This document shows, piece after piece, positions 1 through 64,000 of a DNA stretch of 64,000 nt. The notes beneath the pieces are model-generated. The model had not been told where the DNA came from. It did no database searches and saw nothing but the letters and a program-made list of their open reading frames with translations. The translations under genes were made by a program, and so were the position numbers. The DNA comes from Acidipila sp. GTDB lineage: Bacteria; Acidobacteriota; Terriglobia; Acidiferrales; UBA7541. The stretch is from positions 30,613 to 94,612 of the forward strand of contig JAAFGT010000023.1 in the NCBI GenBank assembly GCA_010365215.1, written 5' to 3'. Position 1 is the first letter of the stretch; each line of letters begins with the position of its first letter.

Positions 1-219
1 ACGGCGTGGCGGCCCTGGCAGACTGCTCATCGCATAGTGCAGAATGATTTTCCGTGCAACCCTTGCCCCGGAGACCGCTGCTACGCTTTCGACGAGCCGC
101 GTTGTATCCTTTCCGTCGCCGTCGAGCAGGTGAAGGAAGCGTGCGCGGCCCTGCTCGACGCGACAGCGGTGGCGCCCGTGCTTCCAGCGGCAGATCTGAC
201 GACGCGAAAGGAATCTTAA
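1..219 (+). CDS. ADP-heptose:LPS heptosyltransferase (GT9 family), C-terminal fragment; 5' end lies outside the window
   Basis: Frame 1 is open from base 1 to TAA at 217-219. The tail FPCNPCPGDRCYAFDEPRCILSVAVEQVKEA looks like the Cys-rich C-terminus of RfaF/RfaC-type heptosyltransferases. The next gene is a heptose-7-P kinase. Confidence 0.5.
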   Translation, partial: TAWRPWQTAHRIVQNDFPCNPCPGDRCYAFDEPRCILSVAVEQVKEACAALLDATAVAPVLPAADLTTRKES

Positions 220-223
220 GCAG

Positions 224-1306
224 ATGTCTCGCCAGAATGAATCTTTGAAAATTTCACGCCCTCGCCTGGTGAGGCGCATCAAGTCCCTCCGTGGACGCCG
301 CTTGGGTGTTCTAGGCGATTTCATGCTCGACCGCTACGTGCTGGGCACGGCGTCGCGGCTCTCGCCCGAAGCAGCTGTGCCAGTGGTGGATTTCGTCGAA
401 GAGAGCGACTGCCTGGGCGGAGCAGGAAACGTGGCAGCCAATCTCGCCGCGCTTGGCGCCAAGGTGGTCTGTTTCGGTGTCGCAGGTACCGACGCCGCTG
501 CCCTCCGGCTGCGCCAACGGCTGCGCGATACGGGCATCGACGACAGCAATATCCTCGGCGACGCCTCGCGCACAACTACGTTGAAGACGCGCATTATCGC
601 GCGCCAGCAGCAAGTGGTTCGCGTGGACCGCGAAACGCGCGCGCCCCTATCCAGGTCACTCGAAGAGAAGCTGATTGGCAGAGTCATGGCCGGGCTGCGC
701 CGCCTTGACGCCCTGGTGGTCTCGGATTACGACAAAGGCGTGGTGAGCGAAGAGCTGGCGTCGCGTGTCCTCAGCGCCTGCGCGCGCCTGAAGATCCCCG
801 TGTTCGTAAAGCCGAAATGGTCCGTGCTGGCCACGTATCCCGGAGCAACGGTAGTTGTTCTAAACCGCGCAGAAGCAGGGTTCCTGGTCACGCGCGCGCT
901 CGACGATGAAGAATCGGTGCGTCAGGCGGGAGAGCAACTGCTCGAAAAATTCAAATGTCAGGCAATCGTTCTGACGCGCGGTCAGCAGGGGCTAAACGTC
1001 TTCGAACAGGGCCAGGCGCGTCCCCTTCATATCTCGGCCACCAGCCGCGATCTTCCTTTTGGTTTGGGCCTCGATCGCCGGCAAGCTGCGCAAGCCGCGG
1101 GCCGCCAGGTGTTCGACGTCACTGGCGCGGGCGATACCGTTCTTGCAACGCTTGCGCTGGCGGTAGCGGCCGGCGCTTCGATCCGCGAGGCCGCAGCGCT
1201 GGGCAACGCCGCCGCAGGAGTGGTGGTTGGAAAACTCGGCACGGGAACTGTCTCTCCCGCAGAATTACTGGCCGCTGTTCAAGAGGCCGCCAGCGCTTCC
1301 GTGTAG
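224..1306 (+). CDS. hldA: D-glycero-beta-D-manno-heptose-7-phosphate kinase (RfaE domain I type, PfkB family), kinase only
   Basis: 360-aa ORF. N-terminus has GVLGDFMLDRYV...VPVV and the C-terminus has the PfkB ATP/anion-hole motif DVTGAGDTV. There is no cytidylyltransferase domain. Confidence 0.85.
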   Translation: MSRQNESLKISRPRLVRRIKSLRGRRLGVLGDFMLDRYVLGTASRLSPEAAVPVVDFVEESDCLGGAGNVAANLAALGAKVVCFGVAGTDAAALRLRQRLRDTGIDDSNILGDASRTTTLKTRIIARQQQVVRVDRETRAPLSRSLEEKLIGRVMAGLRRLDALVVSDYDKGVVSEELASRVLSACARLKIPVFVKPKWSVLATYPGATVVVLNRAEAGFLVTRALDDEESVRQAGEQLLEKFKCQAIVLTRGQQGLNVFEQGQARPLHISATSRDLPFGLGLDRRQAAQAAGRQVFDVTGAGDTVLATLALAVAAGASIREAAALGNAAAGVVVGKLGTGTVSPAELLAAVQEAASASV

Positions 1307-2367
1307 CATTCGATTGTCTTGTCGACCAGGTGGTCCGCCGTGAACCTTGTCGAGATCGTCTCTCTCGCCGCGCGTCCCAGCTGCTCTGCCTTGGCCGGGT
1401 CCCGCAGCAGTCTGACGATTGACGCTGCGAGCTGTTTTGCTTCGGGCGGCGCCGCAATAAGCACGCCGTTGGCGCCATCTTCCAGGATTTCCGGTACGCC
1501 TCCGCTGGCAACAGCAACCACGGGCAGGCCGTGCGCCATCGCTGCCAACAAGGAGCTGCCCAGCGGTTCTTCACGTGATGGAAACAGAAAAATATCCACG
1601 GCCCGATAGACTTCCTCGACCTCTTCGACAAAACCGGCCAGTACGAGTGCACCGGCAATATCCAGCTCTTGCGCGAGCGATTCCAGCCGGCCGCGGCATG
1701 GGCCATCGCCCGCGAGGAGCAGACTGCAGTTTGGAATATGTTTTAATACCTCGGGCATGGCGCGGAGCAGAAGCTCCTGCCCCTTTTCGGGGAGAAGGTA
1801 ACCGACGCATCCGAGCAAAGTATCCCCTGGGGAGATCCGCCAGCGCTGGCGGGCGCTCGCCCGCTCCCCAGGGGTTGGTGGCGGCGGCAGTTCGACTCCG
1901 TCATAAACGACCGCGACTTGCTTCGAATTCAGCCCCGCGGCAAGAACGCTGCGAGCAACAAACTCCGAGACTGCAATGACGCGCCGCGCGGCTCGATATC
2001 GAGCGAGTCCGAACGCGCTGCGGCCCAGGGGATAGGCCACGCGACGCGCAACGATAAGCGCGGCGCATCGGTGAGCGCCGGAGAGCCACGCTACGGTCAA
2101 AGCGTTGGCGTCGTGCGTATGGACAATTTCGAATGGGCGCGCGGCCAAAAGTCTGCGCAGATTCCGCGCCGCGGTCCAGCGCCCCAGTCTGGGAGAATTG
2201 GCATGGACGTGAAAGCCCTCCTGCCTGGCACGCAGGAGTAGCGGCGAATTCTCGAATGCCATTAATTCAGTCGCGTGGCCGCGCGCCCGCAAGCCTCGCA
2301 TGGTGAGAAGTATTTGCTGTTGTCCCCCGCGCCAATCGGGACGCGTATCGAGATGCAGGATGTTCAT
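1279..2367 (-). CDS. Glycosyltransferase family 4 (GT-B fold)
   Basis: 362-aa ORF. The C-terminal sugar-donor region FPSREEPLGSSLLAAMAHGLPVVA is typical of GT4. Its 3' end overlaps hldA convergently by 28 nt. Confidence 0.85.
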   Translation of the reverse strand: MNILHLDTRPDWRGGQQQILLTMRGLRARGHATELMAFENSPLLLRARQEGFHVHANSPRLGRWTAARNLRRLLAARPFEIVHTHDANALTVAWLSGAHRCAALIVARRVAYPLGRSAFGLARYRAARRVIAVSEFVARSVLAAGLNSKQVAVVYDGVELPPPPTPGERASARQRWRISPGDTLLGCVGYLLPEKGQELLLRAMPEVLKHIPNCSLLLAGDGPCRGRLESLAQELDIAGALVLAGFVEEVEEVYRAVDIFLFPSREEPLGSSLLAAMAHGLPVVAVASGGVPEILEDGANGVLIAAPPEAKQLAASIVRLLRDPAKAEQLGRAARETISTRFTADHLVDKTIECYTEALAAS

Positions 2368-2540
2368 CGGCGGTCGTTCAGGATTTGCAGGGTTCAGACG
2401 CGCAGTCTACCACTCTCCCTGAAGAGCGTCGAGAAACCGGCGTCTCCTTTTATGCAACAGACTGCCAGCAGCGGTAAACCGGCGAAATCGTTCGCTTTAT
2501 GGTTTGTTTTGAATGGAGCCGTGAGTATCATCCGGGGCGT

Positions 2541-3419
2541 ATGAGCGCGCTCGCGACGGCATCGGTGTTGATCACAACCTTCAACGATGGAGAAATTCTT
2601 CCGCAGACCCTCGCGGCCTACGCCGTACAGAGCGCCAGCGATTTTGAGATTATCGTCGCGGACGACGGTTCCACCGATGGCTGCGCGGAAGCTCTTCGGG
2701 AATGGGCGCCAAGGTTTCGCCATGGAATCGTTCACGTCTGCCAGGAAAATCGCGGGTTCCGCCGGGCGCGCATCCTCAATCGCGCCGTGCGCGCCAGCCG
2801 CTCCGAGCGGCTCATCTTTACCGACATGGATTGCCTGCCCCACGCCGATTTTGTGCGCAACCATCTGCGCTATCTGGTGCCGGGCACGGCGGTGACCGGG
2901 CGCCGCGCGCATATCGCCCGCGAAGCAATTCCGTCTCCGGAAAGGATCTTGAACGAAGGCCTTGGTCTGGGTCCCGGCCGGCTACTGTGGCTGTGGCTGC
3001 GCGGGAAAGCCCGCGTGATCGAACACGGATTCGTCTCCCCGTTCTTTTACGAGGCATCGTCGAATAGCATTCTGGGGAGCAACTTCTCCATCTGCGGGAA
3101 AGATTTTGACGCGGTGAACGGCTTCAGCGAAGAGTTTGAGGGATGGGGAGGAGAGGACACCGACCTGGGCCAGCGAATTGTGCGCAACGGCGTGCACCTG
3201 CGAAACCTGCGAAATAAAGTTGTGCAGTTTCATGTAGTTCACGCGCAAAGGAAAGAGGATGCCTCGCGGATTTTCGCGGTGCTCGAAAGAAACGCGCGTG
3301 AGCGAATAACGCGTGCGCCGGTGGGCCTGTCCGAAGTTCGAGAAGGTGACTTCGAAGTGGCGCGTTATTCCGGGAGCGCGATGGAAAATGCTGAGGAGAA
3401 AATTACGGAGCGAAGCTGA
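2541..3419 (+). CDS. Glycosyltransferase family 2
   Basis: Has SVLITTFNDGE...FEIIVADDGSTDG (GT-A fold with a DxD-type motif). Start moved to ATG 2541 (MSALATASVLITT); the track ORF begins at 2499. Confidence 0.8.
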   Translation: MSALATASVLITTFNDGEILPQTLAAYAVQSASDFEIIVADDGSTDGCAEALREWAPRFRHGIVHVCQENRGFRRARILNRAVRASRSERLIFTDMDCLPHADFVRNHLRYLVPGTAVTGRRAHIAREAIPSPERILNEGLGLGPGRLLWLWLRGKARVIEHGFVSPFFYEASSNSILGSNFSICGKDFDAVNGFSEEFEGWGGEDTDLGQRIVRNGVHLRNLRNKVVQFHVVHAQRKEDASRIFAVLERNARERITRAPVGLSEVREGDFEVARYSGSAMENAEEKITERS

Positions 3420-3849
3420 TTGCCTGATCGCTCCGCTCCACCCACAACCGGACTTCCTTGTTGGAACGGCCCTTTTCAAAGTCTTGATCGGAAGGGAAGG
3501 GAGCGAAGCGGCTGAGCTCGACGGCGATCACCACGCCGCTGGCATTCTTGCGCATGTTCGCGCTGGCGATGTGATAGCTCTTTACCGGGCCAAATTCGCC
3601 GGTGGGTCCCCAGTCGGAGAGGAAGTCCTGATAGGAATAACGGGCATTGGGCTTCCACAGCCTATACGCCTGTGGCAAATCTCCCGCTGCCACCGTGTTC
3701 AGAAACACCGCGACGGTCTTTTTCTCGGCATGATATCGGAGCGCGTAGGCTACGCCCCCGGAAACCAGAGCGATAAACACAATCAGAGTGATAAGGTAGC
3801 GGCGCAGCTTGGTGTGGGGCTCTTCCGCGCCGCCGTCGAACAGTCCCAA
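3403..3849 (-). CDS. Hypothetical membrane-anchored protein
   Basis: 148-aa ORF with one N-terminal TM helix (YLITLIVFIALVSGGVAYAL) and GC3-rich codons. No family recognised. It overlaps the GT2 3' end by 17 nt. Confidence 0.5.
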   Translation of the reverse strand: MGLFDGGAEEPHTKLRRYLITLIVFIALVSGGVAYALRYHAEKKTVAVFLNTVAAGDLPQAYRLWKPNARYSYQDFLSDWGPTGEFGPVKSYHIASANMRKNASGVVIAVELSRFAPFPSDQDFEKGRSNKEVRLWVERSDQAISFAP

Positions 3850-4018
3850 GGTTTCCTCCGGTGGTGGGCCGCGAGATGCAACTGCGCGGCGGAATCCCGC
3901 GCGTAAATTCCATCGCCGACCTCATCGAACCCTAACAGCAGCAGCGCGAGTTTGCAAATTCGCAGCGCGCAGATGAAACGGAACTCCCCCGCCCGATGGA
4001 CGATAACGACGTAGGCTT

Positions 4019-5164
4019 TTACGCAGCGCAGAACCGGCGCACGCTTTCCACCAGGACGTGCGCGCAACGAACTACAGAATCGAAATCAACCCACTCCACT
4101 GCCTCGTGCGCCCCGGCTCCTCCAGGGCCAAAATTCACTGAAGGGATGCCCGCCGCCGCAAACAGCGCCGCATCCATCCAGTATTGCACACCGATTTCTT
4201 CAGGCGGGCTTCCCTGCACCTGAGTTGCAGCATCGCGCACCGCGCGGGCAATTTTCGAATCGCGGTCGCAGGTGAGCGGTGGCCGATCCATCAGGGAACG
4301 AACTTCCGCCTGCTCGCCGGCGCTCTCGACTACGCTGCGAATTTCCTGCAGTACCTCGGCCGTCGCTTCGCCTGGCAGGGTGCGCCGTTCAATCTTCAGG
4401 GTACATTTTTCCGAATACGTGCTAAACCCGGAGCCGCCGTCGACCAGGGCGCAATGTTGCGACGCCGGACCCAGCAGAGGATGGCGGCGGCTGCGTAATT
4501 CTTCCTTATCGAACTTTTCCAGCGCGGCGATGATTCGGCCCATCTTGCCGATGGCGCTAACTCCCAGATCCCAGCGGCTGCCGTGTGCGGCGTGGCCGGT
4601 GGTGACTACTTGCACCCACACAAATCCTTTGTGCCCGAGAACCAGACGGCCTTCGCTGGGCTCGGTAAGAATGCAGGCGTCGGCTTTATGACGTTTGACG
4701 AAATCTTGCGCGCCGATGCTCGCGTATTCCTCATCGGCCACCAGAGCCACGAGTGCGCGACCCGGAAATTCTTCCTTTGCCAAGGCTGCGGCCGCGCTCA
4801 TCAATGCCGCGGCGCTTCCTTTCATGTCGTAGCTGCCGCGGCCGTAAACTTTGTTGCCCTCGACGCGTGGCTCGAACGGAGGAATGGTCATCCCGGCGGT
4901 GGCCACGGTATCAAGGTGCGCGCAGAAAACGACAGTTGGCCCACGGCCATTGCCGACCTCGGCGACCGCGTTGGGACGTCCCGGCGCTGCCTCTTCGAGC
5001 CAGCTATGGATACCTTGCATGGCAAACCAATCGCGCGCCGCAGTTGCCACAGCAGTTTCGCCATGGCCTTCGTCCGGAGCGAGGCTGGGATTCACCGAAG
5101 GTGTTCGAATCAGCAGTTGTAGAACTTCGAGAATTGCAGATGGCGAGAGTGGATGCACGATCAT
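4019..5164 (-). CDS. M20 family metallopeptidase (ArgE/DapE/acetylornithine deacetylase-like)
   Basis: Motifs FCAHLDTV, GRGSYDMKGSAAA, ADEEYASIGA and TGHAAHGS. Start trimmed to MIVHPLSP (ATG 5164), 13 nt after the ddl stop. The upstream 40 codons of the track ORF overlap ddl. Confidence 0.8.
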   Translation of the reverse strand: MIVHPLSPSAILEVLQLLIRTPSVNPSLAPDEGHGETAVATAARDWFAMQGIHSWLEEAAPGRPNAVAEVGNGRGPTVVFCAHLDTVATAGMTIPPFEPRVEGNKVYGRGSYDMKGSAAALMSAAAALAKEEFPGRALVALVADEEYASIGAQDFVKRHKADACILTEPSEGRLVLGHKGFVWVQVVTTGHAAHGSRWDLGVSAIGKMGRIIAALEKFDKEELRSRRHPLLGPASQHCALVDGGSGFSTYSEKCTLKIERRTLPGEATAEVLQEIRSVVESAGEQAEVRSLMDRPPLTCDRDSKIARAVRDAATQVQGSPPEEIGVQYWMDAALFAAAGIPSVNFGPGGAGAHEAVEWVDFDSVVRCAHVLVESVRRFCAA

Positions 5165-5177
5165 AAAACACCCACGC

Positions 5178-6320
5178 TTAGCCTTCCAGCGCGCCGGCGG
5201 CACCGTCGGGAAGGTCGATGGCATATTTCGTGCGCACTTTCTCCTGCTGCTGCTCAAGGGCCAACTGCACCAGGCGATCCACAAGTTGCCCGTAGGGAAG
5301 CCCGGTGGCTTCCCAGAGTTTCGGATACATGCTGATGGAGGTGAAACCGGGAATGGTATTCACTTCATTCACAAAAATCTTTCCGCCGCGCTTTTCGAGG
5401 AAGAAATCCACGCGGGCCATGCCGCGGCCGTCGATGGAGCGAAACGCGCGCCTGGCGTAGTCCTGGAATTTGCGGATTTGCGCGGGCGTGAGCTTGGCGG
5501 GAATCTCGAGCCGCGTGCCTTCCTCTAAATACTTCGCCGTATAATCGTAAAATTCGCGGTGCGGCACTACCTCGCCGGGAATGGAGACTTCAATCTGCTC
5601 ATTCCCCAGCACGGCAAGCTCGATCTCGCGCGCGCGCACGGCGCGTTCCACGATAATCTTTTGCGCGAACTCGGCAGCCAGGTTCATCCCGGCGGGAAGT
5701 TCCCGGGCATGGTGCACCTTGGTCATGCCCACGGAGGAACCGAGCGTAGCGGGTTTTATGAACACGGGATAACGCAGCTTCTTCGCCACGTTCGCGGAAA
5801 CGGTTTTCGGGTCGCTCTCCCACTCGTTGCGTGAAACCGCCAGGAATTCGACGATGGGAATTCCCGCGTCGCGGAAGAGCCGCTTCTGCAGATCCTTGTC
5901 CATGCCCACAGCCGAGGCCAGAACGCCGGCTCCGACATAGGGAATTCCCGCAAGCTCGAGCAGGCCCTGCACGGTGCCATCTTCGCCGTAGGTCCCATGC
6001 AGCACGGGGAAAATGACGTCCAGGCGCAATCCCGGCTGCCCCGTCGATGCACCCAGCGAAACCAGCGCCGCGACGCTGGGGTCCGCCGGCAGCATCACGC
6101 GCAGGCCTTTCTTCAGGACTTCCGGAAGCAGCTTGAGCGCGCCTGCGCCTGCCAGCCACCGCCCGTCCTTGGTAATGCCGATGGGCACGGCTTCGTATTT
6201 TTCCGGATCCAGCGCCCGCATCACCGACGATGCGGAGGCGATGGAGACTTCATGTTCGCCGGAGCGTCCACCGAACAGTATTCCCACCCGAAGACGCCGA
6301 AAGTCTTTTTTCTCCGCCAT
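5178..6320 (-). CDS. ddl: D-alanine--D-alanine ligase
   Basis: 380 aa. Has [35 protein letters not shown] and a C-terminal ATP-grasp EVNTIPGFT motif. Confidence 0.95.
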
Positions 6321-6343
6321 GGTTATCTCTTTTTTGGGCAGGC

Positions 6344-7255
6344 TTACAGGATTTTCTTTCCTAGACCGGAGAGCAGCAGTTCCACGCCGAGAACCGCGGT
6401 CTGATTATGATGGTCGATAACCGGATTGACCTCGACAACCTCGAGCGAAACTACGCCTTTGCTGTCCGCGAGCATCTCCATGGCCAGGTGCGCCTCCCGG
6501 TAGGTGACGCCGCCGCGGACCGGAGTGCCCACGCCGGGGGCATCCGAGGGATCCACGAAATCAAGATCAAGGCTGACCGCCACGCCGTCGGTATCATCGT
6601 TGGCGAAGCGCAGTGCCTCCGCCATCACCTCGCGCATGCCGCGCTCGTCCAGGTCGCGCATTGTGAAAACGTGCACACCGGACTCCTTGATAATGCGCTT
6701 CTCTTTGGAGTCGATATCCCGCGCGCCGACCAGGCACACGTTGCGGGGATTCACCATTGGCTTGGGTCCCACCAGATCGGTCAGCTCGGGCGCCCCAAAG
6801 CCGACGATCGACGCCAGAGGCATGCCGTGAATATTTCCCGAAGGCGAAGTGTCCGGAGTATTCATGTCCGCGTGCGCGTCCAGCCACACCAGGCCGATGC
6901 GCTTTTCTTTTTTCTGGAAATACCGCGAGACGCCCCCCATGGTGCCCACGGCGATGGAATGGTCTCCGCCCATGACGATGGGAATCATTCCTTCCTCGAG
7001 CGATTTTTCGACGATGTCGGCCAGGCCCTGGCAGGTCTCGGCGATCTCGTTCAGGTATTTCGCTTTCTTCTCGCCGTAGTGCTGCTCTTCCGGCTGTTTC
7101 ACGGGGATGTTTCCGATGTCTTCAAGATGGAGGCCCATCTGTTTGATGTGCGTGGCCAGTCCCCCCACGCGCAACGCCGAGGGGCCCATATCCACCCCGC
7201 GGCGGCTGGCGCCTAGGTCCATCGGCACACCGATGATGCGAACTTTTTGCGGCAT
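6344..7255 (-). CDS. rocF: Arginase
   Basis: 303 aa. All canonical ureohydrolase Mn motifs are intact: [21 protein letters not shown] and SLDLDFVDP. Confidence 0.9.
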
Positions 7256-7322
7256 AAGAGCCTTTTGTGAAATTCCTCGAACCGATCAGGCCACCGGAGC
7301 AAAACGGCGTCCCCAAGCGCCC

Positions 7323-8627
7323 TTAAGGATATATGCGATACAGCAGCCGGGGGAAGGGGATGACCTCGCGGATGTGCGAAGTCCCGCATATCCATGCGAT
7401 TGTGCGTTCCAGGCCCAGCCCAAAGCCCGCGTGCGGGACGCTGCCGTAACGCCGCAGGTCGAGGTACCACTTGAAAGCGTCCTCGGGCAGGTTGTGTTCG
7501 CGCACGCGCTTCAGCAGCAGGTCGTAGCTGGAGACGCGCTCGCCGCCACCCATGATCTCGCCGTAACCCTCCGGAGCCAGCATGTCAAATCCCAATGCCA
7601 ACTCAGGCCGCTGGGGATCGGGCTCCATGTAAAACGCTTTAATCGACGCCGGATAGCGGTGAATAATAACCGGGCGGTCGAATTGAGAAGACAGCACAGT
7701 CTCGTCTTCGCCGCCAAAATCATCGCCCCACTTCGCCGCTTTGCCGTTTTTCTGAAGGGTCACGACGGCATCGTCGTAGAGCATGCGTGGAAAAGGCGGC
7801 ACCACTGCGGCCAGCTTAGTCACATCGCGGCTCAGGGTCTCCAGCTCGCGAGGGCGGTTCTTCACTACCGACTGCACCATGTGCGAGACCAGCCCTTCTC
7901 CCAGAACCATCATGTCTTCCAGGTGCGCGTAGGCGGCTTCCGGCTCGAGCATCCAAAATTCCGTGAGATGCCGCCGCGTCTTCGATTTCTCCGCGCGGAA
8001 TACCGGACCGAAGCAGTAGACCTTGCCCAGGGCAGCAGCCGTAGCCTCCAGGTAAAGCTGGCCTGATTGGGTCAGATAAGCCTTCTCGTCGTCGATATAG
8101 CTGACCTCGAAAAGCGTGGTGGTGCCTTCACACGCCGAGGGCGTAAACATCGGCGAATCGGTGAGCGTGTAACCCTGGCTGTCCATGAAGTTTCTGGCGG
8201 CGTGGATGGCTTCGGCGCGAATACGCAAAATGGCCGCCTGCCGCGGCGCGCGCATCCACAGATGGCGATTCTCCAGCAGGAAGTCGGTGCCGTGCTCCTT
8301 GAGCTGGATGGGATAGGGATCGCCATCGGCGATGCGCTGCACCACCTGCACCTCGGAGACGTGCAGCTCGTGGCCGCCGGGGGCGCGCGCATCGGGCCGC
8401 ACGGTTCCGGTGACGATGCAGCTCGACTCCTGCGTCAAGTTCTTCAAGGCTTCGTACGCAGCAGGGCTCTCTTTCAGCGAGCAGACGCCCTGCATGATGC
8501 CGGTGCCGTCGCGAAAAATCGGAAAGAGCAATTTCCCCGCGTCACGCTGGTTGTAGAGCCAGCCGCGCAATGTTACCGACTCGCCGGAATGCCGCCCGGC
8601 CTCTTCAATTGAAATGATGGGGGCCAT
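7323..8627 (-). CDS. asnS: Asparagine--tRNA ligase
   Basis: 434 aa, collinear with my memory of Thermus AsnRS: [69 protein letters not shown]...IPFPR. Confidence 0.9.
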
Positions 8628-8645
8628 ATTAGATATGAGCTCGCT

Positions 8646-10619
8646 TCACTGTGGTCTCATCTCCAGTTTAGGATTTCGTTCCGTTTGTATTGCCCAGCGC
8701 ACTGGCGCGGGCAGACCCATCGCCGCGCCTTCCCGCCGGGCATCGGCTGCACCCAGCCGGTCGCCAGTGGCCGGGTCGATAGCCACGGCTTCCACTTCGC
8801 CGATCCACGTGCGCACTTTGACGGTGTGTCCTCGCGCCTCAAGATTTCGGACCACAGCTTCGGGCAGCGTATCTTCCACATACAAAACGTCCGGCATCCA
8901 CTGGTGATGGAAACGGGGTGCGTTAATCGCCGCTTGAGGATCCATGCCCAGGCGCATCCAGTTGAGCACGGCGAGCAGCGTGGCAGAAATAATTCGCGGG
9001 CCTCCGGGAGAGCCGGCCACAAAGCTTAGCTTACCGTCACGCAACAAAATCACCGGCGTCATGGAGCTGACCGGGCGCTTACCAGGCGCAATTGCATTGG
9101 CATCCGATTGCACAAGTCCGAACAGTTTGTTGGCCGTGCCGGGCTGGGTGGTGAAGTCGTCCATGGTGTCGTTCAGCAGAAATCCGTCCGACACCGTAAT
9201 CGCCGCCCCAAAGCTGTCGTTAAGGGTGAAGGTGTTGGCCACGGCGTTGCCTGCCGAATCCACGATGGAAAAATGAGTGGTGTCGTCCGAATGCGCAAGT
9301 TCGCGCTCGCTCCAGCGCATCGGCTCCAACGCGCCACGCGGGGACGCTCCTTCCACTTGCCTCCACCCCACCGGCTGGCCCGGCGCCTCAAACGGAGCAG
9401 GGTTCCCGGCGTGAATTTCCGCGGAGGAGGACGCTCGCTGCGGATCGATCGACGCGCGCCGCTCGGCCGCATATCTGGGATCGGTGAGTCCGCGCACGGG
9501 CACAGCGTTGAAATCATCGTCGGCCAGGTATGCAGCGCGGTCGGCGAAGACTCGACGCATGGTCTCCGCAATCCAGTGCACGGTTTGCGGATCTTCCACG
9601 GATTTCAAATCGATCGGCGCGAGGATCTGCAGCGCGCTGATCACCGCTATACCTCCCGAGCTAGGCGGCGGCGCGGTGACCACTTCCCATTCGCTGCCGG
9701 CGATGCTGGTTTGGAGGGAATTGCCGCTGTATTTCGCGTGGAGCGGCTGGCGCACCTTCACCTTGTAGTCAGCGAGATCTCGCGTGGTGAGAATGCCGCC
9801 CATCCTGTGCACTTCGCCAGCAAGGTGGCGCGCGGTGACACCTTTGTAAAACTCCGCAGCGCCGCCACGCGAAATCCGTCGCAGTGTGCGCGCGAGCTCG
9901 GGCTGGCGAAACGTGTCGCCCGGCTTATACAGTGCGCCGCCGTGTAGAAATATCCGCTTCGATATAGGGAATTGCCCCAAACGCGCCCGGCCCGCGCCGA
10001 GCGTGCGCGCCAACTTCTCGCTAACCGGAAAGCCCTCTGCGGCCAAGCGGATCGCCGGCGCCATCGCCTGTGCAAGCTTCATCGTGCCAAATTTGCTCAG
10101 CGCCATCTCCATCCCTGCGACCGTGCCCGGGACGGCGACCGCGCGAGCGCCCAGCGTAGCCGCCTCGGCATCGAGCGAGCCATCGCTCCGCAGATACATG
10201 TCGCGGCGGGCGGCGCCCGGCGCGGTCTCGCGATAGTCGAGAAACGCTTCGCGCCCATCCGCCATGCGCACCAGCATAAACCCGCCACCGCCGATGTTGC
10301 CTGCCTCGGGTAACACCACGGCGAGTGCGAAGCCCACGGCCACGGCGGCATCCACCGCGTTGCCGCCACGCTTCAGTATTTCGATTCCCACTTCGCAGGC
10401 CCGGCGCTCATCGGTTACCACCATGGCTTGCTTCGCGCGAACAGAGGCTGCCGGCCACTTCGGGTCGGCGGTCTCGCCGGCCTCAAAATCCCGCTCCACG
10501 GGCACCCGCTGGGGAGTCGCCTGCTGCGCGCGCACAGTCGTCAGGTAATTTAGGGATATTAGTGTCACGGGGGCGCCGAGGGCGGTGCACAGCAGCAAAG
10601 TTGAGATTCGCCAGCGCAT
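8646..10619 (-). CDS. ggt: Gamma-glutamyltransferase
   Basis: 657 aa with a signal peptide. Has GGNAVDAAVA and GGGGFMLV, and the autoprocessing/nucleophile segment DDTTHFSIVDSAGNAV. It is longer than typical GGTs, with extra residues just before the catalytic Thr. Confidence 0.9.
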   Translation of the reverse strand: MRWRISTLLLCTALGAPVTLISLNYLTTVRAQQATPQRVPVERDFEAGETADPKWPAASVRAKQAMVVTDERRACEVGIEILKRGGNAVDAAVAVGFALAVVLPEAGNIGGGGFMLVRMADGREAFLDYRETAPGAARRDMYLRSDGSLDAEAATLGARAVAVPGTVAGMEMALSKFGTMKLAQAMAPAIRLAAEGFPVSEKLARTLGAGRARLGQFPISKRIFLHGGALYKPGDTFRQPELARTLRRISRGGAAEFYKGVTARHLAGEVHRMGGILTTRDLADYKVKVRQPLHAKYSGNSLQTSIAGSEWEVVTAPPPSSGGIAVISALQILAPIDLKSVEDPQTVHWIAETMRRVFADRAAYLADDDFNAVPVRGLTDPRYAAERRASIDPQRASSSAEIHAGNPAPFEAPGQPVGWRQVEGASPRGALEPMRWSERELAHSDDTTHFSIVDSAGNAVANTFTLNDSFGAAITVSDGFLLNDTMDDFTTQPGTANKLFGLVQSDANAIAPGKRPVSSMTPVILLRDGKLSFVAGSPGGPRIISATLLAVLNWMRLGMDPQAAINAPRFHHQWMPDVLYVEDTLPEAVVRNLEARGHTVKVRTWIGEVEAVAIDPATGDRLGAADARREGAAMGLPAPVRWAIQTERNPKLEMRPQ

Positions 10620-10700
10620 GGGAAACTCGCAACTGTAAGCGAAAGAAACAACGCGGTCAAGGCAACGGCGGGGCCAGCACGGAAAGCCGGAACGAAAGGC

Positions 10701-10724
10701 TCAAGATCGAACTGCTGCGATCTT
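10701..10724 (-). terminator. Hairpin directly after the metE C-half stop (possible intrinsic terminator)
   Basis: Perfect 8-bp inverted repeat CAAGATCG (10701-10708) / CGATCTTG (10717-10724) with an 8-nt loop, starting 2 nt after the stop at 10727-10729. The downstream U-tract on the minus strand is weak (AGCCUUUCGU). Confidence 0.4.
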
Positions 10725-10726
10725 GC

Positions 10727-11764
10727 TTAGTTGCGGAACGCCTGCGCGGCTTCCACGCAAGCGCGAAGCTTATCAATCGCTTCGTCCACGCTGCGAGTCT
10801 TCAGTCCGCAGTCCGGATCGATCCACACCTGCTCCTGGGGAATGATCGAGAGCGCCTGCTTGATGCGCTGGCGCACTTTGGAGCCGTCTTCGAGCAAGTG
10901 CGAGTGCACGTCCAAAACTCCGAAGCTGATGTCTTTGGTGAATTTGTGCGTGCGGAAAAGCTCCAGCAACCGCATGTCGCCATTGGACATTTCCAGATCG
11001 AAGTTATCCACCGCCAGCTCCAGCATCTTCGGATAGATGTGCTCAAACGCGCCGTAACAGGCATGGGTAATGAAGTAGGCGTCAAGCCCGCTGGTTACCG
11101 CTTCCATCGCTTCGAGCGCGACGGGCAGTTCCTCGGGCCGTACCGAGAGCGCCGGCTCATCGAGCTGAATAATCTTGCAGCCCGCGGCAATCAACGCTTC
11201 CACTTCCTTGCGCAAAACGCCGGCAAACGCCAGACACGTGGCGCGGCGGTCGGAGTAATGCTCGTTGAAGCTCCAGTCCATCATCGTGTAGGGGCCGGTA
11301 AGCATTCCTTTGACCGGTTTCTTGGTGAGACCCTGTGCGTACTGCCACCACTCCACTGTTGTTGGTCCCGGCCAGTTCACTTCACTGGTGACGATGGGTT
11401 TGTGGTAGTAGCGATTGCCATAACTGCGCACCAGGCCGCTGCGAGTAAATCCGGGCCAATGTTCCGAGAAGTAAGCCACCATGTCGCCGCGATACTGCTC
11501 GCCATCCACCAGGACGTCGATGCCCAGCTCATCCTGCTTTGCAATCCAGAAAGCGGTGGCCTTTTTCTCGAGTTCGCGCAACTCCGCCGCGCCAAGCATT
11601 CCCTTCTTAAGATCGGCGCGTGCCTGCACCAGGTAATCGGGGCGGGGAAGGCTGCCCACCGACGTGGTGGGAAACAGCGGAAGCTTGACGCCCAGTTTTT
11701 CGAGTTTCGCGCGGCTCATGGTCGATTTTCCATCGCAGTCCAAGTTAGCACAGGGATACATCAC
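10727..11764 (-). CDS. Cobalamin-independent methionine synthase, catalytic C-terminal-half homolog (split MetE)
   Basis: 345 aa. Has SVGSLPRP, VDGEQYRGDMVAYF, KGMLTGPYTMMDWSF and IQLDEPAL. Zn-ligand positions are THACYG (His, Cys), DLEMS (Glu) and DPDCGLKTR (Cys). The start is uncertain (GTG 11764, ATG 11761 or ATG 11719). Confidence 0.85.
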   Translation of the reverse strand: MMYPCANLDCDGKSTMSRAKLEKLGVKLPLFPTTSVGSLPRPDYLVQARADLKKGMLGAAELRELEKKATAFWIAKQDELGIDVLVDGEQYRGDMVAYFSEHWPGFTRSGLVRSYGNRYYHKPIVTSEVNWPGPTTVEWWQYAQGLTKKPVKGMLTGPYTMMDWSFNEHYSDRRATCLAFAGVLRKEVEALIAAGCKIIQLDEPALSVRPEELPVALEAMEAVTSGLDAYFITHACYGAFEHIYPKMLELAVDNFDLEMSNGDMRLLELFRTHKFTKDISFGVLDVHSHLLEDGSKVRQRIKQALSIIPQEQVWIDPDCGLKTRSVDEAIDKLRACVEAAQAFRN

Positions 11765-11806
11765 TCCGCGACGTGCAGCGGCACTACTCAGCCCAGAGTG
11801 GCTGTG

Positions 11807-12841
11807 TTACAGACCAGCTGCCGCGCGAATTTCTCCCAGAAGTTCCAGCTTCAGTTGCGCGCGGTCACGCGGCAAGTACTCCAACCCGCATGAGGTGCCC
11901 AGATAAGCCAGGCCACCCGTAATCTTCGGCAGAAGTTTTTCCACCTGGCGGGCGATGGCGCCTACATCTTCGAGGCGGGTATTGCGGCCATCCACTAGAC
12001 CAAGTCCGAGCGGTTTAGGCGAGCCAGCGGAGGCCACCAGTTCGGCCAGTTTCGGATTGTAGGTGAAATCCAAGCTGAGAACATCCACCGGCAGCGCCAC
12101 CAGCTTTTCGTACAGCGCTCCCGCATCGTGAAAATAGACGCACAGGCAGATCTCAATCTGTTTTCCCTTCTGCTTCAGGCCGTCGCGAGTACGAAGAAGA
12201 GTACCCAGGCCCTGCACGAACACCTGCCAGTCTTCTGGATACTTCAAAATGGCGGGCTCGTCTACCTGGATACGTTCAGCGCCGGCATCGGCCAACGCGT
12301 GCAGTTCAGTTGCCAGCGCCGTGGCGTAGGCTTGCACGCGCGCCTCGAGCGCGCTCATTTCCGGATACTCGGCCAGCGAAAATTTCGCCAGCGTATAAGG
12401 GCCGGTCAGCACCGCTTTCACCTTGAGCTTACCGGCCTTCCCGGTGGGGGTGGCCAGCGTTCCCAGAGCGTTGCACGCAAACCGAAACTCGTCGGCGACC
12501 AATGCGCGGTGGCGCTCCGGTCGCGCGGTCAGCACCGGCTGGCGAAAATAGGAATTGGTATCGAAGAATCGCAGCAATCCGTCAATTCTTACTCCGGAAA
12601 GTTTTTTGGCCAAGTGGGAGATGGGATCGTACCAGCGGGTCTGGCCGTCGGTAATTACATCGAGGCCGGCGCGCGCCTGTTCCTCGATGGCCAGCCGGGT
12701 CATGGCGTTTTCGGCGTCGGCAAGATCTGCTGCTGTTTTTTCGCCGCGGTCCGCGGCAGCAAATGTGCGCCGCAGGATTTGCAGCTCGGCGGAATCACCA
12801 ATCCGGGGGTAGCTTCCGGTGCTGGCTAGCAACAAATTCAT
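11807..12841 (-). CDS. MetE N-terminal-half homolog (folate-binding half of split MetE)
   Basis: Start trimmed to MNLLLASTGSYPRIG (ATG 12841). Motifs parallel the E. coli MetE N-half: FDTNSYFRQP, VLTGPYT, IQVDEPAIL, YFHDAG, GLVDGRN and GTSCGLEYLP. The 129 upstream codons of the track ORF are Arg/Ala-rich junk that overlaps the next gene. Confidence 0.8.
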   Translation of the reverse strand: MNLLLASTGSYPRIGDSAELQILRRTFAAADRGEKTAADLADAENAMTRLAIEEQARAGLDVITDGQTRWYDPISHLAKKLSGVRIDGLLRFFDTNSYFRQPVLTARPERHRALVADEFRFACNALGTLATPTGKAGKLKVKAVLTGPYTLAKFSLAEYPEMSALEARVQAYATALATELHALADAGAERIQVDEPAILKYPEDWQVFVQGLGTLLRTRDGLKQKGKQIEICLCVYFHDAGALYEKLVALPVDVLSLDFTYNPKLAELVASAGSPKPLGLGLVDGRNTRLEDVGAIARQVEKLLPKITGGLAYLGTSCGLEYLPRDRAQLKLELLGEIRAAAGL

Positions 12842-13797
12842 CGTTCCGCGGATTCCTTGCCACGCTCGCCGGCCAGGGAGGCCCCATCCATTTCCGGGAT
12901 GCCAAGAAAATCGATCTCCGGAACGCTGGGGATCAACCCGGCGGCGTGCCCGCGCGTCAGTAGCTCGCGCACGGCGCGGCGTCCGCGCTCGCCCAGGCTG
13001 AGCGTCCATTGATTTACATACATGCCGACAAATTTGTCGGCCAGGTCGTAATCCATGTTGCGCGCGAATTGCATGGCGTAATTGAGCGCGGCGTCGCGAT
13101 GCTCCAGAGCATACGAAACGCTTTCCAGGAGCACGCGCGCAATCTTTTCGCCGTCCTCGCGACCCAGCGCGCGCCGCACCGCATTCCCGCCCAGCGGAAG
13201 CGGCAAACCTGTCTCTTCGCGCCACCATACCCCGAGATCCAGCACCTTGTGCAGCCCCGTCTCGCCGAACATGAGCTGCCCCTCGTGAATCAGAAGGCCC
13301 GCCTCGACCGTGCCGTTCGAAACGGCATCCATAATTTTATCGAAGGGCATCGGTACCGGCTCGCAGCGCGGCTCGTACAGCTTCAGCGCCAGATACGAAG
13401 TGGTCAGCAGACCCGGAACGCCGATGCGCCGACCCGCCAGATCATCCGCTTTCAGGCCGCGCGCCGCCACTACCAGCGGGCCGTAGCCGTCCCCCACGCT
13501 CGAGCCGCAGTCCAGCAGCACATATTTTTCCGCAAACACCGGGTAGGCCGAAAAACTCACCGCGGTGACGTCGTATTTTTCTTCCCGCGCGGCTTGATTC
13601 AGCGTTTCAATGTCGGAAAGGACATGCGTGATTTTCATTCCCGGCGCGCGCACTTTGTTCGTCGCCAGGGCATAGAACATGAAGGCGTCGTCGGAATCCG
13701 GTGAATGCGCCAGGCTGATCGGCTTAGTTCCAGACGACCGCGGCGACGAGCGGGGGCGCTCGCGATTGGAGTCTTCGGATTGAGGATTGTTCGGCAT
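12838..13797 (-). CDS. MqnA/MqnD family protein (PF02621-like, periplasmic-binding-protein fold)
   Basis: ISLAHSPDSDDAFMFYAL...ITHVLSDIETLNQAAREEKYDVTAVSFSAYP...YVLLDCGSSVGDGYGPLVV matches my memory of the 1,4-dihydroxy-6-naphthoate synthase (MqnD) N-terminus. The stop overlaps the next start (ATGA at 12838-12841). The start is uncertain (ATG 13797 or GTG 13884). The N-terminal tail is rich in Ser, Pro and Arg. Confidence 0.65.
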   Translation of the reverse strand: MPNNPQSEDSNRERPRSSPRSSGTKPISLAHSPDSDDAFMFYALATNKVRAPGMKITHVLSDIETLNQAAREEKYDVTAVSFSAYPVFAEKYVLLDCGSSVGDGYGPLVVAARGLKADDLAGRRIGVPGLLTTSYLALKLYEPRCEPVPMPFDKIMDAVSNGTVEAGLLIHEGQLMFGETGLHKVLDLGVWWREETGLPLPLGGNAVRRALGREDGEKIARVLLESVSYALEHRDAALNYAMQFARNMDYDLADKFVGMYVNQWTLSLGERGRRAVRELLTRGHAAGLIPSVPEIDFLGIPEMDGASLAGERGKESAER

Positions 13798-13922
13798 TTC
13801 GTGATACGTGCCGCGCGCAAGCTCGGCGGGGATAGAACCAGGTCTTAAGGAAAGCGCGGCCAATAACCGACGAGAGGTTAGCACAATTGCTGAAGCCCAA
13901 CAAGAACGGCAGCAAAACGCAG

Positions 13923-14993
13923 CTAGAGTTGATTCACCAATCGCGCCACGGCGTCATCGAAATTTGCGCGACCTTCCAGATAGGGACGCCAGGACTGTTC
14001 GAGCGCGCGTTCATAACTCTGCCAGTCGCGCACGTAAAGCCCGTGACGGTAAGCGTAGGGCTCGTATGCGGTGGGCGGCGTTGCCGCACCCGCCATCAAG
14101 CTGCGCCGTACCACCTCGCCGGTGGTGTAGAAGAGCAGAGCATGCCACAGGTCGCGCGGGATGGGCTTGTTCCTGGCGCGGCAGTCGCGCGCGATCGCGT
14201 CGCGCACCGGCTCGGCCAGGGCGTGCGAGGATTCGTGGAACAGCACTTCGAGCGCGGATTCGCCCTGATTGCGCGCGTCGCGGCTCGATACGGTCACGCG
14301 CAAAGGATCGAGCGTGGTATAGGCGCCAAACACGCCGGCATATGTGCTGACGTCCACGCGAATGTTTCCTGCGGGCCAGGCCACGCGGTAGACGCGCGCA
14401 AGATCGCGCGCCAGCTGCGCCCCCAGGTTCTCTACCAGCGGCGCTGCGCTGGAGATCCAATCGCGGTTGGCGCGGTCGTCTTCCGTCCACCATTGCGCGC
14501 GATAAACCGGCGCGGCGCGCTCCAGCATGGCCACCAGCTCAGGCGTCAGTCCGGAGGTTTGCAAACCCTCTGCGTCGCCGATTTCTTCGAGGCGGTCCTT
14601 GATGCGCACCATCTCCATGTCGAACAACAGGTCGCGGCTGGCCCAGTGCTTCGCATAACTCTCCACCGCCGAGGTCCAGGCATGCTTCTCGGTTTCGGAA
14701 AGTTTTTCGAGTGAGAGATTTTTCTCTTCGCTGTCGGGGGGTTTTGACTGGGAGCGCGTGGTGGGCCGGTCAGCCTCGCGTCTGGCCTGCTGATAAAGAA
14801 CCTGGTGCAGGTTGATCCAAAATCCGCTGTGGAATTCGAACACCGGCAGCTTCCGGCCATAGCGGTTGTCTGGCTGGATGGGGCGATTCGATCCTTCTAC
14901 GGGCAGAGGCGCCTGCGCCTGTACGCGGGCGGCACTAAGAAGCAAAATAAGCAGGACAAATCTGGAAGCGAAGATGGGCTGAGCAACTCGCAT
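13923..14993 (-). CDS. Hypothetical secreted protein with an HExxH motif
   Basis: Signal-peptide-like N-terminus (FVLLILLLSAARVQAQA) and one HESSH motif (LEVLFHESSHALAEP). No family recognised. Start is ATG 14993, or TTG 15014. Confidence 0.55.
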   Translation of the reverse strand: MRVAQPIFASRFVLLILLLSAARVQAQAPLPVEGSNRPIQPDNRYGRKLPVFEFHSGFWINLHQVLYQQARREADRPTTRSQSKPPDSEEKNLSLEKLSETEKHAWTSAVESYAKHWASRDLLFDMEMVRIKDRLEEIGDAEGLQTSGLTPELVAMLERAAPVYRAQWWTEDDRANRDWISSAAPLVENLGAQLARDLARVYRVAWPAGNIRVDVSTYAGVFGAYTTLDPLRVTVSSRDARNQGESALEVLFHESSHALAEPVRDAIARDCRARNKPIPRDLWHALLFYTTGEVVRRSLMAGAATPPTAYEPYAYRHGLYVRDWQSYERALEQSWRPYLEGRANFDDAVARLVNQL

Positions 14994-15017
14994 TCGAAAA
15001 GCGGTAAGAACCAACGC

Positions 15018-15632
15018 TCAGGGCCGCGTCGCGGTTTCGGTCGTTCGCGTCACTGCCAGCACCGCTGCGATCTTGATCACTTCGCCTGGAAGAAACGGCA
15101 GCACGCCCAGCGCAATGGCCGCCGCCCAGCCCCTGGTGGTGGCAAGCCACGCACAACCGCACGCAAAGATCAGCAGTTGACCTGGGAGCAATGCTCCGGT
15201 GAGAAGCAGCATCCGGCGCCACTGCACTTTCGCGATGGCTGAGCGATCGAAAGAGGCAATATGCTCGGCGAGCCAGCCGGTGGTATACACAGCCGCCGGA
15301 TACGCCCACAGGTATCCAGCCGTCGGTCCCAGCAGGCGCGCCACGCCCGGTAAGCCGTATGGCTGAAAGACAGGAAGGCCGGCGGCTCCTTCGAAGAGAT
15401 AGAGCGCCGCAGCGATGGCGCCCCGCCGTGCGCCAAATGCCACGGCAATGAGCATCACGCCAAACGTCTGGCCGGTCACCGGCACCGGCGTGAACGGCAG
15501 CGGCACGGCGATCTGCGCACAGAGAATCAGCAGCAGGTTAGCGGCGGCGATGCGCAAGACGTCCCAGGCCAGTCCTTCGCTGGACTGCGGCCGGGAAAAA
15601 ACCTGCGCGGCGAATGTGCGGGCGGAACTCAT
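15018..15632 (-). CDS. bioY: Biotin transporter BioY (ECF S-component)
   Basis: IAVPLPFTPVPVTGQTFGVMLIAVAFGARRGA...GAAGLPVF is the BioY signature. Start trimmed to MSSARTF (ATG 15632). Confidence 0.85.
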   Translation of the reverse strand: MSSARTFAAQVFSRPQSSEGLAWDVLRIAAANLLLILCAQIAVPLPFTPVPVTGQTFGVMLIAVAFGARRGAIAAALYLFEGAAGLPVFQPYGLPGVARLLGPTAGYLWAYPAAVYTTGWLAEHIASFDRSAIAKVQWRRMLLLTGALLPGQLLIFACGCAWLATTRGWAAAIALGVLPFLPGEVIKIAAVLAVTRTTETATRP

Positions 15633-15720
15633 CTTTTTTCCTTGAACGCTTCCTCTAAGATTCCTTGAAAGCCAGCCTAGTATATCCGAGCAGGCAATAT
15701 CGCCGCCGGGAAAATTCCGC

Positions 15721-16680
15721 TCAGGGCTGCTGGCGGTTCTGGGGTTGCTGTCGCGCCGTACGGTCCTCGATGCGCGCGTCCGATGCAGTGGCCACAGCTC
15801 CCTGCTTGTCGCCGCCGCGTAGTGTACCGGAATCGTCGAGGAAAAAAGAGCGGCGGCCACTGGTGGGATACTCCGCGGGAGACGCGGCTAGTTCAAACGT
15901 GGACTCGGCGCCATCTGCCCCAGGCAAAATCCGGTAACGGAACGCATAACCGAATTTTTTCCCAGCGGCGAGCTCTTCATCCACCAGGGAGGCGGCTTCC
16001 GGTGATGCGCCTTCTTTCGGCGCCGGACCAAGCTGCGCAAGATTTTCCGGGAGCGCGCCAAATGCCCGCCGGTAAGTTTTGACGGCTTCGGCGAGGTCAT
16101 GCAGCGCAGCGATCGCCCGCGCTTCCCGCGTTTCCATTTCCTGAGTTGTCCACTGCCGCGCCAGTTCGGGCACGTGCAGCAGCAGAAGGCCTACGGAAAG
16201 CAATCGCCAGCTGGTGCCCTCGCGCACCAATCCAAACTCGACAGTGCGCGCTGAGGGAATCTCGATGGCAATGAATGCCAGGTTGCCCTGGACGCGCTCC
16301 GCCCCGAAGCGCATTTCCACGGGGCCCAGAGAGCTGCCACAGCGCAGCACGGCGCGGCCGTCGGCGCTTGACGTCAGCATCGGCGTGCCCTCTCCGCCTA
16401 CAGCAACCATGCGCCTCATGAGCGCGGTGCGCTGGCTGGACGGCAGCGCCAGGAAGGCTACCGCGCTTTCTCCCGGCAAGTAACGCACGAAAACGTCCTC
16501 AGTTTGCCGGCACGCCGCTACCAGCGCGGCAGTCAGCGCGCCGGTGGCAGATGTTTCCTGGCCGTCCTGCGCCCGCGCAACTTGACCCGGTGGAAATGCG
16601 GCAATAATCACGAGGCCGTAAACCAGTAACCGCTTCAGCATGCCGGCCTGCACATATTTCGCCGCGCTCCCGATTTTCAT
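15721..16680 (-). CDS. Hypothetical secreted protein (C-terminal part resembles a pseudopilin-type globular domain)
   Basis: Signal peptide LLVYGLVIIAAFPPGQVARAQ, with AGGAG 10 nt upstream of ATG 16680. The C-terminal KTYRRAFGALPENLAQLG...GYAFRYRI...FELAASP pattern recalls GspG/pilin-like folds, but there is no N-methylation motif. Confidence 0.55.
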   Translation of the reverse strand: MKIGSAAKYVQAGMLKRLLVYGLVIIAAFPPGQVARAQDGQETSATGALTAALVAACRQTEDVFVRYLPGESAVAFLALPSSQRTALMRRMVAVGGEGTPMLTSSADGRAVLRCGSSLGPVEMRFGAERVQGNLAFIAIEIPSARTVEFGLVREGTSWRLLSVGLLLLHVPELARQWTTQEMETREARAIAALHDLAEAVKTYRRAFGALPENLAQLGPAPKEGASPEAASLVDEELAAGKKFGYAFRYRILPGADGAESTFELAASPAEYPTSGRRSFFLDDSGTLRGGDKQGAVATASDARIEDRTARQQPQNRQQP

Positions 16681-16716
16681 CTCGCCATTGCTCCTGCATT
16701 CACCGAAACGTGGTGG

Positions 16717-17085
16717 TCAATGCTTCTCGCCCGCCTGCGCTTTGGCCTGGGAAAAAATGCTGGCCAGATCTTGTGTAAACTTCGATCGCGGCATTACTTC
16801 GCTGCACCCGGCGCGGCGAGCGCGCTCGGCCAGGTCCACCTGCACATGTGAAAGGAAGGCAATCACGCGCAGAGGGTTGCCCGGCGCCATTTTTTCCAGT
16901 GCCTCCGCGCCCCCCGCGCGCGCGTTGAGATCGATGACCACCAGGTCGGGCGCTTGTTGCAGCACTCGCCGGTTGAGCGCATCGCTCGTCGCCACGCACT
17001 CCAGCTCAACGCCCACATGCTTCGCCGTCTCCAGCATTTTCGCCTGGAAAAAAAGGTCATCCACAAATGCCAGCACTCGCGCCAT
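16717..17085 (-). CDS. Single-domain response-regulator receiver protein
   Basis: Start trimmed to MARVLAFVDD. The acidic pocket (VDD), phospho-acceptor context (LVVIDLN) and AFLSH are present. Confidence 0.7.
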   Translation of the reverse strand: MARVLAFVDDLFFQAKMLETAKHVGVELECVATSDALNRRVLQQAPDLVVIDLNARAGGAEALEKMAPGNPLRVIAFLSHVQVDLAERARRAGCSEVMPRSKFTQDLASIFSQAKAQAGEKH

Positions 17086-17230
17086 CTCTCCTCCGTAGCT
17101 CAGCAACTTCCCATCGTTCGATTGCGCGCTCGAATTCAAAGTCGATTCGTAAACGGGCGGCACGGTCTCTTGGCCCTCGTCCCATCCCGGTATAAGATTT
17201 GTCGCGAGGGGAGATAGCTCAAATTATTTT

Positions 17231-17497
17231 GTGAGCACGGGAAATCCCATCGTTATAACGCTCTATACCCGCGCCGCGTGCCACCTGTGCGACGAGGCCA
17301 AAGCTCAAATCCGGCCTCTGTTGCGTGAATTTGGCGCCGAGCTCCGCGAGGTCGATATCGACACGGATCCTGCTTTACGCGCCGAATACGACTACGACGT
17401 ACCGGTGATATTTCTCGGCACCCAGAAAGTCGCCAAACATCGCGTGGACCTCGCGCAGTTGCGCCGTCAAATGGCCCGCGCCGCAAAATCTGAATAA
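17231..17497 (+). CDS. Glutaredoxin-like protein (DUF836-type)
   Basis: 88 aa with a GTG start. Has a thioredoxin-fold CxxC (TRAACHLCDEAK) and a later DVPVIF motif. Confidence 0.7.
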   Translation: MSTGNPIVITLYTRAACHLCDEAKAQIRPLLREFGAELREVDIDTDPALRAEYDYDVPVIFLGTQKVAKHRVDLAQLRRQMARAAKSE

Positions 17498-17541
17498 CGG
17501 TCCGCGAGCCGTGCTTACGCTTTGCGCGGCGAAGTTTTCAC

Positions 17542-17982
17542 TTAATGTTTTTCTGGCGCGCTCGCGCCGACGCTCTGGTCGGGCACGTCACCTGGCCGCC
17601 CTTTCACCCGGTCGTAGGTGGTCACCTCGCACGTCGAGCCCAGCGCTTCGTTGTAGTAGGTGGGGATGTTTAGGGCCGTCTGCAGTTCCTCGGTGAAACG
17701 TCGCAGGCTGGCCAGCGGCCCGGCAAGCGCCGGCGTCTTCTTGCCATCAGGCAGCAGCAAAAATTTCTGGTAGCCGGCATCCCACAACCGCGTAAACTGC
17801 TCGCCCACCAGCACGCAGGGCGGCTGGGTCATTTCAAAGCGGCCTTCGGGTGTGCGGCGAAATTCCGCGGCGCAGCCGTAGCGCTCGACGCGCACGACGC
17901 CCCCCGTACTACTCACCGTCAAACCGATTTTGGGCAGCGTTTCGATCTGCGCTTTCTCGAATGGTGCGGTGATGTGCCACAT
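17542..17982 (-). CDS. Hypothetical protein
   Basis: 146-aa ORF with coding-like codon bias. No motif recognised. Confidence 0.45.
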   Translation of the reverse strand: MWHITAPFEKAQIETLPKIGLTVSSTGGVVRVERYGCAAEFRRTPEGRFEMTQPPCVLVGEQFTRLWDAGYQKFLLLPDGKKTPALAGPLASLRRFTEELQTALNIPTYYNEALGSTCEVTTYDRVKGRPGDVPDQSVGASAPEKH

Positions 17983-18131
17983 GCTTCTAATCTACGGCAG
18001 CGGCCGCAGCCTGTAAAGCGTGCGCGGGCCAATTTGGAGCTTTTCGTCGCCTCGATCGCCCCCAGAATGGCAGAGTAGTTTTCGCTAATTACAGGCATGC
18101 GCTAACGTTGCGCGCCAGCTCGGATACGCAA

Positions 18132-19414
18132 ATGAAAAATATGCGTACGAAAGACTCGCGAACGCAACTTCTTTTAATGGACGCGCTCGCTGCTCGTCGC
18201 CAGGAGATGAACGAATTTACTAAGGAACTCGTCGCCATACCCACCGAGAATCCACCGGCGAGAGCCTATCCCGCATGCGTCCGGGCAATCGCAAGAAAGC
18301 TTCGGCAACTTAAACTCCCATGCGAAATCCTCGATATCCCGGCGGCCGCGGCGCTGCGGCGGCCGTACTTGGGGAAGTCGGACGGTCACGCCGTACTGCA
18401 ATTCATTCGTTGCTCTTACGGGCGCAGCTCTTACGGCCGCGGTAAAAAGACGCTCTATTTTCACGGCCACTACGATGTTGTGCCGGCGCAGAGCCCTGCG
18501 CAGTTCCGCCCGCGCGTTCATTTGGGCAAGCTGATTGGCCGCGGCGCTTCCGACATGAAGAGCGGCCTGGCGGCCATGATCTTCGCCGTTCACGCCCTCA
18601 ATGAATGCGGCATCGAGCTTGACGGCCGCGTGGCTCTCTTCCTGGTGCCTGACGAAGAGACTGGTGGCGCCGCAGGCTCGGCCCACGCGCCGGGATTCTG
18701 GGCGCCAACGGCCTCGCCATGTTCACGGCCGAGCCCACTGGCGGCGTCATCTGGAACGCTAATCGCGGTGCGTTATCCCTGCGAGTAACCGTGAAAGGTA
18801 GAGCAGCCCACGTAGGATTGCAGCATATGGGCTGCAATGCTTTTGAAAAAATGCTAGTGGTCATGGATGCGCTGCGCGCCTTGAAAACCAAGGTCGAAGC
18901 GCGGAAAACAAAATTTAACATTCATCCCGCCGCTGCCCGCCACTCGATCCTGATGCTCGGTGGACGGGCCCAAGGCGGCGAGAATTTCAATGTGCTTCCC
19001 GCCGAGTTTTCGTTTACCCTCGACCGGCGCATCAATCCCGAGGAGGACTTGGCCGTCGAAAAGGCGGCAGTCTTTGCCGTATTGGAAAAGTGCCGGCGCA
19101 AGGGAATCCAGCTCGACGTTGAAATCATCCAGGAAGGCATTGCCGCAGGCGTTTCTTCGACTCATTTCACCGCTCGCAGGCTGGCGGAGTCCGTCAATGC
19201 TGTCACCGGCAAGCCCGCGAGAATGGAAATGTGTCCCGGACTTCTGGAAAACCGTTTCTACACGGCGTTGGACATTCCCGCAATGGCGTATGGGCCAGGG
19301 CTTCTCACCGTTTCTCATGGGCCGCACGAGTTCGTACCGCTCGCAAGAATCTCCGAATGTGCCGCCATTTACGCGCTGGCTGCCGCGCGAATCCTTGCTC
19401 CCGGCTCGCACTAA
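18132..19414 (+). pseudogene. M20 family peptidase (ArgE/DapE-like) interrupted by a single frameshift
   Basis: The N-terminal part in frame 0 (HGHYDVVP, GRGASDMKSGLAAM, LVPDEETGGAAGSAH) runs to a stop at 18786-18788. The collinear C-terminal part is in frame 2 (RAGILGANGLAMFTAEPTGGVIWNANRG...VKGRAAHVG...), which is open from 18653. The junction is placed near 18684-18692. Confidence 0.7.
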
Positions 19415-20215
19415 ATGTTCGCCATAATCTCCACTGCATTAATCATCAAGCTGACGCTGCTCCCTGCGATGATTGGTCTGCTGAGCCTGGCCGGCCGCCG
19501 GTGGGGCCCCACAGTTGCCGGCTGTCTGGTAGGCCTGCCGCTGACCTCCGGCCCGGTGATTCTGTTTCTGGCACTCGAGCAGGGCGCGCCCTTTGCGGCT
19601 GGTGCTGCGCAGGGCACGATCCTTGCGCTTATCTCACTGGCCGCGTTCTGTGTTGTATATGCCCGAATGTCGAGGCGCACTCCCTGGTTTCCTTGCCTTA
19701 CTGCTGGTTCCGCGGCGTATCTTGCAACTACTTTCATCCTCGAGCACCTGACGATTCCTCTCCCCCAGGCGTTTCTCGCCGCGGTGTTAATTCTTGCCGC
19801 GGCCTTATACCTGCTCCCAGATGATTTAGCGCGTGCCGTGGCATCGCATCCGCCGGCATGGGAAATTCCGGTGCGTATGCTGACGTCCGCTGCCATCGTC
19901 ATCGCGCTTACAGCGGCGGCGCATTCGCTCGGCCCGCGTTTAAGCGGCTTGCTCACGCCTTTTCCCGTGGCCGCCAGCATATTGGCCGGATTTACTCACC
20001 ATTTCGAAGGGGCGGCGGCCGCCGTGCGTCTGCTCCGAGGACTGCTGGCAGGGCTCTTCTCCTTCGCGCTGTGCTTCCTGATAATTGCTTTGACGCTCGA
20101 GTCGTGGGGCTTAACCTGGTCGTTCAGCATTGCACTGCTGGCAGCGGTGGCGGTGCAAGGGGCTTCGCTGTGGGTTTTGGCCAGTCGCGCCCGCAACGGC
20201 CAGGCAATCTGCTAA
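19415..20215 (+). CDS. Hypothetical polytopic membrane protein
   Basis: 266 aa with about 8 hydrophobic helices. Its ATG directly follows the TAA of the preceding gene (TAAATG). Confidence 0.6.
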   Translation: MFAIISTALIIKLTLLPAMIGLLSLAGRRWGPTVAGCLVGLPLTSGPVILFLALEQGAPFAAGAAQGTILALISLAAFCVVYARMSRRTPWFPCLTAGSAAYLATTFILEHLTIPLPQAFLAAVLILAAALYLLPDDLARAVASHPPAWEIPVRMLTSAAIVIALTAAAHSLGPRLSGLLTPFPVAASILAGFTHHFEGAAAAVRLLRGLLAGLFSFALCFLIIALTLESWGLTWSFSIALLAAVAVQGASLWVLASRARNGQAIC

Positions 20216-20306
20216 AATTAAAACTCCGGATTTATAACGAAGAGAAGTGCGCGGCATCAAAGTACAGGGGACCACTCTCCGGCGCTTTACGGGCCGAACA
20301 CCGATC

Positions 20307-21287
20307 ATGGCTTCCAAGGCATCTCAAACCGCTGACGTTTTGCCCGTGGCCGCCCTCGGCCAGTCAGTGCTGGAGCGAATCGGGCACACGCCGCTACTGC
20401 GTCTCGAGCGCATTCTAGGCGATTGTCCCCAGGTCACCCTGTGCGCGAAAGCCGAGTGGTACAACCCCGGCGGTTCGGTGAAGGATCGCGCAGCGCTTTA
20501 TATGATCCGCGAAGGCGAGCGGCGCGGCGCGCTGCAAAAATCAAAAATTATTCTCGACTCCACCAGCGGCAACACCGGAATCGCTTACGCCATGATCGGC
20601 GCGGTTCTGGGTTACCGCGTGAAGCTGTGCCTGCCGGCGGGCGCCTCACCCGAACGCAAGCGCATCCTCAAAGCTTACGGCGCGGAATTGGTATTCACGC
20701 CCGCCGACGAGGGCTCCGACGGCGCCCTTCGCCGCGTGCGAGAGATTTACGCCGCTGATTCTGAAAAATATTTCTATCCCGACCAGTACAGCAATCCGGC
20801 CAACTGGCAAGCGCACTACGAAACCACGGCGCTGGAAATCTGGGAGCAGACCGCCGGCCGAGTGACCCACTTCGTCGCTGGTCTCGGCACCAGCGGCACA
20901 TTCGTGGGGACCTCACGACGCCTCAAAGAACTGAACCCTGCGATCCGCTGCATCAGCCTGGAGCCGGACTCGCCGTTTAACGGCTTGGAGGGTTGGAAGC
21001 ACATGGCCTCGGCGATCGTGCCGGCAATTTACGATTCGTCCGTGGCCGACGAAGCCCTGGCGATTCACACGGAAGACGCCTACCGCATGGTAAAACGCAT
21101 GGCGCGGGAGGAGGCCATGCTGGTGAGCATCAGCGCCGGCGCCGCACTGCAAGGCTGCCGGCAGGTTGCGACCGCGTTGCCGCGCGACACCCGCGCTGTG
21201 ATCGTCACCGTGCTGGCCGATTCGGGCGAGAAGTATCTGAACGAAAGATTTTGGGAAGACAACCAGGGATCTGCCATTGCCTCTTAG
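20307..21287 (+). CDS. cysM: Cysteine synthase, CysM type (PLP-dependent, probably uses a CysO thiocarboxylate)
   Basis: Has GHTPLLRL, NPGGSVKDRAAL (PLP lysine) and STSGNTGIAYA. Start trimmed to MASKASQ (ATG 20307). Confidence 0.9.
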   Translation: MASKASQTADVLPVAALGQSVLERIGHTPLLRLERILGDCPQVTLCAKAEWYNPGGSVKDRAALYMIREGERRGALQKSKIILDSTSGNTGIAYAMIGAVLGYRVKLCLPAGASPERKRILKAYGAELVFTPADEGSDGALRRVREIYAADSEKYFYPDQYSNPANWQAHYETTALEIWEQTAGRVTHFVAGLGTSGTFVGTSRRLKELNPAIRCISLEPDSPFNGLEGWKHMASAIVPAIYDSSVADEALAIHTEDAYRMVKRMAREEAMLVSISAGAALQGCRQVATALPRDTRAVIVTVLADSGEKYLNERFWEDNQGSAIAS

Positions 21288-21714
21288 AATAAATTCCGAG
21301 CTCGCCGAGCGCATCCGCGCGCACGGCTCCGAGGGCTACCCGAATGAAATCTGCGGAGCGCTGCTGGGCCGCGATGACGGTGAAATCCGCGATGTGCTCG
21401 CGCTCTTCCCGCTGCAGAATCAGCGGGAGGACTCTCCGCACAACCGCTTTTCCATCACTTCCGGAGATGTGCGCCGCGCCGAGCGCTCCGCGCAAGAGCA
21501 ACAACTCGACGTGCTGGGCTGGTATCATTCCCATCCCGATCATCCAGCGCGTCCCAGCGAATTTGACCGCGAGCACGCCTGGCCCGGCTATAGTTACGTG
21601 ATCCTGAGCGTTGCCGCGCGCCAGCCGGCTGCGATGACTTCCTGGAGGCTCTTCGACGACCGTTCGGGATACCAGGAAGAGACCATCGTGATTGCAGAGC
21701 GCGTCGCGCCTTAG
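21277..21714 (+). CDS. mec: JAMM/MPN+ metalloprotease (Mec+-like)
   Basis: Has EICGALLG and the JAMM motif GWYHSHPDHPARPSEFD. TTG start, overlapping the cysM end by 11 nt. Confidence 0.85.
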   Translation: MPLRINSELAERIRAHGSEGYPNEICGALLGRDDGEIRDVLALFPLQNQREDSPHNRFSITSGDVRRAERSAQEQQLDVLGWYHSHPDHPARPSEFDREHAWPGYSYVILSVAARQPAAMTSWRLFDDRSGYQEETIVIAERVAP

Positions 21715-21783
21715 AAGAAACACCTGCGAGATTCTTTACCACGCGCGATTCTCAAGAGCGCTTTTCTTAAGAGGAGTTTAGCA

Positions 21784-22065
21784 ATGCCCGTGAAATTGAT
21801 TATCCCCACGCCGCTCCGGCCATACGCCGACAAGAAAGAGAGCGTCGAATTAAAGGCCGCAACCGTCGGGGAAGCACTCGATTCGCTCACCACGCAGCAC
21901 ACAGAACTTCGCCGCCATCTCTATTCCGACGATGGCCGCCTGCGCAGCTTCGTCAACGTCTATGTCAACGATGACGATATCCGCTACCTGCAGAAAGAAA
22001 ATACGCCCGTGCGGGATGGAGACACCATCAGCATTGTCCCTTCCATCGCCGGCGGCGCGCGGTAA
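21784..22065 (+). CDS. cysO: MoaD/ThiS-family sulfur-carrier protein (CysO-like) with a capped GG terminus
   Basis: 93 aa, beta-grasp sized, ending ...ISIVPSIAGGAR. An AAGAGGAG RBS lies upstream. Confidence 0.85.
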   Translation: MPVKLIIPTPLRPYADKKESVELKAATVGEALDSLTTQHTELRRHLYSDDGRLRSFVNVYVNDDDIRYLQKENTPVRDGDTISIVPSIAGGAR

Positions 22066-22085
22066 CCGGCGCGAAGGAGGATACG

Positions 22086-23264
22086 ATGCCTGCAAAAATA
22101 GAATCGCCGCTGCAAACTTCGCCGGTCAGCCTCTCGAAAGAAGAAGTGCTGCGCTATAGCCGGCATCTGATCATGCCCGAGGTGGGCATGGACGGGCAGC
22201 TCAAGCTCAAGCAGGCCAAGGTTCTGCTGGTGGGCACCGGTGGACTTGGCGCGCCACTGGGTCTTTACCTTGCCGCCGCAGGAGTTGGACGCCTCGGCCT
22301 GGTGGATTTCGACGTCGTGGATTTTACCAATCTCCAGCGCCAGGTAACCTTTGGCACGCGCGACGTCGGCCGCAAAAAACTTGAGGCCGCGAAAGAACGC
22401 CTGGCGGATCTGAATCCCCACATCCAGATCGACACCCACGAGGTGCAGCTCTCCAGCTCCAACGCGCTCGATATTCTCCGCGAGTACGACATTGTCGTCG
22501 ACGGTACCGACAATTTCCCTACGCGCTATCTGGTAAACGATGCTTGCGTTTTGCTGGGCAAGCCTAATGTCTACGGCTCGATCTTCCGCTTCGAAGGCCA
22601 AGCCTCCATCTTCGGGTTCCCCGGCGGCCCGTGTTATCGCTGCCTGTATCCTGAGCCGCCACCGCCCGGCCTGGTTCCTTCGTGCGCCGAAGGCGGCGTG
22701 CTCGGTGTATTGCCTGGGATTATCGGATCGCTCCAGGCGATGGAGACGATCAAGCTCATCATCGGGAAAGGCCGCACACTAGTAGGGCGTCTGCTGCTGT
22801 TCGACGCGCTGGAGATGCGCTTCCGTGAGCTGAAGCTCCGCAAAAATCGCGACTGCCCGCTCTGCGGCGACCATCCCACGATTACCGCGCTCATCGATTA
22901 CCAGGAATTCTGCGGCCTTCGCGGCCAGGAGGCTCAACCCAGGATGGACGTTCCCGAAATCACGCCACGCCAGCTCAAGACCCGTCTTGATCGCGGCGAC
23001 GATCTGTACATCCTCGATGTCCGCGAGCCGCACGAGTTTCAGATCTGTAATCTCAACGGCCATCTGATCCCGCTGGGCGATCTGCCGCGCCGCGTCAATG
23101 AGCTCGACACCGCCCGCGAAATCGTGGCCCACTGCCGCAGCGGCAAACGCTCCGCCGATGCGGTAGCGTTCCTCCAGCAAGCAGGCTTCAAGAAAATCTG
23201 GAACTTAAAAGGCGGTATTCTGGCGTGGTCGGACGAAGTGGATCCCCGCGTCCCGAAGTACTAA
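22086..23264 (+). CDS. moeZ: Adenylyltransferase/sulfurtransferase MoeZ (E1-like domain plus rhodanese domain)
   Basis: Has LLVGTGGLGAP, the Zn motifs CYRC...CAEGG and DCPLCG, and a C-terminal rhodanese active site HCRSGKRS. Confidence 0.9.
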   Translation: MPAKIESPLQTSPVSLSKEEVLRYSRHLIMPEVGMDGQLKLKQAKVLLVGTGGLGAPLGLYLAAAGVGRLGLVDFDVVDFTNLQRQVTFGTRDVGRKKLEAAKERLADLNPHIQIDTHEVQLSSSNALDILREYDIVVDGTDNFPTRYLVNDACVLLGKPNVYGSIFRFEGQASIFGFPGGPCYRCLYPEPPPPGLVPSCAEGGVLGVLPGIIGSLQAMETIKLIIGKGRTLVGRLLLFDALEMRFRELKLRKNRDCPLCGDHPTITALIDYQEFCGLRGQEAQPRMDVPEITPRQLKTRLDRGDDLYILDVREPHEFQICNLNGHLIPLGDLPRRVNELDTAREIVAHCRSGKRSADAVAFLQQAGFKKIWNLKGGILAWSDEVDPRVPKY

Positions 23265-23310
23265 GTCAGGATAATCGCTGTTTCGGCCGTTGCTCGCGCG
23301 TAGGTGCATT

Positions 23311-23375
23311 GAATTGCCTGGCGTTGAATTCCCGGTCGAATTGCCAGGCATGAAATTGCCAGAACTGGAATTGCG
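23311..23375. repeat. Array of five GAATTGCC-like octamers at 12-16 bp spacing, with an embedded 8-bp inverted repeat
   Basis: The five copies are GAATTGCC (23311), GAATTCCC (23326), GAATTGCC (23338), GAAATTGCC (23352) and GAATTGCG (23368). TGCCTGGC (23315-23322) pairs with GCCAGGCA (23343-23350). Confidence 0.6.
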
Positions 23376-23450
23376 AGACAAAGCGGCCTTTATCCGTGCT
23401 ACTTTGCTTGACTACAAGCCAGCATGAATTCTGCACACTGAGAGGCTTTG

Positions 23451-23684
23451 ATGGCAGACACAAAGATCACCCCTCTACCCAACGGCCCGCTGCGCGTCGA
23501 GGGCAATTTCGAGGTCGCCGATGCTAGCGGGAAATTGTATGGCCTGGCCGGCAGAACCACCATTTCATTCTGTCGCTGCGGCCACTCCGCCACCAAACCA
23601 TTTTGCGATGGCGCCCACAAGACCGCCGGATTCCAGGATTCGAGTACCGCGCGAGACCTTCCGCCGCCTAAGCCAAAGCCTTAG
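23451..23684 (+). CDS. CDGSH iron-sulfur domain protein
   Basis: Has CRCGHSATKPFCDGAHK (CDGSH-type 2Fe-2S motif). GAGAGG lies 5 nt upstream of ATG 23451. Confidence 0.8.
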   Translation: MADTKITPLPNGPLRVEGNFEVADASGKLYGLAGRTTISFCRCGHSATKPFCDGAHKTAGFQDSSTARDLPPPKPKP

Positions 23685-23848
23685 CTATAACTGTAGGCCG
23701 GTCGGCGGAGATTGGAAGCGCGTGTTCCGCCGCCTGGAAAACGCGTACGCGTGAAACGAATGATTAGGCCCGCTCGTCTTATTTACTGCTCGTCTCATTA
23801 CTGTGCCAGGACCGAAATGACTTCATGGAATCTGCGAGGTAACCGCCA

Positions 23849-25903
23849 ATGCGCCCACTAAGACTGTGCTACGCGACTTTTGCCGCCATTCTATTGCTCA
23901 TGGCGTGGACCGCGTTCTCGCCCGCGCACCGCACCGCTGCGGCCAGCGAAGGCCATGGCGTCAAGGTGGCCGCCATGGATACCACCTGCAAGCCTTGCGA
24001 CGATTTCTACAAGTATGCCAACGGAAACTGGACGCCCGCCAACCCGATCCCGGCCGCCTATCCCAGTTGGGGAAGTTTCACGCTGCTCGCGGAAAAGAAC
24101 CGCGACACGCTGCACCATATCCTCGAAGACGCCGCGAAAAACGTCAGCGCACCCGCCGGTTCCCCCACGCGCAAAATCGGCGATTTCTATGCAAGCTGCA
24201 TGGACGAACCCAACATCGAGAGCGCCGGCGTCACTCCCCTGGTTCCGGAAATGTCGCGCATCGATAAGATTGCCGATCTAGCCGGCCTCCAGTCGGAGAT
24301 AGCCCGGCTGCAAGCTCGCGGCGTAAGAGTTCTGTTCGCGTTTGGCTCGGCGCAAGACAGAAAAGACAGCACGCAGGTCATCGGTTTCGCCGCGCAGGGC
24401 GGTCTGGGACTTCCTGATCGCGACTACTACACCAAGACCGACGACAAATCCAAGCTGCTTCGCGACCAGTATGTTGCGCACGTCGCCAAAATGTTCGCAC
24501 TTCTGGGTGATGACGCCGCCCGCGCCGACAACGAAGCCGCTACCGTGTTGCAGATCGAGAAGAAGCTCGCCGAAGTCTCCATGACGCGCGTCGAGCGCCG
24601 TGATCCCGACGCCACCTATCACCGCATGACGCCCGCGGAACTGAAGACGCTTACGCCGGACTTTTCCTGGTCCAGTTATTTCCACGAGATCGGTGCTCCC
24701 GGCATTGCTGCAGTGAATGTCGCGCAGCCGGAGTTTTTTAAGAAGGTGGACAGCTACCTTTCCACCATTCCGCTGGCGGACTGGAAAGTTTATCTGCGCT
24801 GGCGCCTGATAGACGCCGCCGCGCCCGGGCTGTCATCCAAGTTTGTCGATGAGGACTTCAATTTCGGAGGCCGCATTCTCCAGGGCACCACGGAAATTCT
24901 CCCGCGCTGGCAGCGTTGTGTTAGAGCCACCGATCAGGAACTCGGCGAAGCGGTCGGTGAAGTTTACGTGAACAAGGCGTTCTCCCCCGAAGCCAAGGTC
25001 AGGGCCCAGCAAATGGTCCACAACCTCATCGCCGCGCTGCGTGAGGATCTCAGCACGCTTACCTGGATGGGACCCGAAACGCGCAAAGCTGCTATCGCCA
25101 AGCTCGACGCCTTCTCGCCGAAAATCGGTTACCCCGACAAGTGGCGCGATTACTCCGCCTATCGCGTTGACCGTCGCTCCTATTTTCAAAATGTCCTGGA
25201 AGGCAATCGATTCGAATTTGATCGCAATCTCGCGCAGATCGGCAAGCCCGTAGACCGGGCCGAGTGGGGCATGACGCCGCCCACCGTGAATGCCTATTAC
25301 AACCCTTCCCTCAACGAGATTGTTTTCCCGGCAGGAATCCTTCAGCCTCCGTTTTTCGACCCCCTGGCCGATGACGCAGCCAACTACGGCGGAATCGGCG
25401 CGGTTATCGGGCACGAAATGACCCACGGCTTCGACGATCAGGGCCGCAAGTTTGATGCCCAGGGCAATCTCAAGAACTGGTGGACGCCGGATGACCTGAA
25501 GAACTATACGCAACGCGCAGACTGCGTCGAAAAACAGTTCGACGCCTATGTTGTGCAGGGCAATCTGCACGAGAACGGCAAACTCGTGCTCGGAGAAAGC
25601 ATTGCCGACCTGGGCGGTCTCTCCATCGCCTACAACGCCTTCCAGATCAGCTTGCGCGGCAAGCAGCACCCTGCGCTCATTGACGGCCTCACCGCCGAGC
25701 AGCGCTTTTTCGTCGCCTGGGCGCAGGTATGGGCGCAGAACAACCGGCCGGAGTACGAGCGGCTGATCATTAACACCAATCCACATCCGCTCGGTCCTTT
25801 CCGGGCGATTGGCGCCCCTTCTAATATTCCTGCTTTCGCCGAGGCCTTCTCATGCCATGGGGGCGATACGATGGTGCGCGCAGAACACTGCCAGATCTGG
25901 TAG
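23849..25903 (+). CDS. M13 family zinc metallopeptidase (neprilysin/PepO-like), secreted
   Basis: 684 aa with a signal peptide. Has NAYYNPSLNEIVFPAGILQ, the zincin motif VIGHEMTHGFD, GESIADLGG and a C-terminal ...CQIW. Confidence 0.9.
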   Translation: MRPLRLCYATFAAILLLMAWTAFSPAHRTAAASEGHGVKVAAMDTTCKPCDDFYKYANGNWTPANPIPAAYPSWGSFTLLAEKNRDTLHHILEDAAKNVSAPAGSPTRKIGDFYASCMDEPNIESAGVTPLVPEMSRIDKIADLAGLQSEIARLQARGVRVLFAFGSAQDRKDSTQVIGFAAQGGLGLPDRDYYTKTDDKSKLLRDQYVAHVAKMFALLGDDAARADNEAATVLQIEKKLAEVSMTRVERRDPDATYHRMTPAELKTLTPDFSWSSYFHEIGAPGIAAVNVAQPEFFKKVDSYLSTIPLADWKVYLRWRLIDAAAPGLSSKFVDEDFNFGGRILQGTTEILPRWQRCVRATDQELGEAVGEVYVNKAFSPEAKVRAQQMVHNLIAALREDLSTLTWMGPETRKAAIAKLDAFSPKIGYPDKWRDYSAYRVDRRSYFQNVLEGNRFEFDRNLAQIGKPVDRAEWGMTPPTVNAYYNPSLNEIVFPAGILQPPFFDPLADDAANYGGIGAVIGHEMTHGFDDQGRKFDAQGNLKNWWTPDDLKNYTQRADCVEKQFDAYVVQGNLHENGKLVLGESIADLGGLSIAYNAFQISLRGKQHPALIDGLTAEQRFFVAWAQVWAQNNRPEYERLIINTNPHPLGPFRAIGAPSNIPAFAEAFSCHGGDTMVRAEHCQIW

Positions 25904-26164
25904 CGGAATTCTGGAACGACGTTTATTCGAACGAAAGTGCCCGCCCGACCGGGCCTTCCTACTGGCTCGGCGAAAGAACTGCTTCGGGACGCGTAGGCGC
26001 ACCTTCTTATTTGGCACCAAACCGGTTCCTTTTTGGGAACTACCGTTAAAACTCTCATGTACTTTCCCCCGTGGGGTAGAGCACGATGCAGCAGTTAGAA
26101 ACGGCGTAAATCGCTCATATCTCCGAGATCGCCGACCAGTTCATGTTATGAAGGGGTTGCGGCA

Positions 26165-26497
26165 ATGAAAGTCACAGCTACTCCGCGACGCGAGAGCCGG
26201 GTACCCATGGCCATTGCCGTCCAACTGGGCGGCCACACGGACATGCCGGGGATCGAAACGACGTTCACCGAGAATGTCAGCTCTCAGGGGGCACGCGTCC
26301 ACTCCGTCCGCCCGTGGCGGAAGAACGAACGTCTGTGGCTGGCCTCACTGCCCGGGGGGTTCCGCTCTCAAGCCAGAGTCGCCTATTGCGAGAGGCAGCG
26401 GGGAAGCGGTTTCGCCGTGGGCTTGGAATTTCTCGAGGCAACGAGTGGCTGGGTGATCGAACCCGCGTCTGCTCCCGAAGAAGCTGGCCCGCGCTAA
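26165..26497 (+). CDS. PilZ domain protein (putative c-di-GMP receptor)
   Basis: 110 aa. Has an RxxxR-type motif (PRRESRVP) followed by an N-x-S-x-x-G motif (ENVSSQGARV). Confidence 0.6.
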   Translation: MKVTATPRRESRVPMAIAVQLGGHTDMPGIETTFTENVSSQGARVHSVRPWRKNERLWLASLPGGFRSQARVAYCERQRGSGFAVGLEFLEATSGWVIEPASAPEEAGPR

Positions 26498-26560
26498 CCC
26501 GCACAATAATCAGACCATCCGGAAAATTTTACGTCTGTACGTTGGATTGCCCTGCGCAGA

Positions 26561-28786
26561 CTATTCGAGTGTGAGTGAAAAGCCGAGTTGTGATGCGTCG
26601 TGAGGCATCCCGCGAAAGCGAGTATCGACGCGCAAAGTTTTAGCCTGGTTCGTCGCAAAATCTCCCGAAATACGCCTCTGCATTCCGGTCTTCGAGTCCA
26701 AGTTTCCGAGGTAAACCCTCAAAGTGTGCGCACCGGGGAGCACCTGCCTCTGCTCGCTGATACGCCCAAAGCCTGCATTGCCGATCCGTTTCTGGTGGAA
26801 AATAGGCTTGTTGTCTACCCAAACGATGATGTCCGCGAAGTTTGGCATATTCGGAACGGCAATTTGAATCGTCGCCGGACCGCTCTGCGGCTCTCGGGTG
26901 GCCCGCGCGGAGGAGGTTGCCTCGGCAGCGTTGGCTCCCGGTACCTTCTTCCCGCCAGCCACGCTGTTCATAGCGGCGTCCACATGTGGGGATTTCAGAT
27001 CGCGTGCGGTGAGCCTTGTCGTTCGCGGTGCTCCCAGCGGCCCGAGCCTGGCTAACTCCTGCTCGTTCATTTTCAATCGCAAAGCGCCGGCATTGTCCGT
27101 ACGCAGCAGCAATACTTTGTCCGCACCCACCAAAATCTTGTGCCCGGCTTTCAGCAGACGGCTCACCCCGGCTCGGTCATCCGGCTGGATTTCAACGGTC
27201 GCTGCTGCGATGGCATTCACTTCCAGTCTTAGAGCGTAGTGGCTAACGTCCGGCAACGGCGGCTCGGCTGGTTCACGTACCTTTTCGATTTTGGGTTGCC
27301 CCCGCGGTTGGGGTAACGGATCGTGCGTTGCCGCAGTCTTTACGGCGTGTTCCTCAGCCACTGCCTGCGTGGCCGTTTCTTTGTTTTCCGCGGCGACGCT
27401 GGCCGCTGCGGCGGCCTTCAGTTTTACGGCGGCGTCCCGCTGAGCGGTGCCCTGCTGCGCGGCCAGATTGGCCGCTGCCGTGGCTTCCTCTTTCTTCTTT
27501 TTTGCGAAACTGGCACCCCACAAAATGGCGAGAATCAGCAATATCGCCGCCCCAGCCATCCAACGGCCCGAACCCCCCGATCGAGGACGATTCGGAGGCC
27601 ACCGCGCAGGCTTCAGCCCTGCGCCATCCCTTCGAGATTCCGAGCTGCCCGTGCCCGTCCTCGGCGCAGGTGGCGCGATGGCTTCACCTGACTTTACGGA
27701 TGCAGCCGTTGCTTTCATCTCCGCTCTGATCGAGGTCGAAGCAGCGCTCGATCCGGCACTAACGGGTGCACTTGGCTGGAAGGCCGAGCCGGCACCGCCG
27801 GGCGCGCTAATTCTCTCGATCTGTTCAGTCACTCCCAAAGCGCGAGTTTCCTGGTTACCGGCCAATCCAACGCTTGCGCTTTTCCCGGCTAGCCGAACCG
27901 TAGCCGCCGGGTCAGACGCCGGGGGCGCCGTCGCAGCCATAGCGGAAATCTGCCCAGGTCCGGTTCGCCCCTCGCGCAAGTTCCCCAGATCCTGCGCCAG
28001 CAATTCGCCGCTCTGGTAGCGCTTCGCCGGATCTTTTTGCAGGCACCGCAGAATCACGCTTTCAAATGCCGGCGAGATAGCCGGATTCAGTGCTCGTGGC
28101 GGGATGGGCTCGGTGTGAACGATCTGGTAGGAGACCGCCGTTATCGTCTCGCCGGCGAAGGGCTTGTCGCCGGTGGCCATCGAGTAAAGAACTACTCCCA
28201 GTGAGAACAGGTCCGAACGGCCATCGATTCCTGCCCCGGTGAACTGTTCCGGGGCCATGAAAGCTGGAGTTCCTAAAAGCGCGCCGGTCGACGTAGCTTG
28301 CGAGGCGCTCAGCTTGGCGACGCCAAAATCGGTAATCTTCGCGCGCTCCGGCGCCTCTATTGTCAGCAGAATATTGGCCGGCTTGATGTCCCTGTGGATT
28401 ACTCCATTCTTGTGCGCGTAGGCGAGAGCCGTTCCGAGCTGTTGCCCGATCTCGTAGGTACGTTCGAGTGTGAAACGATTACCGCCCAGAAGCGCAGTTT
28501 CCAGCGTCCGACTGGGGACAAACTCCATCACCAGATACGGTGTGCCTTCCTGCACGCCCACGTCGTACACCGTTACTACGCCGGGGTGCGAGAGGCGTCC
28601 TGCGGCGCGAGCCTCGCGCTTGAAGCGCTCGCGGTATTCCTCCGCCTGCGGGCCGGCCAACGCCGCTGCCAGGATCGTCTTTATCGCCACTACCCGCTCC
28701 ACGATGGGGTCGTGCGCTTTATAGACGGCGCCCATGGCTCCGTGGCCGATCTCTTCGATAACCGTGTATCTTCCGAACTCTTTCAT
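26561..28786 (-). CDS. Serine/threonine protein kinase, membrane-spanning, with a large extracytoplasmic C-terminal region
   Basis: Hanks kinase motifs GHGAMGAVYKA, VAIK, HRDIKPANILL, DFG and APE. These are followed by a low-complexity linker, a TM helix (AGAAILLILAILWGASFA) and about 300 aa of extracellular sequence. Confidence 0.9.
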   Translation of the reverse strand: MKEFGRYTVIEEIGHGAMGAVYKAHDPIVERVVAIKTILAAALAGPQAEEYRERFKREARAAGRLSHPGVVTVYDVGVQEGTPYLVMEFVPSRTLETALLGGNRFTLERTYEIGQQLGTALAYAHKNGVIHRDIKPANILLTIEAPERAKITDFGVAKLSASQATSTGALLGTPAFMAPEQFTGAGIDGRSDLFSLGVVLYSMATGDKPFAGETITAVSYQIVHTEPIPPRALNPAISPAFESVILRCLQKDPAKRYQSGELLAQDLGNLREGRTGPGQISAMAATAPPASDPAATVRLAGKSASVGLAGNQETRALGVTEQIERISAPGGAGSAFQPSAPVSAGSSAASTSIRAEMKATAASVKSGEAIAPPAPRTGTGSSESRRDGAGLKPARWPPNRPRSGGSGRWMAGAAILLILAILWGASFAKKKKEEATAAANLAAQQGTAQRDAAVKLKAAAAASVAAENKETATQAVAEEHAVKTAATHDPLPQPRGQPKIEKVREPAEPPLPDVSHYALRLEVNAIAAATVEIQPDDRAGVSRLLKAGHKILVGADKVLLLRTDNAGALRLKMNEQELARLGPLGAPRTTRLTARDLKSPHVDAAMNSVAGGKKVPGANAAEATSSARATREPQSGPATIQIAVPNMPNFADIIVWVDNKPIFHQKRIGNAGFGRISEQRQVLPGAHTLRVYLGNLDSKTGMQRRISGDFATNQAKTLRVDTRFRGMPHDASQLGFSLTLE

Positions 28787-28995
28787 GATGGTTTTGCGTG
28801 CACTCTAACATACGCAAACCCAGCGCCAGCGCACCAGTTGCAGCGGCCGTCGCGTAACGGTACAACCCTTAGCAACCTGAGTGAGCATGAGGAAAAAAGA
28901 AGAGAATGCGAGGTGAATTTAGATTGCGGACCTGCGTGGATCGTTCGTAGGGACACAGCGTACCGTGCCCGCTTACTGTGTGTACGCAGAACCCC

Positions 28996-29304
28996 TCAGT
29001 GCACGAATCCTACCGTCGGCTCCGGCCCTCCGCTGGGCGTATCTGGAATATTCCCGAATTGGGCTTCGTACCGGCTGATATTCTCCGCCATGGCGCGCAT
29101 CAATCGCTTGGCGTGCGCTGGGCTGACGATCACGCTGGCCAGCAACTTGCCCTGCGGAACGTTTGGAAATACATAAATGAAATTCAGGGAAAACTCTTCG
29201 GCATTGTGATGGATCATGACCAGATTGGAATAGAGACCCTGCAGCTCCTTTTCATCCGCCTTGATCTGGAGCTGAGTTTGTTGCGGTTTCGGCTGTTCGT
29301 CCAT
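28996..29304 (-). CDS. DUF3467 family protein
   Basis: 102 aa. LQGLYSNLVMIHHNAEEFSLNFIYVFP...VIVSPAHAKRL fits my memory of DUF3467. It sits directly upstream of the kinase on the same strand. Confidence 0.7.
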   Translation of the reverse strand: MDEQPKPQQTQLQIKADEKELQGLYSNLVMIHHNAEEFSLNFIYVFPNVPQGKLLASVIVSPAHAKRLMRAMAENISRYEAQFGNIPDTPSGGPEPTVGFVH

Positions 29305-29394
29305 CCTGCCTCCTTCGCGCTTCCCAATCTACGACTATAGCAGATGATACCCGTCCATCCCTTTCTCTGCAGGAAAAATCAGTACAAGGAAACC

Positions 29395-29422
29395 TTGACT
29401 ATCCACAAGCTTTAACTATAAT
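29395..29422 (+). promoter_or_regulatory. Near-consensus sigma-70-type promoter for mntH
   Basis: TTGACT (29395-29400), a 16-nt spacer, then TATAAT (29417-29422). It lies in an AT-rich gap 60 nt upstream of the mntH ATG. Confidence 0.6.
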
Positions 29423-29481
29423 TCATGACTGGTATTAAGCGAGGTTAATTCTTTTCGGAGAGCCTCCTCCCCCTATCGAAG

Positions 29482-30867
29482 ATGCCCCAAGCCGCCGAAG
29501 ACACTTCTACCGAACTCCCCGGCGCTCCGGCGAAACCAGATTCGGCGTGGCATTCCTCCGCTGGCCAGCCTTCATTGCCCGAAGTCCACCGCACCATTCC
29601 CGTGCATCGCGGCGGGTCGTTTTTCCGTAAACTGCTCGCCTTCGCAGGCCCCGGCTACTTGGTGGCGGTGGGTTACATGGATCCTGGAAATTGGGCCACA
29701 GACATTGCCGGCGGGGCGCAGTTCGGATACACGCTCCTAAGCGTGGTCTTTCTTAGCAACCTCATGGCTATGTTTCTTCAGGCCCTGAGCGCGAAGCTGG
29801 GAATCGCCACCGGCCGTGACCTGGCACAGGCCTGCCGCGACCACTACTCCAAGCGGGTCGCCGTGGGTCTGTGGCTGTTTAGTGAGATCGCCATCGCCGC
29901 GTGCGATCTGGCCGAGGTGCTGGGGTCGGCGATTGCCCTTCAGCTACTCTTCGGCCTGCCGCTTCTTGCCGGCGTGCTGATTACTTCCGGCGACGTTCTT
30001 CTTATCCTCGCGCTCCAGGGCCGCGGCTTCCGCTGGATAGAAGCGCTGGTCATCACCTTGATCGGCGTGATCTCGGCATGTTTCGCCTACGAGATTTTTT
30101 TTGCGCAACCGCTCTGGCACGACGCTGTCCGCGGCTTCTTGCCAACTCTGCAAGTCGTAAGCAATCCAGCCATGCTCTACATCGCCATCGGCATCATGGG
30201 TGCTACGGTGATGCCGCACAATTTATACCTGCATTCCAGCATCGTGCAGACCCGAGCGATTGGCCGCGGGGCAGACGACAAACGCGAAGCCATCAAGTTC
30301 GCTATCCTCGATTCCACCATCGCCCTGGGTCTCGCGCTTTTTATCAACGCGGCGATCCTGGTGCTGGGCGCTGCGGCGTTTCACAAGCGGGGCATGACCG
30401 GCGTTGCCGAGATATCCGACGCCTACAAGCTTCTCAGCCCGGTTCTCGGCGCGAGTTTTGCCAGCGTCCTGTTCGCGGTCGCGCTGCTCGCCTCCGGACA
30501 AAATTCCACGCTCACCGGTACGCTGGCCGGGCAGATCGTCATGGAAGGCTTTCTCCACATCCGCTTGTCACCCTGGTTGCGCCGGCTGATCACGCGGCTG
30601 ATCGCCATACTCCCCGCGGCACTGGTGATCGCCCTGATGGGAGAGAGCCAAGTCACCCGGCTCCTCGTTCTCAGCCAGGTAGTCCTGAGTTTCCAACTTC
30701 CGTTCGCCGTGGTGCCCCTGGTCCGCTTCACCGGCGACCGCAGCAAAATGGGCGAGTTCGTCAATCGTCCCTGGGTGGTCGGCCTCGCTTGGAGCATCGC
30801 CGCGGCCATCATTGTCCTCAACGCGGTTTTATTGTGGCAGTCAGTGCGTCTTCTGCTCTCCGTGTAA
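29482..30867 (+). CDS. mntH: Nramp-family divalent metal (Mn2+/Fe2+) transporter
   Basis: 461 aa. Has [23 protein letters not shown] and MPHNLYLHS (Nramp signatures). Confidence 0.9.
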
Positions 30868-30982
30868 TACCGCCCATACCACCACAACTTTTCAGGCGCT
30901 GTTTCTATTGTGAGAAGATAAGGAGTTCCAACGGAAACGAGAGGCATCAGGGGTTGCGAATCTTTGGGGGCAAAATAAATCT

Positions 30983-31474
30983 ATGAGCACTTCTATTTCT
31001 GTGAGGATGCAACTGGGGATGGCTGCAATTCTTCTCGCGGGGATGGGCCTGATCTGCCTCGGCGAAGACATCAAGGGCTGGGTGGTTCCCGACGACGCCA
31101 AAGCAGTGAAAAACCCTCTCGCGGCCACGCCCGAAGTGCTCGCCGCAGGCACTGCGCTTTACGTCGAGAAATGCGCAAACTGCCACGGCGATAAAGGCAA
31201 AGGTGACGGGCCGGAGGCGGAAATGTATGACACGCCTCCCAGCGATCTGACGCGCCCCGGCAGGTTCGACCAAATTACCGACGGCGAAATTTTCTGGAAA
31301 ATTTCCAAAGGGCGGCGGCCCATGCCCGGCTTTGCCAAGCAGCTCAGCGATGAGCAGCGCTGGCAACTGGTCCATTACACTCGCATGGTTGTGGCCCAAC
31401 CAGCGCCTAAGCCAGCGCCCGCTGCGGAGCCGGCAAAACCGGCGGCAAAGAAAGCGGCGCCGAAAAAGCCCTAG
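30983..31474 (+). CDS. c-type cytochrome (class I, monohaem), secreted
   Basis: Signal peptide, haem motif CANCHG, distal Met context GRRPMPGF, and an Ala/Pro/Lys-rich C-terminal tail. Confidence 0.8.
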   Translation: MSTSISVRMQLGMAAILLAGMGLICLGEDIKGWVVPDDAKAVKNPLAATPEVLAAGTALYVEKCANCHGDKGKGDGPEAEMYDTPPSDLTRPGRFDQITDGEIFWKISKGRRPMPGFAKQLSDEQRWQLVHYTRMVVAQPAPKPAPAAEPAKPAAKKAAPKKP

Positions 31475-31522
31475 CTCTCAACTTGCCTTAAAGATTTCCC
31501 GGAGCCGCCAGAGGAAGGAAAG

Positions 31523-31984
31523 CTATTTGACGTTGGCGAGCGCCGCGGCCACTTCGTTGACATCCGGCACGGTGGGAATATCGTACGTCTTCGCCCAACT
31601 GACCTTTCCTTGCTTGTCAATGATGAACGTAGAGCGCCCGGTAATTCCTTTTTCCGGCAGGTACACCCCGAATTTCTCCCCCACCGCGCCGCGAGGCTGA
31701 AAGTCAGCCAAAAGCGGATAGCCGATTTTCATTTTTTCGGCAAACGCCTTGTGCGACCACACGCTGTCTACGCTGATACCCAGCACCTGCGCGTCGAGCG
31801 ATTCAAATTTCTTCATATCGTTCACCATGCAGGCGTGCTCGTTGGAGCACACCGGGCTCCAGTCCAGCGGATAAAACAGCAACACGATATTTTTCTTTCC
31901 CTTGAAGTCCGCCAGCTTGACCTCCTGCTGGTTCTGATCCTTCAGCGCAAATTCCGGCGCGGGCTGTCCCACGGTAACGGCCAT
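31523..31984 (-). CDS. Peroxiredoxin (AhpC/TSA family, AhpE/Bcp-like)
   Basis: 153 aa. Has GQPAPEFAL...VLLFYPLDWSPVCSNE, which carries the peroxidatic Cys. Confidence 0.9.
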   Translation of the reverse strand: MAVTVGQPAPEFALKDQNQQEVKLADFKGKKNIVLLFYPLDWSPVCSNEHACMVNDMKKFESLDAQVLGISVDSVWSHKAFAEKMKIGYPLLADFQPRGAVGEKFGVYLPEKGITGRSTFIIDKQGKVSWAKTYDIPTVPDVNEVAAALANVK

Positions 31985-32149
31985 GATTCCTCCTTAAATA
32001 TAGGTGCGCGAGAAACCGGCAAAAGGTATGCTCGGCTTCTCGCGCACCGCAGCATCATAGCGAATCGAAGCGCCCATCGCAATTCGCCGGCTAGGCGGCC
32101 CCGGTCCCTGTACGCTACGGGTCTCGCCATCGATCGCCGGGCGCAGGTC

Positions 32150-32181
32150 GCCGTCATTCCGAGCGTAGCGAGGAATCTCTC
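32150..32181 (+). repeat. Dispersed 32-bp repeat, copy A (intergenic)
   Basis: GCCGTCATTCCGAGCGTAGCGAGGAATCTCTC differs at 2 positions from copies B and C. It contains the inverted pentamers ATTCC...GGAAT. Confidence 0.7.
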
Positions 32182-32209
32182 TTCGTCCCGGCTGCGAGCA
32201 ACAAAACAG

Positions 32210-32452
32210 ATGAACCTGCGCCAGATCGTCAACAAATACTTGGTCGCCGCCGGCGCTTTCGGCTGCCCTATTCTTCTCGCCTCCTTTGGACTTTCCCCCG
32301 AAGAAACCGAAAAACTCTTCAGCGCACTGGATGAGGACTATCAGATCAGCCGCTTCTTCCGCTTTAGTTACGGCGAGGGCCAGGCTTTCCATATCAACGG
32401 CATTCCCCAGACGCACCTCTCCATCGACGCCGCCATCGAGACGATTCTCTAA
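32210..32452 (+). CDS. Hypothetical small protein (80 aa)
   Basis: ATG 32210 gives MNLRQIVNKY... with strongly GC3-biased codons. No family recognised. It is convergent with pckG. Confidence 0.4.
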   Translation: MNLRQIVNKYLVAAGAFGCPILLASFGLSPEETEKLFSALDEDYQISRFFRFSYGEGQAFHINGIPQTHLSIDAAIETIL

Positions 32453-32458
32453 GCGTTG

Positions 32459-34219
32459 TTATTTACGGGGGGCCGTGCTGCGGCTCAAGCGCTGCTCCAG
32501 TTGCTGGTGTTCACTCCACAGCTCGCCGGGAAGCTGGCTGCCGAACTTTTCAAAGAATTTCTTCGTGCCGGCCATCTCTTCGGTCCAGTCCGCGGCATCC
32601 ACGCGCAACAGTTCTTCGACGGTCTGCTTCTCGATGCGCAGCCCCTCCAGCGTCAGGGCATTCGGCGCGGGCACAAATCCGATGGGCGTCTCCACCGCGC
32701 CGCCCCGGCCTGCGACTCTCTCCAGCATCCATTTCAGCACACGCACGTTTTCGCCATAGCCCGGCCACAAGAACTTTCCATCCGCGCCGCGCCGGAACCA
32801 GTTCACGTGGAACACGCGCGGCGGATGAGCAATGGTGCGCCCCATTTTCAGCCAGTGCCCGAAATACTCCGCCATGTTGTATCCGCAGAATGGCAGCATG
32901 GCCATGGGATCGCGCCGTGTAATGCCCACCGCGCCGGTGGCCGCGGCCGTGGTCTCCGAGGCCATCGTCGCGCCGACAAACACGCCGTGCTGCCAGTCAC
33001 GGGATTCGTAAACCAGCGGTGCGAGTCGCGCCCTTCGCCCGCCAAAGATAAACGCCGATATCGGCACGCCCTCCGCATCCTCCCAATGCGGCGAGATGCT
33101 CGACGCTTGCCGCGCCGGAACGGTGTAGCGCGAGTTGGGATGCGCTACCGGACCGTTGTCCTTTGTCGCCGCCTCCCCGCGCCAGTTGCGCGTTCCTGCG
33201 GGAGGGCCGTCTCCAATCCCCTCCCACCATGGCTCGTTTTCGGGCGTGATGCCCACGTTCGTGAAAATAGAATGTTTTCGCAGCGCCGCAATCACGTTGG
33301 GATTTGTGTTCTTGTTGGTTCCCGGGGCCACTCCGAAAAAGCCTGCTTCCGGATTGATGGCGTGCAGGTAGCCATCCGCCCCCACACGCATCCAAGCAAT
33401 GTCGTCGCCCACCGTCCACACGCGATAGCCGCTTTTTTCCAGCGCCGAAACCATCATGGCCAGGTTGGTCTTCCCGCACGCGCTGGGAAACGCCGCAGCC
33501 ATGTAGGTCACCTGACCCGACGGATCCTCGAGCCCCAGGATCAGCATGTGCTCAGCCATCCATCCCTGGTTGCGCGCCATGTAGCTGGCGATACGCAACG
33601 CAAAACATTTCTTTCCCAGCAGAGCGTTTCCGCCATATCCGGATCCCACACTCCAGATCAGTTTCTCCTCCGGAAAGTGCGCGATGAACCGGCGCTTGGG
33701 ATTGAGGTCGCCGAGCGAATGAAGGCCGGGAACAAAGTCGTCGGATTTGCCCAGGCGTTCCATAGCCACCTGCCCCATCCGCGTCATCACGCGCATGCTG
33801 GTTACCACGTAGGGGCTGTCAGTGATTTCCACTCCCACTTTGCTGGCCGGCGATGCGGCTGGACCCATCAGGTAGGGGATCACAAACATTGTGCGGCCCT
33901 TCATCGCCCCTTGTAATAGCGGGCCGATGCGTTGCCGGGCTTCCGCGGGGGAGAGCCAGTTATTCGTCGGGCCGGCATCGGCCTGGCTGGACGTACAGAT
34001 GAAAGTCACTTGCTCGGTTCTGGCGACGTCGCTGGGGTCGCTGCGGTGCAGGTAACAGTCCGGGTAAGTTTTGGGATTGAGCGGTAAAAAGGTGCCGTCG
34101 GCAAGAGACTGTGCTACCAGGCGCTCATGCTCTTGCTCGGATCCATCGCACCACACCACGCGCTCGGGCTTGGTCAGCCGCTCCGTCTCTTCCACCCATT
34201 TTTCCAACGGGGACGACAT
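32459..34219 (-). CDS. pckG: Phosphoenolpyruvate carboxykinase (GTP)
   Basis: 586 aa. Has the kinase-1a/P-loop segment FPSACGKTNLAMM, plus WMRVGADG and NWFR. Confidence 0.95.
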   Translation of the reverse strand: MSSPLEKWVEETERLTKPERVVWCDGSEQEHERLVAQSLADGTFLPLNPKTYPDCYLHRSDPSDVARTEQVTFICTSSQADAGPTNNWLSPAEARQRIGPLLQGAMKGRTMFVIPYLMGPAASPASKVGVEITDSPYVVTSMRVMTRMGQVAMERLGKSDDFVPGLHSLGDLNPKRRFIAHFPEEKLIWSVGSGYGGNALLGKKCFALRIASYMARNQGWMAEHMLILGLEDPSGQVTYMAAAFPSACGKTNLAMMVSALEKSGYRVWTVGDDIAWMRVGADGYLHAINPEAGFFGVAPGTNKNTNPNVIAALRKHSIFTNVGITPENEPWWEGIGDGPPAGTRNWRGEAATKDNGPVAHPNSRYTVPARQASSISPHWEDAEGVPISAFIFGGRRARLAPLVYESRDWQHGVFVGATMASETTAAATGAVGITRRDPMAMLPFCGYNMAEYFGHWLKMGRTIAHPPRVFHVNWFRRGADGKFLWPGYGENVRVLKWMLERVAGRGGAVETPIGFVPAPNALTLEGLRIEKQTVEELLRVDAADWTEEMAGTKKFFEKFGSQLPGELWSEHQQLEQRLSRSTAPRK

Positions 34220-34485
34220 GATCCTCCACTGCTGCCGGGTGCTGGTGAATCCAGGCGCTTGGTTATTTACCGTAAGAGCGAATTACTGCCACGCTCTATT
34301 TCATCGCGGTGGATCCAGAACGCCGGTAGTCGGACGAGCGCTTTGTTGCGCGGGCCATACGGGTTCGCGAAATGCTAGACTAGGCTACGGACGCGAGAAA
34401 ATCAAGGAAGCCTGCACGCCGCGCGGCAAAATCGGGGGCCCGGTGACGGTTTCCTTGCCTCAACAATGTATTCCAGAGAGCAGGG

Positions 34486-34746
34486 ATGTATTCCAGAAAA
34501 CTGATCGTCGAAGTCCTCATCGCCGGCGAGCGCCAGCCTTGCCCGCTCGATTGGCTGGACTCGTTCTGCATGCGTAATTTCACCGGCTCGGCGGAATTTG
34601 ATGACACCCTTCCTATGGGCGACGGGCTCCTCGAAGCTGGCCTGCGCGTCGATCCCGCGCGTTTAGCTTCCGCTCTGGGCGCCTGGTTGACCAAGCGCGG
34701 CAAGGGCGGCGGCAAGCCTGTTGCGGTGGAAATTCACCGGCAGTAA
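34486..34746 (+). CDS. Hypothetical small protein (86 aa)
   Basis: Coding-like codon bias and no family recognised. A competing antisense ORF lies at 34380-34715. Confidence 0.35.
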   Translation: MYSRKLIVEVLIAGERQPCPLDWLDSFCMRNFTGSAEFDDTLPMGDGLLEAGLRVDPARLASALGAWLTKRGKGGGKPVAVEIHRQ

Positions 34747-34752
34747 CGCGGT

Positions 34753-35673
34753 TTACGGGAGCGGCGAAGTGGGCGGCGCGAGCTTGAACTTAATCCCAGT
34801 CTTTTCGTCCACAGTAGGAAATCCTCGCGGAAGCATCAAGCTGCGAATCTTAGGCAGTGCGGCCCGCGCGGCCGCCTCGCCGGCAGCCACCAGTTCGCGT
34901 CCGCGATGGAAATCGTCCCACATAAACGAGCTTACGTCAGGCTCGATCACTACATCGCAACGATCGTAGATATCGCGCAGTGAATTATTTTGCATGATCG
35001 AAAATGACCGCCACAGAATCTCCACCATGTTCCGCGGCTTCTCCTTGGCTGTCCCCATGCCCAGATAGACGGCGATCACCACTTCGGCGCCTAGAACACG
35101 AGCGGCATCCACCGGCACCGGCGTCCCCACAAAACCGTCCACCAGCACATGCCCGTCGATTTCCACCGGCTCAAAAAGTCCCGGGTAAGCGCACGAGGCG
35201 CGCAGCGCCGGCCCGGTCTCGCCCTTGGTGAAATAGACGGAATGTCCGCTCAGCAAGTCCGTGGTGGCGATGGCCAGCGGAATTTTCAACTCCTCGATGC
35301 GCCGCTTTCCACAAAACTCATAGAGGTAACCTTCCAGCCGGTCATTCGAAGCCAGTCCGTATCGCGACAAATGCCATCGCGCGAAATCTCGAAACGTCGT
35401 TCTGCACGCCCGGTCGGCGATGGACTCGAGCGGCGCACCGCTGGCGTAGGTCGCGGCGATCAGCGCTCCCACGCTGATTCCGGCGATGCACGAAATGTGA
35501 ATTCCTTCCTGTTCCAGAACGCGCATCACTCCAACATGGGCCACCCCGCGCGCGAATCCTCCACCCAGCGCGAGACCCAATCGCGGAAGGCGCGTCACCG
35601 GCAGCGTCCGCGAATTTTCGAAATCGCGGACCCGCTTCACTCCTTCCTTCAACAGTTCTTTCCACATTGCCAT
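34753..35673 (-). CDS. Patatin-like phospholipase
   Basis: Has the GGGFARG oxyanion motif, the GISVGA nucleophile elbow (GxSxG) and a later DG(F) catalytic Asp region. Confidence 0.85.
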   Translation of the reverse strand: MAMWKELLKEGVKRVRDFENSRTLPVTRLPRLGLALGGGFARGVAHVGVMRVLEQEGIHISCIAGISVGALIAATYASGAPLESIADRACRTTFRDFARWHLSRYGLASNDRLEGYLYEFCGKRRIEELKIPLAIATTDLLSGHSVYFTKGETGPALRASCAYPGLFEPVEIDGHVLVDGFVGTPVPVDAARVLGAEVVIAVYLGMGTAKEKPRNMVEILWRSFSIMQNNSLRDIYDRCDVVIEPDVSSFMWDDFHRGRELVAAGEAAARAALPKIRSLMLPRGFPTVDEKTGIKFKLAPPTSPLP

Positions 35674-35903
35674 TTGCGAAGCCTTTTGGGCCGTAGTCCG
35701 GATATCAGCTGCCGCGCAACTACGCGAATCTTTATCCGGCGATGTTATCCCTCAGAGTTCTTGACTCTCAGAAGTAGCCGTCAGCGCTGACCCTTACTGT
35801 CATACACATTAGCCTTCTCGGCCGGTGCGCGCCATCCCCGTTGACCCGGCTGTGCGGCTTCTATAACCTCCTTGCCGACCGGTGTGCCCGCCCCACGGGA
35901 GGA

Positions 35904-38369
35904 ATGGCCATGAGTAAGATGATCGAAAGGGTGGCCGTGCTGGGTGCCGGTACCATGGGTGCGCGCATCGCCGCGCTTCTCGCCGGTGCCGGCGTCCCCT
36001 GCTTCCTCCTTGATATGGTACCCGCTGCATTGACTCCGGACGAACAGTCCAAGGGTCTTACTCTCGAGAATCCGGCGGTGCGCAACCGCATCGTCCTGGC
36101 GGGACTCGATGCCGCAAAAAAATCGAGCCCCGCCGCATTCTTCGTCGCCGATAACGCACGCCTTATCACTGCCGGAAATTTTGACGACAACCTCGCGTGG
36201 TGCGCCGAAGCGGACTGGATTATCGAAGTGGTGGCCGAGCGCCTGGAGATCAAGCGCAGCCTTCTCGAGCGCGTGGAAAAGCACCGCAAGCCCGGCACGC
36301 TGGTCACTACGAACACCTCCGGCCTGCCTATCCACCTGGTCGCCGAAGGGCGCAGCCAGGACTTCCGCCGCCACTGGGCGGGCACACACTTCTTCAATCC
36401 TCCGCGCTACATGAAGCTGGTGGAAATCATCCCTGGCCCGGACACCGATCCGTCTGTCGTCGCGCGTCTCGCTGAATTCTGCGACCTGCGTCTGGGCAAA
36501 GGCGTAGTCATCGCCAAGGACACTCCCAACTTTATCGCTAACCGCATCGGTACTTTCTCCATGCTCAACGTCCTGCGCCTGATGCAGGAGCTCGACATGA
36601 CCGTCGAGGAGGTCGATGCCTGTACCGGCCCCGCCGTCGGTTGGCCCAAATCTGCTACTTTCCGCACCGCGGACATTGTCGGCCTCGATGTCCTGGTCAA
36701 TGTGGTGAAAAATATTTATGACAACGCTACCGGAGACGAAATGCGCGACCGTTATCGCGTGCCGCCCCTGGTGGAAGCGATGCAAAAGCGCGGCTGGCTG
36801 GGCGAGAAGACCGGCGGGGGATTTTACAAGCGCATAAAGGGCAGCGAACCTCGCGAAATCCTCACGCTCGATTGGAAGAAGATGGAATACCGCGAGCGGC
36901 AGAAGGCCAAATTCGCGTCCATCGAAGCCGGCCGCTCCATCGACGATACTACCCAGCGTGTTCGCGAGTTGCTGGCGCCAGTCTTCGAAGGAAAAGGCGA
37001 CAAAGCCTCCAAGTTTTTGTGGGGCGCGATTTCCGAGATGTGCCTTTACGCCGCGCGGCGCATTCCTGAAATCGCCGACAACATCGTGGATATCGACCGC
37101 GCCATGCGCTGGGGCTTTGCCTGGGAGCTGGGACCCTTCCAGATATGGGACGCCGTGGGCGTCGAAAAAATGTCGCGCCAGCTTGAAAAGGAGGGTAAGG
37201 CGCTTCCTCCTCTCGTCTCCAGCCTGCTCGCTTCGGGCCGCAAATCGTTTTACAGCGCAGAGCAGGGCACGATCCGCTCGTTCGACTTGAAATCCCAGAA
37301 AGATGTCGAAGTCCCCGAACCTGCCGGCATCACTCTCCTCAAGAGTTTGCACGATCGCGGCAAAGTCGTGGACCACAATTCCGGAGCCAGCCTGTTGGAC
37401 TTGGGCGACGGCGTGATCTGTTGCGAATTCCACTCCAAGATGAACTCCATCGGCGGCGACACGGTGGCCATGCTTCATTCAGGCCTCAAGCGCTTGCGCA
37501 GCGATTTCGACTCCATGGTCATCGCCAATCAGGGCGCGCACTTTTCGGTGGGCGCCAACTTAATGATGCTTCTGATGTTTGCCCAGGACCAGGAATGGGA
37601 CGAAGTCGAACTCGCCGTACGGGGATTTCAGAATGTGAACATGGCGCTGAAATATGCACTTAAGCCCGTGGTCGCTGCTCCATTCGGCATGACGCTCGGG
37701 GGAGGCTGCGAAATCAGCCTGCACGCCGCGCGTGTCCAGGCAGCCGCGGAAACCTACATGGGCCTGGTCGAAGCGGGCGTAGGGCTGATTCCCGGTGGCA
37801 CCAAGGAGATGGTAATTCGCGCATTCGAGCACGCTGCTTCCGTCAGCCCTGCCGGCAGCGCCACTGGAAGTGAAGGTTCCGACCTTGACCTCTTCCACGC
37901 CCTCAAGCCTATTTTTGAAAACATTGCAACGGCCAGGGTCTCCACCAGCGCGGAAGAGGCGCGCACGCTCGGCTATCTGCGGCCCGCCGATGGCATCTCC
38001 ATGAATCGCGAACGCCAAATTTCGGACGCTAAGGCCGCAGCGCTCGCTCTAGTGCGAGCGGGTTACCACGCTCCCGCCGTCTCGCCCAAGCAGCCCTCGA
38101 TTCGCGTTCTGGGCGAGCAGTTCCTGCCGAGCGCGAAGCTCGCCGTTCACATGATGCTCCGCGGGGAATTCATCAGCGAGCACGACGCCGTGGTGGCGCG
38201 CAAACTCGCATACATTCTTGCCGGTGGCGCGCTCTCCGCGCCGCAACTGGTCAGCGAGCAGTACCTTCTGGACCTCGAGCGCGAGGCCTTCGTCAGCCTC
38301 TGCGGCGAGCGCAAGACTCTCGAGCGCATCGCGCACACCCTCAAAACCGGCAAACCGCTAAGGAATTGA
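35904..38369 (+). CDS. fadN: Bifunctional 3-hydroxyacyl-CoA dehydrogenase (N-terminal) / enoyl-CoA hydratase (C-terminal), FadN-type domain order
   Basis: Has the Rossmann motif VAVLGAGTMGARIA at the N-terminus and a C-terminal crotonase region FSVGANL...GMTLGGGCEISLHA. GGGAGGA lies just upstream of ATG 35904. Confidence 0.9.
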   Translation: MAMSKMIERVAVLGAGTMGARIAALLAGAGVPCFLLDMVPAALTPDEQSKGLTLENPAVRNRIVLAGLDAAKKSSPAAFFVADNARLITAGNFDDNLAWCAEADWIIEVVAERLEIKRSLLERVEKHRKPGTLVTTNTSGLPIHLVAEGRSQDFRRHWAGTHFFNPPRYMKLVEIIPGPDTDPSVVARLAEFCDLRLGKGVVIAKDTPNFIANRIGTFSMLNVLRLMQELDMTVEEVDACTGPAVGWPKSATFRTADIVGLDVLVNVVKNIYDNATGDEMRDRYRVPPLVEAMQKRGWLGEKTGGGFYKRIKGSEPREILTLDWKKMEYRERQKAKFASIEAGRSIDDTTQRVRELLAPVFEGKGDKASKFLWGAISEMCLYAARRIPEIADNIVDIDRAMRWGFAWELGPFQIWDAVGVEKMSRQLEKEGKALPPLVSSLLASGRKSFYSAEQGTIRSFDLKSQKDVEVPEPAGITLLKSLHDRGKVVDHNSGASLLDLGDGVICCEFHSKMNSIGGDTVAMLHSGLKRLRSDFDSMVIANQGAHFSVGANLMMLLMFAQDQEWDEVELAVRGFQNVNMALKYALKPVVAAPFGMTLGGGCEISLHAARVQAAAETYMGLVEAGVGLIPGGTKEMVIRAFEHAASVSPAGSATGSEGSDLDLFHALKPIFENIATARVSTSAEEARTLGYLRPADGISMNRERQISDAKAAALALVRAGYHAPAVSPKQPSIRVLGEQFLPSAKLAVHMMLRGEFISEHDAVVARKLAYILAGGALSAPQLVSEQYLLDLEREAFVSLCGERKTLERIAHTLKTGKPLRN

Positions 38370-38577
38370 AGCGCCGGTTTGGATACTGCTGCGTGCCAAT
38401 CGCATGCGCGGCCGGTAAATCTGGTGAAACCTATCTGAAAGCACTCGCGTATGGTACAAGTGGGCGCCGTCAAAGTCTGTGGCGCGCCGGTCTGTTCCGT
38501 GCCGGACTGTACCGCGCGCCGTCACGACGCGAATCGTTCTAGTTTCTCCGTTGAATTGATCGCTTGAGGGGTGTGTG

Positions 38578-40254
38578 ATGCCGCAACGCAACTTGTGTCG
38601 TAGTGCGGAAATTTTGGCGCTGTCCATCTGGGTGCTAACGATAGCGGCCTTGTTCATCGGTCCCGACGCCCAGGCCGGCGAGCCGCGCTATTTCGCGATT
38701 ACCAACGCGCGCATCGTTCCTGTCTCGGGCGCTGTCATCGAGAGCGGCACAGTGGTCATGGCCAAGGGCCTCATCGTCTCGGTAGGGAAAAGCGTTTCCA
38801 TTCCGCCCGAAGCTTTGGTGATCGACGGCAAGGGCATGACCGTATATCCCGGCCTGTTTGACGCGCTCACGGATCTGGGCTTAACGAGCCCCGCGGCTAC
38901 CGCGGGAGGCGCGCACGAGGGCGGCGGCGGCCCTTCTCCCTCGCGCGGTCCGGAAGATCGCCCCAACACCACCACCTGGACCTCTGCCGCCGACGAGTTG
39001 AAAGCCGACGACAAACGCCTCGAGACCTGGCGCAACGGTGGCTTCACCACCGCTGTCACTGCACCCAAAGTGGGTTTATTCCCCGGCCAGGGCGCGGTGA
39101 TCGATCTTGCCGGCGACCGCCCGGGCGATCTGGTCGTCAAGCCCAATGCCTCGCTCCATATTTCTCTCACGCCTACCGGCGGCTTTTTCGGTTTTCCCGG
39201 CTCGTTGATCGGGGTGATAGCCTACGTCAAACAGATTTACTACGACGCCGCGCAGGACGCCCAGGCGCAGCAGATCTACGCAGCCAACCCGCGGGGTCGC
39301 GAGCGTCCCCGTTACGATCGCGCTCTGCATGCCATCGAGGACGCCACCCGCGACGGCCGGCCCGTGCTTCTTCCTGCAGTCACCGTGCCGCAAATTCTCC
39401 GCGCCTTTGATATCGCCAGCCAGCTCGGAATCAAGCCGGTCCTATACGGTGTTACCCAGGGCTACGCCGTAGCCGACCAGATCGCCGCAAAGAAACTTTC
39501 CGTGCTGGTCAACCTGAAATGGCCGGAGAAAGAAAAAGACGCCGATCCTGACGCCGAAGAGTCGCTGCGCACCTTGCGCGTCCGCGATCGCGCCCCCGGT
39601 ACTCCCGCTGCCTTGGAAAAAGCCGGCGTAAAGTTTGCTTTCTATTCCGACGGCCTCACCTCGACCAAGGATATTTTGAAAAACGCCAAGAAAGCCATCG
39701 ACGCCGGACTCCAGCGCGATGCCGCCTTGCGCGCTCTTACGCTCAGCCCCGCGGAAATTTATGGTGTGGCGGACCGCCTGGGCAGCATTGAGACCGGCAA
39801 GATCGCCAATCTGGTGGTTACCGACGGCGACCTGTTCGAAGAGAAAACCAAAATCAAATTCGTATTCGTGGACGGTCGCAAATTCGAAATTCACGAGCCG
39901 GAAAAGCCCAAGGACCCTCCCAAGGGAACCATGACCGGCAAGTGGAAATTTAATTTCAACACTCCAGAAGGCGCGCAGGAAGCCACCGCTGACCTCACGA
40001 TGGATACGGACGGCACGCTTTCCGGCAGTATCGTCCATCAATACGGCACCTCGACGATCTCGAGCGGCTATCTGAGTGCCGATAAATTCAGTTTCAGCTT
40101 CAGCGTGAACATGCCCAGGCCGACTGACGTCATCTTCAGTGGCACGCTCGACGGCAACACCGCCAAGGGCTCGCTCTCCGCCGGCGACTTCAGCACTGAA
40201 ATCACCGGCACACGCCCCGGTGGGCGACAGGTGGAAAATCAGGAGGGTCGCTAA
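38578..40254 (+). CDS. Secreted amidohydrolase-superfamily paralog lacking the HxH metal motif, with an extra C-terminal beta-rich domain
   Basis: Signal peptide present. At the position where homologs have GxxDxHxH it reads YPGLFDALTDLGL. The family tail GKIANLVVTDGDLFE is present. An extra segment of about 120 aa starts at KGTMTGKWKFNF. Confidence 0.8.
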   Translation: MPQRNLCRSAEILALSIWVLTIAALFIGPDAQAGEPRYFAITNARIVPVSGAVIESGTVVMAKGLIVSVGKSVSIPPEALVIDGKGMTVYPGLFDALTDLGLTSPAATAGGAHEGGGGPSPSRGPEDRPNTTTWTSAADELKADDKRLETWRNGGFTTAVTAPKVGLFPGQGAVIDLAGDRPGDLVVKPNASLHISLTPTGGFFGFPGSLIGVIAYVKQIYYDAAQDAQAQQIYAANPRGRERPRYDRALHAIEDATRDGRPVLLPAVTVPQILRAFDIASQLGIKPVLYGVTQGYAVADQIAAKKLSVLVNLKWPEKEKDADPDAEESLRTLRVRDRAPGTPAALEKAGVKFAFYSDGLTSTKDILKNAKKAIDAGLQRDAALRALTLSPAEIYGVADRLGSIETGKIANLVVTDGDLFEEKTKIKFVFVDGRKFEIHEPEKPKDPPKGTMTGKWKFNFNTPEGAQEATADLTMDTDGTLSGSIVHQYGTSTISSGYLSADKFSFSFSVNMPRPTDVIFSGTLDGNTAKGSLSAGDFSTEITGTRPGGRQVENQEGR

Positions 40255-41864
40255 TGCGAATCTCACGCAGTGGCATCGTCGTTCTCTCCTTGGCCACCAT
40301 CGCCGCGGCAGTTCCCGTTGCCGCGCAGGATACCGTCATCATCCAGAACGCCACCGTCCTCACGATAACCAAAGGCACCATAGAGAACGGCTCGGTGCTG
40401 ATTCACAACGGCAAGATTGCGGAAGTGGGCAAAAATCTAAAAGTTCCTTCGGGCGCTACGGTCATCGACGCCTCCGGCATGTTTCTCTCGCCGGGAATCA
40501 TCGATTGCCACTCGCACATCGCCGTCGAAGATCAGGTCAACGAAGGCAGCGTGGCCGTTTCTTCGATGACCGGTGTCGGCGAAGCGCTTGACCCGGAAGA
40601 CCCGGACATCTACCACGACCTAGCCGGCGGCGTGACCGTTGCCAACGTCCTGCACGGCAGCGCCAACCCTATCGGCGGCCTTAACGCCGTCATCAAGCTG
40701 CGCTGGGGCAAGGATGCTCATGGCCTGATGTTTGAAGGCGCGCCCCCAGGCATCAAGTTCGCGCTGGGCGAAAATCCCAAACGCTCGAACTTCACGCCGC
40801 CTCCGGGGATCCCGCCGCGCTATCCGCAGTCACGCATGGGGGTGATCGACGTCATCCGCCAGGCCTTCGTGGACGCGCGCGAGTACAGGAAATCCTGGGA
40901 CGATTACCGCAAGCGCACCGCCGCCGGTGAGAAAAACATCATGCCTCCGCGCCGCGACGTAAAGCTTGATCCGCTGGTCGAAGTGCTGGAGGGAAAGCGT
41001 TACGTGCATTCCCACGCCTACCGCGCCGATGAAATGATTCAACTCATGCGCCTCGCGGAGGAGTTCGGCTTTCGTATTCGCACGTTCCAGCATGTACTGG
41101 AGGGCTACCGCATCGCCCCGGAAATGGCCGCGCACGGCGTGGGCGGCTCCACGTTTTCGGATTGGTGGGGTTATAAGGCCGAGGCCTATGAGGCCATTCC
41201 CTACAACGCTGCGATGATGACGCAGCACGGCGTGATCGTGTCCATCAATTCCGATAGCGCCGAGGAGGCGCGCCATCTGAACCTCGAAGCTGCCAAGACC
41301 ATGAAGTATGGCGGCATGGACGAGACCCAGGCGCTCAGCATGGTCACCATCAATCCCGCCATTCAGCTGGGCATCGACAAGCGCGTCGGCTCTATAGAGC
41401 CCGGCAAGGACGCCGACCTGGTCATCTACAATCATCACCCGCTCAGCGTCTACGCTGTCCCGCAAACGGTCTTCATCGACGGCCATATCTATTTCGACCG
41501 CAAAAAAGATCTTGCCGCGCGTGCCGACGTCGACAAAGAGCGTAAGGCCCTGCTGGAGAAAGAAAAGGCAGCGGAAAAGAAATCTGAAGACAAAAAGTCC
41601 GACGAAAAAAAACCGGACGAGAAGAAACCAGAAGAAAAGAAAGCCATCGAAGCACAAACTCCGGGTGCGCCGACTCCGGACGCCTCTAAGCCCGCTGTGG
41701 CAAAGCCCGACGCACCAAATCCCGACGCCAGTAAACAGGCGCCACCTAAACCCAAGCCAGCGGATTCCAAGAAAGATTACTCTAAGAAGGAAGATCAGAA
41801 ATCCCAGCCACCCGAGCCACCGAAGCCGCCCGTAACCGCCGCGCCCCAGGGGAGCCAGCAATGA
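40254..41864 (+). CDS. Secreted amidohydrolase (metal site intact) with a Lys/Glu/Pro-rich C-terminal tail
   Basis: Has SPGIIDCHSHIAV (HxH), VHSHAYR, NSDSAE and GKDADLVIY. The start ATG overlaps the preceding TAA by 1 nt. Confidence 0.85.
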   Translation: MRISRSGIVVLSLATIAAAVPVAAQDTVIIQNATVLTITKGTIENGSVLIHNGKIAEVGKNLKVPSGATVIDASGMFLSPGIIDCHSHIAVEDQVNEGSVAVSSMTGVGEALDPEDPDIYHDLAGGVTVANVLHGSANPIGGLNAVIKLRWGKDAHGLMFEGAPPGIKFALGENPKRSNFTPPPGIPPRYPQSRMGVIDVIRQAFVDAREYRKSWDDYRKRTAAGEKNIMPPRRDVKLDPLVEVLEGKRYVHSHAYRADEMIQLMRLAEEFGFRIRTFQHVLEGYRIAPEMAAHGVGGSTFSDWWGYKAEAYEAIPYNAAMMTQHGVIVSINSDSAEEARHLNLEAAKTMKYGGMDETQALSMVTINPAIQLGIDKRVGSIEPGKDADLVIYNHHPLSVYAVPQTVFIDGHIYFDRKKDLAARADVDKERKALLEKEKAAEKKSEDKKSDEKKPDEKKPEEKKAIEAQTPGAPTPDASKPAVAKPDAPNPDASKQAPPKPKPADSKKDYSKKEDQKSQPPEPPKPPVTAAPQGSQQ

Positions 41865-43165
41865 AATCAGTAAATAAATTAACCGCGTCCCTGTTGGCCG
41901 GCCTGTTTTTGCTTCTCTTTGCCGGCGCCAGTACCGGGCAGACGCAGCCTTCCGTCTTGGCCATTCGCGGCGCGAAGATCTACACGCTGGCGGGTGCACC
42001 CATTGAAAAGGGCAACATTATTCTGCGCGATGGCCGGATTGCCGCGGTCGGCGCCGATGCCGCCATCCCCGCGGGCGCCGAGATTGTCGATGGCGCGGGC
42101 TTGGAAGTTTATCCCGGCCTGTTCGACTCGAGCAGCCAGCTCGGCCTCACCGAAATCGACTCGGTGGCCGGAACGGTTGACAACGCCGAAATGGGCGATT
42201 TCAATCCCCAGCTGAATGCCGCCACCGCCATACACCCGGCCAGCGAGCATATTCCCGTATCCCGCGAGACAGGCATCACCCACACGGTAGTGATGCCCGG
42301 CGGCGGTATGATTCCCGGCCAAGCCACGGCAATTCATCTTGCCGGTTGGACCCTCGAAGAGATGCTGGTGCGCAAGTCGGTGGGTCTGGTGCTCAACTGG
42401 CCGCAGATTTCCACGCGCTCGTTCGATTTCGCCACTTTTAGTTTTAAAGAAAAGCCCTACACCGACGTCAAACGCGAGCAGGAGAAAAAAGTCCAGGAGC
42501 TCACCGACTTCTTCGACCGCGCGCGCCATTATCAGCAAGCCGTTGAAAAAGGTTCCGCAGCCTCCTACGAGCGCGACCTCAAGCTCGAAGCGCTTATTCC
42601 CGTGCTCAAGGGCGAGCTGCCAGTGATTGTTATTGCCGAGCGCGCGCGTGAGATTAAGGGCGCTTCCGAGTTCTGCGATAAGCAGAAGATCCGCATGATC
42701 CTCGCCGGAGGCACGGAGTCTTACAAGGTCAAGGATCTTCTCAGGCAAAAAAATATTCCTGTGATTTTAGGCCCCACTCTTGCCCTTCCTGCGAATGAGG
42801 ACGATCCCTACGACCGCCAGTTCACTCTGCCCGCCGAGCTCCAGGCTGCGGGGATTCAGTTCGCCATTTCGTCCCAGTCGATATCCTTCATGCGGCGCCT
42901 GCCGGAGTATGCCGGGGTGGCGCAGGCCTATGGCCTGTCCCACGACGATGCGCTCAAAGCTGTGACGCTCAATCCTGCACAGATTTTCGGACTGTCGAAG
43001 GACTTCGGCACCATCGAGACCGGAAAAATTGGCAATCTGATTGTCACCACTGGCGATCCCTTGGAGATTCGCACCGTCGTCCGTTACCTCTTCATCAACG
43101 GCCGCTTGACCTCCACCGACAACAAGCATCGGCAACTGTACGAGAAATATCGCAAGCGCCCATAG
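41861..43165 (+). CDS. Secreted amidohydrolase-superfamily paralog lacking the HxH motif and the strand-8 Asp
   Basis: Has YPGLFDSSSQLGL in place of HxH and FAISSQS in place of the xSD motif. The tail GKIGNLIVTTGDPLE is present. ATGA overlap with the preceding gene. Confidence 0.8.
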   Translation: MKSVNKLTASLLAGLFLLLFAGASTGQTQPSVLAIRGAKIYTLAGAPIEKGNIILRDGRIAAVGADAAIPAGAEIVDGAGLEVYPGLFDSSSQLGLTEIDSVAGTVDNAEMGDFNPQLNAATAIHPASEHIPVSRETGITHTVVMPGGGMIPGQATAIHLAGWTLEEMLVRKSVGLVLNWPQISTRSFDFATFSFKEKPYTDVKREQEKKVQELTDFFDRARHYQQAVEKGSAASYERDLKLEALIPVLKGELPVIVIAERAREIKGASEFCDKQKIRMILAGGTESYKVKDLLRQKNIPVILGPTLALPANEDDPYDRQFTLPAELQAAGIQFAISSQSISFMRRLPEYAGVAQAYGLSHDDALKAVTLNPAQIFGLSKDFGTIETGKIGNLIVTTGDPLEIRTVVRYLFINGRLTSTDNKHRQLYEKYRKRP

Positions 43166-43328
43166 AGCCCGTAGAAAAGGTTTCCGGGCTCGCAACATGG
43201 CGAAGCCCTACTGAGCAAGCACGTTATAAAAGCGGTCCTGCATGTTCCCGCCATGGCGGGTACGGCCGCGTCGTTCGCTATTTTCTTTTCGTGGCGGGCC
43301 GGGCTACACTACCCATCCCATCCAACCT

Positions 43329-44042
43329 ATGAATCGCGAATTCCATAGATGGTACAGCCCGCGCCTGGGCCGCGAAATGGAGCTTCTGGTCTTCGGCCAC
43401 GGCGGTACGCCGCTCCTGGTCTTTCCCACATCGCTTGGCCGCTTTTTCGAGTACGAAGACCGCGGCATGATTTCCGTTCTCGCTGGCAAAATCAGCGAAG
43501 GTAGCTTGCAGGTATATTGCGTGGACAGTGTGGATGGGGAGAGCTGGTACAACCGCGCCATTCACCCGCATCATCGCGTGGTCCGGCATCTAACCTATGA
43601 AAATTACGTGCTGGAGGAAGTGCTGCCGCTGGTCCGCCTGAAGAATTCTTCGAGCGAGCTCGGCGTAACCGGCTGCAGCTTCGGCGGCTACCACGCGATG
43701 AATTTCACTCTGCGCCATCCCGACCGCGTGACGCATTGCGTCACCATGGGCGGCGCGTTCGACATCCATCAGTTCCTCGGCGGCTATTACGACGACGAGT
43801 GCTACTTCAACTGCCCGCCGGACTTTTTGCCCAATATCACTGACCCGTGGTACCTGGATCGTTATCGCGCGCTCCGGCTGGTCCTGGCCACCGGCGACAA
43901 CGACATGTGTCTGGGCGAGAATTACCGTCTCGCAGCGATTCTTGGCGTCAAGCAGATACCACACTGGCTCGACGTGTGGGGTGATGGCACGGGCCACGAT
44001 TGGCCCTGGTGGCAGCGCATGGCCCTAAAATATTTTACTTAA
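43329..44042 (+). CDS. Esterase-family alpha/beta hydrolase (esterase D / enterochelin-esterase-like)
   Basis: Start trimmed to MNREFHRWYSP. Nucleophile elbow GCSFGG, and FPTSLGRFFEYED is typical of this esterase family. Confidence 0.75.
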   Translation: MNREFHRWYSPRLGREMELLVFGHGGTPLLVFPTSLGRFFEYEDRGMISVLAGKISEGSLQVYCVDSVDGESWYNRAIHPHHRVVRHLTYENYVLEEVLPLVRLKNSSSELGVTGCSFGGYHAMNFTLRHPDRVTHCVTMGGAFDIHQFLGGYYDDECYFNCPPDFLPNITDPWYLDRYRALRLVLATGDNDMCLGENYRLAAILGVKQIPHWLDVWGDGTGHDWPWWQRMALKYFT

Positions 44043-44086
44043 ATTATCCGTCGCAGGAAGTTTTCGATTCAATTGGAGAGGTTATC

Positions 44087-45040
44087 GTGAAGCGCATCGG
44101 TATCCTGTTCGGAATGGAAGAGTCCTTTCCACCCGCGGTGGTCGAGCGGATTAACCGCCTCAAGAATCCCGGTGTTTCCGCCGAGCTCTTGTGCGTTGGC
44201 GCCGTGCAAATGAGCCGTCCCAGCGGCTACCGCCTCATACTGGATCGCATCTCGCACGACGTTCCGTTCTACCGCTCGTACCTGAAAAACGAAGTGCTGT
44301 GCGGCACCATCGTCATCAACAATCCATTCTGGTGGAGCGCCGACGACAAATTTTTCAACTATGCCCTGGCTTCCAAAATCGGCGTGGCTGTGCCGCGCAC
44401 CGTGCTGCTTCCGCACAAACAGCATCCTCCTTCCACTTCCGAGCGTTCCATGCGCAACCTGGCATTCCCGCTCGACTGGGATGAGGTGTTCCGCTACATC
44501 GGTTTTCCAGCTTTTCTAAAGCCTTACAGCGGCGGCGGCTGGAAAAACGTCTATAAAGTGCACACGCCCGAGGAGCTCTTCCGCGCCTACGACGATACCG
44601 GCGACCTGTGCATGACCCTTCAGGAGGGCATCGAATTTAGCGAGTATTTCCGCTGTTACGTCATCGGCCAGGACAAGGTGCGCGTGATGCAGTACGACCC
44701 GCGCCGCCCCCATCACGAACGCTACGTTAAGGACGCCGCGCCCGTTGCGCCCGCGCTACTCGACCGCGTGGTGTGCGACGCCCAGAAACTTTGCCGCGCC
44801 CTGGGCTACGATCTGAATACCGTGGAATTTGCCGTGCGCGACGGCATCCCTTACGCCATCGATTTCTTGAACCCCGCGCCGGACGCGGAATATCATTCCG
44901 TGGGGCCGGAGAATTTCGAGTGGGTAGTCGCGGCCGTTGCCGAACTGGCCTTGCGCAGAGCGTTGAGCGACGAGAATCCCGCTCGAGAATATCGCTGGTC
45001 TTCGTTTCTTTCCGGCGTTCCGTTCAAATCCGGTGCTTAA
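44087..45040 (+). CDS. ATP-grasp amidoligase (RimK/GshB-like)
   Basis: GTG 44087 lies 6 nt after GGAGAGG. ATP-grasp elements: GFPAFLKPYSGGGWKNV, YFRCYVIG and NTVEFAV...YAIDFLNPAPD. Confidence 0.8.
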   Translation: MKRIGILFGMEESFPPAVVERINRLKNPGVSAELLCVGAVQMSRPSGYRLILDRISHDVPFYRSYLKNEVLCGTIVINNPFWWSADDKFFNYALASKIGVAVPRTVLLPHKQHPPSTSERSMRNLAFPLDWDEVFRYIGFPAFLKPYSGGGWKNVYKVHTPEELFRAYDDTGDLCMTLQEGIEFSEYFRCYVIGQDKVRVMQYDPRRPHHERYVKDAAPVAPALLDRVVCDAQKLCRALGYDLNTVEFAVRDGIPYAIDFLNPAPDAEYHSVGPENFEWVVAAVAELALRRALSDENPAREYRWSSFLSGVPFKSGA

Positions 45041-45160
45041 CCTTGTTCACGGCAGGCTCTGGTCTTTTTATTGCCACAGGGCGGCGCGACGGTACGGAGC
45101 TGAGCGAAGCTGTTTTGACAAGTGTGTTTGCGCCGCCTCACGCGCGAAGCAGGTGCAGCG

Positions 45161-46300
45161 ATGAAGCCAAGTTTCACCCTGGGCATCGAAGAGGAATATC
45201 AGACCATCGATCCACACACCCGCGAGCTGCGTTCCCACATCCATACTGAAATTTTAGAGCAGGGCAAAATCCTGCTCGAAGAACGCATGAAGCCGGAGAT
45301 GCACCAGTCCGTGGTCGAAGTCGGCACGCGCGTCTGCCACAACATCAAGGAAGCCAAGGAAGACGTAAAGCAGCTTCGCCGCGACGTTATTCGCCTCGCG
45401 CAGCAGAACGGGCTCCGCCTGGCCGCTGCCGGCACCCATCCCACCGCCGACTGGCGTACCCAGGAAATTTATCCGGACGCGCGCTACCACACCATGGTGG
45501 AAGACATGCAGATGGTGGCCCGCGCCAATCTGATCTTCGGTCTTCACGTCCACGTAGGGATCGAAGACCGCGATGTAGCCATCCATCTGATGAATGTGGC
45601 GCGCTATTTCGTTCCCCACATGCTGGCGCTCTCCACCAACTCCCCGTTCTGGTTAGGCATCAACACCGGGCTCAAGTCGTACCGCTGCAAAGTGTTCGAT
45701 AAATTTCCACGCACAAATATCCCCGACTATTTTCCCAGCTGGGGCGAATATGAAAACTTCATCAAGCTGCTGATCAAGACCGGCTGCATCGACAATCCCA
45801 AGCGTATCTGGTGGGACATTCGCCCGCATGCTTACTTCAATACTCTGGAAGTCCGCGTCTGCGACATTCCGCTGCGCGTGGATGAGACCATCGCTCTTGC
45901 CGCGCTCATCCAGGCCACTTTTGCCAAGCTGTACAAACTATTTTCCACCAATCAGACCTTCCGCCTCTACCGCCGCGCGCTGATCATGGAAAATAAGTGG
46001 CGCGCGGCGCGCTACGGCCTTTCCGGCAAGCTCGTCGACTTCGGCAAACAACAGGAAGTCCCCGCCCGCGACCTCATCCTCGAATACCTTGAATTCGTGG
46101 ACGACGTTGTGGACGAGCTCGATTCGCGCGAAGAGATCAACTACATCCATGAAATCCTCAGGATGGGCTCCGGCGCGGACCGCCAGTTGCGCGTCTACGA
46201 AGAAACTGGAGACTTCAACAAAGTTGTCGATTACATTGTGGAGGAGACCCAGGTGGGTCTCTTCGACGCGAAAGAGCAGATTGCGGGAGCGCCCCGTTGA
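45161..46300 (+). CDS. Carboxylate-amine ligase, GCS2/YbdK family
   Basis: The MKPSFTLGIEEEYQ...MHQSVVEVGT...GLHVHVGI pattern is characteristic of glutamate-cysteine ligase family 2. Confidence 0.85.
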   Translation: MKPSFTLGIEEEYQTIDPHTRELRSHIHTEILEQGKILLEERMKPEMHQSVVEVGTRVCHNIKEAKEDVKQLRRDVIRLAQQNGLRLAAAGTHPTADWRTQEIYPDARYHTMVEDMQMVARANLIFGLHVHVGIEDRDVAIHLMNVARYFVPHMLALSTNSPFWLGINTGLKSYRCKVFDKFPRTNIPDYFPSWGEYENFIKLLIKTGCIDNPKRIWWDIRPHAYFNTLEVRVCDIPLRVDETIALAALIQATFAKLYKLFSTNQTFRLYRRALIMENKWRAARYGLSGKLVDFGKQQEVPARDLILEYLEFVDDVVDELDSREEINYIHEILRMGSGADRQLRVYEETGDFNKVVDYIVEETQVGLFDAKEQIAGAPR

Positions 46301-46343
46301 GCGAGCCGCTGACTGTCCCGTCCAGAGAAAAAGTGACCGCAAA

Positions 46344-47360
46344 GTGAACAACAACGGAACACGCGACTTCGACCCCGAGTTTTCGCCCGGCGCCCGCAAC
46401 GCAATCCGCGTTTGCCTGAGAATTCAGCCGCACGAAAAAGTCACTCTCATCACCGATCGCGCCACGCGCGAGATCGCCGATAGCCTTATCCACGAAGTGG
46501 AAGCGGTTGGCGCGCCGTATCGCGCCTGGGTTCTCGAGGAAATTGCATCCCGCCCGCTGCGCAACATGCCCGCGGTGATTCTCGACGACCTCGCCTCGAG
46601 CAACGTCAGCCTTTTCGTGGTGCAGGCCCAGCTCCACGAGCTTGGCTCGCGCATGCAAATGACCGAGGTGGTCAATCGCCACCGTATTCGCCACGCGCAT
46701 ATGGTCAACATCAATCCGCAGATCATGGTGGAAGGCATGCGCGCCGATTTTCTGAAAGTGGATGAAATCTCCACACGTGTCCTCGAGCTGGCCTCCGCTG
46801 CTTCGCATGTTCGAGCGCGCACGCCTGCGGGTACGGAAATCCAAGCCGAGCTCTCACCCAATTTTCGCTGGCTCAAAACCAGCGGTATCATCAGCCCTGA
46901 AAAATGGGGCAATCTTCCGGGCGGCGAAGTCTTCACCACGCCCGCGCTGGTCAATGGAACGTTTGTCGTGGATGGAGTGGTTGGTGATTACCTCTGCGCG
47001 CGCTACGGCACGCTGGCCAACGAACCGCTCACGTTGCGTATCCGCAACAGCCGCCTTACTGAAGTGCACTCCGATAACCGCGAGCTGGAAGATGAGTTCT
47101 GGGCGTACACGCACGCCGACGACAACAGCGACCGCGTCGGCGAATTTGCCATCGGCACGAACATCGACCTCCAGCATGTGATTGGACAGATCCTTCAGGA
47201 CGAAAAATTTCCTGGCGTGCACATTGCCTTTGGCAATCCCTATGGCGAGCACACCGGCGCCGATTGGTATTCTTCCACGCATATCGACGTGGTGGGCACG
47301 GGCTTCAGCATCTGGCTCGACGATCGTCAAATTATGCAGGATGGCAAGTTCCTGATTTAA
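46344..47360 (+). CDS. M29-family (AmpS/aminopeptidase T-like) metallo-aminopeptidase
   Basis: GTG 46344 is in frame. Has GNLPGGEVFTTP, GEFAIGTN, DEKFPGVHIAFG and THIDVV. The track ORF (from 46089) overlaps the previous gene. Confidence 0.8.
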   Translation: MNNNGTRDFDPEFSPGARNAIRVCLRIQPHEKVTLITDRATREIADSLIHEVEAVGAPYRAWVLEEIASRPLRNMPAVILDDLASSNVSLFVVQAQLHELGSRMQMTEVVNRHRIRHAHMVNINPQIMVEGMRADFLKVDEISTRVLELASAASHVRARTPAGTEIQAELSPNFRWLKTSGIISPEKWGNLPGGEVFTTPALVNGTFVVDGVVGDYLCARYGTLANEPLTLRIRNSRLTEVHSDNRELEDEFWAYTHADDNSDRVGEFAIGTNIDLQHVIGQILQDEKFPGVHIAFGNPYGEHTGADWYSSTHIDVVGTGFSIWLDDRQIMQDGKFLI

Positions 47361-47368
47361 TTGCGCCG

Positions 47369-48703
47369 ATGATCCCCGCCCTCCGCCAGGCCTTCAACCG
47401 CGAGTTCACCGCCGCGAAATACAGCGCCTTCCGGGAACACCTCGATCGCGCCTGCGGAACGCACATCACATTTCGAATTTGCGAGACACCCTGTTTTTTC
47501 CCGCGCGAGCTTCTCGATCGGGTTGTTTCCACCGGGCGCGACCTGATTCACCAGCTCGTTGGCAGCCCCGCGTATCGCGCCGCTTCTCAAAACTGCATTC
47601 CCGCGGGTTTCGCGGCGCCGAATGAATCCGCGCATCCGCTTTTCATCCAGGCGGATTTCGGGTTGGTGCGCGGCGCTAGCGGCGACCTGGAGCCGCGCCT
47701 GGTGGAAATTCAGGGATTCGCTTCGCTGTATGCGTTTCAGGCCGCGCTGGCCGGGGCTTATATTGAAAAATATGCGCTCGCTTCCGGGCTGCAGTTTCTG
47801 ATCGATTTCGAAACAGTGGAAGACTATCGCGCCGAGCTGCGCCGCGCTATCGTCGGGTCGCACGATCCAGAAAATGTCGTGCTATTGGAGATCGAGCCGC
47901 AACACCAAAAAACCCTTCCCGATTTTCTGCTTACCGAAAAGATGTTGGGTGTCCGCCCCGTCTGCGTCACTTCATTGCGAAGGGAAGGGAAGCGTCTCTT
48001 CTACCGGCGCGACGGCAAGCTGACGCCTATTGATCGCGTCTACAACCGAGTTATCGCCGACGAACTGATCCGCAAGCGCACCGCCATGCCGTTTCAGTAT
48101 GCCGACGATCTCGATCTCGAATGGGCCGGGCATCCCAACTGGTTTTTCCGCATCAGTAAATTCTCTCTCCCTTTTCTGCAAGGCCCCACCGTGCCGCACA
48201 GCTGGTTTCTAGATCAGCTCTTCGATTCGCTTGGCGGAGAGCGGCAGCGCAGCCTGCCCGCCGCCGTCATTCCGAGCGCAGCGAGGAATCCCTCCTCCCT
48301 TTCTGACGCGAGCGAACACGCGCGGAGCAAGGTCGCGCCGGAGCTGCCCGCGAAATTCGAAGACTGGCCTGCCCGCCTCGACGATTACGTTCTCAAGCCC
48401 TTGTACTCCTTCGCCGGTCTAGGTGTAATCGTTGGCCCAACGCGCGATGAATTGGCCGCGATTCCCGCCGCGCGCCGCCATGAATTTATTCTTCAGCGTC
48501 GCATGCGTTTCGAGCCGGTCATCGATACTCCCCGCGGCCCGACGCAGGCCGAGCTCCGCGTCATGTTCATCTGGCTCGATGAGTTGCGCGCTGGCCCTCT
48601 CATCGTGCGCATGGGACGCGGCAAGATGATGGGCGTGGACCACAATCGCGACCTCGAGTGGGTCGGCGCCTCTGCCGCGCTTTTCCCTTCGGCGAAAAGC
48701 TAG
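47369..48703 (+). CDS. Uncharacterised ATP-grasp-like amidoligase (glutathionylspermidine-synthase / circularly-permuted ATP-grasp-like)
   Basis: ATG 47369 lies 8 nt after the previous stop. HPNWFFRISKFSLPFL and DDYVLKPLYSFAGLGVIVGP resemble the GSP-synthase pre-ATP-grasp and ATP-grasp cores. It carries an in-frame copy of the dispersed repeat. Confidence 0.65.
   Translation: MIPALRQAFNREFTAAKYSAFREHLDRACGTHITFRICETPCFFPRELLDRVVSTGRDLIHQLVGSPAYRAASQNCIPAGFAAPNESAHPLFIQADFGLVRGASGDLEPRLVEIQGFASLYAFQAALAGAYIEKYALASGLQFLIDFETVEDYRAELRRAIVGSHDPENVVLLEIEPQHQKTLPDFLLTEKMLGVRPVCVTSLRREGKRLFYRRDGKLTPIDRVYNRVIADELIRKRTAMPFQYADDLDLEWAGHPNWFFRISKFSLPFLQGPTVPHSWFLDQLFDSLGGERQRSLPAAVIPSAARNPSSLSDASEHARSKVAPELPAKFEDWPARLDDYVLKPLYSFAGLGVIVGPTRDELAAIPAARRHEFILQRRMRFEPVIDTPRGPTQAELRVMFIWLDELRAGPLIVRMGRGKMMGVDHNRDLEWVGASAALFPSAKS
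48263..48294 (+). repeat. Dispersed 32-bp repeat, copy B (inside a CDS, in frame)
   Basis: GCCGTCATTCCGAGCGCAGCGAGGAATCCCTC is identical to copy C. It is translated as AVIPSAARNPS within the 47369-48703 ORF. Confidence 0.7.
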
Positions 48704-48768
48704 CCGATTTTGACCCTCGCCCGGTATCGTTTACTATGGAACTTCATTCCTTCGGAGAATTCGCGATC

Positions 48769-49926
48769 ATGAGCGGTTTTTATCCCAAGCAACCTGGCGT
48801 TCGCACGTCGCGCGGGCTTCGTGGTGTAGTCCCCGCGACTATTTGCGCGCTTAGTCTGGCGCTGATTGCCGGGGGCTGTGGGAAAAAGGAAGCCACGGCA
48901 AGTCACGAAGCACCCGCCGTCGCGGTGCAGACCATGGTCGTCGCACCTGTCGCGATTGCTGATTCCTCCGAGTACCTGGCCACGTTGAAATCCCGCCACT
49001 CCACAGCGTTAAATCCGCAGGTCGAAGGGCAAGTGACCCATGTTTTTGTGAAGTCCGGCGACCGTGTAGCGGCTGGCGAGCCGATTATGCAGATTGATCC
49101 GCTCAAGCAGCAAGCCCAGGTGATGAGCCAGGAAGCCCCGCATGCCGCCCAGAGCTCGAATGTCGACTTGGCCAAAATCCAGGCGGAACGCGCCAAGAAG
49201 CTTTTTGACGCCGGCGTAATCAGCAAGCAGGATTACGACCAGGCGCAGACCAACCTCAACACCGCGCAGCAGCAAAACAGATCGCTCGACGCCCAGGTCC
49301 GCGAACAACAGGTGCAGCTCCGTTATTACCGCGTGACCGCCCCGACCGCCGGCGTGGTTGGCGATGTCCCCGTGCGCGTCGGCGACCGTGTGACCGTTTC
49401 GACCCTGCTGACGACGATCGACCAGGCCGGAAGCCTCGAGCTTTATATCAACGTGCCCGTCGAGCGCTCCAAGGATCTGAACTTAGGACAAACCGTAAAT
49501 GTGCTCGATGGCAATGGAGCCGTCGCCGCGGAAAGCCGCATCGATTTTATTTCTCCCGAAGTGGATAGCAGCTCTCAATCGATTCTGGTGAAAGCGACGG
49601 TAAGAAATAGTTCCGGCGCTTTGCGTAATGCCCAGTTCACGCGCGCGCGGATTATCTGGGGAGTGCGTAAAGGGCCGGCTCTTCCCGTGCTGGCGGTCTC
49701 GCGCATCAACGGGCAGTTCTTCGTTTTCGTGGTGGAAGGCAGCGGCAAGTCTCTGGTGGCGCGCCAGCGCATCTTGCGCCTCGGAGAATTGACCAACAAT
49801 CTCTACCCCGTTCTCGATGGACTGAAATTGGGCGACCGCGTTGTGGTCCAGGGCGCGCAGAACCTGACTGACGGTGACAAGGTTACCGAGCCTGGGCAGG
49901 ACTCCAACGGAAAGCCTTCGTCGTGA
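48769..49926 (+). CDS. RND efflux periplasmic adaptor (membrane fusion protein), lipoprotein
   Basis: Has the lipobox LIAGGCG, a coiled-coil hairpin region (QAERAKKLFDAGVISKQDYDQAQTNL) and beta-barrel domains. Start is ATG 48769, or 48736. Confidence 0.85.
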   Translation: MSGFYPKQPGVRTSRGLRGVVPATICALSLALIAGGCGKKEATASHEAPAVAVQTMVVAPVAIADSSEYLATLKSRHSTALNPQVEGQVTHVFVKSGDRVAAGEPIMQIDPLKQQAQVMSQEAPHAAQSSNVDLAKIQAERAKKLFDAGVISKQDYDQAQTNLNTAQQQNRSLDAQVREQQVQLRYYRVTAPTAGVVGDVPVRVGDRVTVSTLLTTIDQAGSLELYINVPVERSKDLNLGQTVNVLDGNGAVAAESRIDFISPEVDSSSQSILVKATVRNSSGALRNAQFTRARIIWGVRKGPALPVLAVSRINGQFFVFVVEGSGKSLVARQRILRLGELTNNLYPVLDGLKLGDRVVVQGAQNLTDGDKVTEPGQDSNGKPSS

Positions 49927-49971
49927 TTTCCCTGTTCATCTCCCGCGGCTGTCGGCGAACCTGAGGGCAAT

Positions 49972-52900
49972 ATGTTTGTAGATTTTTTTATCCGGCGCCC
50001 AATCTTCGCCACGGTCTGCGCGCTGCTAATCATCCTTGCCGGCGCGATCGCCATTCCCAGCCTGCCCGTTGCGCAATTCCCCACGTTGGCGCCGCCGCAG
50101 GTCATCGTATCCAGTTTTTTCAACGGCGCCAATGCGCAGGCCGTAGAGACCTCGGTCACTACGCCGATCGAACAGCAGATCAACGGCGTCGAAGGAATGA
50201 AGTACATGAACTCGACCAGCGGCAACGATGGGTCGAGCAATATCACGGTAACCTTCGACGTCAACCGGGACATCAACCTCGCCGCTGTCGACGTGCAGAA
50301 CCGCGTGAACGCCGCGCTGGGCAGGATGCCCAACGAAGTCAAGACCACCGGCATCACCATCACCAAATCCGCCAGCGGTTTCGTCTTTGGAGCTGGCTTC
50401 TATGCCGAGCACAGTGAATACGACAGCCTTTTTCTCAGCAATTATATGGACCGCTACGTTCGCGACGCCATCAAGCGCGTGCCCGGTGTCGCCGATGTCA
50501 TTATTTTTGGGGAACGAAAATACTCCATGCGCCTGTGGCTTGATCCTGTGCGCATGGCTGCTCGCGGCCTGACTGCCACCGATGTTTTGGCGGCCTTGCA
50601 GGAACAAAACGTGCAAGTCGCCGCCGGGCAACTTGGTCAACCTCCCTCGCCGACCGGGCAGACGGTGCAGATCAGTGTCCGCGCCGTCGGTCGCCTGGTG
50701 GAACCCGCGCAATTTGAAAATATTATTTTGAAAAGCGGCTCCGACGGCAACCTTGTTCGTGTCCGCGACGTCGGCCGTGCGGAACTGGGCGCAGAGGATT
50801 ACGGATCGGTCCTCCGGTTCGATGGACGCGACGCCGTTGGCCTGGGCGTCACGCAATTGCCGAGCGCAAACGCTTTGGCTGTCGACCGTGCCGCGAAAGC
50901 CGAATTAGCACGCCTCTCCAAGCACTTTCCTCCCGGCATGAAATATGCCGTGGCGTTCGACACCACTACCGTCGTCGACGAATCCATCCGTGATGTTTTG
51001 TACACCCTGCTCGAAGCCATTTTTCTGGTCATCCTGGTAATTTTTATTTTCCTGCAGGACTGGCGAAGCACACTCATTCCTGCCATCACCATTCCGGTAT
51101 CGCTGATCGGCACTTTCGCGTTTGTCAAAATGCTGGGTTTTTCGATAAACACACTCACCCTGTTTGGCCTCACGCTGGCCACCGGTCTGGTAGTGGACGA
51201 CGCAATCGTGGTCGTCGAGAACGTGCAGCGCCACATCACCGAGGGAATTTCCGAACCGCACAATGCCGCTTCCGCGGCCATGAAAGAAGTGGCCAGCGCC
51301 GTCGTGGCCACGTCCCTGGTCCTGGTTGCGGTATTTGTCCCGGTAGCTTTTTTCCCGGGCACTACCGGCATACTCTTTAGGCAGTTCGCGCTCACCATCG
51401 CGTTTTCCGTTTCCATTTCCGCTTTCAACGCGCTTACTCTCACGCCGGCTCTCTCCGCTATCTTCCTGGGTCATACCCACACAAAAGAGGGCCGCCTTTT
51501 CGGTGCCTTCAACCGCGGCTTGAACGCTTTCGGTTCCGGATATCAGCGCACTCTGCGCCGCGTGCTGCAGTACAGGGTGGTGGCCATTCTGTTTTTTGCC
51601 GCGGGCCTGGGATTGACGTGGTGGGTCTACCAGCATGTGCCACGCGGTTTTATTCCTGCGGAAGATGCCGGCTATTTTATTGTCGCCGTGCAGGCGCCCG
51701 AAGGCGCGTCCCTCGAATACACGACGAAGATGTGCGGCCAGGTGGAAGGCACTCTAAGCAAAATCCCCGAAGTGCTGGGTGTGTTTACGATCGCCGGATT
51801 TAGTTTCGGCGGCAGCGCGCCGAATCGCGCCATTATCTTTGTGCCCTTGAAAGGTTTCGCCGACCGCCCAGGTGAAGCGCATTCCACCGACGCGATCATC
51901 AATCGCGTTCGCGAACCGCTATCCTCCATTTCCGGCGCTGTCATTGCTCCCTTTCCTCCTCCAGCCGTCGAGGGCCTTGGACAGTTCGGCGGTTTTCAAT
52001 TCATGCTCGAAGATCTTACCGGCGGCCCGATCCAAAATCTGGCCACAGCCACGCAGAAAATCGTAGCGCAAGGAAACAGCAGCCGTGATTTGAGCGGGTT
52101 GTTCACCAGCTTCAGCGCAAACGACCCGCAATACCTGGTGACCTTCGACCGCGAAAAGGCTAAGGGACTTCAGGTGCCGCTCAGCCAGATCACCGACGCG
52201 CTCCAGGTGTTTATGGGCTCGGTCTACGTTAACGATTTCGATTTCAACAATCGCTCGTACCGCGTCTACGTGCAGGCCGACAAGCAGTTTCGTTCGCAGC
52301 CCCGCGATATCCGCCAGTATTACGCGCGTTCCAATCAGGGCGCGATGATTCCATTGGAAAATCTGGTCAGCGTGCAGCAAATGGCTTCCCCGCAGGTCAT
52401 TACCCATTACAACCTATTTCGCTCCGCGGAAATTGACGGCTCCGCGGCCCCGGGGCACAGCTCCGGCGAAGGTATTGCCGCCATGGACGCGCTGGCCGCG
52501 AAAACTCTGCCCCCGGGGTTTGCCTACGAGTGGACCGGCCTCTCTTTAGAAGAGCTGCGGTCGGGCAGCCAGGCCTTGCTGCTGTTCGGCCTCGGACTGC
52601 TCATTGTCTATCTGACGCTCGCCGCGCAGTACGAAAGCTTCGCGCTGCCATTCATTGTTCTGCTTGCGGTTCCCATGGCCATTCTTGGCGCTATCGGCGC
52701 TCAGGCCCTTCGCGGGCAGGACAACGACGTCTACTGCCAAATCGGCTTGGTTATGCTGATCGGCCTTTCCAGTAAAAATGCCATCTTGATCGTGGAATTT
52801 GCCGAACAGCTTCGCGAAAAGGGAATGTCGATTGTCGACGCCGCCATCGAAGCCGCGCGCATCCGCTTACGGCCGATTCTGATGACCTCGCTGGCTTTCA

Positions 52901-53100
52901 TCCTCGGCGTTTTGCCGCTGGTGCTGGCGCAAGGCGCCGGCCGCATCAGCCGGAGGTCCGTCGGCACCACTGTTTTTGGCGGTATGATCGCTTCGACCTT
53001 CCTCAACCTGGTATTCATCCCCGTGCTCTACGTGTTGGTGAGATCGTTGCAACGTCACGGCAAAAGAGAGGCGCCGTCCGCTGCAGTTCCGGCGCAGTAA
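49972..53100 (+). CDS. RND efflux transporter permease (AcrB/HAE1-like)
   Basis: 1042 aa. Has MFVDFFIRRPIFATV at the start, 12 TM helices with two large periplasmic loops, and VVDDAIVVVEN. Confidence 0.95.
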   Translation: MFVDFFIRRPIFATVCALLIILAGAIAIPSLPVAQFPTLAPPQVIVSSFFNGANAQAVETSVTTPIEQQINGVEGMKYMNSTSGNDGSSNITVTFDVNRDINLAAVDVQNRVNAALGRMPNEVKTTGITITKSASGFVFGAGFYAEHSEYDSLFLSNYMDRYVRDAIKRVPGVADVIIFGERKYSMRLWLDPVRMAARGLTATDVLAALQEQNVQVAAGQLGQPPSPTGQTVQISVRAVGRLVEPAQFENIILKSGSDGNLVRVRDVGRAELGAEDYGSVLRFDGRDAVGLGVTQLPSANALAVDRAAKAELARLSKHFPPGMKYAVAFDTTTVVDESIRDVLYTLLEAIFLVILVIFIFLQDWRSTLIPAITIPVSLIGTFAFVKMLGFSINTLTLFGLTLATGLVVDDAIVVVENVQRHITEGISEPHNAASAAMKEVASAVVATSLVLVAVFVPVAFFPGTTGILFRQFALTIAFSVSISAFNALTLTPALSAIFLGHTHTKEGRLFGAFNRGLNAFGSGYQRTLRRVLQYRVVAILFFAAGLGLTWWVYQHVPRGFIPAEDAGYFIVAVQAPEGASLEYTTKMCGQVEGTLSKIPEVLGVFTIAGFSFGGSAPNRAIIFVPLKGFADRPGEAHSTDAIINRVREPLSSISGAVIAPFPPPAVEGLGQFGGFQFMLEDLTGGPIQNLATATQKIVAQGNSSRDLSGLFTSFSANDPQYLVTFDREKAKGLQVPLSQITDALQVFMGSVYVNDFDFNNRSYRVYVQADKQFRSQPRDIRQYYARSNQGAMIPLENLVSVQQMASPQVITHYNLFRSAEIDGSAAPGHSSGEGIAAMDALAAKTLPPGFAYEWTGLSLEELRSGSQALLLFGLGLLIVYLTLAAQYESFALPFIVLLAVPMAILGAIGAQALRGQDNDVYCQIGLVMLIGLSSKNAILIVEFAEQLREKGMSIVDAAIEAARIRLRPILMTSLAFILGVLPLVLAQGAGRISRRSVGTTVFGGMIASTFLNLVFIPVLYVLVRSLQRHGKREAPSAAVPAQ

Positions 53101-53249
53101 TGCCAGTACGGCCGGAAACGTCTCGCCGCAGTCTGCCCGGCGGCGCGAACCCGGCGAACACCTCGACGAGATAATCGGCCAAGTTGCTTTCCGCACGCAC
53201 GAGAGTCAGACTGGATGGCAAAAGTTCCCGTAGCCCGAGAGGTGATACC

Positions 53250-54428
53250 GTGCGTGATGCCGTGATCGTCAGTTCCGTCCGCACCGCCGTGGGCAAGGCG
53301 TACAAAGGCGCGCTGCGCGCCGTGCGCCCTGACGATCTTGCTGCCATCGCTATCCGCGGAGCCCTGGCTCGCGTTCCCGCGCTCGACTCCAAAGAAATTG
53401 AAGACGTGATCCTGGGCTGCGCCATGCCGGAAGCCGAGCAGGGCATGAACGTCGCGCGCATCGCCTCGCTGCGCGCAGGTCTGCCCGTCGAAGTCTCGGC
53501 CATGACCGTGAATCGCTTCTGCTCTTCAGGCCTCCAGGCCATTGCCATGGCCGCCGACCGCATCATGCTCGGGCAGTCCGAAGTCATAGTCGCGGGTGGC
53601 ACCGAATCCATGAGCATGGTCCCCATGGGCGGGAACAAGATCTCACCGAATCCCTCGCTGATGGATAGTTATCCCGATGCTTATCTGAGCATGGGGCTGA
53701 CCGCGGAAAATCTGGCCCGCAAGCACGCCATTACGCGCGAGCAGGCCGACGCTTTCTCGCTTTCGAGTCACCAGAAAGCGCTGGCCGCCATTGCTGCGGG
53801 GAAATTCCAGGAAGAAGTTGTACCCGTCGAGGCCGCTATCACGGCAATCAGCAACGGCAAGCCAAAAACCTCGTCGCTAGTATTCCAAATCGATGAGGGA
53901 CCTCGCGCGGACACTACGATGGAAGCGCTGGCCAAGCTCAAACCCGCATTTCATGCGCGCGGCGCGGTCACCGCGGGAAACAGTTCGCAGATGAGCGACG
54001 GCGCCGCCGCTGCGGTGGTGATGAGCGCTGATCGCGCCAAGGCGCTTGGCCTCAAACCACTTGCCCGCTTCGTCGCATTCGCTACCGCCGGTTGCCCGCC
54101 CGAAGAGATGGGAATTGGCCCGGTATTTGCGATTCCCAAAGCGCTAAAACTGGCCGGGCTGACTCTGCAGGACATCGATGTGATCGAGCTGAACGAAGCG
54201 TTCGCCGCGCAGGCGCTCACCGTGATCAAGCTCGCGGGTCTCGACCCGGGGAAAGTGAATCCCAACGGCGGAGCTGTGGCGTTAGGGCACCCGCTCGGCT
54301 GTACCGGTGCGAAACTTACCGCCTCGATCCTGCGCGAACTTAAACGCCGCAACGGCCGCTACGGCCTGGTGACCATGTGCGTCGGTGGCGGCATGGGCGC
54401 CGCAGGCATCCTCGAGCTTCTCTCGTAG
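53250..54428 (+). CDS. fadA: Acetyl-CoA C-acyltransferase (thiolase)
   Basis: GTG 53250 follows GAGAGG. Has [11 protein letters not shown] (active Cys), [16 protein letters not shown] and CVGGGMG. Confidence 0.9.
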
Positions 54429-54561
54429 AGATGCTGGATTCATCCGGCCTCGCTTTTCTTTCCACCGCATCATACAATCTGTTTACTTTTCGCTCTCTCC
54501 GGTGCTGCACTTGCAAAGATCACCCGGAGAGGTTGCGAGCGTTACATCGAGAGGCGTAGCG

Positions 54562-56361
54562 ATGGCTACTACAACGGTTACTCCCTTTGCGGCGAGAGGC
54601 GGAAGCTTTCTGGTGGAGTCGGTTCGTGCCGAAGAGATTTTCGGTCCTGCCGATTTGACCGATGATCAGAAGCTGATCGGCCAGACCGCCGAAGAGTTCG
54701 TCGCTAAGGACGTTATGCCGCTGGTGGCCGAACTCGAAGTGCACAAGGAAGGGCTGATGGCCAGCCTTATGAAAAAGGCTGGCGCTATCGGCCTGCTGGG
54801 AGGAGCCATCCCGGAGGAATACGGTGGTGCGGGGCTCGATAAAGTTTCCTCCACAGTACTTGCCGAGAAACTTGCCGGATACGGTTCCTTTGGAGTTTCG
54901 CACGGCGGTAATTCGGGTATCGGCACCATTCCGCTGGTTTATTTTGGAACTGAAGAGCAGAAGAAAAAATACCTGCCCAAGATCGCTAGCGGCGAATGGC
55001 TGTCGAGCTACTGTCTTTCCGAGCCGCAGGCGGGCTCGGATTCGCTGGCTTCCCGCACCCGGGCCGAGCTTACTGCGGACGGTAAAAGCTGGGTTCTGAA
55101 CGGACAGAAGATGTGGATTACCAACGGCGGATTTGCCGACGTCTACATCGTTTTCGCCAAGGTCGACGGAGAAAAATTCTCCTGCTTCATCGTCGAGCGC
55201 ACCACGCCCGGTTTCTCGGTAGGCGCGGAAGAAAAAAAGATGGGCATCAAGGGCAGCTCCACGGTGCCGATCTTTTTCGAAAACGCCAAGATCCCTCGCG
55301 AAAACCTGCTGCATGAGATTGGTCGCGGCCACATCGTGGCTTTTAATACCCTCAACGTCGGCCGCTTCAGTCTGGGCGCGTATTGCTTGGGTGGCGCGAA
55401 AAAAGTTCTGGAAATTTCGTCGAAATATGCGAAGGAGCGCACCGCTTTTGGGAAATCGCTGAGCGAGTTCGGCCTGATCCGCGAAAAACTGGCGGAGATG
55501 GCCATCCGCTTGTTCGCCACCGAGAGCATGATCTATCGTTCGGCGGGCATGATGGACGCCGGCGTGGCTGCCGCGGGTAGCGGAGCGGATCGCACCCAGC
55601 ATCTGATGAAGGTGCTCGAGGAATACGCCATCGAAAGCTCCATCTGCAAGGTGTACGGCAGCGAAGTGCTGGACTTCGTTGTGGACGAGGCCGTACAGAT
55701 TTTCGGCGGCTACGGTTTTCACGAAGACTATCCCGTGGCCCGCGCCTACCGCGACAGTCGCGTCAACCGTATCTTCGAAGGCACCAACGAAATCAATCGC
55801 TTGCTGATTGTGCAGATGCTGATGAAGCGGGCCATGGCCGGCGTGCTGCCGCTGATTCCGGCGGCCATGAAATTAATGGACGAGCTTTTAGCGGGACCGC
55901 AGCCTGCAGAAGCATCTACCGATCGTTTTGCGCAAGAAGATCAGCTGGTGGCCAATGCGAAGAAGAGCTTCCTGCTGGCCGCCGGAGCCGCTGTGCAGAA
56001 GTATCGCGAACACCTCGCCGAGCAGCAGGAAATCGTTGCGGCGCTGGCCAACGTGGCCATCGAAGTTTACGCCATGGAGTCTTCGCTGCGGCGCTTGCAG
56101 AAGTCTGCTACAAGGTTGAGCGAATCCTCTTCCGCCGTCATGGCCGCTGCGGTGCGCGCCCTTCTGGACGATGCCGCCGACCGTGTGGAGAAGGAAGCAC
56201 GCCGCGCTCTCGCTTCAGTCTCTGAGGGGGATACGCTGCGTACCCAACTCATGGCGCTCAAGAGGTTCAGCAAACGCGACGCAGTGGACTCCATCGGCCT
56301 GCGCCGCCAGGTAGCAGAAGCGGTGCTGGCGGGCGACCGCTATCCGTTTGAATGCAAATAG
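54562..56361 (+). CDS. fadE: Long-form acyl-CoA dehydrogenase (about 600 aa, FadE/YusJ-like)
   Basis: ATG 54562 follows GAGAGG. The ACAD core has CLSEPQAGSD, WITNGG and QIFGGYGF, with an extra C-terminal helical domain. Confidence 0.9.
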   Translation: MATTTVTPFAARGGSFLVESVRAEEIFGPADLTDDQKLIGQTAEEFVAKDVMPLVAELEVHKEGLMASLMKKAGAIGLLGGAIPEEYGGAGLDKVSSTVLAEKLAGYGSFGVSHGGNSGIGTIPLVYFGTEEQKKKYLPKIASGEWLSSYCLSEPQAGSDSLASRTRAELTADGKSWVLNGQKMWITNGGFADVYIVFAKVDGEKFSCFIVERTTPGFSVGAEEKKMGIKGSSTVPIFFENAKIPRENLLHEIGRGHIVAFNTLNVGRFSLGAYCLGGAKKVLEISSKYAKERTAFGKSLSEFGLIREKLAEMAIRLFATESMIYRSAGMMDAGVAAAGSGADRTQHLMKVLEEYAIESSICKVYGSEVLDFVVDEAVQIFGGYGFHEDYPVARAYRDSRVNRIFEGTNEINRLLIVQMLMKRAMAGVLPLIPAAMKLMDELLAGPQPAEASTDRFAQEDQLVANAKKSFLLAAGAAVQKYREHLAEQQEIVAALANVAIEVYAMESSLRRLQKSATRLSESSSAVMAAAVRALLDDAADRVEKEARRALASVSEGDTLRTQLMALKRFSKRDAVDSIGLRRQVAEAVLAGDRYPFECK

Positions 56362-56431
56362 CCCGAACGTTTATGTTCGCAATTGGAATTGCTGCCCCAC
56401 TTTAGTCGCTTTCTTTTCCGTCTTTTTTAGT

Positions 56432-56465
56432 AAAGGCACGGCATCCCGTGCCCTTCCTGGTTTTT
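56432..56465 (+). terminator. Rho-independent terminator candidate after fadE
   Basis: GGCACGG (56435-56441), loop CATC, then CCGTGCC (56446-56452). The stem can be extended by flanking A/T pairs. A T5 run follows at 56461-56465. Confidence 0.5.
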
Positions 56466-56655
56466 GATCCCCGACCCACGCGCCCACCGGACAGGTAAAT
56501 CATGCACAAAGTTACCATTTTAGGAAAAACCCATTCCACTCAACCCAGTCGGGAATCTAACGACCTGCGGTTCTCGCCTTCTTCTCAAACAGTTGCAGGG
56601 TGCGCGGCTTGGCCCCTGGTGTGCTTCTAATCAACCAGAGGAGCCAATTAGGATC

Positions 56656-56946
56656 ATGCGCAGTCGGACTCAAAAATGGATGTTTTGGATTCTCGCGGCC
56701 GGAGCTGCTTTCCAAATTTACGTTGTGCGTGAATGGCTCGCGGCGTTGCTGCTATTTGGTGTAGTTTTTGCCGTGCTTGCCGTTTTTGTGGCCGCTGCCC
56801 TGGTTATCGATGCTGCGACGCGAGGCGTCAGCGCCACCTTCGCTGCAAGCCCGCTGCCAGGGCAGTCGCTCATGGCTAAGGCGCAGATCATTCACTGGAA
56901 GACCACGTTCGAGAAAGCCTTTCTTGCGGATTCCAATCCTCAGTAG
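56656..56946 (+). CDS. Hypothetical small membrane protein
   Basis: 96 aa with two hydrophobic helices (WMFWILAAGAAFQIYV and LLLFGVVFAVLAVFVAAALVI). No family recognised. Confidence 0.35.
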   Translation: MRSRTQKWMFWILAAGAAFQIYVVREWLAALLLFGVVFAVLAVFVAAALVIDAATRGVSATFAASPLPGQSLMAKAQIIHWKTTFEKAFLADSNPQ

Positions 56947-57722
56947 AAACTCATTCCGCCATCCACGTTGATGGACTGCCCGGTAATAGCGGACGCTTCC
57001 TGCGAGCAGAGAAACACCGCGGCGGCGGCAATTTCGTCCGCGGTCTGCGCGCGCCCTTGCAAAATTCCTTGCAAAAATTGACGGAACATTTCGCTGGGAT
57101 CCACGCCGGCGCGTTCCGCTAGAGCCTCCCCCAACTCTTTGGACATGCGCGTTTCCGCTACTGGGCCGGGGCATAGGGCATTCACGCGTACACCTTTTCG
57201 CGCCGTTTCCGCGGCCAGGCTGCGCGTAAGACCTAGCAGCCCGGCTTTCGAACTGGCGTAGGGAACGTTCAATCCGAACGCAGCCTTGGCGGCGACACTG
57301 GAAATATTCAGGATTGCTCCGGAGCTCCGCGCGCACATCTCGGGAAGCACCAGCTGCGAAAGATAAAAAGCGCTGCTGAGATTTACCGCCAGCACTTCAT
57401 TCCATTCCTGGGTAGTGATTTCCTGTGCAGGCCGCACGGGTCCAAACATCCCGGCATTGTTCACCAGGATGTCCACCCGCCCGAACAATCTCGTAGCAGC
57501 CGCGACGATGCGCTGACATTCGTCGTGGCGCGCGACGTCTGCCGCCAGGCATTCCGCGCGGCCACCAGCCAGCTGAATTTCTTGAGCCACAGATGCAATT
57601 TCTGTGGCAGTTCGCGCCGTCAGCAGCACCGCGGCTCCTTCAGCAGCAAAGCGCCGGGCGATAGCGCGGCCTATACCCCGGCCGGCCCCGGTAATGAGGG
57701 CAATCTGGTCTTTAAGTGCCAT
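56940..57722 (-). CDS. SDR-family oxidoreductase (FabG-like)
   Basis: Has TGAGRGIGRAIA (TGxxxGxG), NNAG and YASSKAG (YxxxK). Confidence 0.85.
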   Translation of the reverse strand: MALKDQIALITGAGRGIGRAIARRFAAEGAAVLLTARTATEIASVAQEIQLAGGRAECLAADVARHDECQRIVAAATRLFGRVDILVNNAGMFGPVRPAQEITTQEWNEVLAVNLSSAFYLSQLVLPEMCARSSGAILNISSVAAKAAFGLNVPYASSKAGLLGLTRSLAAETARKGVRVNALCPGPVAETRMSKELGEALAERAGVDPSEMFRQFLQGILQGRAQTADEIAAAAVFLCSQEASAITGQSINVDGGMSFY

Positions 57723-57861
57723 ACGTCTCCCGAAACCGAGCTATTCCAGCAACATAATCATGAAGAATAGCACCATTTTTCAGACCCCTACGGGCAAGTC
57801 CAGTGCTGGGCAGAAACCGCGTAGCGGCGAACGCAGCAAATAGGCTAAGATATAGAAGACT

Positions 57862-58857
57862 ATGGATACTCCCTTGAATACGGGAACACACTCAGGGACC
57901 GCTCAGCGGCGGTTGGTTCGGGTGCGCCCGCGTGGATTCTGTGCCGGAGTGGTACGCGCAGTGGAGATCGTGGAAATGGCCCTGGAGGCCTACGGCCCGC
58001 CGGTCTATGTTCACCATGAGATCGTGCACAACCGCTACGTAGTGGATCAGCTGCGTCTGCGCGGGGCGATTTTTGTGGAGCTGGTGGAGGAAGTGCCGGA
58101 AGGCGCGGTGCTGATTTTCAGCGCGCACGGTGTGCCTCCCACGGTTCGCGAACAGGCCGCCGCCCTCAAGCTGCGCGTGGTGGACGCCACCTGCCCGCTG
58201 GTCACCAAGGTGCATCTGGAAGCACTAAAATTTGCGCGTGAAGGCCGCACCATCATTCTGATCGGCCACCGCGATCACCAGGAAATCGTGGGCACCTCAG
58301 GCGAAGCGCCGGACCGCACCGTGGTGGTGGGCAACGTGGAGGAAGTGGACCAGCTGGAAGTCGAAGATCCCGCCCGGCTCGCCTTTCTCACGCAGACAAC
58401 GCTCAGCCTTTATGATACGCAGGAAATTGTGGCGCGCTTGCGGCAGCGCTTCCCGTTAATTGCCGGCCCCGCCAGTGACGACATCTGTTACGCCACGCAG
58501 AACCGCCAGGAAGCCGTGGAACAGATGGGCAAAGGAGTCGAGCTGATTCTAGTAGTCGGCTCGGCGAACAGCTCGAACTCGAATCGCCTGGTGGAAGTGG
58601 CCAAGCGCGATGGCATTCCCGCGAGGCTGATTGAAGATGCCAGCGACATCGACCCGGAGTGGTTCCACGGCGTGGAGAGTGTCGGCCTCACCGCGGGTGC
58701 TTCCGCGCCCGAAGTGCTGGTGGAACAGGTGAGCGAGCGTCTCGCAGCCTTGGGTTACGGCGATCAGAGCGACCTCGAATTTATCCGTGAAGATGTGCGA
58801 TTTACGCTGCCGCCGGAGCTTGTGGCCATCGCCCCGAGCGGCGGCCGTGGCCGCTGA
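57862..58857 (+). CDS. ispH: 4-hydroxy-3-methylbut-2-enyl diphosphate reductase
   Basis: Has PRGFCAGVVRAV, HEIVHN, DATCPLVTKVH and ICYATQNRQ (three cluster cysteines). Confidence 0.9.
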   Translation: MDTPLNTGTHSGTAQRRLVRVRPRGFCAGVVRAVEIVEMALEAYGPPVYVHHEIVHNRYVVDQLRLRGAIFVELVEEVPEGAVLIFSAHGVPPTVREQAAALKLRVVDATCPLVTKVHLEALKFAREGRTIILIGHRDHQEIVGTSGEAPDRTVVVGNVEEVDQLEVEDPARLAFLTQTTLSLYDTQEIVARLRQRFPLIAGPASDDICYATQNRQEAVEQMGKGVELILVVGSANSSNSNRLVEVAKRDGIPARLIEDASDIDPEWFHGVESVGLTAGASAPEVLVEQVSERLAALGYGDQSDLEFIREDVRFTLPPELVAIAPSGGRGR

Positions 58858-58881
58858 TGTCTCTGGCGGTGAAGGAAGATT

Positions 58882-59991
58882 GTGTCCGTTAAGATAGCTC
58901 GCGATCCCAGGAAAATTGCGCTGATCGGCGCGCCTACCAGCGCCGGCTCACACGGGCCAGGGGCCGAACTCGCTCCAGCAGCGCTGCGCGCCGCAGGATT
59001 GGTAGCACGCCTCGAAGCGGTGGGATTCCAAGTTAACGATCTGGGCGACGGCCCGGTGCAAGTCCATACCGCGGATGACGAGCACCCGCGCGCCAGGAAC
59101 GCTGCCGCCGTAGTGGAAGGCATGTCCGCGCTGCGCCAGCGCGTCGAGCAGGCGGTTAAATCCGGAGCGCTGTCTATCATTCTTGGCGGGGACTGCTCCA
59201 TCACTCCCGGAACCATCGCCGGCGCGCGTCGCTACTACCGCGAGGTTGGCCTGCTGTGGCTCGATCGCGACGCGGATCTCAACACTCCCGCTTCCACGCC
59301 TTCCGGTTGCCTGCACGGAATGACCGTGGCGCACATCACCGGACGCGGCGCTCCAGAAATTGTAAGGTTTTATACCGACGCGCCCCTGGTCAGGGATCCG
59401 GGCGTGGCTCTCTACGGATTGGAGCGTCTCGATCCGCCGGAGGAAGCTCTGCTCCGCACCACGCCGATCCGTTCTTATCTGGCCGCAGATATTTTGCAGC
59501 GCGGAGTCGCGGCAACTTCGCGTGCCGCGCTTGACCGTATCCACGCCGGCTCCGCTCCGTTCGTTCTCCATTTCGATGTGGACGTTACCTCCAGTGAAGA
59601 TTTTTCCGCTTGCGCGTTTCCTGGCGCCGGTGGGCTGCGCCTCGACGACGTTCGCCAGGCGCTCGAACTGTTTTTGCTCGAACCACATCTCCTGGCGATT
59701 GAAATTGCGGAATACCTGCCGGAACGCGACCCTGACGGCGCGGCGGCGAAGCTTCTGGTGGACTTGATCGTCACGGCGCTTTCCCGGCGCCTCGCCGCGC
59801 TCACCGCGCCCAAGGCGGACGCGCAGTCTAAGGAAGTACCCGTGGCGCAGTCAGAATCCGCGCCATCCTCCGAGTCACCCGGTTCATCGGAACCTGCCGA
59901 TTCCGCTGAAGCTGCGAGTGATCATGAATCGGCTCCAGATTCCGACACTGCCGATGCCACAGCGCGAGAGTCTTCAAGTTCCTCTTCCTGA
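58882..59991 (+). CDS. Ureohydrolase (arginase/agmatinase)-fold protein with an altered metal site and an acidic disordered tail
   Basis: GTG start 24 nt after ispH. The family scaffold is present, but GGDCSITPG replaces GGDHS and WLDRDADLNTP replaces DAHxD, while HFDVDV is retained. The last 65 aa or so are rich in Ser, Glu, Ala and Asp. Confidence 0.75.
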   Translation: MSVKIARDPRKIALIGAPTSAGSHGPGAELAPAALRAAGLVARLEAVGFQVNDLGDGPVQVHTADDEHPRARNAAAVVEGMSALRQRVEQAVKSGALSIILGGDCSITPGTIAGARRYYREVGLLWLDRDADLNTPASTPSGCLHGMTVAHITGRGAPEIVRFYTDAPLVRDPGVALYGLERLDPPEEALLRTTPIRSYLAADILQRGVAATSRAALDRIHAGSAPFVLHFDVDVTSSEDFSACAFPGAGGLRLDDVRQALELFLLEPHLLAIEIAEYLPERDPDGAAAKLLVDLIVTALSRRLAALTAPKADAQSKEVPVAQSESAPSSESPGSSEPADSAEAASDHESAPDSDTADATARESSSSSS

Positions 59992-60237
59992 ACGTCTAGA
60001 AAAAATCCCGTTAAAATTCAAATACCAGATTCCTAGAAGATTTTGTTCAAATTTCTGCGAGCACGCTTTTACCCGTGACAGCACAGGCCCGCGTGGAAAA
60101 TGTTTGCGCGCGTTGGCTTTTCCTCTACACTGGCCGCTGGAATCCATTGCGAGAGTCTTGGACCCGTCCGGCAAGGCGATCGCGCAACCATTGACCCAGG
60201 TAACGCAGGGAACCCAAGCAACCCAGGAGTTACCGGC

Positions 60238-60903
60238 ATGCCTCGCATTCTTGTCGTGGAGCACGACGCTGCCGCGCGCGGCGTTATCCGGCAGAGGCTC
60301 GAGGACGATTTTGAGATTCTCGAGAGCAGTGACGTAAGTTATGCCCTCGCGCTGGCGCTGCATGACAAGCCCGACGCCATTCTTCTGGACCTGAATCTGC
60401 CGAACTGGGCAGGCTACGAGCTCTGCCAGGCATTCGCTTCGCTCACACTCACCCGCTTGATCCCGATTTTTGTGATGACTGAGGGTCCGGTGGAAACCGT
60501 GCAAGTCTTCTGCCAGAGCCTTTCCGCGGTGGACTGCTTCCAAAAACCGGTGGATGTAAGCGCGCTTAAGTGGCGCCTCATCTCCGCGCTCGCGGCCGCG
60601 CGCCCGGAGCGGCGCGAAGAGGTGCGCCTGTGGCTGCGCGTAGTTCTGCGGCTGCGCGGCACGGACACGGCGGGAACCCATTTCGATCTGCTCACCACCA
60701 CCGAAGACGTCAGTGCCAGCGGATTTCTCTGCCGCTGCACCGCGTCCATACCCAAAGGCGGGATCGTCGAAGTCACGCTGGTGAATGGGGGGGAACATCC
60801 GGTGGGCCAGGCCCGCGCCGCACGGGGTGAATGGCAAAACCGCCCGTTGCCGCATTATGGTTTCCGCTTCACGCATAAGCCGCTTCTCTGGGTGCTTCAA
60901 TAG
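60238..60903 (+). CDS. Response-regulator receiver fused to a PilZ domain
   Basis: Start trimmed to MPRILVVEHD. REC elements are LLDLNLP, FVMT and FQKP. PilZ motifs are RRxxxR (RREEVR) and DxSxxG (EDVSASGF). Confidence 0.8.
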   Translation: MPRILVVEHDAAARGVIRQRLEDDFEILESSDVSYALALALHDKPDAILLDLNLPNWAGYELCQAFASLTLTRLIPIFVMTEGPVETVQVFCQSLSAVDCFQKPVDVSALKWRLISALAAARPERREEVRLWLRVVLRLRGTDTAGTHFDLLTTTEDVSASGFLCRCTASIPKGGIVEVTLVNGGEHPVGQARAARGEWQNRPLPHYGFRFTHKPLLWVLQ

Positions 60904-60955
60904 CCCGCGGGCGCGCCTCACTTCCATCTCTAGGTGCCGCGCTCCGATATGGTTG

Positions 60956-60987
60956 GCCGTCATTCCGAGCGCAGCGAGGAATCCCTC
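60956..60987 (+). repeat. Dispersed 32-bp repeat, copy C (intergenic)
   Basis: GCCGTCATTCCGAGCGCAGCGAGGAATCCCTC lies 53 nt after the REC-PilZ stop. Confidence 0.7.
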
Positions 60988-61249
60988 TTGCTCCCATAAG
61001 ACCCCGCCAACCTCTTGCGGGCGTCGTTAGGTTCCTCTTCAGTTCGCGTCCGGGTTGCGTAGGTTGGGTATACATAGCTACTCCCTGCGCGAAAGAGACC
61101 AAAATTGCCAGCAAGCGTCTAATCAGAGATTAGGAGCCATGCAAAGACTCGGGTAGCACGCAGGGTGCCCACTTCGCATAGCGCCGAAGAACCCTGTGTA
61201 CTGCATCTTTTCGGGAGACTGCCTTGGCTGAAAGAGAGAGTGGGAGCGA

Positions 61250-62383
61250 ATGATGTTGAGTAAATTGATGCCGGTTGTCGCGATTACAGCACTTTCCCTG
61301 GTTGTTTCGCTATTTCTGATGACGCCTCTGGCGTGGTCATCTGATACAACCCCACTTCAACTTGACCTGCCGCAACCCGCTGGCTGCCACTCCATAGGCA
61401 CTAGAACATTCGTGCTGAGAGATCCGCGCCGCACCCGGGACTTGCTTGTCACTCTGTGGTATCCGGCGGAAGAAGGGAAGTCCACAGTAGCACCATACAT
61501 GGATAAGAAGACTGCAGACGCAGTGGCAAAAGATTGGAAACTGACACCTGATTTCGAACGCCATGTACGAACACACGCCAGACTCCAAGCACACATCGCC
61601 GCAGCCGGTCCGTTTCCCATTGTTTTCCTGGAACACGGTTCGGGCGTAGTTCCGGCTAGTTACACGGTTCTCGCTGAGGCTCTCTCTAGTACCGGCTTCA
61701 TTGTCGTTGCCATTAACCATATCCCGGATTCGCTGATAGCGGTGTTCCCAGACGGGCACGAAGTCAGATTCACTCCGTATTGGCCCGTTGACGCTGATCG
61801 AAGGACGCAAGGCGTTGCAATTGGTAAGTTCGCGGAGGATGTTCTGGTGGCAGACGTCCGATTCGTGCTCGATCGTCTCGAAAAAATGGCGCAACAGGAT
61901 GTCTTCTGGCGTGGTGACTTGGATTTATCCCGGGTTGGCATCGTGGGTCACTCTATGGGAGGAACCACAGCAGCATTGGCCACCAAGGAAGACCCGCGCA
62001 TTCTTGCAGGCGTCAACCTGGACGGGTCCACGTTTCCGGGTATGAACGGCGACGTTCGTCCCATTGAATTGCACAAGCCCTTCCTTTTCATCATGACTGA
62101 GGAGCACGCGGCAAATGAAACGCGCGGTCGTGAATACGCGGGGAAGGAATCGAATACCTATTACGTGGTCATTCCGGGGACAGATCACATGAGCTTTACG
62201 GACGCGCATTTGATGTCCAGCCGGTTTGCACGCGAGCCTGCCATTGATAACAGCCTTGAATTCGGTCGCGCCTTGCTGGCTACCGGAGTGGCCACTTCGC
62301 TGGTCACGGAGTTCTTTTGCAAGTATCTACAAAATGGCAGTGCGCCACACCTTGATTTACCGGCAGTTGTAGAAAGGAAATAG
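61250..62383 (+). CDS. Secreted alpha/beta hydrolase (PAF-acetylhydrolase / lipase-like)
   Basis: Signal peptide present. Has LVTLWYP, the nucleophile elbow GHSMGG and a later GTDHMSF. Codon third positions are visibly less GC-rich than in neighbouring genes. Confidence 0.7.
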   Translation: MMLSKLMPVVAITALSLVVSLFLMTPLAWSSDTTPLQLDLPQPAGCHSIGTRTFVLRDPRRTRDLLVTLWYPAEEGKSTVAPYMDKKTADAVAKDWKLTPDFERHVRTHARLQAHIAAAGPFPIVFLEHGSGVVPASYTVLAEALSSTGFIVVAINHIPDSLIAVFPDGHEVRFTPYWPVDADRRTQGVAIGKFAEDVLVADVRFVLDRLEKMAQQDVFWRGDLDLSRVGIVGHSMGGTTAALATKEDPRILAGVNLDGSTFPGMNGDVRPIELHKPFLFIMTEEHAANETRGREYAGKESNTYYVVIPGTDHMSFTDAHLMSSRFAREPAIDNSLEFGRALLATGVATSLVTEFFCKYLQNGSAPHLDLPAVVERK

Positions 62384-62475
62384 GAGTGTGGCTATGTCTA
62401 TCCGCCCCTGAGAATTCGCACTCACCTGGGATGCGGCGGAATGGCGAACGCGGGGATTCAGGATGCCGTGCGGAC

Positions 62476-63654
62476 TTAAGGCTCCAGCAGATGCTGGCGA
62501 ATCGTGGCCAGTTCGGAATCGGAGATTTTCAAGCCGTCGCGCAGGTAGTTGTCGAAGGAACCGTAGGTCTTGTTAATCAGTTCGAACGTGGCTTCCAGCA
62601 TCTCGGGCCTGGTGGTCATCACTGCTTTCACCGTGGCGGCGTCGGGCGGCTCTGCAAGACCGAAGATCCTCTGCAAATCCAGAGTGGTCTTGCCGATCGC
62701 GTCGGGCGCGAGCATATAGCGGGTAGTCAGAAGATAATCCTGGAGGACCACTTCCCGGGGAATACCCAGCGCGGTGAGAAGAATTGCGCTGAATACGCCG
62801 GTGCGGTCTTTTCCGGAGGTGCAGTGCTCGACCGCGGGGAGGTCGCCGGCGGCGATGCGTTTCAGGATTTTTCCGTACTGCGGGGCCTCCCTGATCGCGT
62901 AATCGTAGCCGTGAATGGACTCTTTGGTTTGAGCGTCGATCGCGGCGACCCGTTTTTTAAGGTCCTCGGCAGTCATCGTCCCGTCGCGATGCGGCCCGAT
63001 GGGGACGGAGAATAATTCCGGCGGTGTGGCACTGGCACTTGAAGTTGTTGTCCCCGGCGAATCGCCGGCCCAACGATCCGGCGCACGCGTGCGTTCGCCC
63101 TCCGCGCGGAAGTCACAAACCAGGCGGATGCCCAGGTGATTGAGATACTCGGAATCCTTGGCCGTCAGATGGGCGAGAGCATCCGATCTGTACACCATAC
63201 CCCAGCGCACGTAACGCCCATCCGACGCGCGATAACCGCCCAAGTCTCGAAAATTGCTCGCGCCTTCCAGCGGAAGCCTGCGCACGGAGACCACGCGCGT
63301 GGCTCCCGAAGCCGGCTTCAAATGAAAGTAGACTCGCCCAGGTATCCCGATCACTGAAACTTCCGCAGGCACTTTGCGAATTGTAGCGATAGGCTTGCCA
63401 GAATCGATGCGGTCCGGCCGTGAGCTGGCAAATACTTCAACAGGACCAGTATCAGCAGAAGCCTGGTAATCGATCCTGTAGGTATTGGTTCCTACCTGCT
63501 CACATAGGGGATTCACGATGCCTGTCACGCCTGCCAAACTGGGGACGAGTAGAGCGACGCTGAGTATGGTGGCGAGCAGACACTTCGCGACGAAGGGACC
63601 CAGCCACAACTTCGCGGGTGGATTTCCTAATCGGTTCCGCGAGCGCCGGCTCAC
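62476..63654 (-). CDS. Secreted or membrane-anchored protein-tyrosine/dual-specificity-type phosphatase (Y_phosphatase3-like)
   Basis: The CX5R active site is HCTSGKDRTG. It has an N-terminal TM/signal segment and an N-terminal beta-rich domain of about 110 aa. The GTG start overlaps the upstream stop (GTGA). Confidence 0.75.
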   Translation of the reverse strand: MSRRSRNRLGNPPAKLWLGPFVAKCLLATILSVALLVPSLAGVTGIVNPLCEQVGTNTYRIDYQASADTGPVEVFASSRPDRIDSGKPIATIRKVPAEVSVIGIPGRVYFHLKPASGATRVVSVRRLPLEGASNFRDLGGYRASDGRYVRWGMVYRSDALAHLTAKDSEYLNHLGIRLVCDFRAEGERTRAPDRWAGDSPGTTTSSASATPPELFSVPIGPHRDGTMTAEDLKKRVAAIDAQTKESIHGYDYAIREAPQYGKILKRIAAGDLPAVEHCTSGKDRTGVFSAILLTALGIPREVVLQDYLLTTRYMLAPDAIGKTTLDLQRIFGLAEPPDAATVKAVMTTRPEMLEATFELINKTYGSFDNYLRDGLKISDSELATIRQHLLEP

Positions 63655-64000
63655 TTTGCGTTCGAGGAAGTCCAGCGCAGGCCGAGCGAGACGGTGCGGC
63701 TGTAATATTCGCGCTGGATCGGATATTGTTCGCTGCCGAAATAAAATCCGAAGACTTCATTGTTCAGATTGAGCAAGGAAACCACTGCTTGAACCCCATG
63801 GCCCCTGGGGATGCGGTAGCTGGCCTGAGCGTCGAGTTGCGTGTGCGGGTAGAGGTACTGGTCGCCCAGCGGACCTCTTCTGCCAAGCGGTGAGCTGTCC
63901 AGAAATTGATACGCCCAAATATTGGCATCGTTATGCGTCAAGCCCATGCGCGCCGATATGGGGCCCTTGTCGTAAGTAAAATCAAAATTCCAATTGTTCG
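63651..64000 (-). CDS. Outer-membrane beta-barrel protein (TonB-dependent-receptor-like), C-terminal fragment; 5' end lies outside the window
   Basis: The frame stays open to base 64000. The alternating-hydrophobic beta-strand tail ...VSLLNLNNEVFGFYFG...YYSRTVSLGLRW is typical of TBDR C-termini. Confidence 0.5.
   Translation of the reverse strand, partial: NNWNFDFTYDKGPISARMGLTHNDANIWAYQFLDSSPLGRRGPLGDQYLYPHTQLDAQASYRIPRGHGVQAVVSLLNLNNEVFGFYFGSEQYPIQREYYSRTVSLGLRWTSSNAK

Follow-up and report, generated by a model that had tools for sequence, protein, structure and literature searches.

Five neighbouring genes of an Acidipila sp. contig, analysed within a window of 64,000 nucleotides, combine three ligases with two hydrolases, which raises the question of whether they act together and, in that case, what they make. 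They are open reading frames of the + strand located between positions 43329 and 48703 of the window:

g1: 43329..44042, + strand, alpha/beta-hydrolase of the esterase D / Fes type, 237 aa (PF00756)
g2: 44087..45040, + strand, GTG start, divergent classical ATP-grasp ligase with a Ddl/RimK/LysX-like fold, 317 aa
g3: 45161..46300, + strand, YbdK/GCS2-family carboxylate-amine ligase, 379 aa (PF04107, NF010039)
g4: 46344..47360, + strand, GTG start, compact M29-family metallo-aminopeptidase homologue, 338 aa (PF02073)
g5: 47369..48703, + strand, ligase with a glutathione-synthetase/GspS/YgiC-like (permuted ATP-grasp) fold, 444 aa (structure model)

Gene starts were set from the N-termini of homologues: those of g2 begin with MKKIGI, the basis of its GTG start, and g5 starts with MIPALR, the first methionine being invariant in its homologues. 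The coordinates give same-strand intergenic gaps of 44, 120, 43 and 8 nt, exactly as claimed in the initial annotation, and the motifs that it quoted (GCSFGG, FLKPYSGGGWKNV, VEFAV..IDFLNPAPD, FTLGIEEEYQ, GLHVHVGI, GEFAIGTN, DEKFPGVHIAFG, HPNWFFRISKFSLPFL and YVLKPLYSFAGLGV) are all present in the translations. Its five family assignments were borne out by profile searches and, for g2 and g5, by structure models.

The arrangement is far beyond chance, since all five genes keep this order and a common strand in 66 of 83 loci, with g1 in first place; these loci are mostly from Terriglobia, together with some MAGs labelled as Acidimicrobiia. The identity of the g2-g4 proteins is 64-81% across Terriglobia loci. 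Six Bacteroidota/Balneolaceae loci (L084, L085, L087, L088, L089 and L091) have the order g1-g2-g3-X-g5, in which g1, g2, g3 and g5 are orthologous to the Terriglobia genes and identically ordered; g5 identity is 31-38% in the Bacteroidota-type loci. Synteny thus extends over many genomes from at least two phyla, as the initial annotation would require. Single departures exist: g1 is absent from 6 loci, both g1 and g2 from 3 more, and g5 occurs without the rest of the cassette in some genomes (L076, L082, L083 and L086). The flanking genes vary by lineage, and the cassette therefore is a conserved unit. The RND pump directly downstream, pointed out in the initial annotation, is outside this unit: RND and MFP homologues were not found at the other loci of the 83-locus set, bar one unrelated 27% match upstream in L048. 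Similarly, the amidohydrolases upstream are not conserved along with the cassette in the compared loci. Neither a riboswitch nor a defence-system match was found at the locus. The carriers of the cassette include dozens of soil Acidobacteriota genomes with the same gene order.

Among the ligases, g3 matches PF04107 (1.8e-69) and E. coli YbdK (1r8g, 3.4e-50), and 110 of its 379 positions are at least 97% conserved among 77 orthologues. The physiological substrates of the YbdK family are poorly defined. The best-matching model is the generic 'carboxylate-amine ligase' NF010039 (557 bits, cut-off 371), whereas g3 stays below cut-off with the curated gshA models NF010043 (376.7 bits, cut-off 409), NF010042, NF010044 and NF010045.

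No Pfam model exceeds its threshold on g5 (CP_ATPgrasp_2 reaches only 15.6 bits for a cut-off of 32) and sequence searches gave no PDB match. Its more than 8000 homologues, which make up 1259 clusters at 50% identity with E<=1e-3, are all annotated as 'hypothetical'. The GspS-like call made for this protein is nevertheless supported by its AF2 model (pLDDT 80.1) and by a weak profile match to YgiC (1.4e-3 over W..HPnW..SK..LP...YVLKPlfSfaGkGV). The top Foldseek matches of the model are the yeast and human glutathione synthetases (1e-13 to 1e-11), and further ones are YgiC, GspS, trypanothione synthetase, Cp1B (an epoxysuccinate ligase) and the ATP-grasp protein 3n6x, whose deposition names it a putative glutathionylspermidine synthase. 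The protein is about equally far from glutathione synthetase, GspS, 3n6x and Cp1B (TM 0.5-0.6, 10-14% identity). Residues E113-x-Q115, K181, D185, N226-R227, K264, K343-P344, E395-x-R397, R414 and N426 are at least 97% conserved among 89 sequences. The reaction of its closest structural relatives joins a peptide C-terminus to an amino acid or a polyamine (PMC12568646); these relatives comprise glutathione and homoglutathione synthetases, GspS, trypanothione synthetase, YgiC and Cp1B.

The g2 protein also lacks a Pfam match above threshold, and it obtains just 19.6 bits on RimK_fam (cut-off 143). Its AF2 model (pLDDT 79.9) matches Ddl at 1e-13 and RimK at TM 0.66-0.72 in Foldseek, and its best TM-scores are against RimK and LysX/ArgX, some of them in complex with their protein substrates. 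Its fold of three domains and its ATP/Mg residues are those of the RimK/LysX/Ddl ligases, but its identity to them is only 15-19%. K145, the loop S148-GGGWK153 and E247 fall on ATP/Mg motifs in an HMM alignment to biotin carboxylase, and K145, G149-W152, E247, D259 and N262 are kept in at least 97% of 73 orthologues, which are 64-77% identical across Terriglobia and 51-56% in Bacteroidota. According to the alignments and the conservation over orthologues, the residues that bind nucleotide and metal are intact in the ligases, as had been expected, but the divergence of g2 and g5 is too great for specificity to be read from sequence.

Of the two hydrolases, g1 passes the threshold of the Pfam Esterase model PF00756 (3.1e-07, 30.9 bits, cut-off 22). 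Its PDB sequence matches are weak and correspond to esterases, an FphF-like 'esterase family protein' and S-formylglutathione hydrolase; G115-x-S117-x-G119, D192 and H223 are kept in at least 97% of 69 orthologues, Bacteroidota among them. Like the M29 aminopeptidases AmpS, PepS and aminopeptidase T, g4 passes the Pfam M29 threshold (PF02073: 8.5e-12, 45 bits, cut-off 27) and has the Glu/Glu/His/His/Asp ligand pattern, with E195, E267, H293, H313 and D315 at least 97% conserved in 76 orthologues. The profile of these orthologues matches AmpS (1zjc) at 1.2e-05, with nlPGGEVFTtP, GEFAIG and GiHiAFG on the AmpS motifs, although g4 is some 70 residues shorter and aligns well only in the C-terminal half. 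It also matches the dioxygenase NicX (7cn3) at 1.7e-03, an E-value nearly as close as that of AmpS, but in the profile alignment NicX is without two peptidase glutamates that g4 keeps.

The M29 gene had been proposed as a trimming enzyme. Its family assignment and its conservation in Terriglobia stand, but the six Bacteroidota/Balneolaceae loci have in its place a class-I glutamine-amidotransferase-like (GATase-like) protein with an intact C102/H205/E207 triad. Since the M29 gene is swapped for this Cys-His-Glu protein, position 4 probably encodes an amide hydrolase that was non-orthologously displaced between lineages. Alternatively, the GATase-like protein could deliver ammonia to a ligase instead of hydrolysing, in which case the two genes at position 4 would not be analogous.

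From the gene content, order, conservation, folds and retained catalytic residues observed here, we infer the following substrates, steps and product. The five genes are probably an operon, and it seems an even bet that they are one functional unit for the cytoplasmic, non-ribosomal assembly of a short peptide or peptide-amine conjugate, with its own trimming or recycling enzymes. Their unity is suggested by the one-strand layout with gaps of 8 to 120 nt, by the collinearity of most loci and by the order that the orthologous genes keep in Bacteroidota with different flanks. Stepwise assembly is suggested by three different families of ATP-dependent carboxylate-amine ligases, each with ATP/Mg residues, and by the extension of peptide C-termini by the closest structural relatives of g5. 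A carboxylate, which by family analogy would be the gamma-carboxyl of glutamate, would be activated by g3 to an acyl-phosphate and joined to an amine; g5 would then activate the C-terminal carboxylate of this product, adding an amino acid or (poly)amine, and g2 would add one or more further residues. The metabolite would thus be short and possibly gamma-glutamyl. The position-4 hydrolase (the M29 metallo-aminopeptidase in this genome, the GATase-class-I-like amidase with its Cys-His-Glu triad in Bacteroidota) would remove an N-terminal, possibly gamma-glutamyl, residue, and g1, as a Ser-Asp-His esterase, would hydrolyse an ester or a thioester of the compound, both serving maturation or turnover. 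This trimming or recycling role is suggested by the two unrelated amide-hydrolase families with intact active sites that fill position 4. The 83 loci share no small ORF that might encode a ribosomal precursor or a target, which argues for a non-ribosomal product, and the cassette contains no oxidoreductase, such as catabolism would require.

The amidoligase neighbourhoods surveyed in 2009 by Iyer, Abhiman, Burroughs and Aravind (Mol Biosyst 5:1636; PMC3268129) were reportedly predicted to make peptide-like metabolites or tags. They resemble the cassette in gathering ATP-grasp and GS/GCS-like ligases and peptidases in one conserved neighbourhood, with function deduced from context only, but the cassette lacks the alpha-E and transglutaminase partners with which circularly permuted ATP-grasp genes reportedly occur (a link to Anbu is reported as well). 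The cluster of the dipeptide osmolyte NAGGN comprises an ATP-grasp/GNAT ligase, an amidotransferase and an M42 peptidase. Both bring together a ligase for small peptides, a protein of the amidotransferase type and an aminopeptidase of their own, but the families differ, the cassette being without GNAT, AsnO and M42. Curated models of pathways assigned by experiment gave no match to any of the five proteins, and no description of the cassette was found in the open-access literature. We regard the cassette as an orphan pathway, and the M29/GATase swap at position 4 is the new point.

Other products may be considered. A glutathione- or glutathionylspermidine-like low-molecular-weight thiol, for which g3 would make gamma-Glu-Cys, g5 would be a glutathione synthetase or polyamine ligase, g1 would hydrolyse S-acyl thiols and g4 would serve turnover, seems unlikely. 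The succession of a GCS-type ligase (g3, close to one gshA cut-off) and a glutathione-synthetase/GspS-fold ligase (g5) does recall GshA and glutathione synthetase, the GspS synthetase-amidase, the YgiC/YjfC peptide-spermidine ligases and trypanothione biosynthesis, and g1 is weakly similar to S-formylglutathione hydrolase and esterase D relatives. The bifunctional GspS also sets a precedent for pairing a synthetase with the enzyme that hydrolyses its product. Yet g3 misses the cut-off of every curated gshA model that it matched, g5 matches no glutathione-synthetase or GspS Pfam model and its equidistance from its relatives leaves no thiol specificity to be read, glutathione synthesis has no place for a third ligase such as g2, hydrolysis falls to an M29 or GATase-like protein and an esterase, with no match to a CHAP-type amidase model, and no conserved cysteine- or thiol-related gene lies near the cassette. 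Equally doubtful is a post-translational tag that the ATP-grasp enzymes would build on a protein terminus, in the manner of RimK with ribosomal protein S6 or LysX with LysW, and that the peptidase and esterase would shorten or remove. The structural closeness of g2 to RimK and LysX/ArgX, the pairing of ligases and hydrolases typical of reversible tags and the very high g2-g4 conservation in Terriglobia, which would fit a conserved macromolecular substrate, point in this direction; nevertheless, the 83 loci lack a conserved carrier or target gene, S6- and LysW-like partners included, small molecules are the substrates of g3 and of the proteins nearest to g5, and alpha-E, transglutaminase and proteasome-like partners are absent.

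We give a similarly low probability to assimilation, detoxification or storage, whereby an imported amine or amino compound would be gamma-glutamylated and extended (Puu/Ipu-type), or a nitrogen-rich or osmoprotective oligopeptide stored, for the hydrolases to release on demand. The GCS2 ligase with a triad-bearing GATase-class-I-like hydrolase in Bacteroidota recalls PuuA/PuuD; in a Chryseobacterium locus, cphA, cyanophycinase and isoaspartyl peptidase adjoin the cassette; P0131 joins a solute symporter to a g5-like domain, and in L085 a symporter of this kind is found close to the cassette. However, catabolic routes through gamma-glutamylation need an oxidase or dehydrogenase, none of which is conserved in the cassette, the cyanophycin adjacency occurs in one locus only, and the transporter links are single observations. 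Finally, promoter and terminator scans gave no direct sign of co-transcription and single genes are sometimes missing, as could be the case for functionally unrelated neighbours; this highly improbable reading is essentially refuted by synteny, since strand and order are identical in most loci while the flanks change, and a second phylum, where g5 identity is low, has the same order but for the gene at position 4.

The five genes of the cassette lie on the forward strand of the window, and their start codons were set by matching the N-termini of homologues. The cassette and its flanks comprise the following features.

35841-38369 and 53184-56361: beta-oxidation cluster made up of a fadB-like gene, a thiolase and an acyl-CoA dehydrogenase
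38575-43165: three tandem amidohydrolase-family genes (PF01979) upstream of the cassette, with signal-peptide-like N-termini
43329-44042, + strand: g1, esterase, as in the ORF list
44087-45040, + strand: g2, ATP-grasp protein with a GTG start; the N-terminus of its homologues is MKKIGI
45161-46300, + strand: g3, YbdK/GCS2-type ligase, as in the ORF list
46344-47360, + strand: g4, M29-type peptidase with a GTG start
47369-48703, + strand: g5, GspS-like ligase starting with MIPALR, whose M1 is invariant in 31 sequences
48658-53100: RND efflux pair (HlyD-type membrane-fusion protein and AcrB-type transporter) directly downstream of g5

The initial annotation had described five same-strand genes separated by 44, 120, 43 and 8 nt, and the ORF list gives the same gaps between 43329 and 48703. 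All the peptide motifs that it quoted are found in the translations of g1 to g5, and its five family labels agree with the Pfam and NCBIfam scores, the structure models and the residue conservation. GC content stays even throughout the region, at 0.57-0.60, so there is no sign of a recent insertion. The whole window had no Rfam match at gathering thresholds, and the promoter and terminator counts between 42800 and 49200 showed no excess over shuffled sequence.

The distribution of the cassette was studied by scanning one genome per GTDB species with a diverse g5 alignment. At least 591 species representatives encode a g5 relative and, among the best 80 loci, 73 carry Acidobacteriota-lineage labels (Terriglobia, Terriglobales, Bryobacterales, Sulfotelmatobacter, Solibacter and Acidiferrales); a few others bear the labels Acidimicrobiia, Ktedonobacteraceae or Cytophagia, or labels that may result from mis-binning. 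When the window proteins were compared by tblastn with 82 loci and the window itself, the five genes were complete in 66 of the 83 loci, always collinear and on one strand, as would be expected of the unit originally proposed. The median gaps between cassette genes range from 68 to 176 nt. The other 17 loci are cut contigs, loci that lack g1 (L016, L032, L047, L049, L054 and L079) or both g1 and g2 (L025, L048 and L061), and loci in which g5 is found alone or with g4 nearby (L076, L078 and L082). Across the Terriglobia loci, identity is typically 64-81% for g2, g3 and g4, and 42-61% for g5; several g2 clusters contain hundreds of metagenomic sequences. The gap between g2 and g3 exceeds 300 nt in 23 of the 66 complete loci, with a maximum of 2.4 kb, so the cassette may correspond to two transcription units in those genomes. 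Inserted genes are often found in this gap in Terriglobales, for instance a DUF1801 gene in L002 (6961-7434).

When the ORFs of these loci were clustered, no conserved neighbour emerged other than the cassette genes themselves; a Ser/Thr kinase is encoded in 32 of the loci and a PIG-L protein in 30, in each case only a subset. The RND pump, which had been noted as following the cassette, is conserved with it in no other locus and was for that reason excluded from the system. Among small ORFs of 20-120 aa in or around the cassette, no conserved candidate for a precursor, scaffold or carrier was found: no family is common to more than 18 of the 83 loci, and the largest families are restricted to the flanks of closely related genomes and resemble out-of-frame or antisense reads of neighbouring genes. 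A RiPP/graspetide or scaffold-peptide pathway was rejected, as the ATP-grasp gene has no conserved precursor or scaffold gene beside it in the 83 loci. An anti-phage defence system was likewise discarded, PADLOC having returned no match for any of the five proteins.

Among the three ligases, g3 is clearly assigned by profile scores to the YbdK/GCS2 carboxylate-amine ligases: it scores 234.8 bits against PF04107 (cut-off 21; 1.8e-69), 557 against NF010039 (cut-off 371) and 307.7 against TIGR02050 (cut-off 176.4), and the E. coli YbdK structure 1r8g matches it at 3.4e-50. A glutamate-cysteine ligase proper (gshA) was rejected, since g3 falls under the cut-off of every curated gshA model that it matched: NF010043 (376.7 bits, cut-off 409), NF010042 (267.7, cut-off 427), NF010044 (257.1, cut-off 437), NF010045 (249.8, cut-off 395) and TIGR02048 (82.2, cut-off 249). 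g2 has no Pfam match and only sub-threshold matches to RimK and Ddl. Its AlphaFold model (pLDDT 79.9) has the three-domain fold of a classical ATP-grasp ligase, for which Foldseek recovers Ddl, RimK and LysX at 1e-13 to 1e-12 (Ddl at 1e-13), with a TM of 0.63-0.72 to RimK or LysX. In an HMM alignment to biotin carboxylase, the FLK145P, GGGWK loop and TVE247F segments fall on ATP/Mg motifs, and K145, G149-W152, E247, D259 and N262 are kept in at least 97% of 73 orthologues. The fold, the phosphate-binding Lys, the Gly-rich loop and the acidic/Asn Mg ligands thus make g2 a member of the ATP-grasp superfamily. Its assignment to the RimK family was rejected (TIGR00768, rimK_fam: 19.6 bits vs a cut-off of 143.4; no conserved partner gene).

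g5 is the least annotated of the five proteins. It passes no Pfam threshold, its sole match being CP_ATPgrasp_2 (15.6 bits vs a cut-off of 32), and it has neither an NCBIfam match nor a phmmer match in the PDB; membership in the glutathione synthetase, GspS or CP_ATPgrasp sequence families was rejected, as their Pfam gathering thresholds were missed. Its homologues number more than 8000, all named "hypothetical"; clustered at 50% identity, those with E<=1e-3 form 1259 clusters. The structure model (pLDDT 80.1) retrieves yeast and human glutathione synthetase in Foldseek (1e-13 to 1e-11), followed by 3n6x (an ATP-grasp protein deposited as a putative glutathionylspermidine synthase), YgiC, GspS, trypanothione synthetase and the fungal ligase Cp1B; the matches to 1m0w, 2hgs, 3n6x, 7uk8, 2io7 and 2vpm have a probability of 1.00, E-values of 1e-13 to 1e-7 and a TM of 0.45-0.61. 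The predicted fold thereby places g5 in the glutathione synthetase/GspS/CP-ATP-grasp structural class. The family profile also matches YgiC (1.4e-3) across the W..HPnW..SK..LP...YVLKPlfSfaGkGV segment. E113-x-Q115, K181, D185, N226-R227, K264, K343-P344, E395-x-R397, R414 and N426 are kept in at least 97% of 89 relatives. Taken together, the ligases retain nucleotide-binding residues rather than lacking them. The acidic E-x-Q motif lies on the N-terminal side of the KP/Gly-loop motif, an order that would fit a permuted ATP-grasp active site.

Some features vary within the g5 family. An insertion of about 45 aa in the window's g5 (GGERQRSLPAAVIPSAARNPSSLSDASEHARSKVAPELPAKFEDW; 48230-48364, residues 288-332) is missing or far shorter in the 30 other aligned homologues and is predicted to be disordered (pLDDT <50). 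Four homologues with 37-43% identity to g5 (P0122, P0125, P0138 and P0146) carry an N-terminal extension of 155-185 aa starting with a signal-peptide-like hydrophobic segment, an odd start for an ATP-dependent ligase. No Pfam domain was found in such extensions, and no fusion to any cassette protein. In another representative, P0131, a g5-like domain is joined to a sodium:solute symporter (PF00474), and an SSF transporter is encoded a few genes upstream of the cassette in Maribacter (L085, 1-1224). These links may hint at an imported substrate or be gene-call artefacts.

The other two proteins are hydrolases. g1 passes the threshold of the Pfam Esterase family (PF00756, 30.9 bits vs 22) and in the PDB shows weak similarity to esterase D-like proteins. 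GxS117xG, D192 and H223 are kept in at least 97% of 69 orthologues, and D192 and H223 presumably complete a Ser-Asp-His triad. g4 passes the threshold of Peptidase M29 (PF02073, 45 bits vs 27). A profile of 14 orthologues matches AmpS at 1.2e-05, with nlPGGEVFTtP, GEFAIG and GiHiAFG, and the residues E195, E267 and H293, aligned to AmpS motifs. These three residues are kept, together with H313 and D315, in at least 97% of 76 orthologues; read from the motif and not from the alignment, H313-x-D315 would provide the last two of the Glu/Glu/His/His/Asp metal ligands. The phmmer match of g4 in the PDB is NicX, but a NicX-type dioxygenase is less likely, since the orthologue profile prefers AmpS over NicX, the weaker match, and both peptidase glutamates are retained.

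A profile built only from distant g5 relatives retrieved proteins from Chryseobacterium, Maribacter, Mucilaginibacter, Saprospiraceae and Balneolaceae. Six of nine such Bacteroidota loci (L084, L085, L087, L088, L089 and L091) have the order esterase, 317-to-361-aa protein, GCS2, GATase-like protein (about 275 aa) and g5; the second gene is uncalled in L085, where tblastn places a g2 homologue at 4799-5761. Identities to the window genes in four loci (tblastn) are 35-42% for g1, 51-56% for g2, 54-62% for g3 and 31-38% for g5, and as judged from these comparisons the first three genes and the last are orthologues of g1, g2, g3 and g5. The fourth protein is instead class-I glutamine-amidotransferase-like (PF00117 above threshold) with an intact C102/H205/E207 triad (ICHSFQ ... 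GTQFHPE), and no M29 homologue was found in the six Bacteroidota loci tested. The remaining genes are orthologous, and the active site is intact in both fourth-position proteins, which are amide hydrolases. The simplest reading of this swap is therefore a non-orthologous displacement of a hydrolase whose role would be to release an N-terminal residue, plausibly a gamma-glutamyl one. Alternatively, the Bacteroidota GATase could supply ammonia to a ligase. A second, Fes-like esterase is found near the cassette in all six loci, divergently transcribed in five of them. An additional module of an esterase, an M17 aminopeptidase (Peptidase_M17) and a 400-aa protein is present in L084 and L090 (8249-11754); in L084 the 400-aa protein is an ATP-grasp enzyme. 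In a single observation, the cassette of Chryseobacterium (L084, from C. daecheongense) adjoins cphA (cyanophycin synthetase), a cyanophycinase (S51) and an isoaspartyl peptidase. In L084 the module and these neighbours occupy 258-4152 and 9702-14383.

The gene content and order, their conservation, the folds and the catalytic residues point, with about an even chance of being right, to a cytoplasmic, NRPS-independent pathway that would build a short peptide or a peptide-amine conjugate by means of three acyl-phosphate-forming ligases. g3 would form the first, probably gamma-glutamyl, amide bond. g5 would then attach an amino acid or a (poly)amine to the C-terminal carboxylate, since all its structural relatives extend that end; YgiC/YjfC are peptidyl-polyamine synthetases (PMC12568646). 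One or more further residues would be added by g2. The fourth-position hydrolase and the esterase would serve the maturation or recycling of the compound. The cassette would work like the synthesis of glutathione, glutathionylspermidine or trypanothione with built-in turnover, and it is of the same general kind as the amidoligase neighbourhoods predicted to make peptide metabolites. Its proteins fall by score outside the curated gshA, RimK, GspS and CP_ATPgrasp sequence families. It also differs from the Anbu-linked CP-ATP-grasp/alpha-E/transglutaminase system, whose alpha-E and transglutaminase partners are absent from this cassette; no such genes occur among the Pfam-annotated neighbours in 11 loci.

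A more tentative proposal, which we regard as possible though doubtful, is that the product is a gamma-glutamyl peptide, thiol or peptide-polyamine conjugate of low molecular weight that has not been described before and that serves Terriglobia (Acidobacteriota) and many Bacteroidota as a core metabolite. If true, the g5 proteins would form a new branch of the glutathione-synthetase/GspS-type ligases, one that lacks a Pfam model and has a substrate specificity of its own. The narrower version of the general pathway, with a glutathione-like thiol as its product, is unlikely. Protein tagging seems rather improbable, since no partner gene was found. The cyanophycin and transporter neighbours might suggest an assimilation or storage route, to which we attach little likelihood because the cassette has no oxidoreductase and those links are single cases. 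It is extremely improbable that the five genes are unrelated neighbours.

A search of the open-access literature found no description of the cluster. We regard it as an orphan cassette that is conserved widely, includes a ligase family without an annotated domain and shows an informative gene swap. Another multi-ligase cluster in itself would hardly astonish a specialist. Acidobacteriota rank with the most abundant bacteria of soils, and little is known of their small-molecule physiology; the product could be a new cellular peptide acting as redox buffer, osmolyte, nitrogen store or polyamine conjugate, and its discovery would allow a function to be assigned to thousands of 'hypothetical proteins'. 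The swap between M29 and GATase gives a concrete starting point for working out which bond is cut. The cassette is widespread in a phylum that is dominant in soil and is unusually conserved in sequence, and because it is carried by cultured Chryseobacterium and Maribacter, the question of the product is directly testable.

As for the flanks in the window, the upstream amidohydrolases were rejected as part of the cassette, as they were found again only in L001 and L004, the two closest loci; the product of the middle gene (40254-41864) has a long C-terminal tail of low complexity, rich in Lys, Glu and Pro. Together with the cassette and the RND pump, the amidohydrolases sit inside, and appear to interrupt, the cluster of fadB, thiolase and acyl-CoA dehydrogenase genes. 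In L001, the thiolase is found 1.3 kb downstream of the cassette, past three short genes and without the pump.
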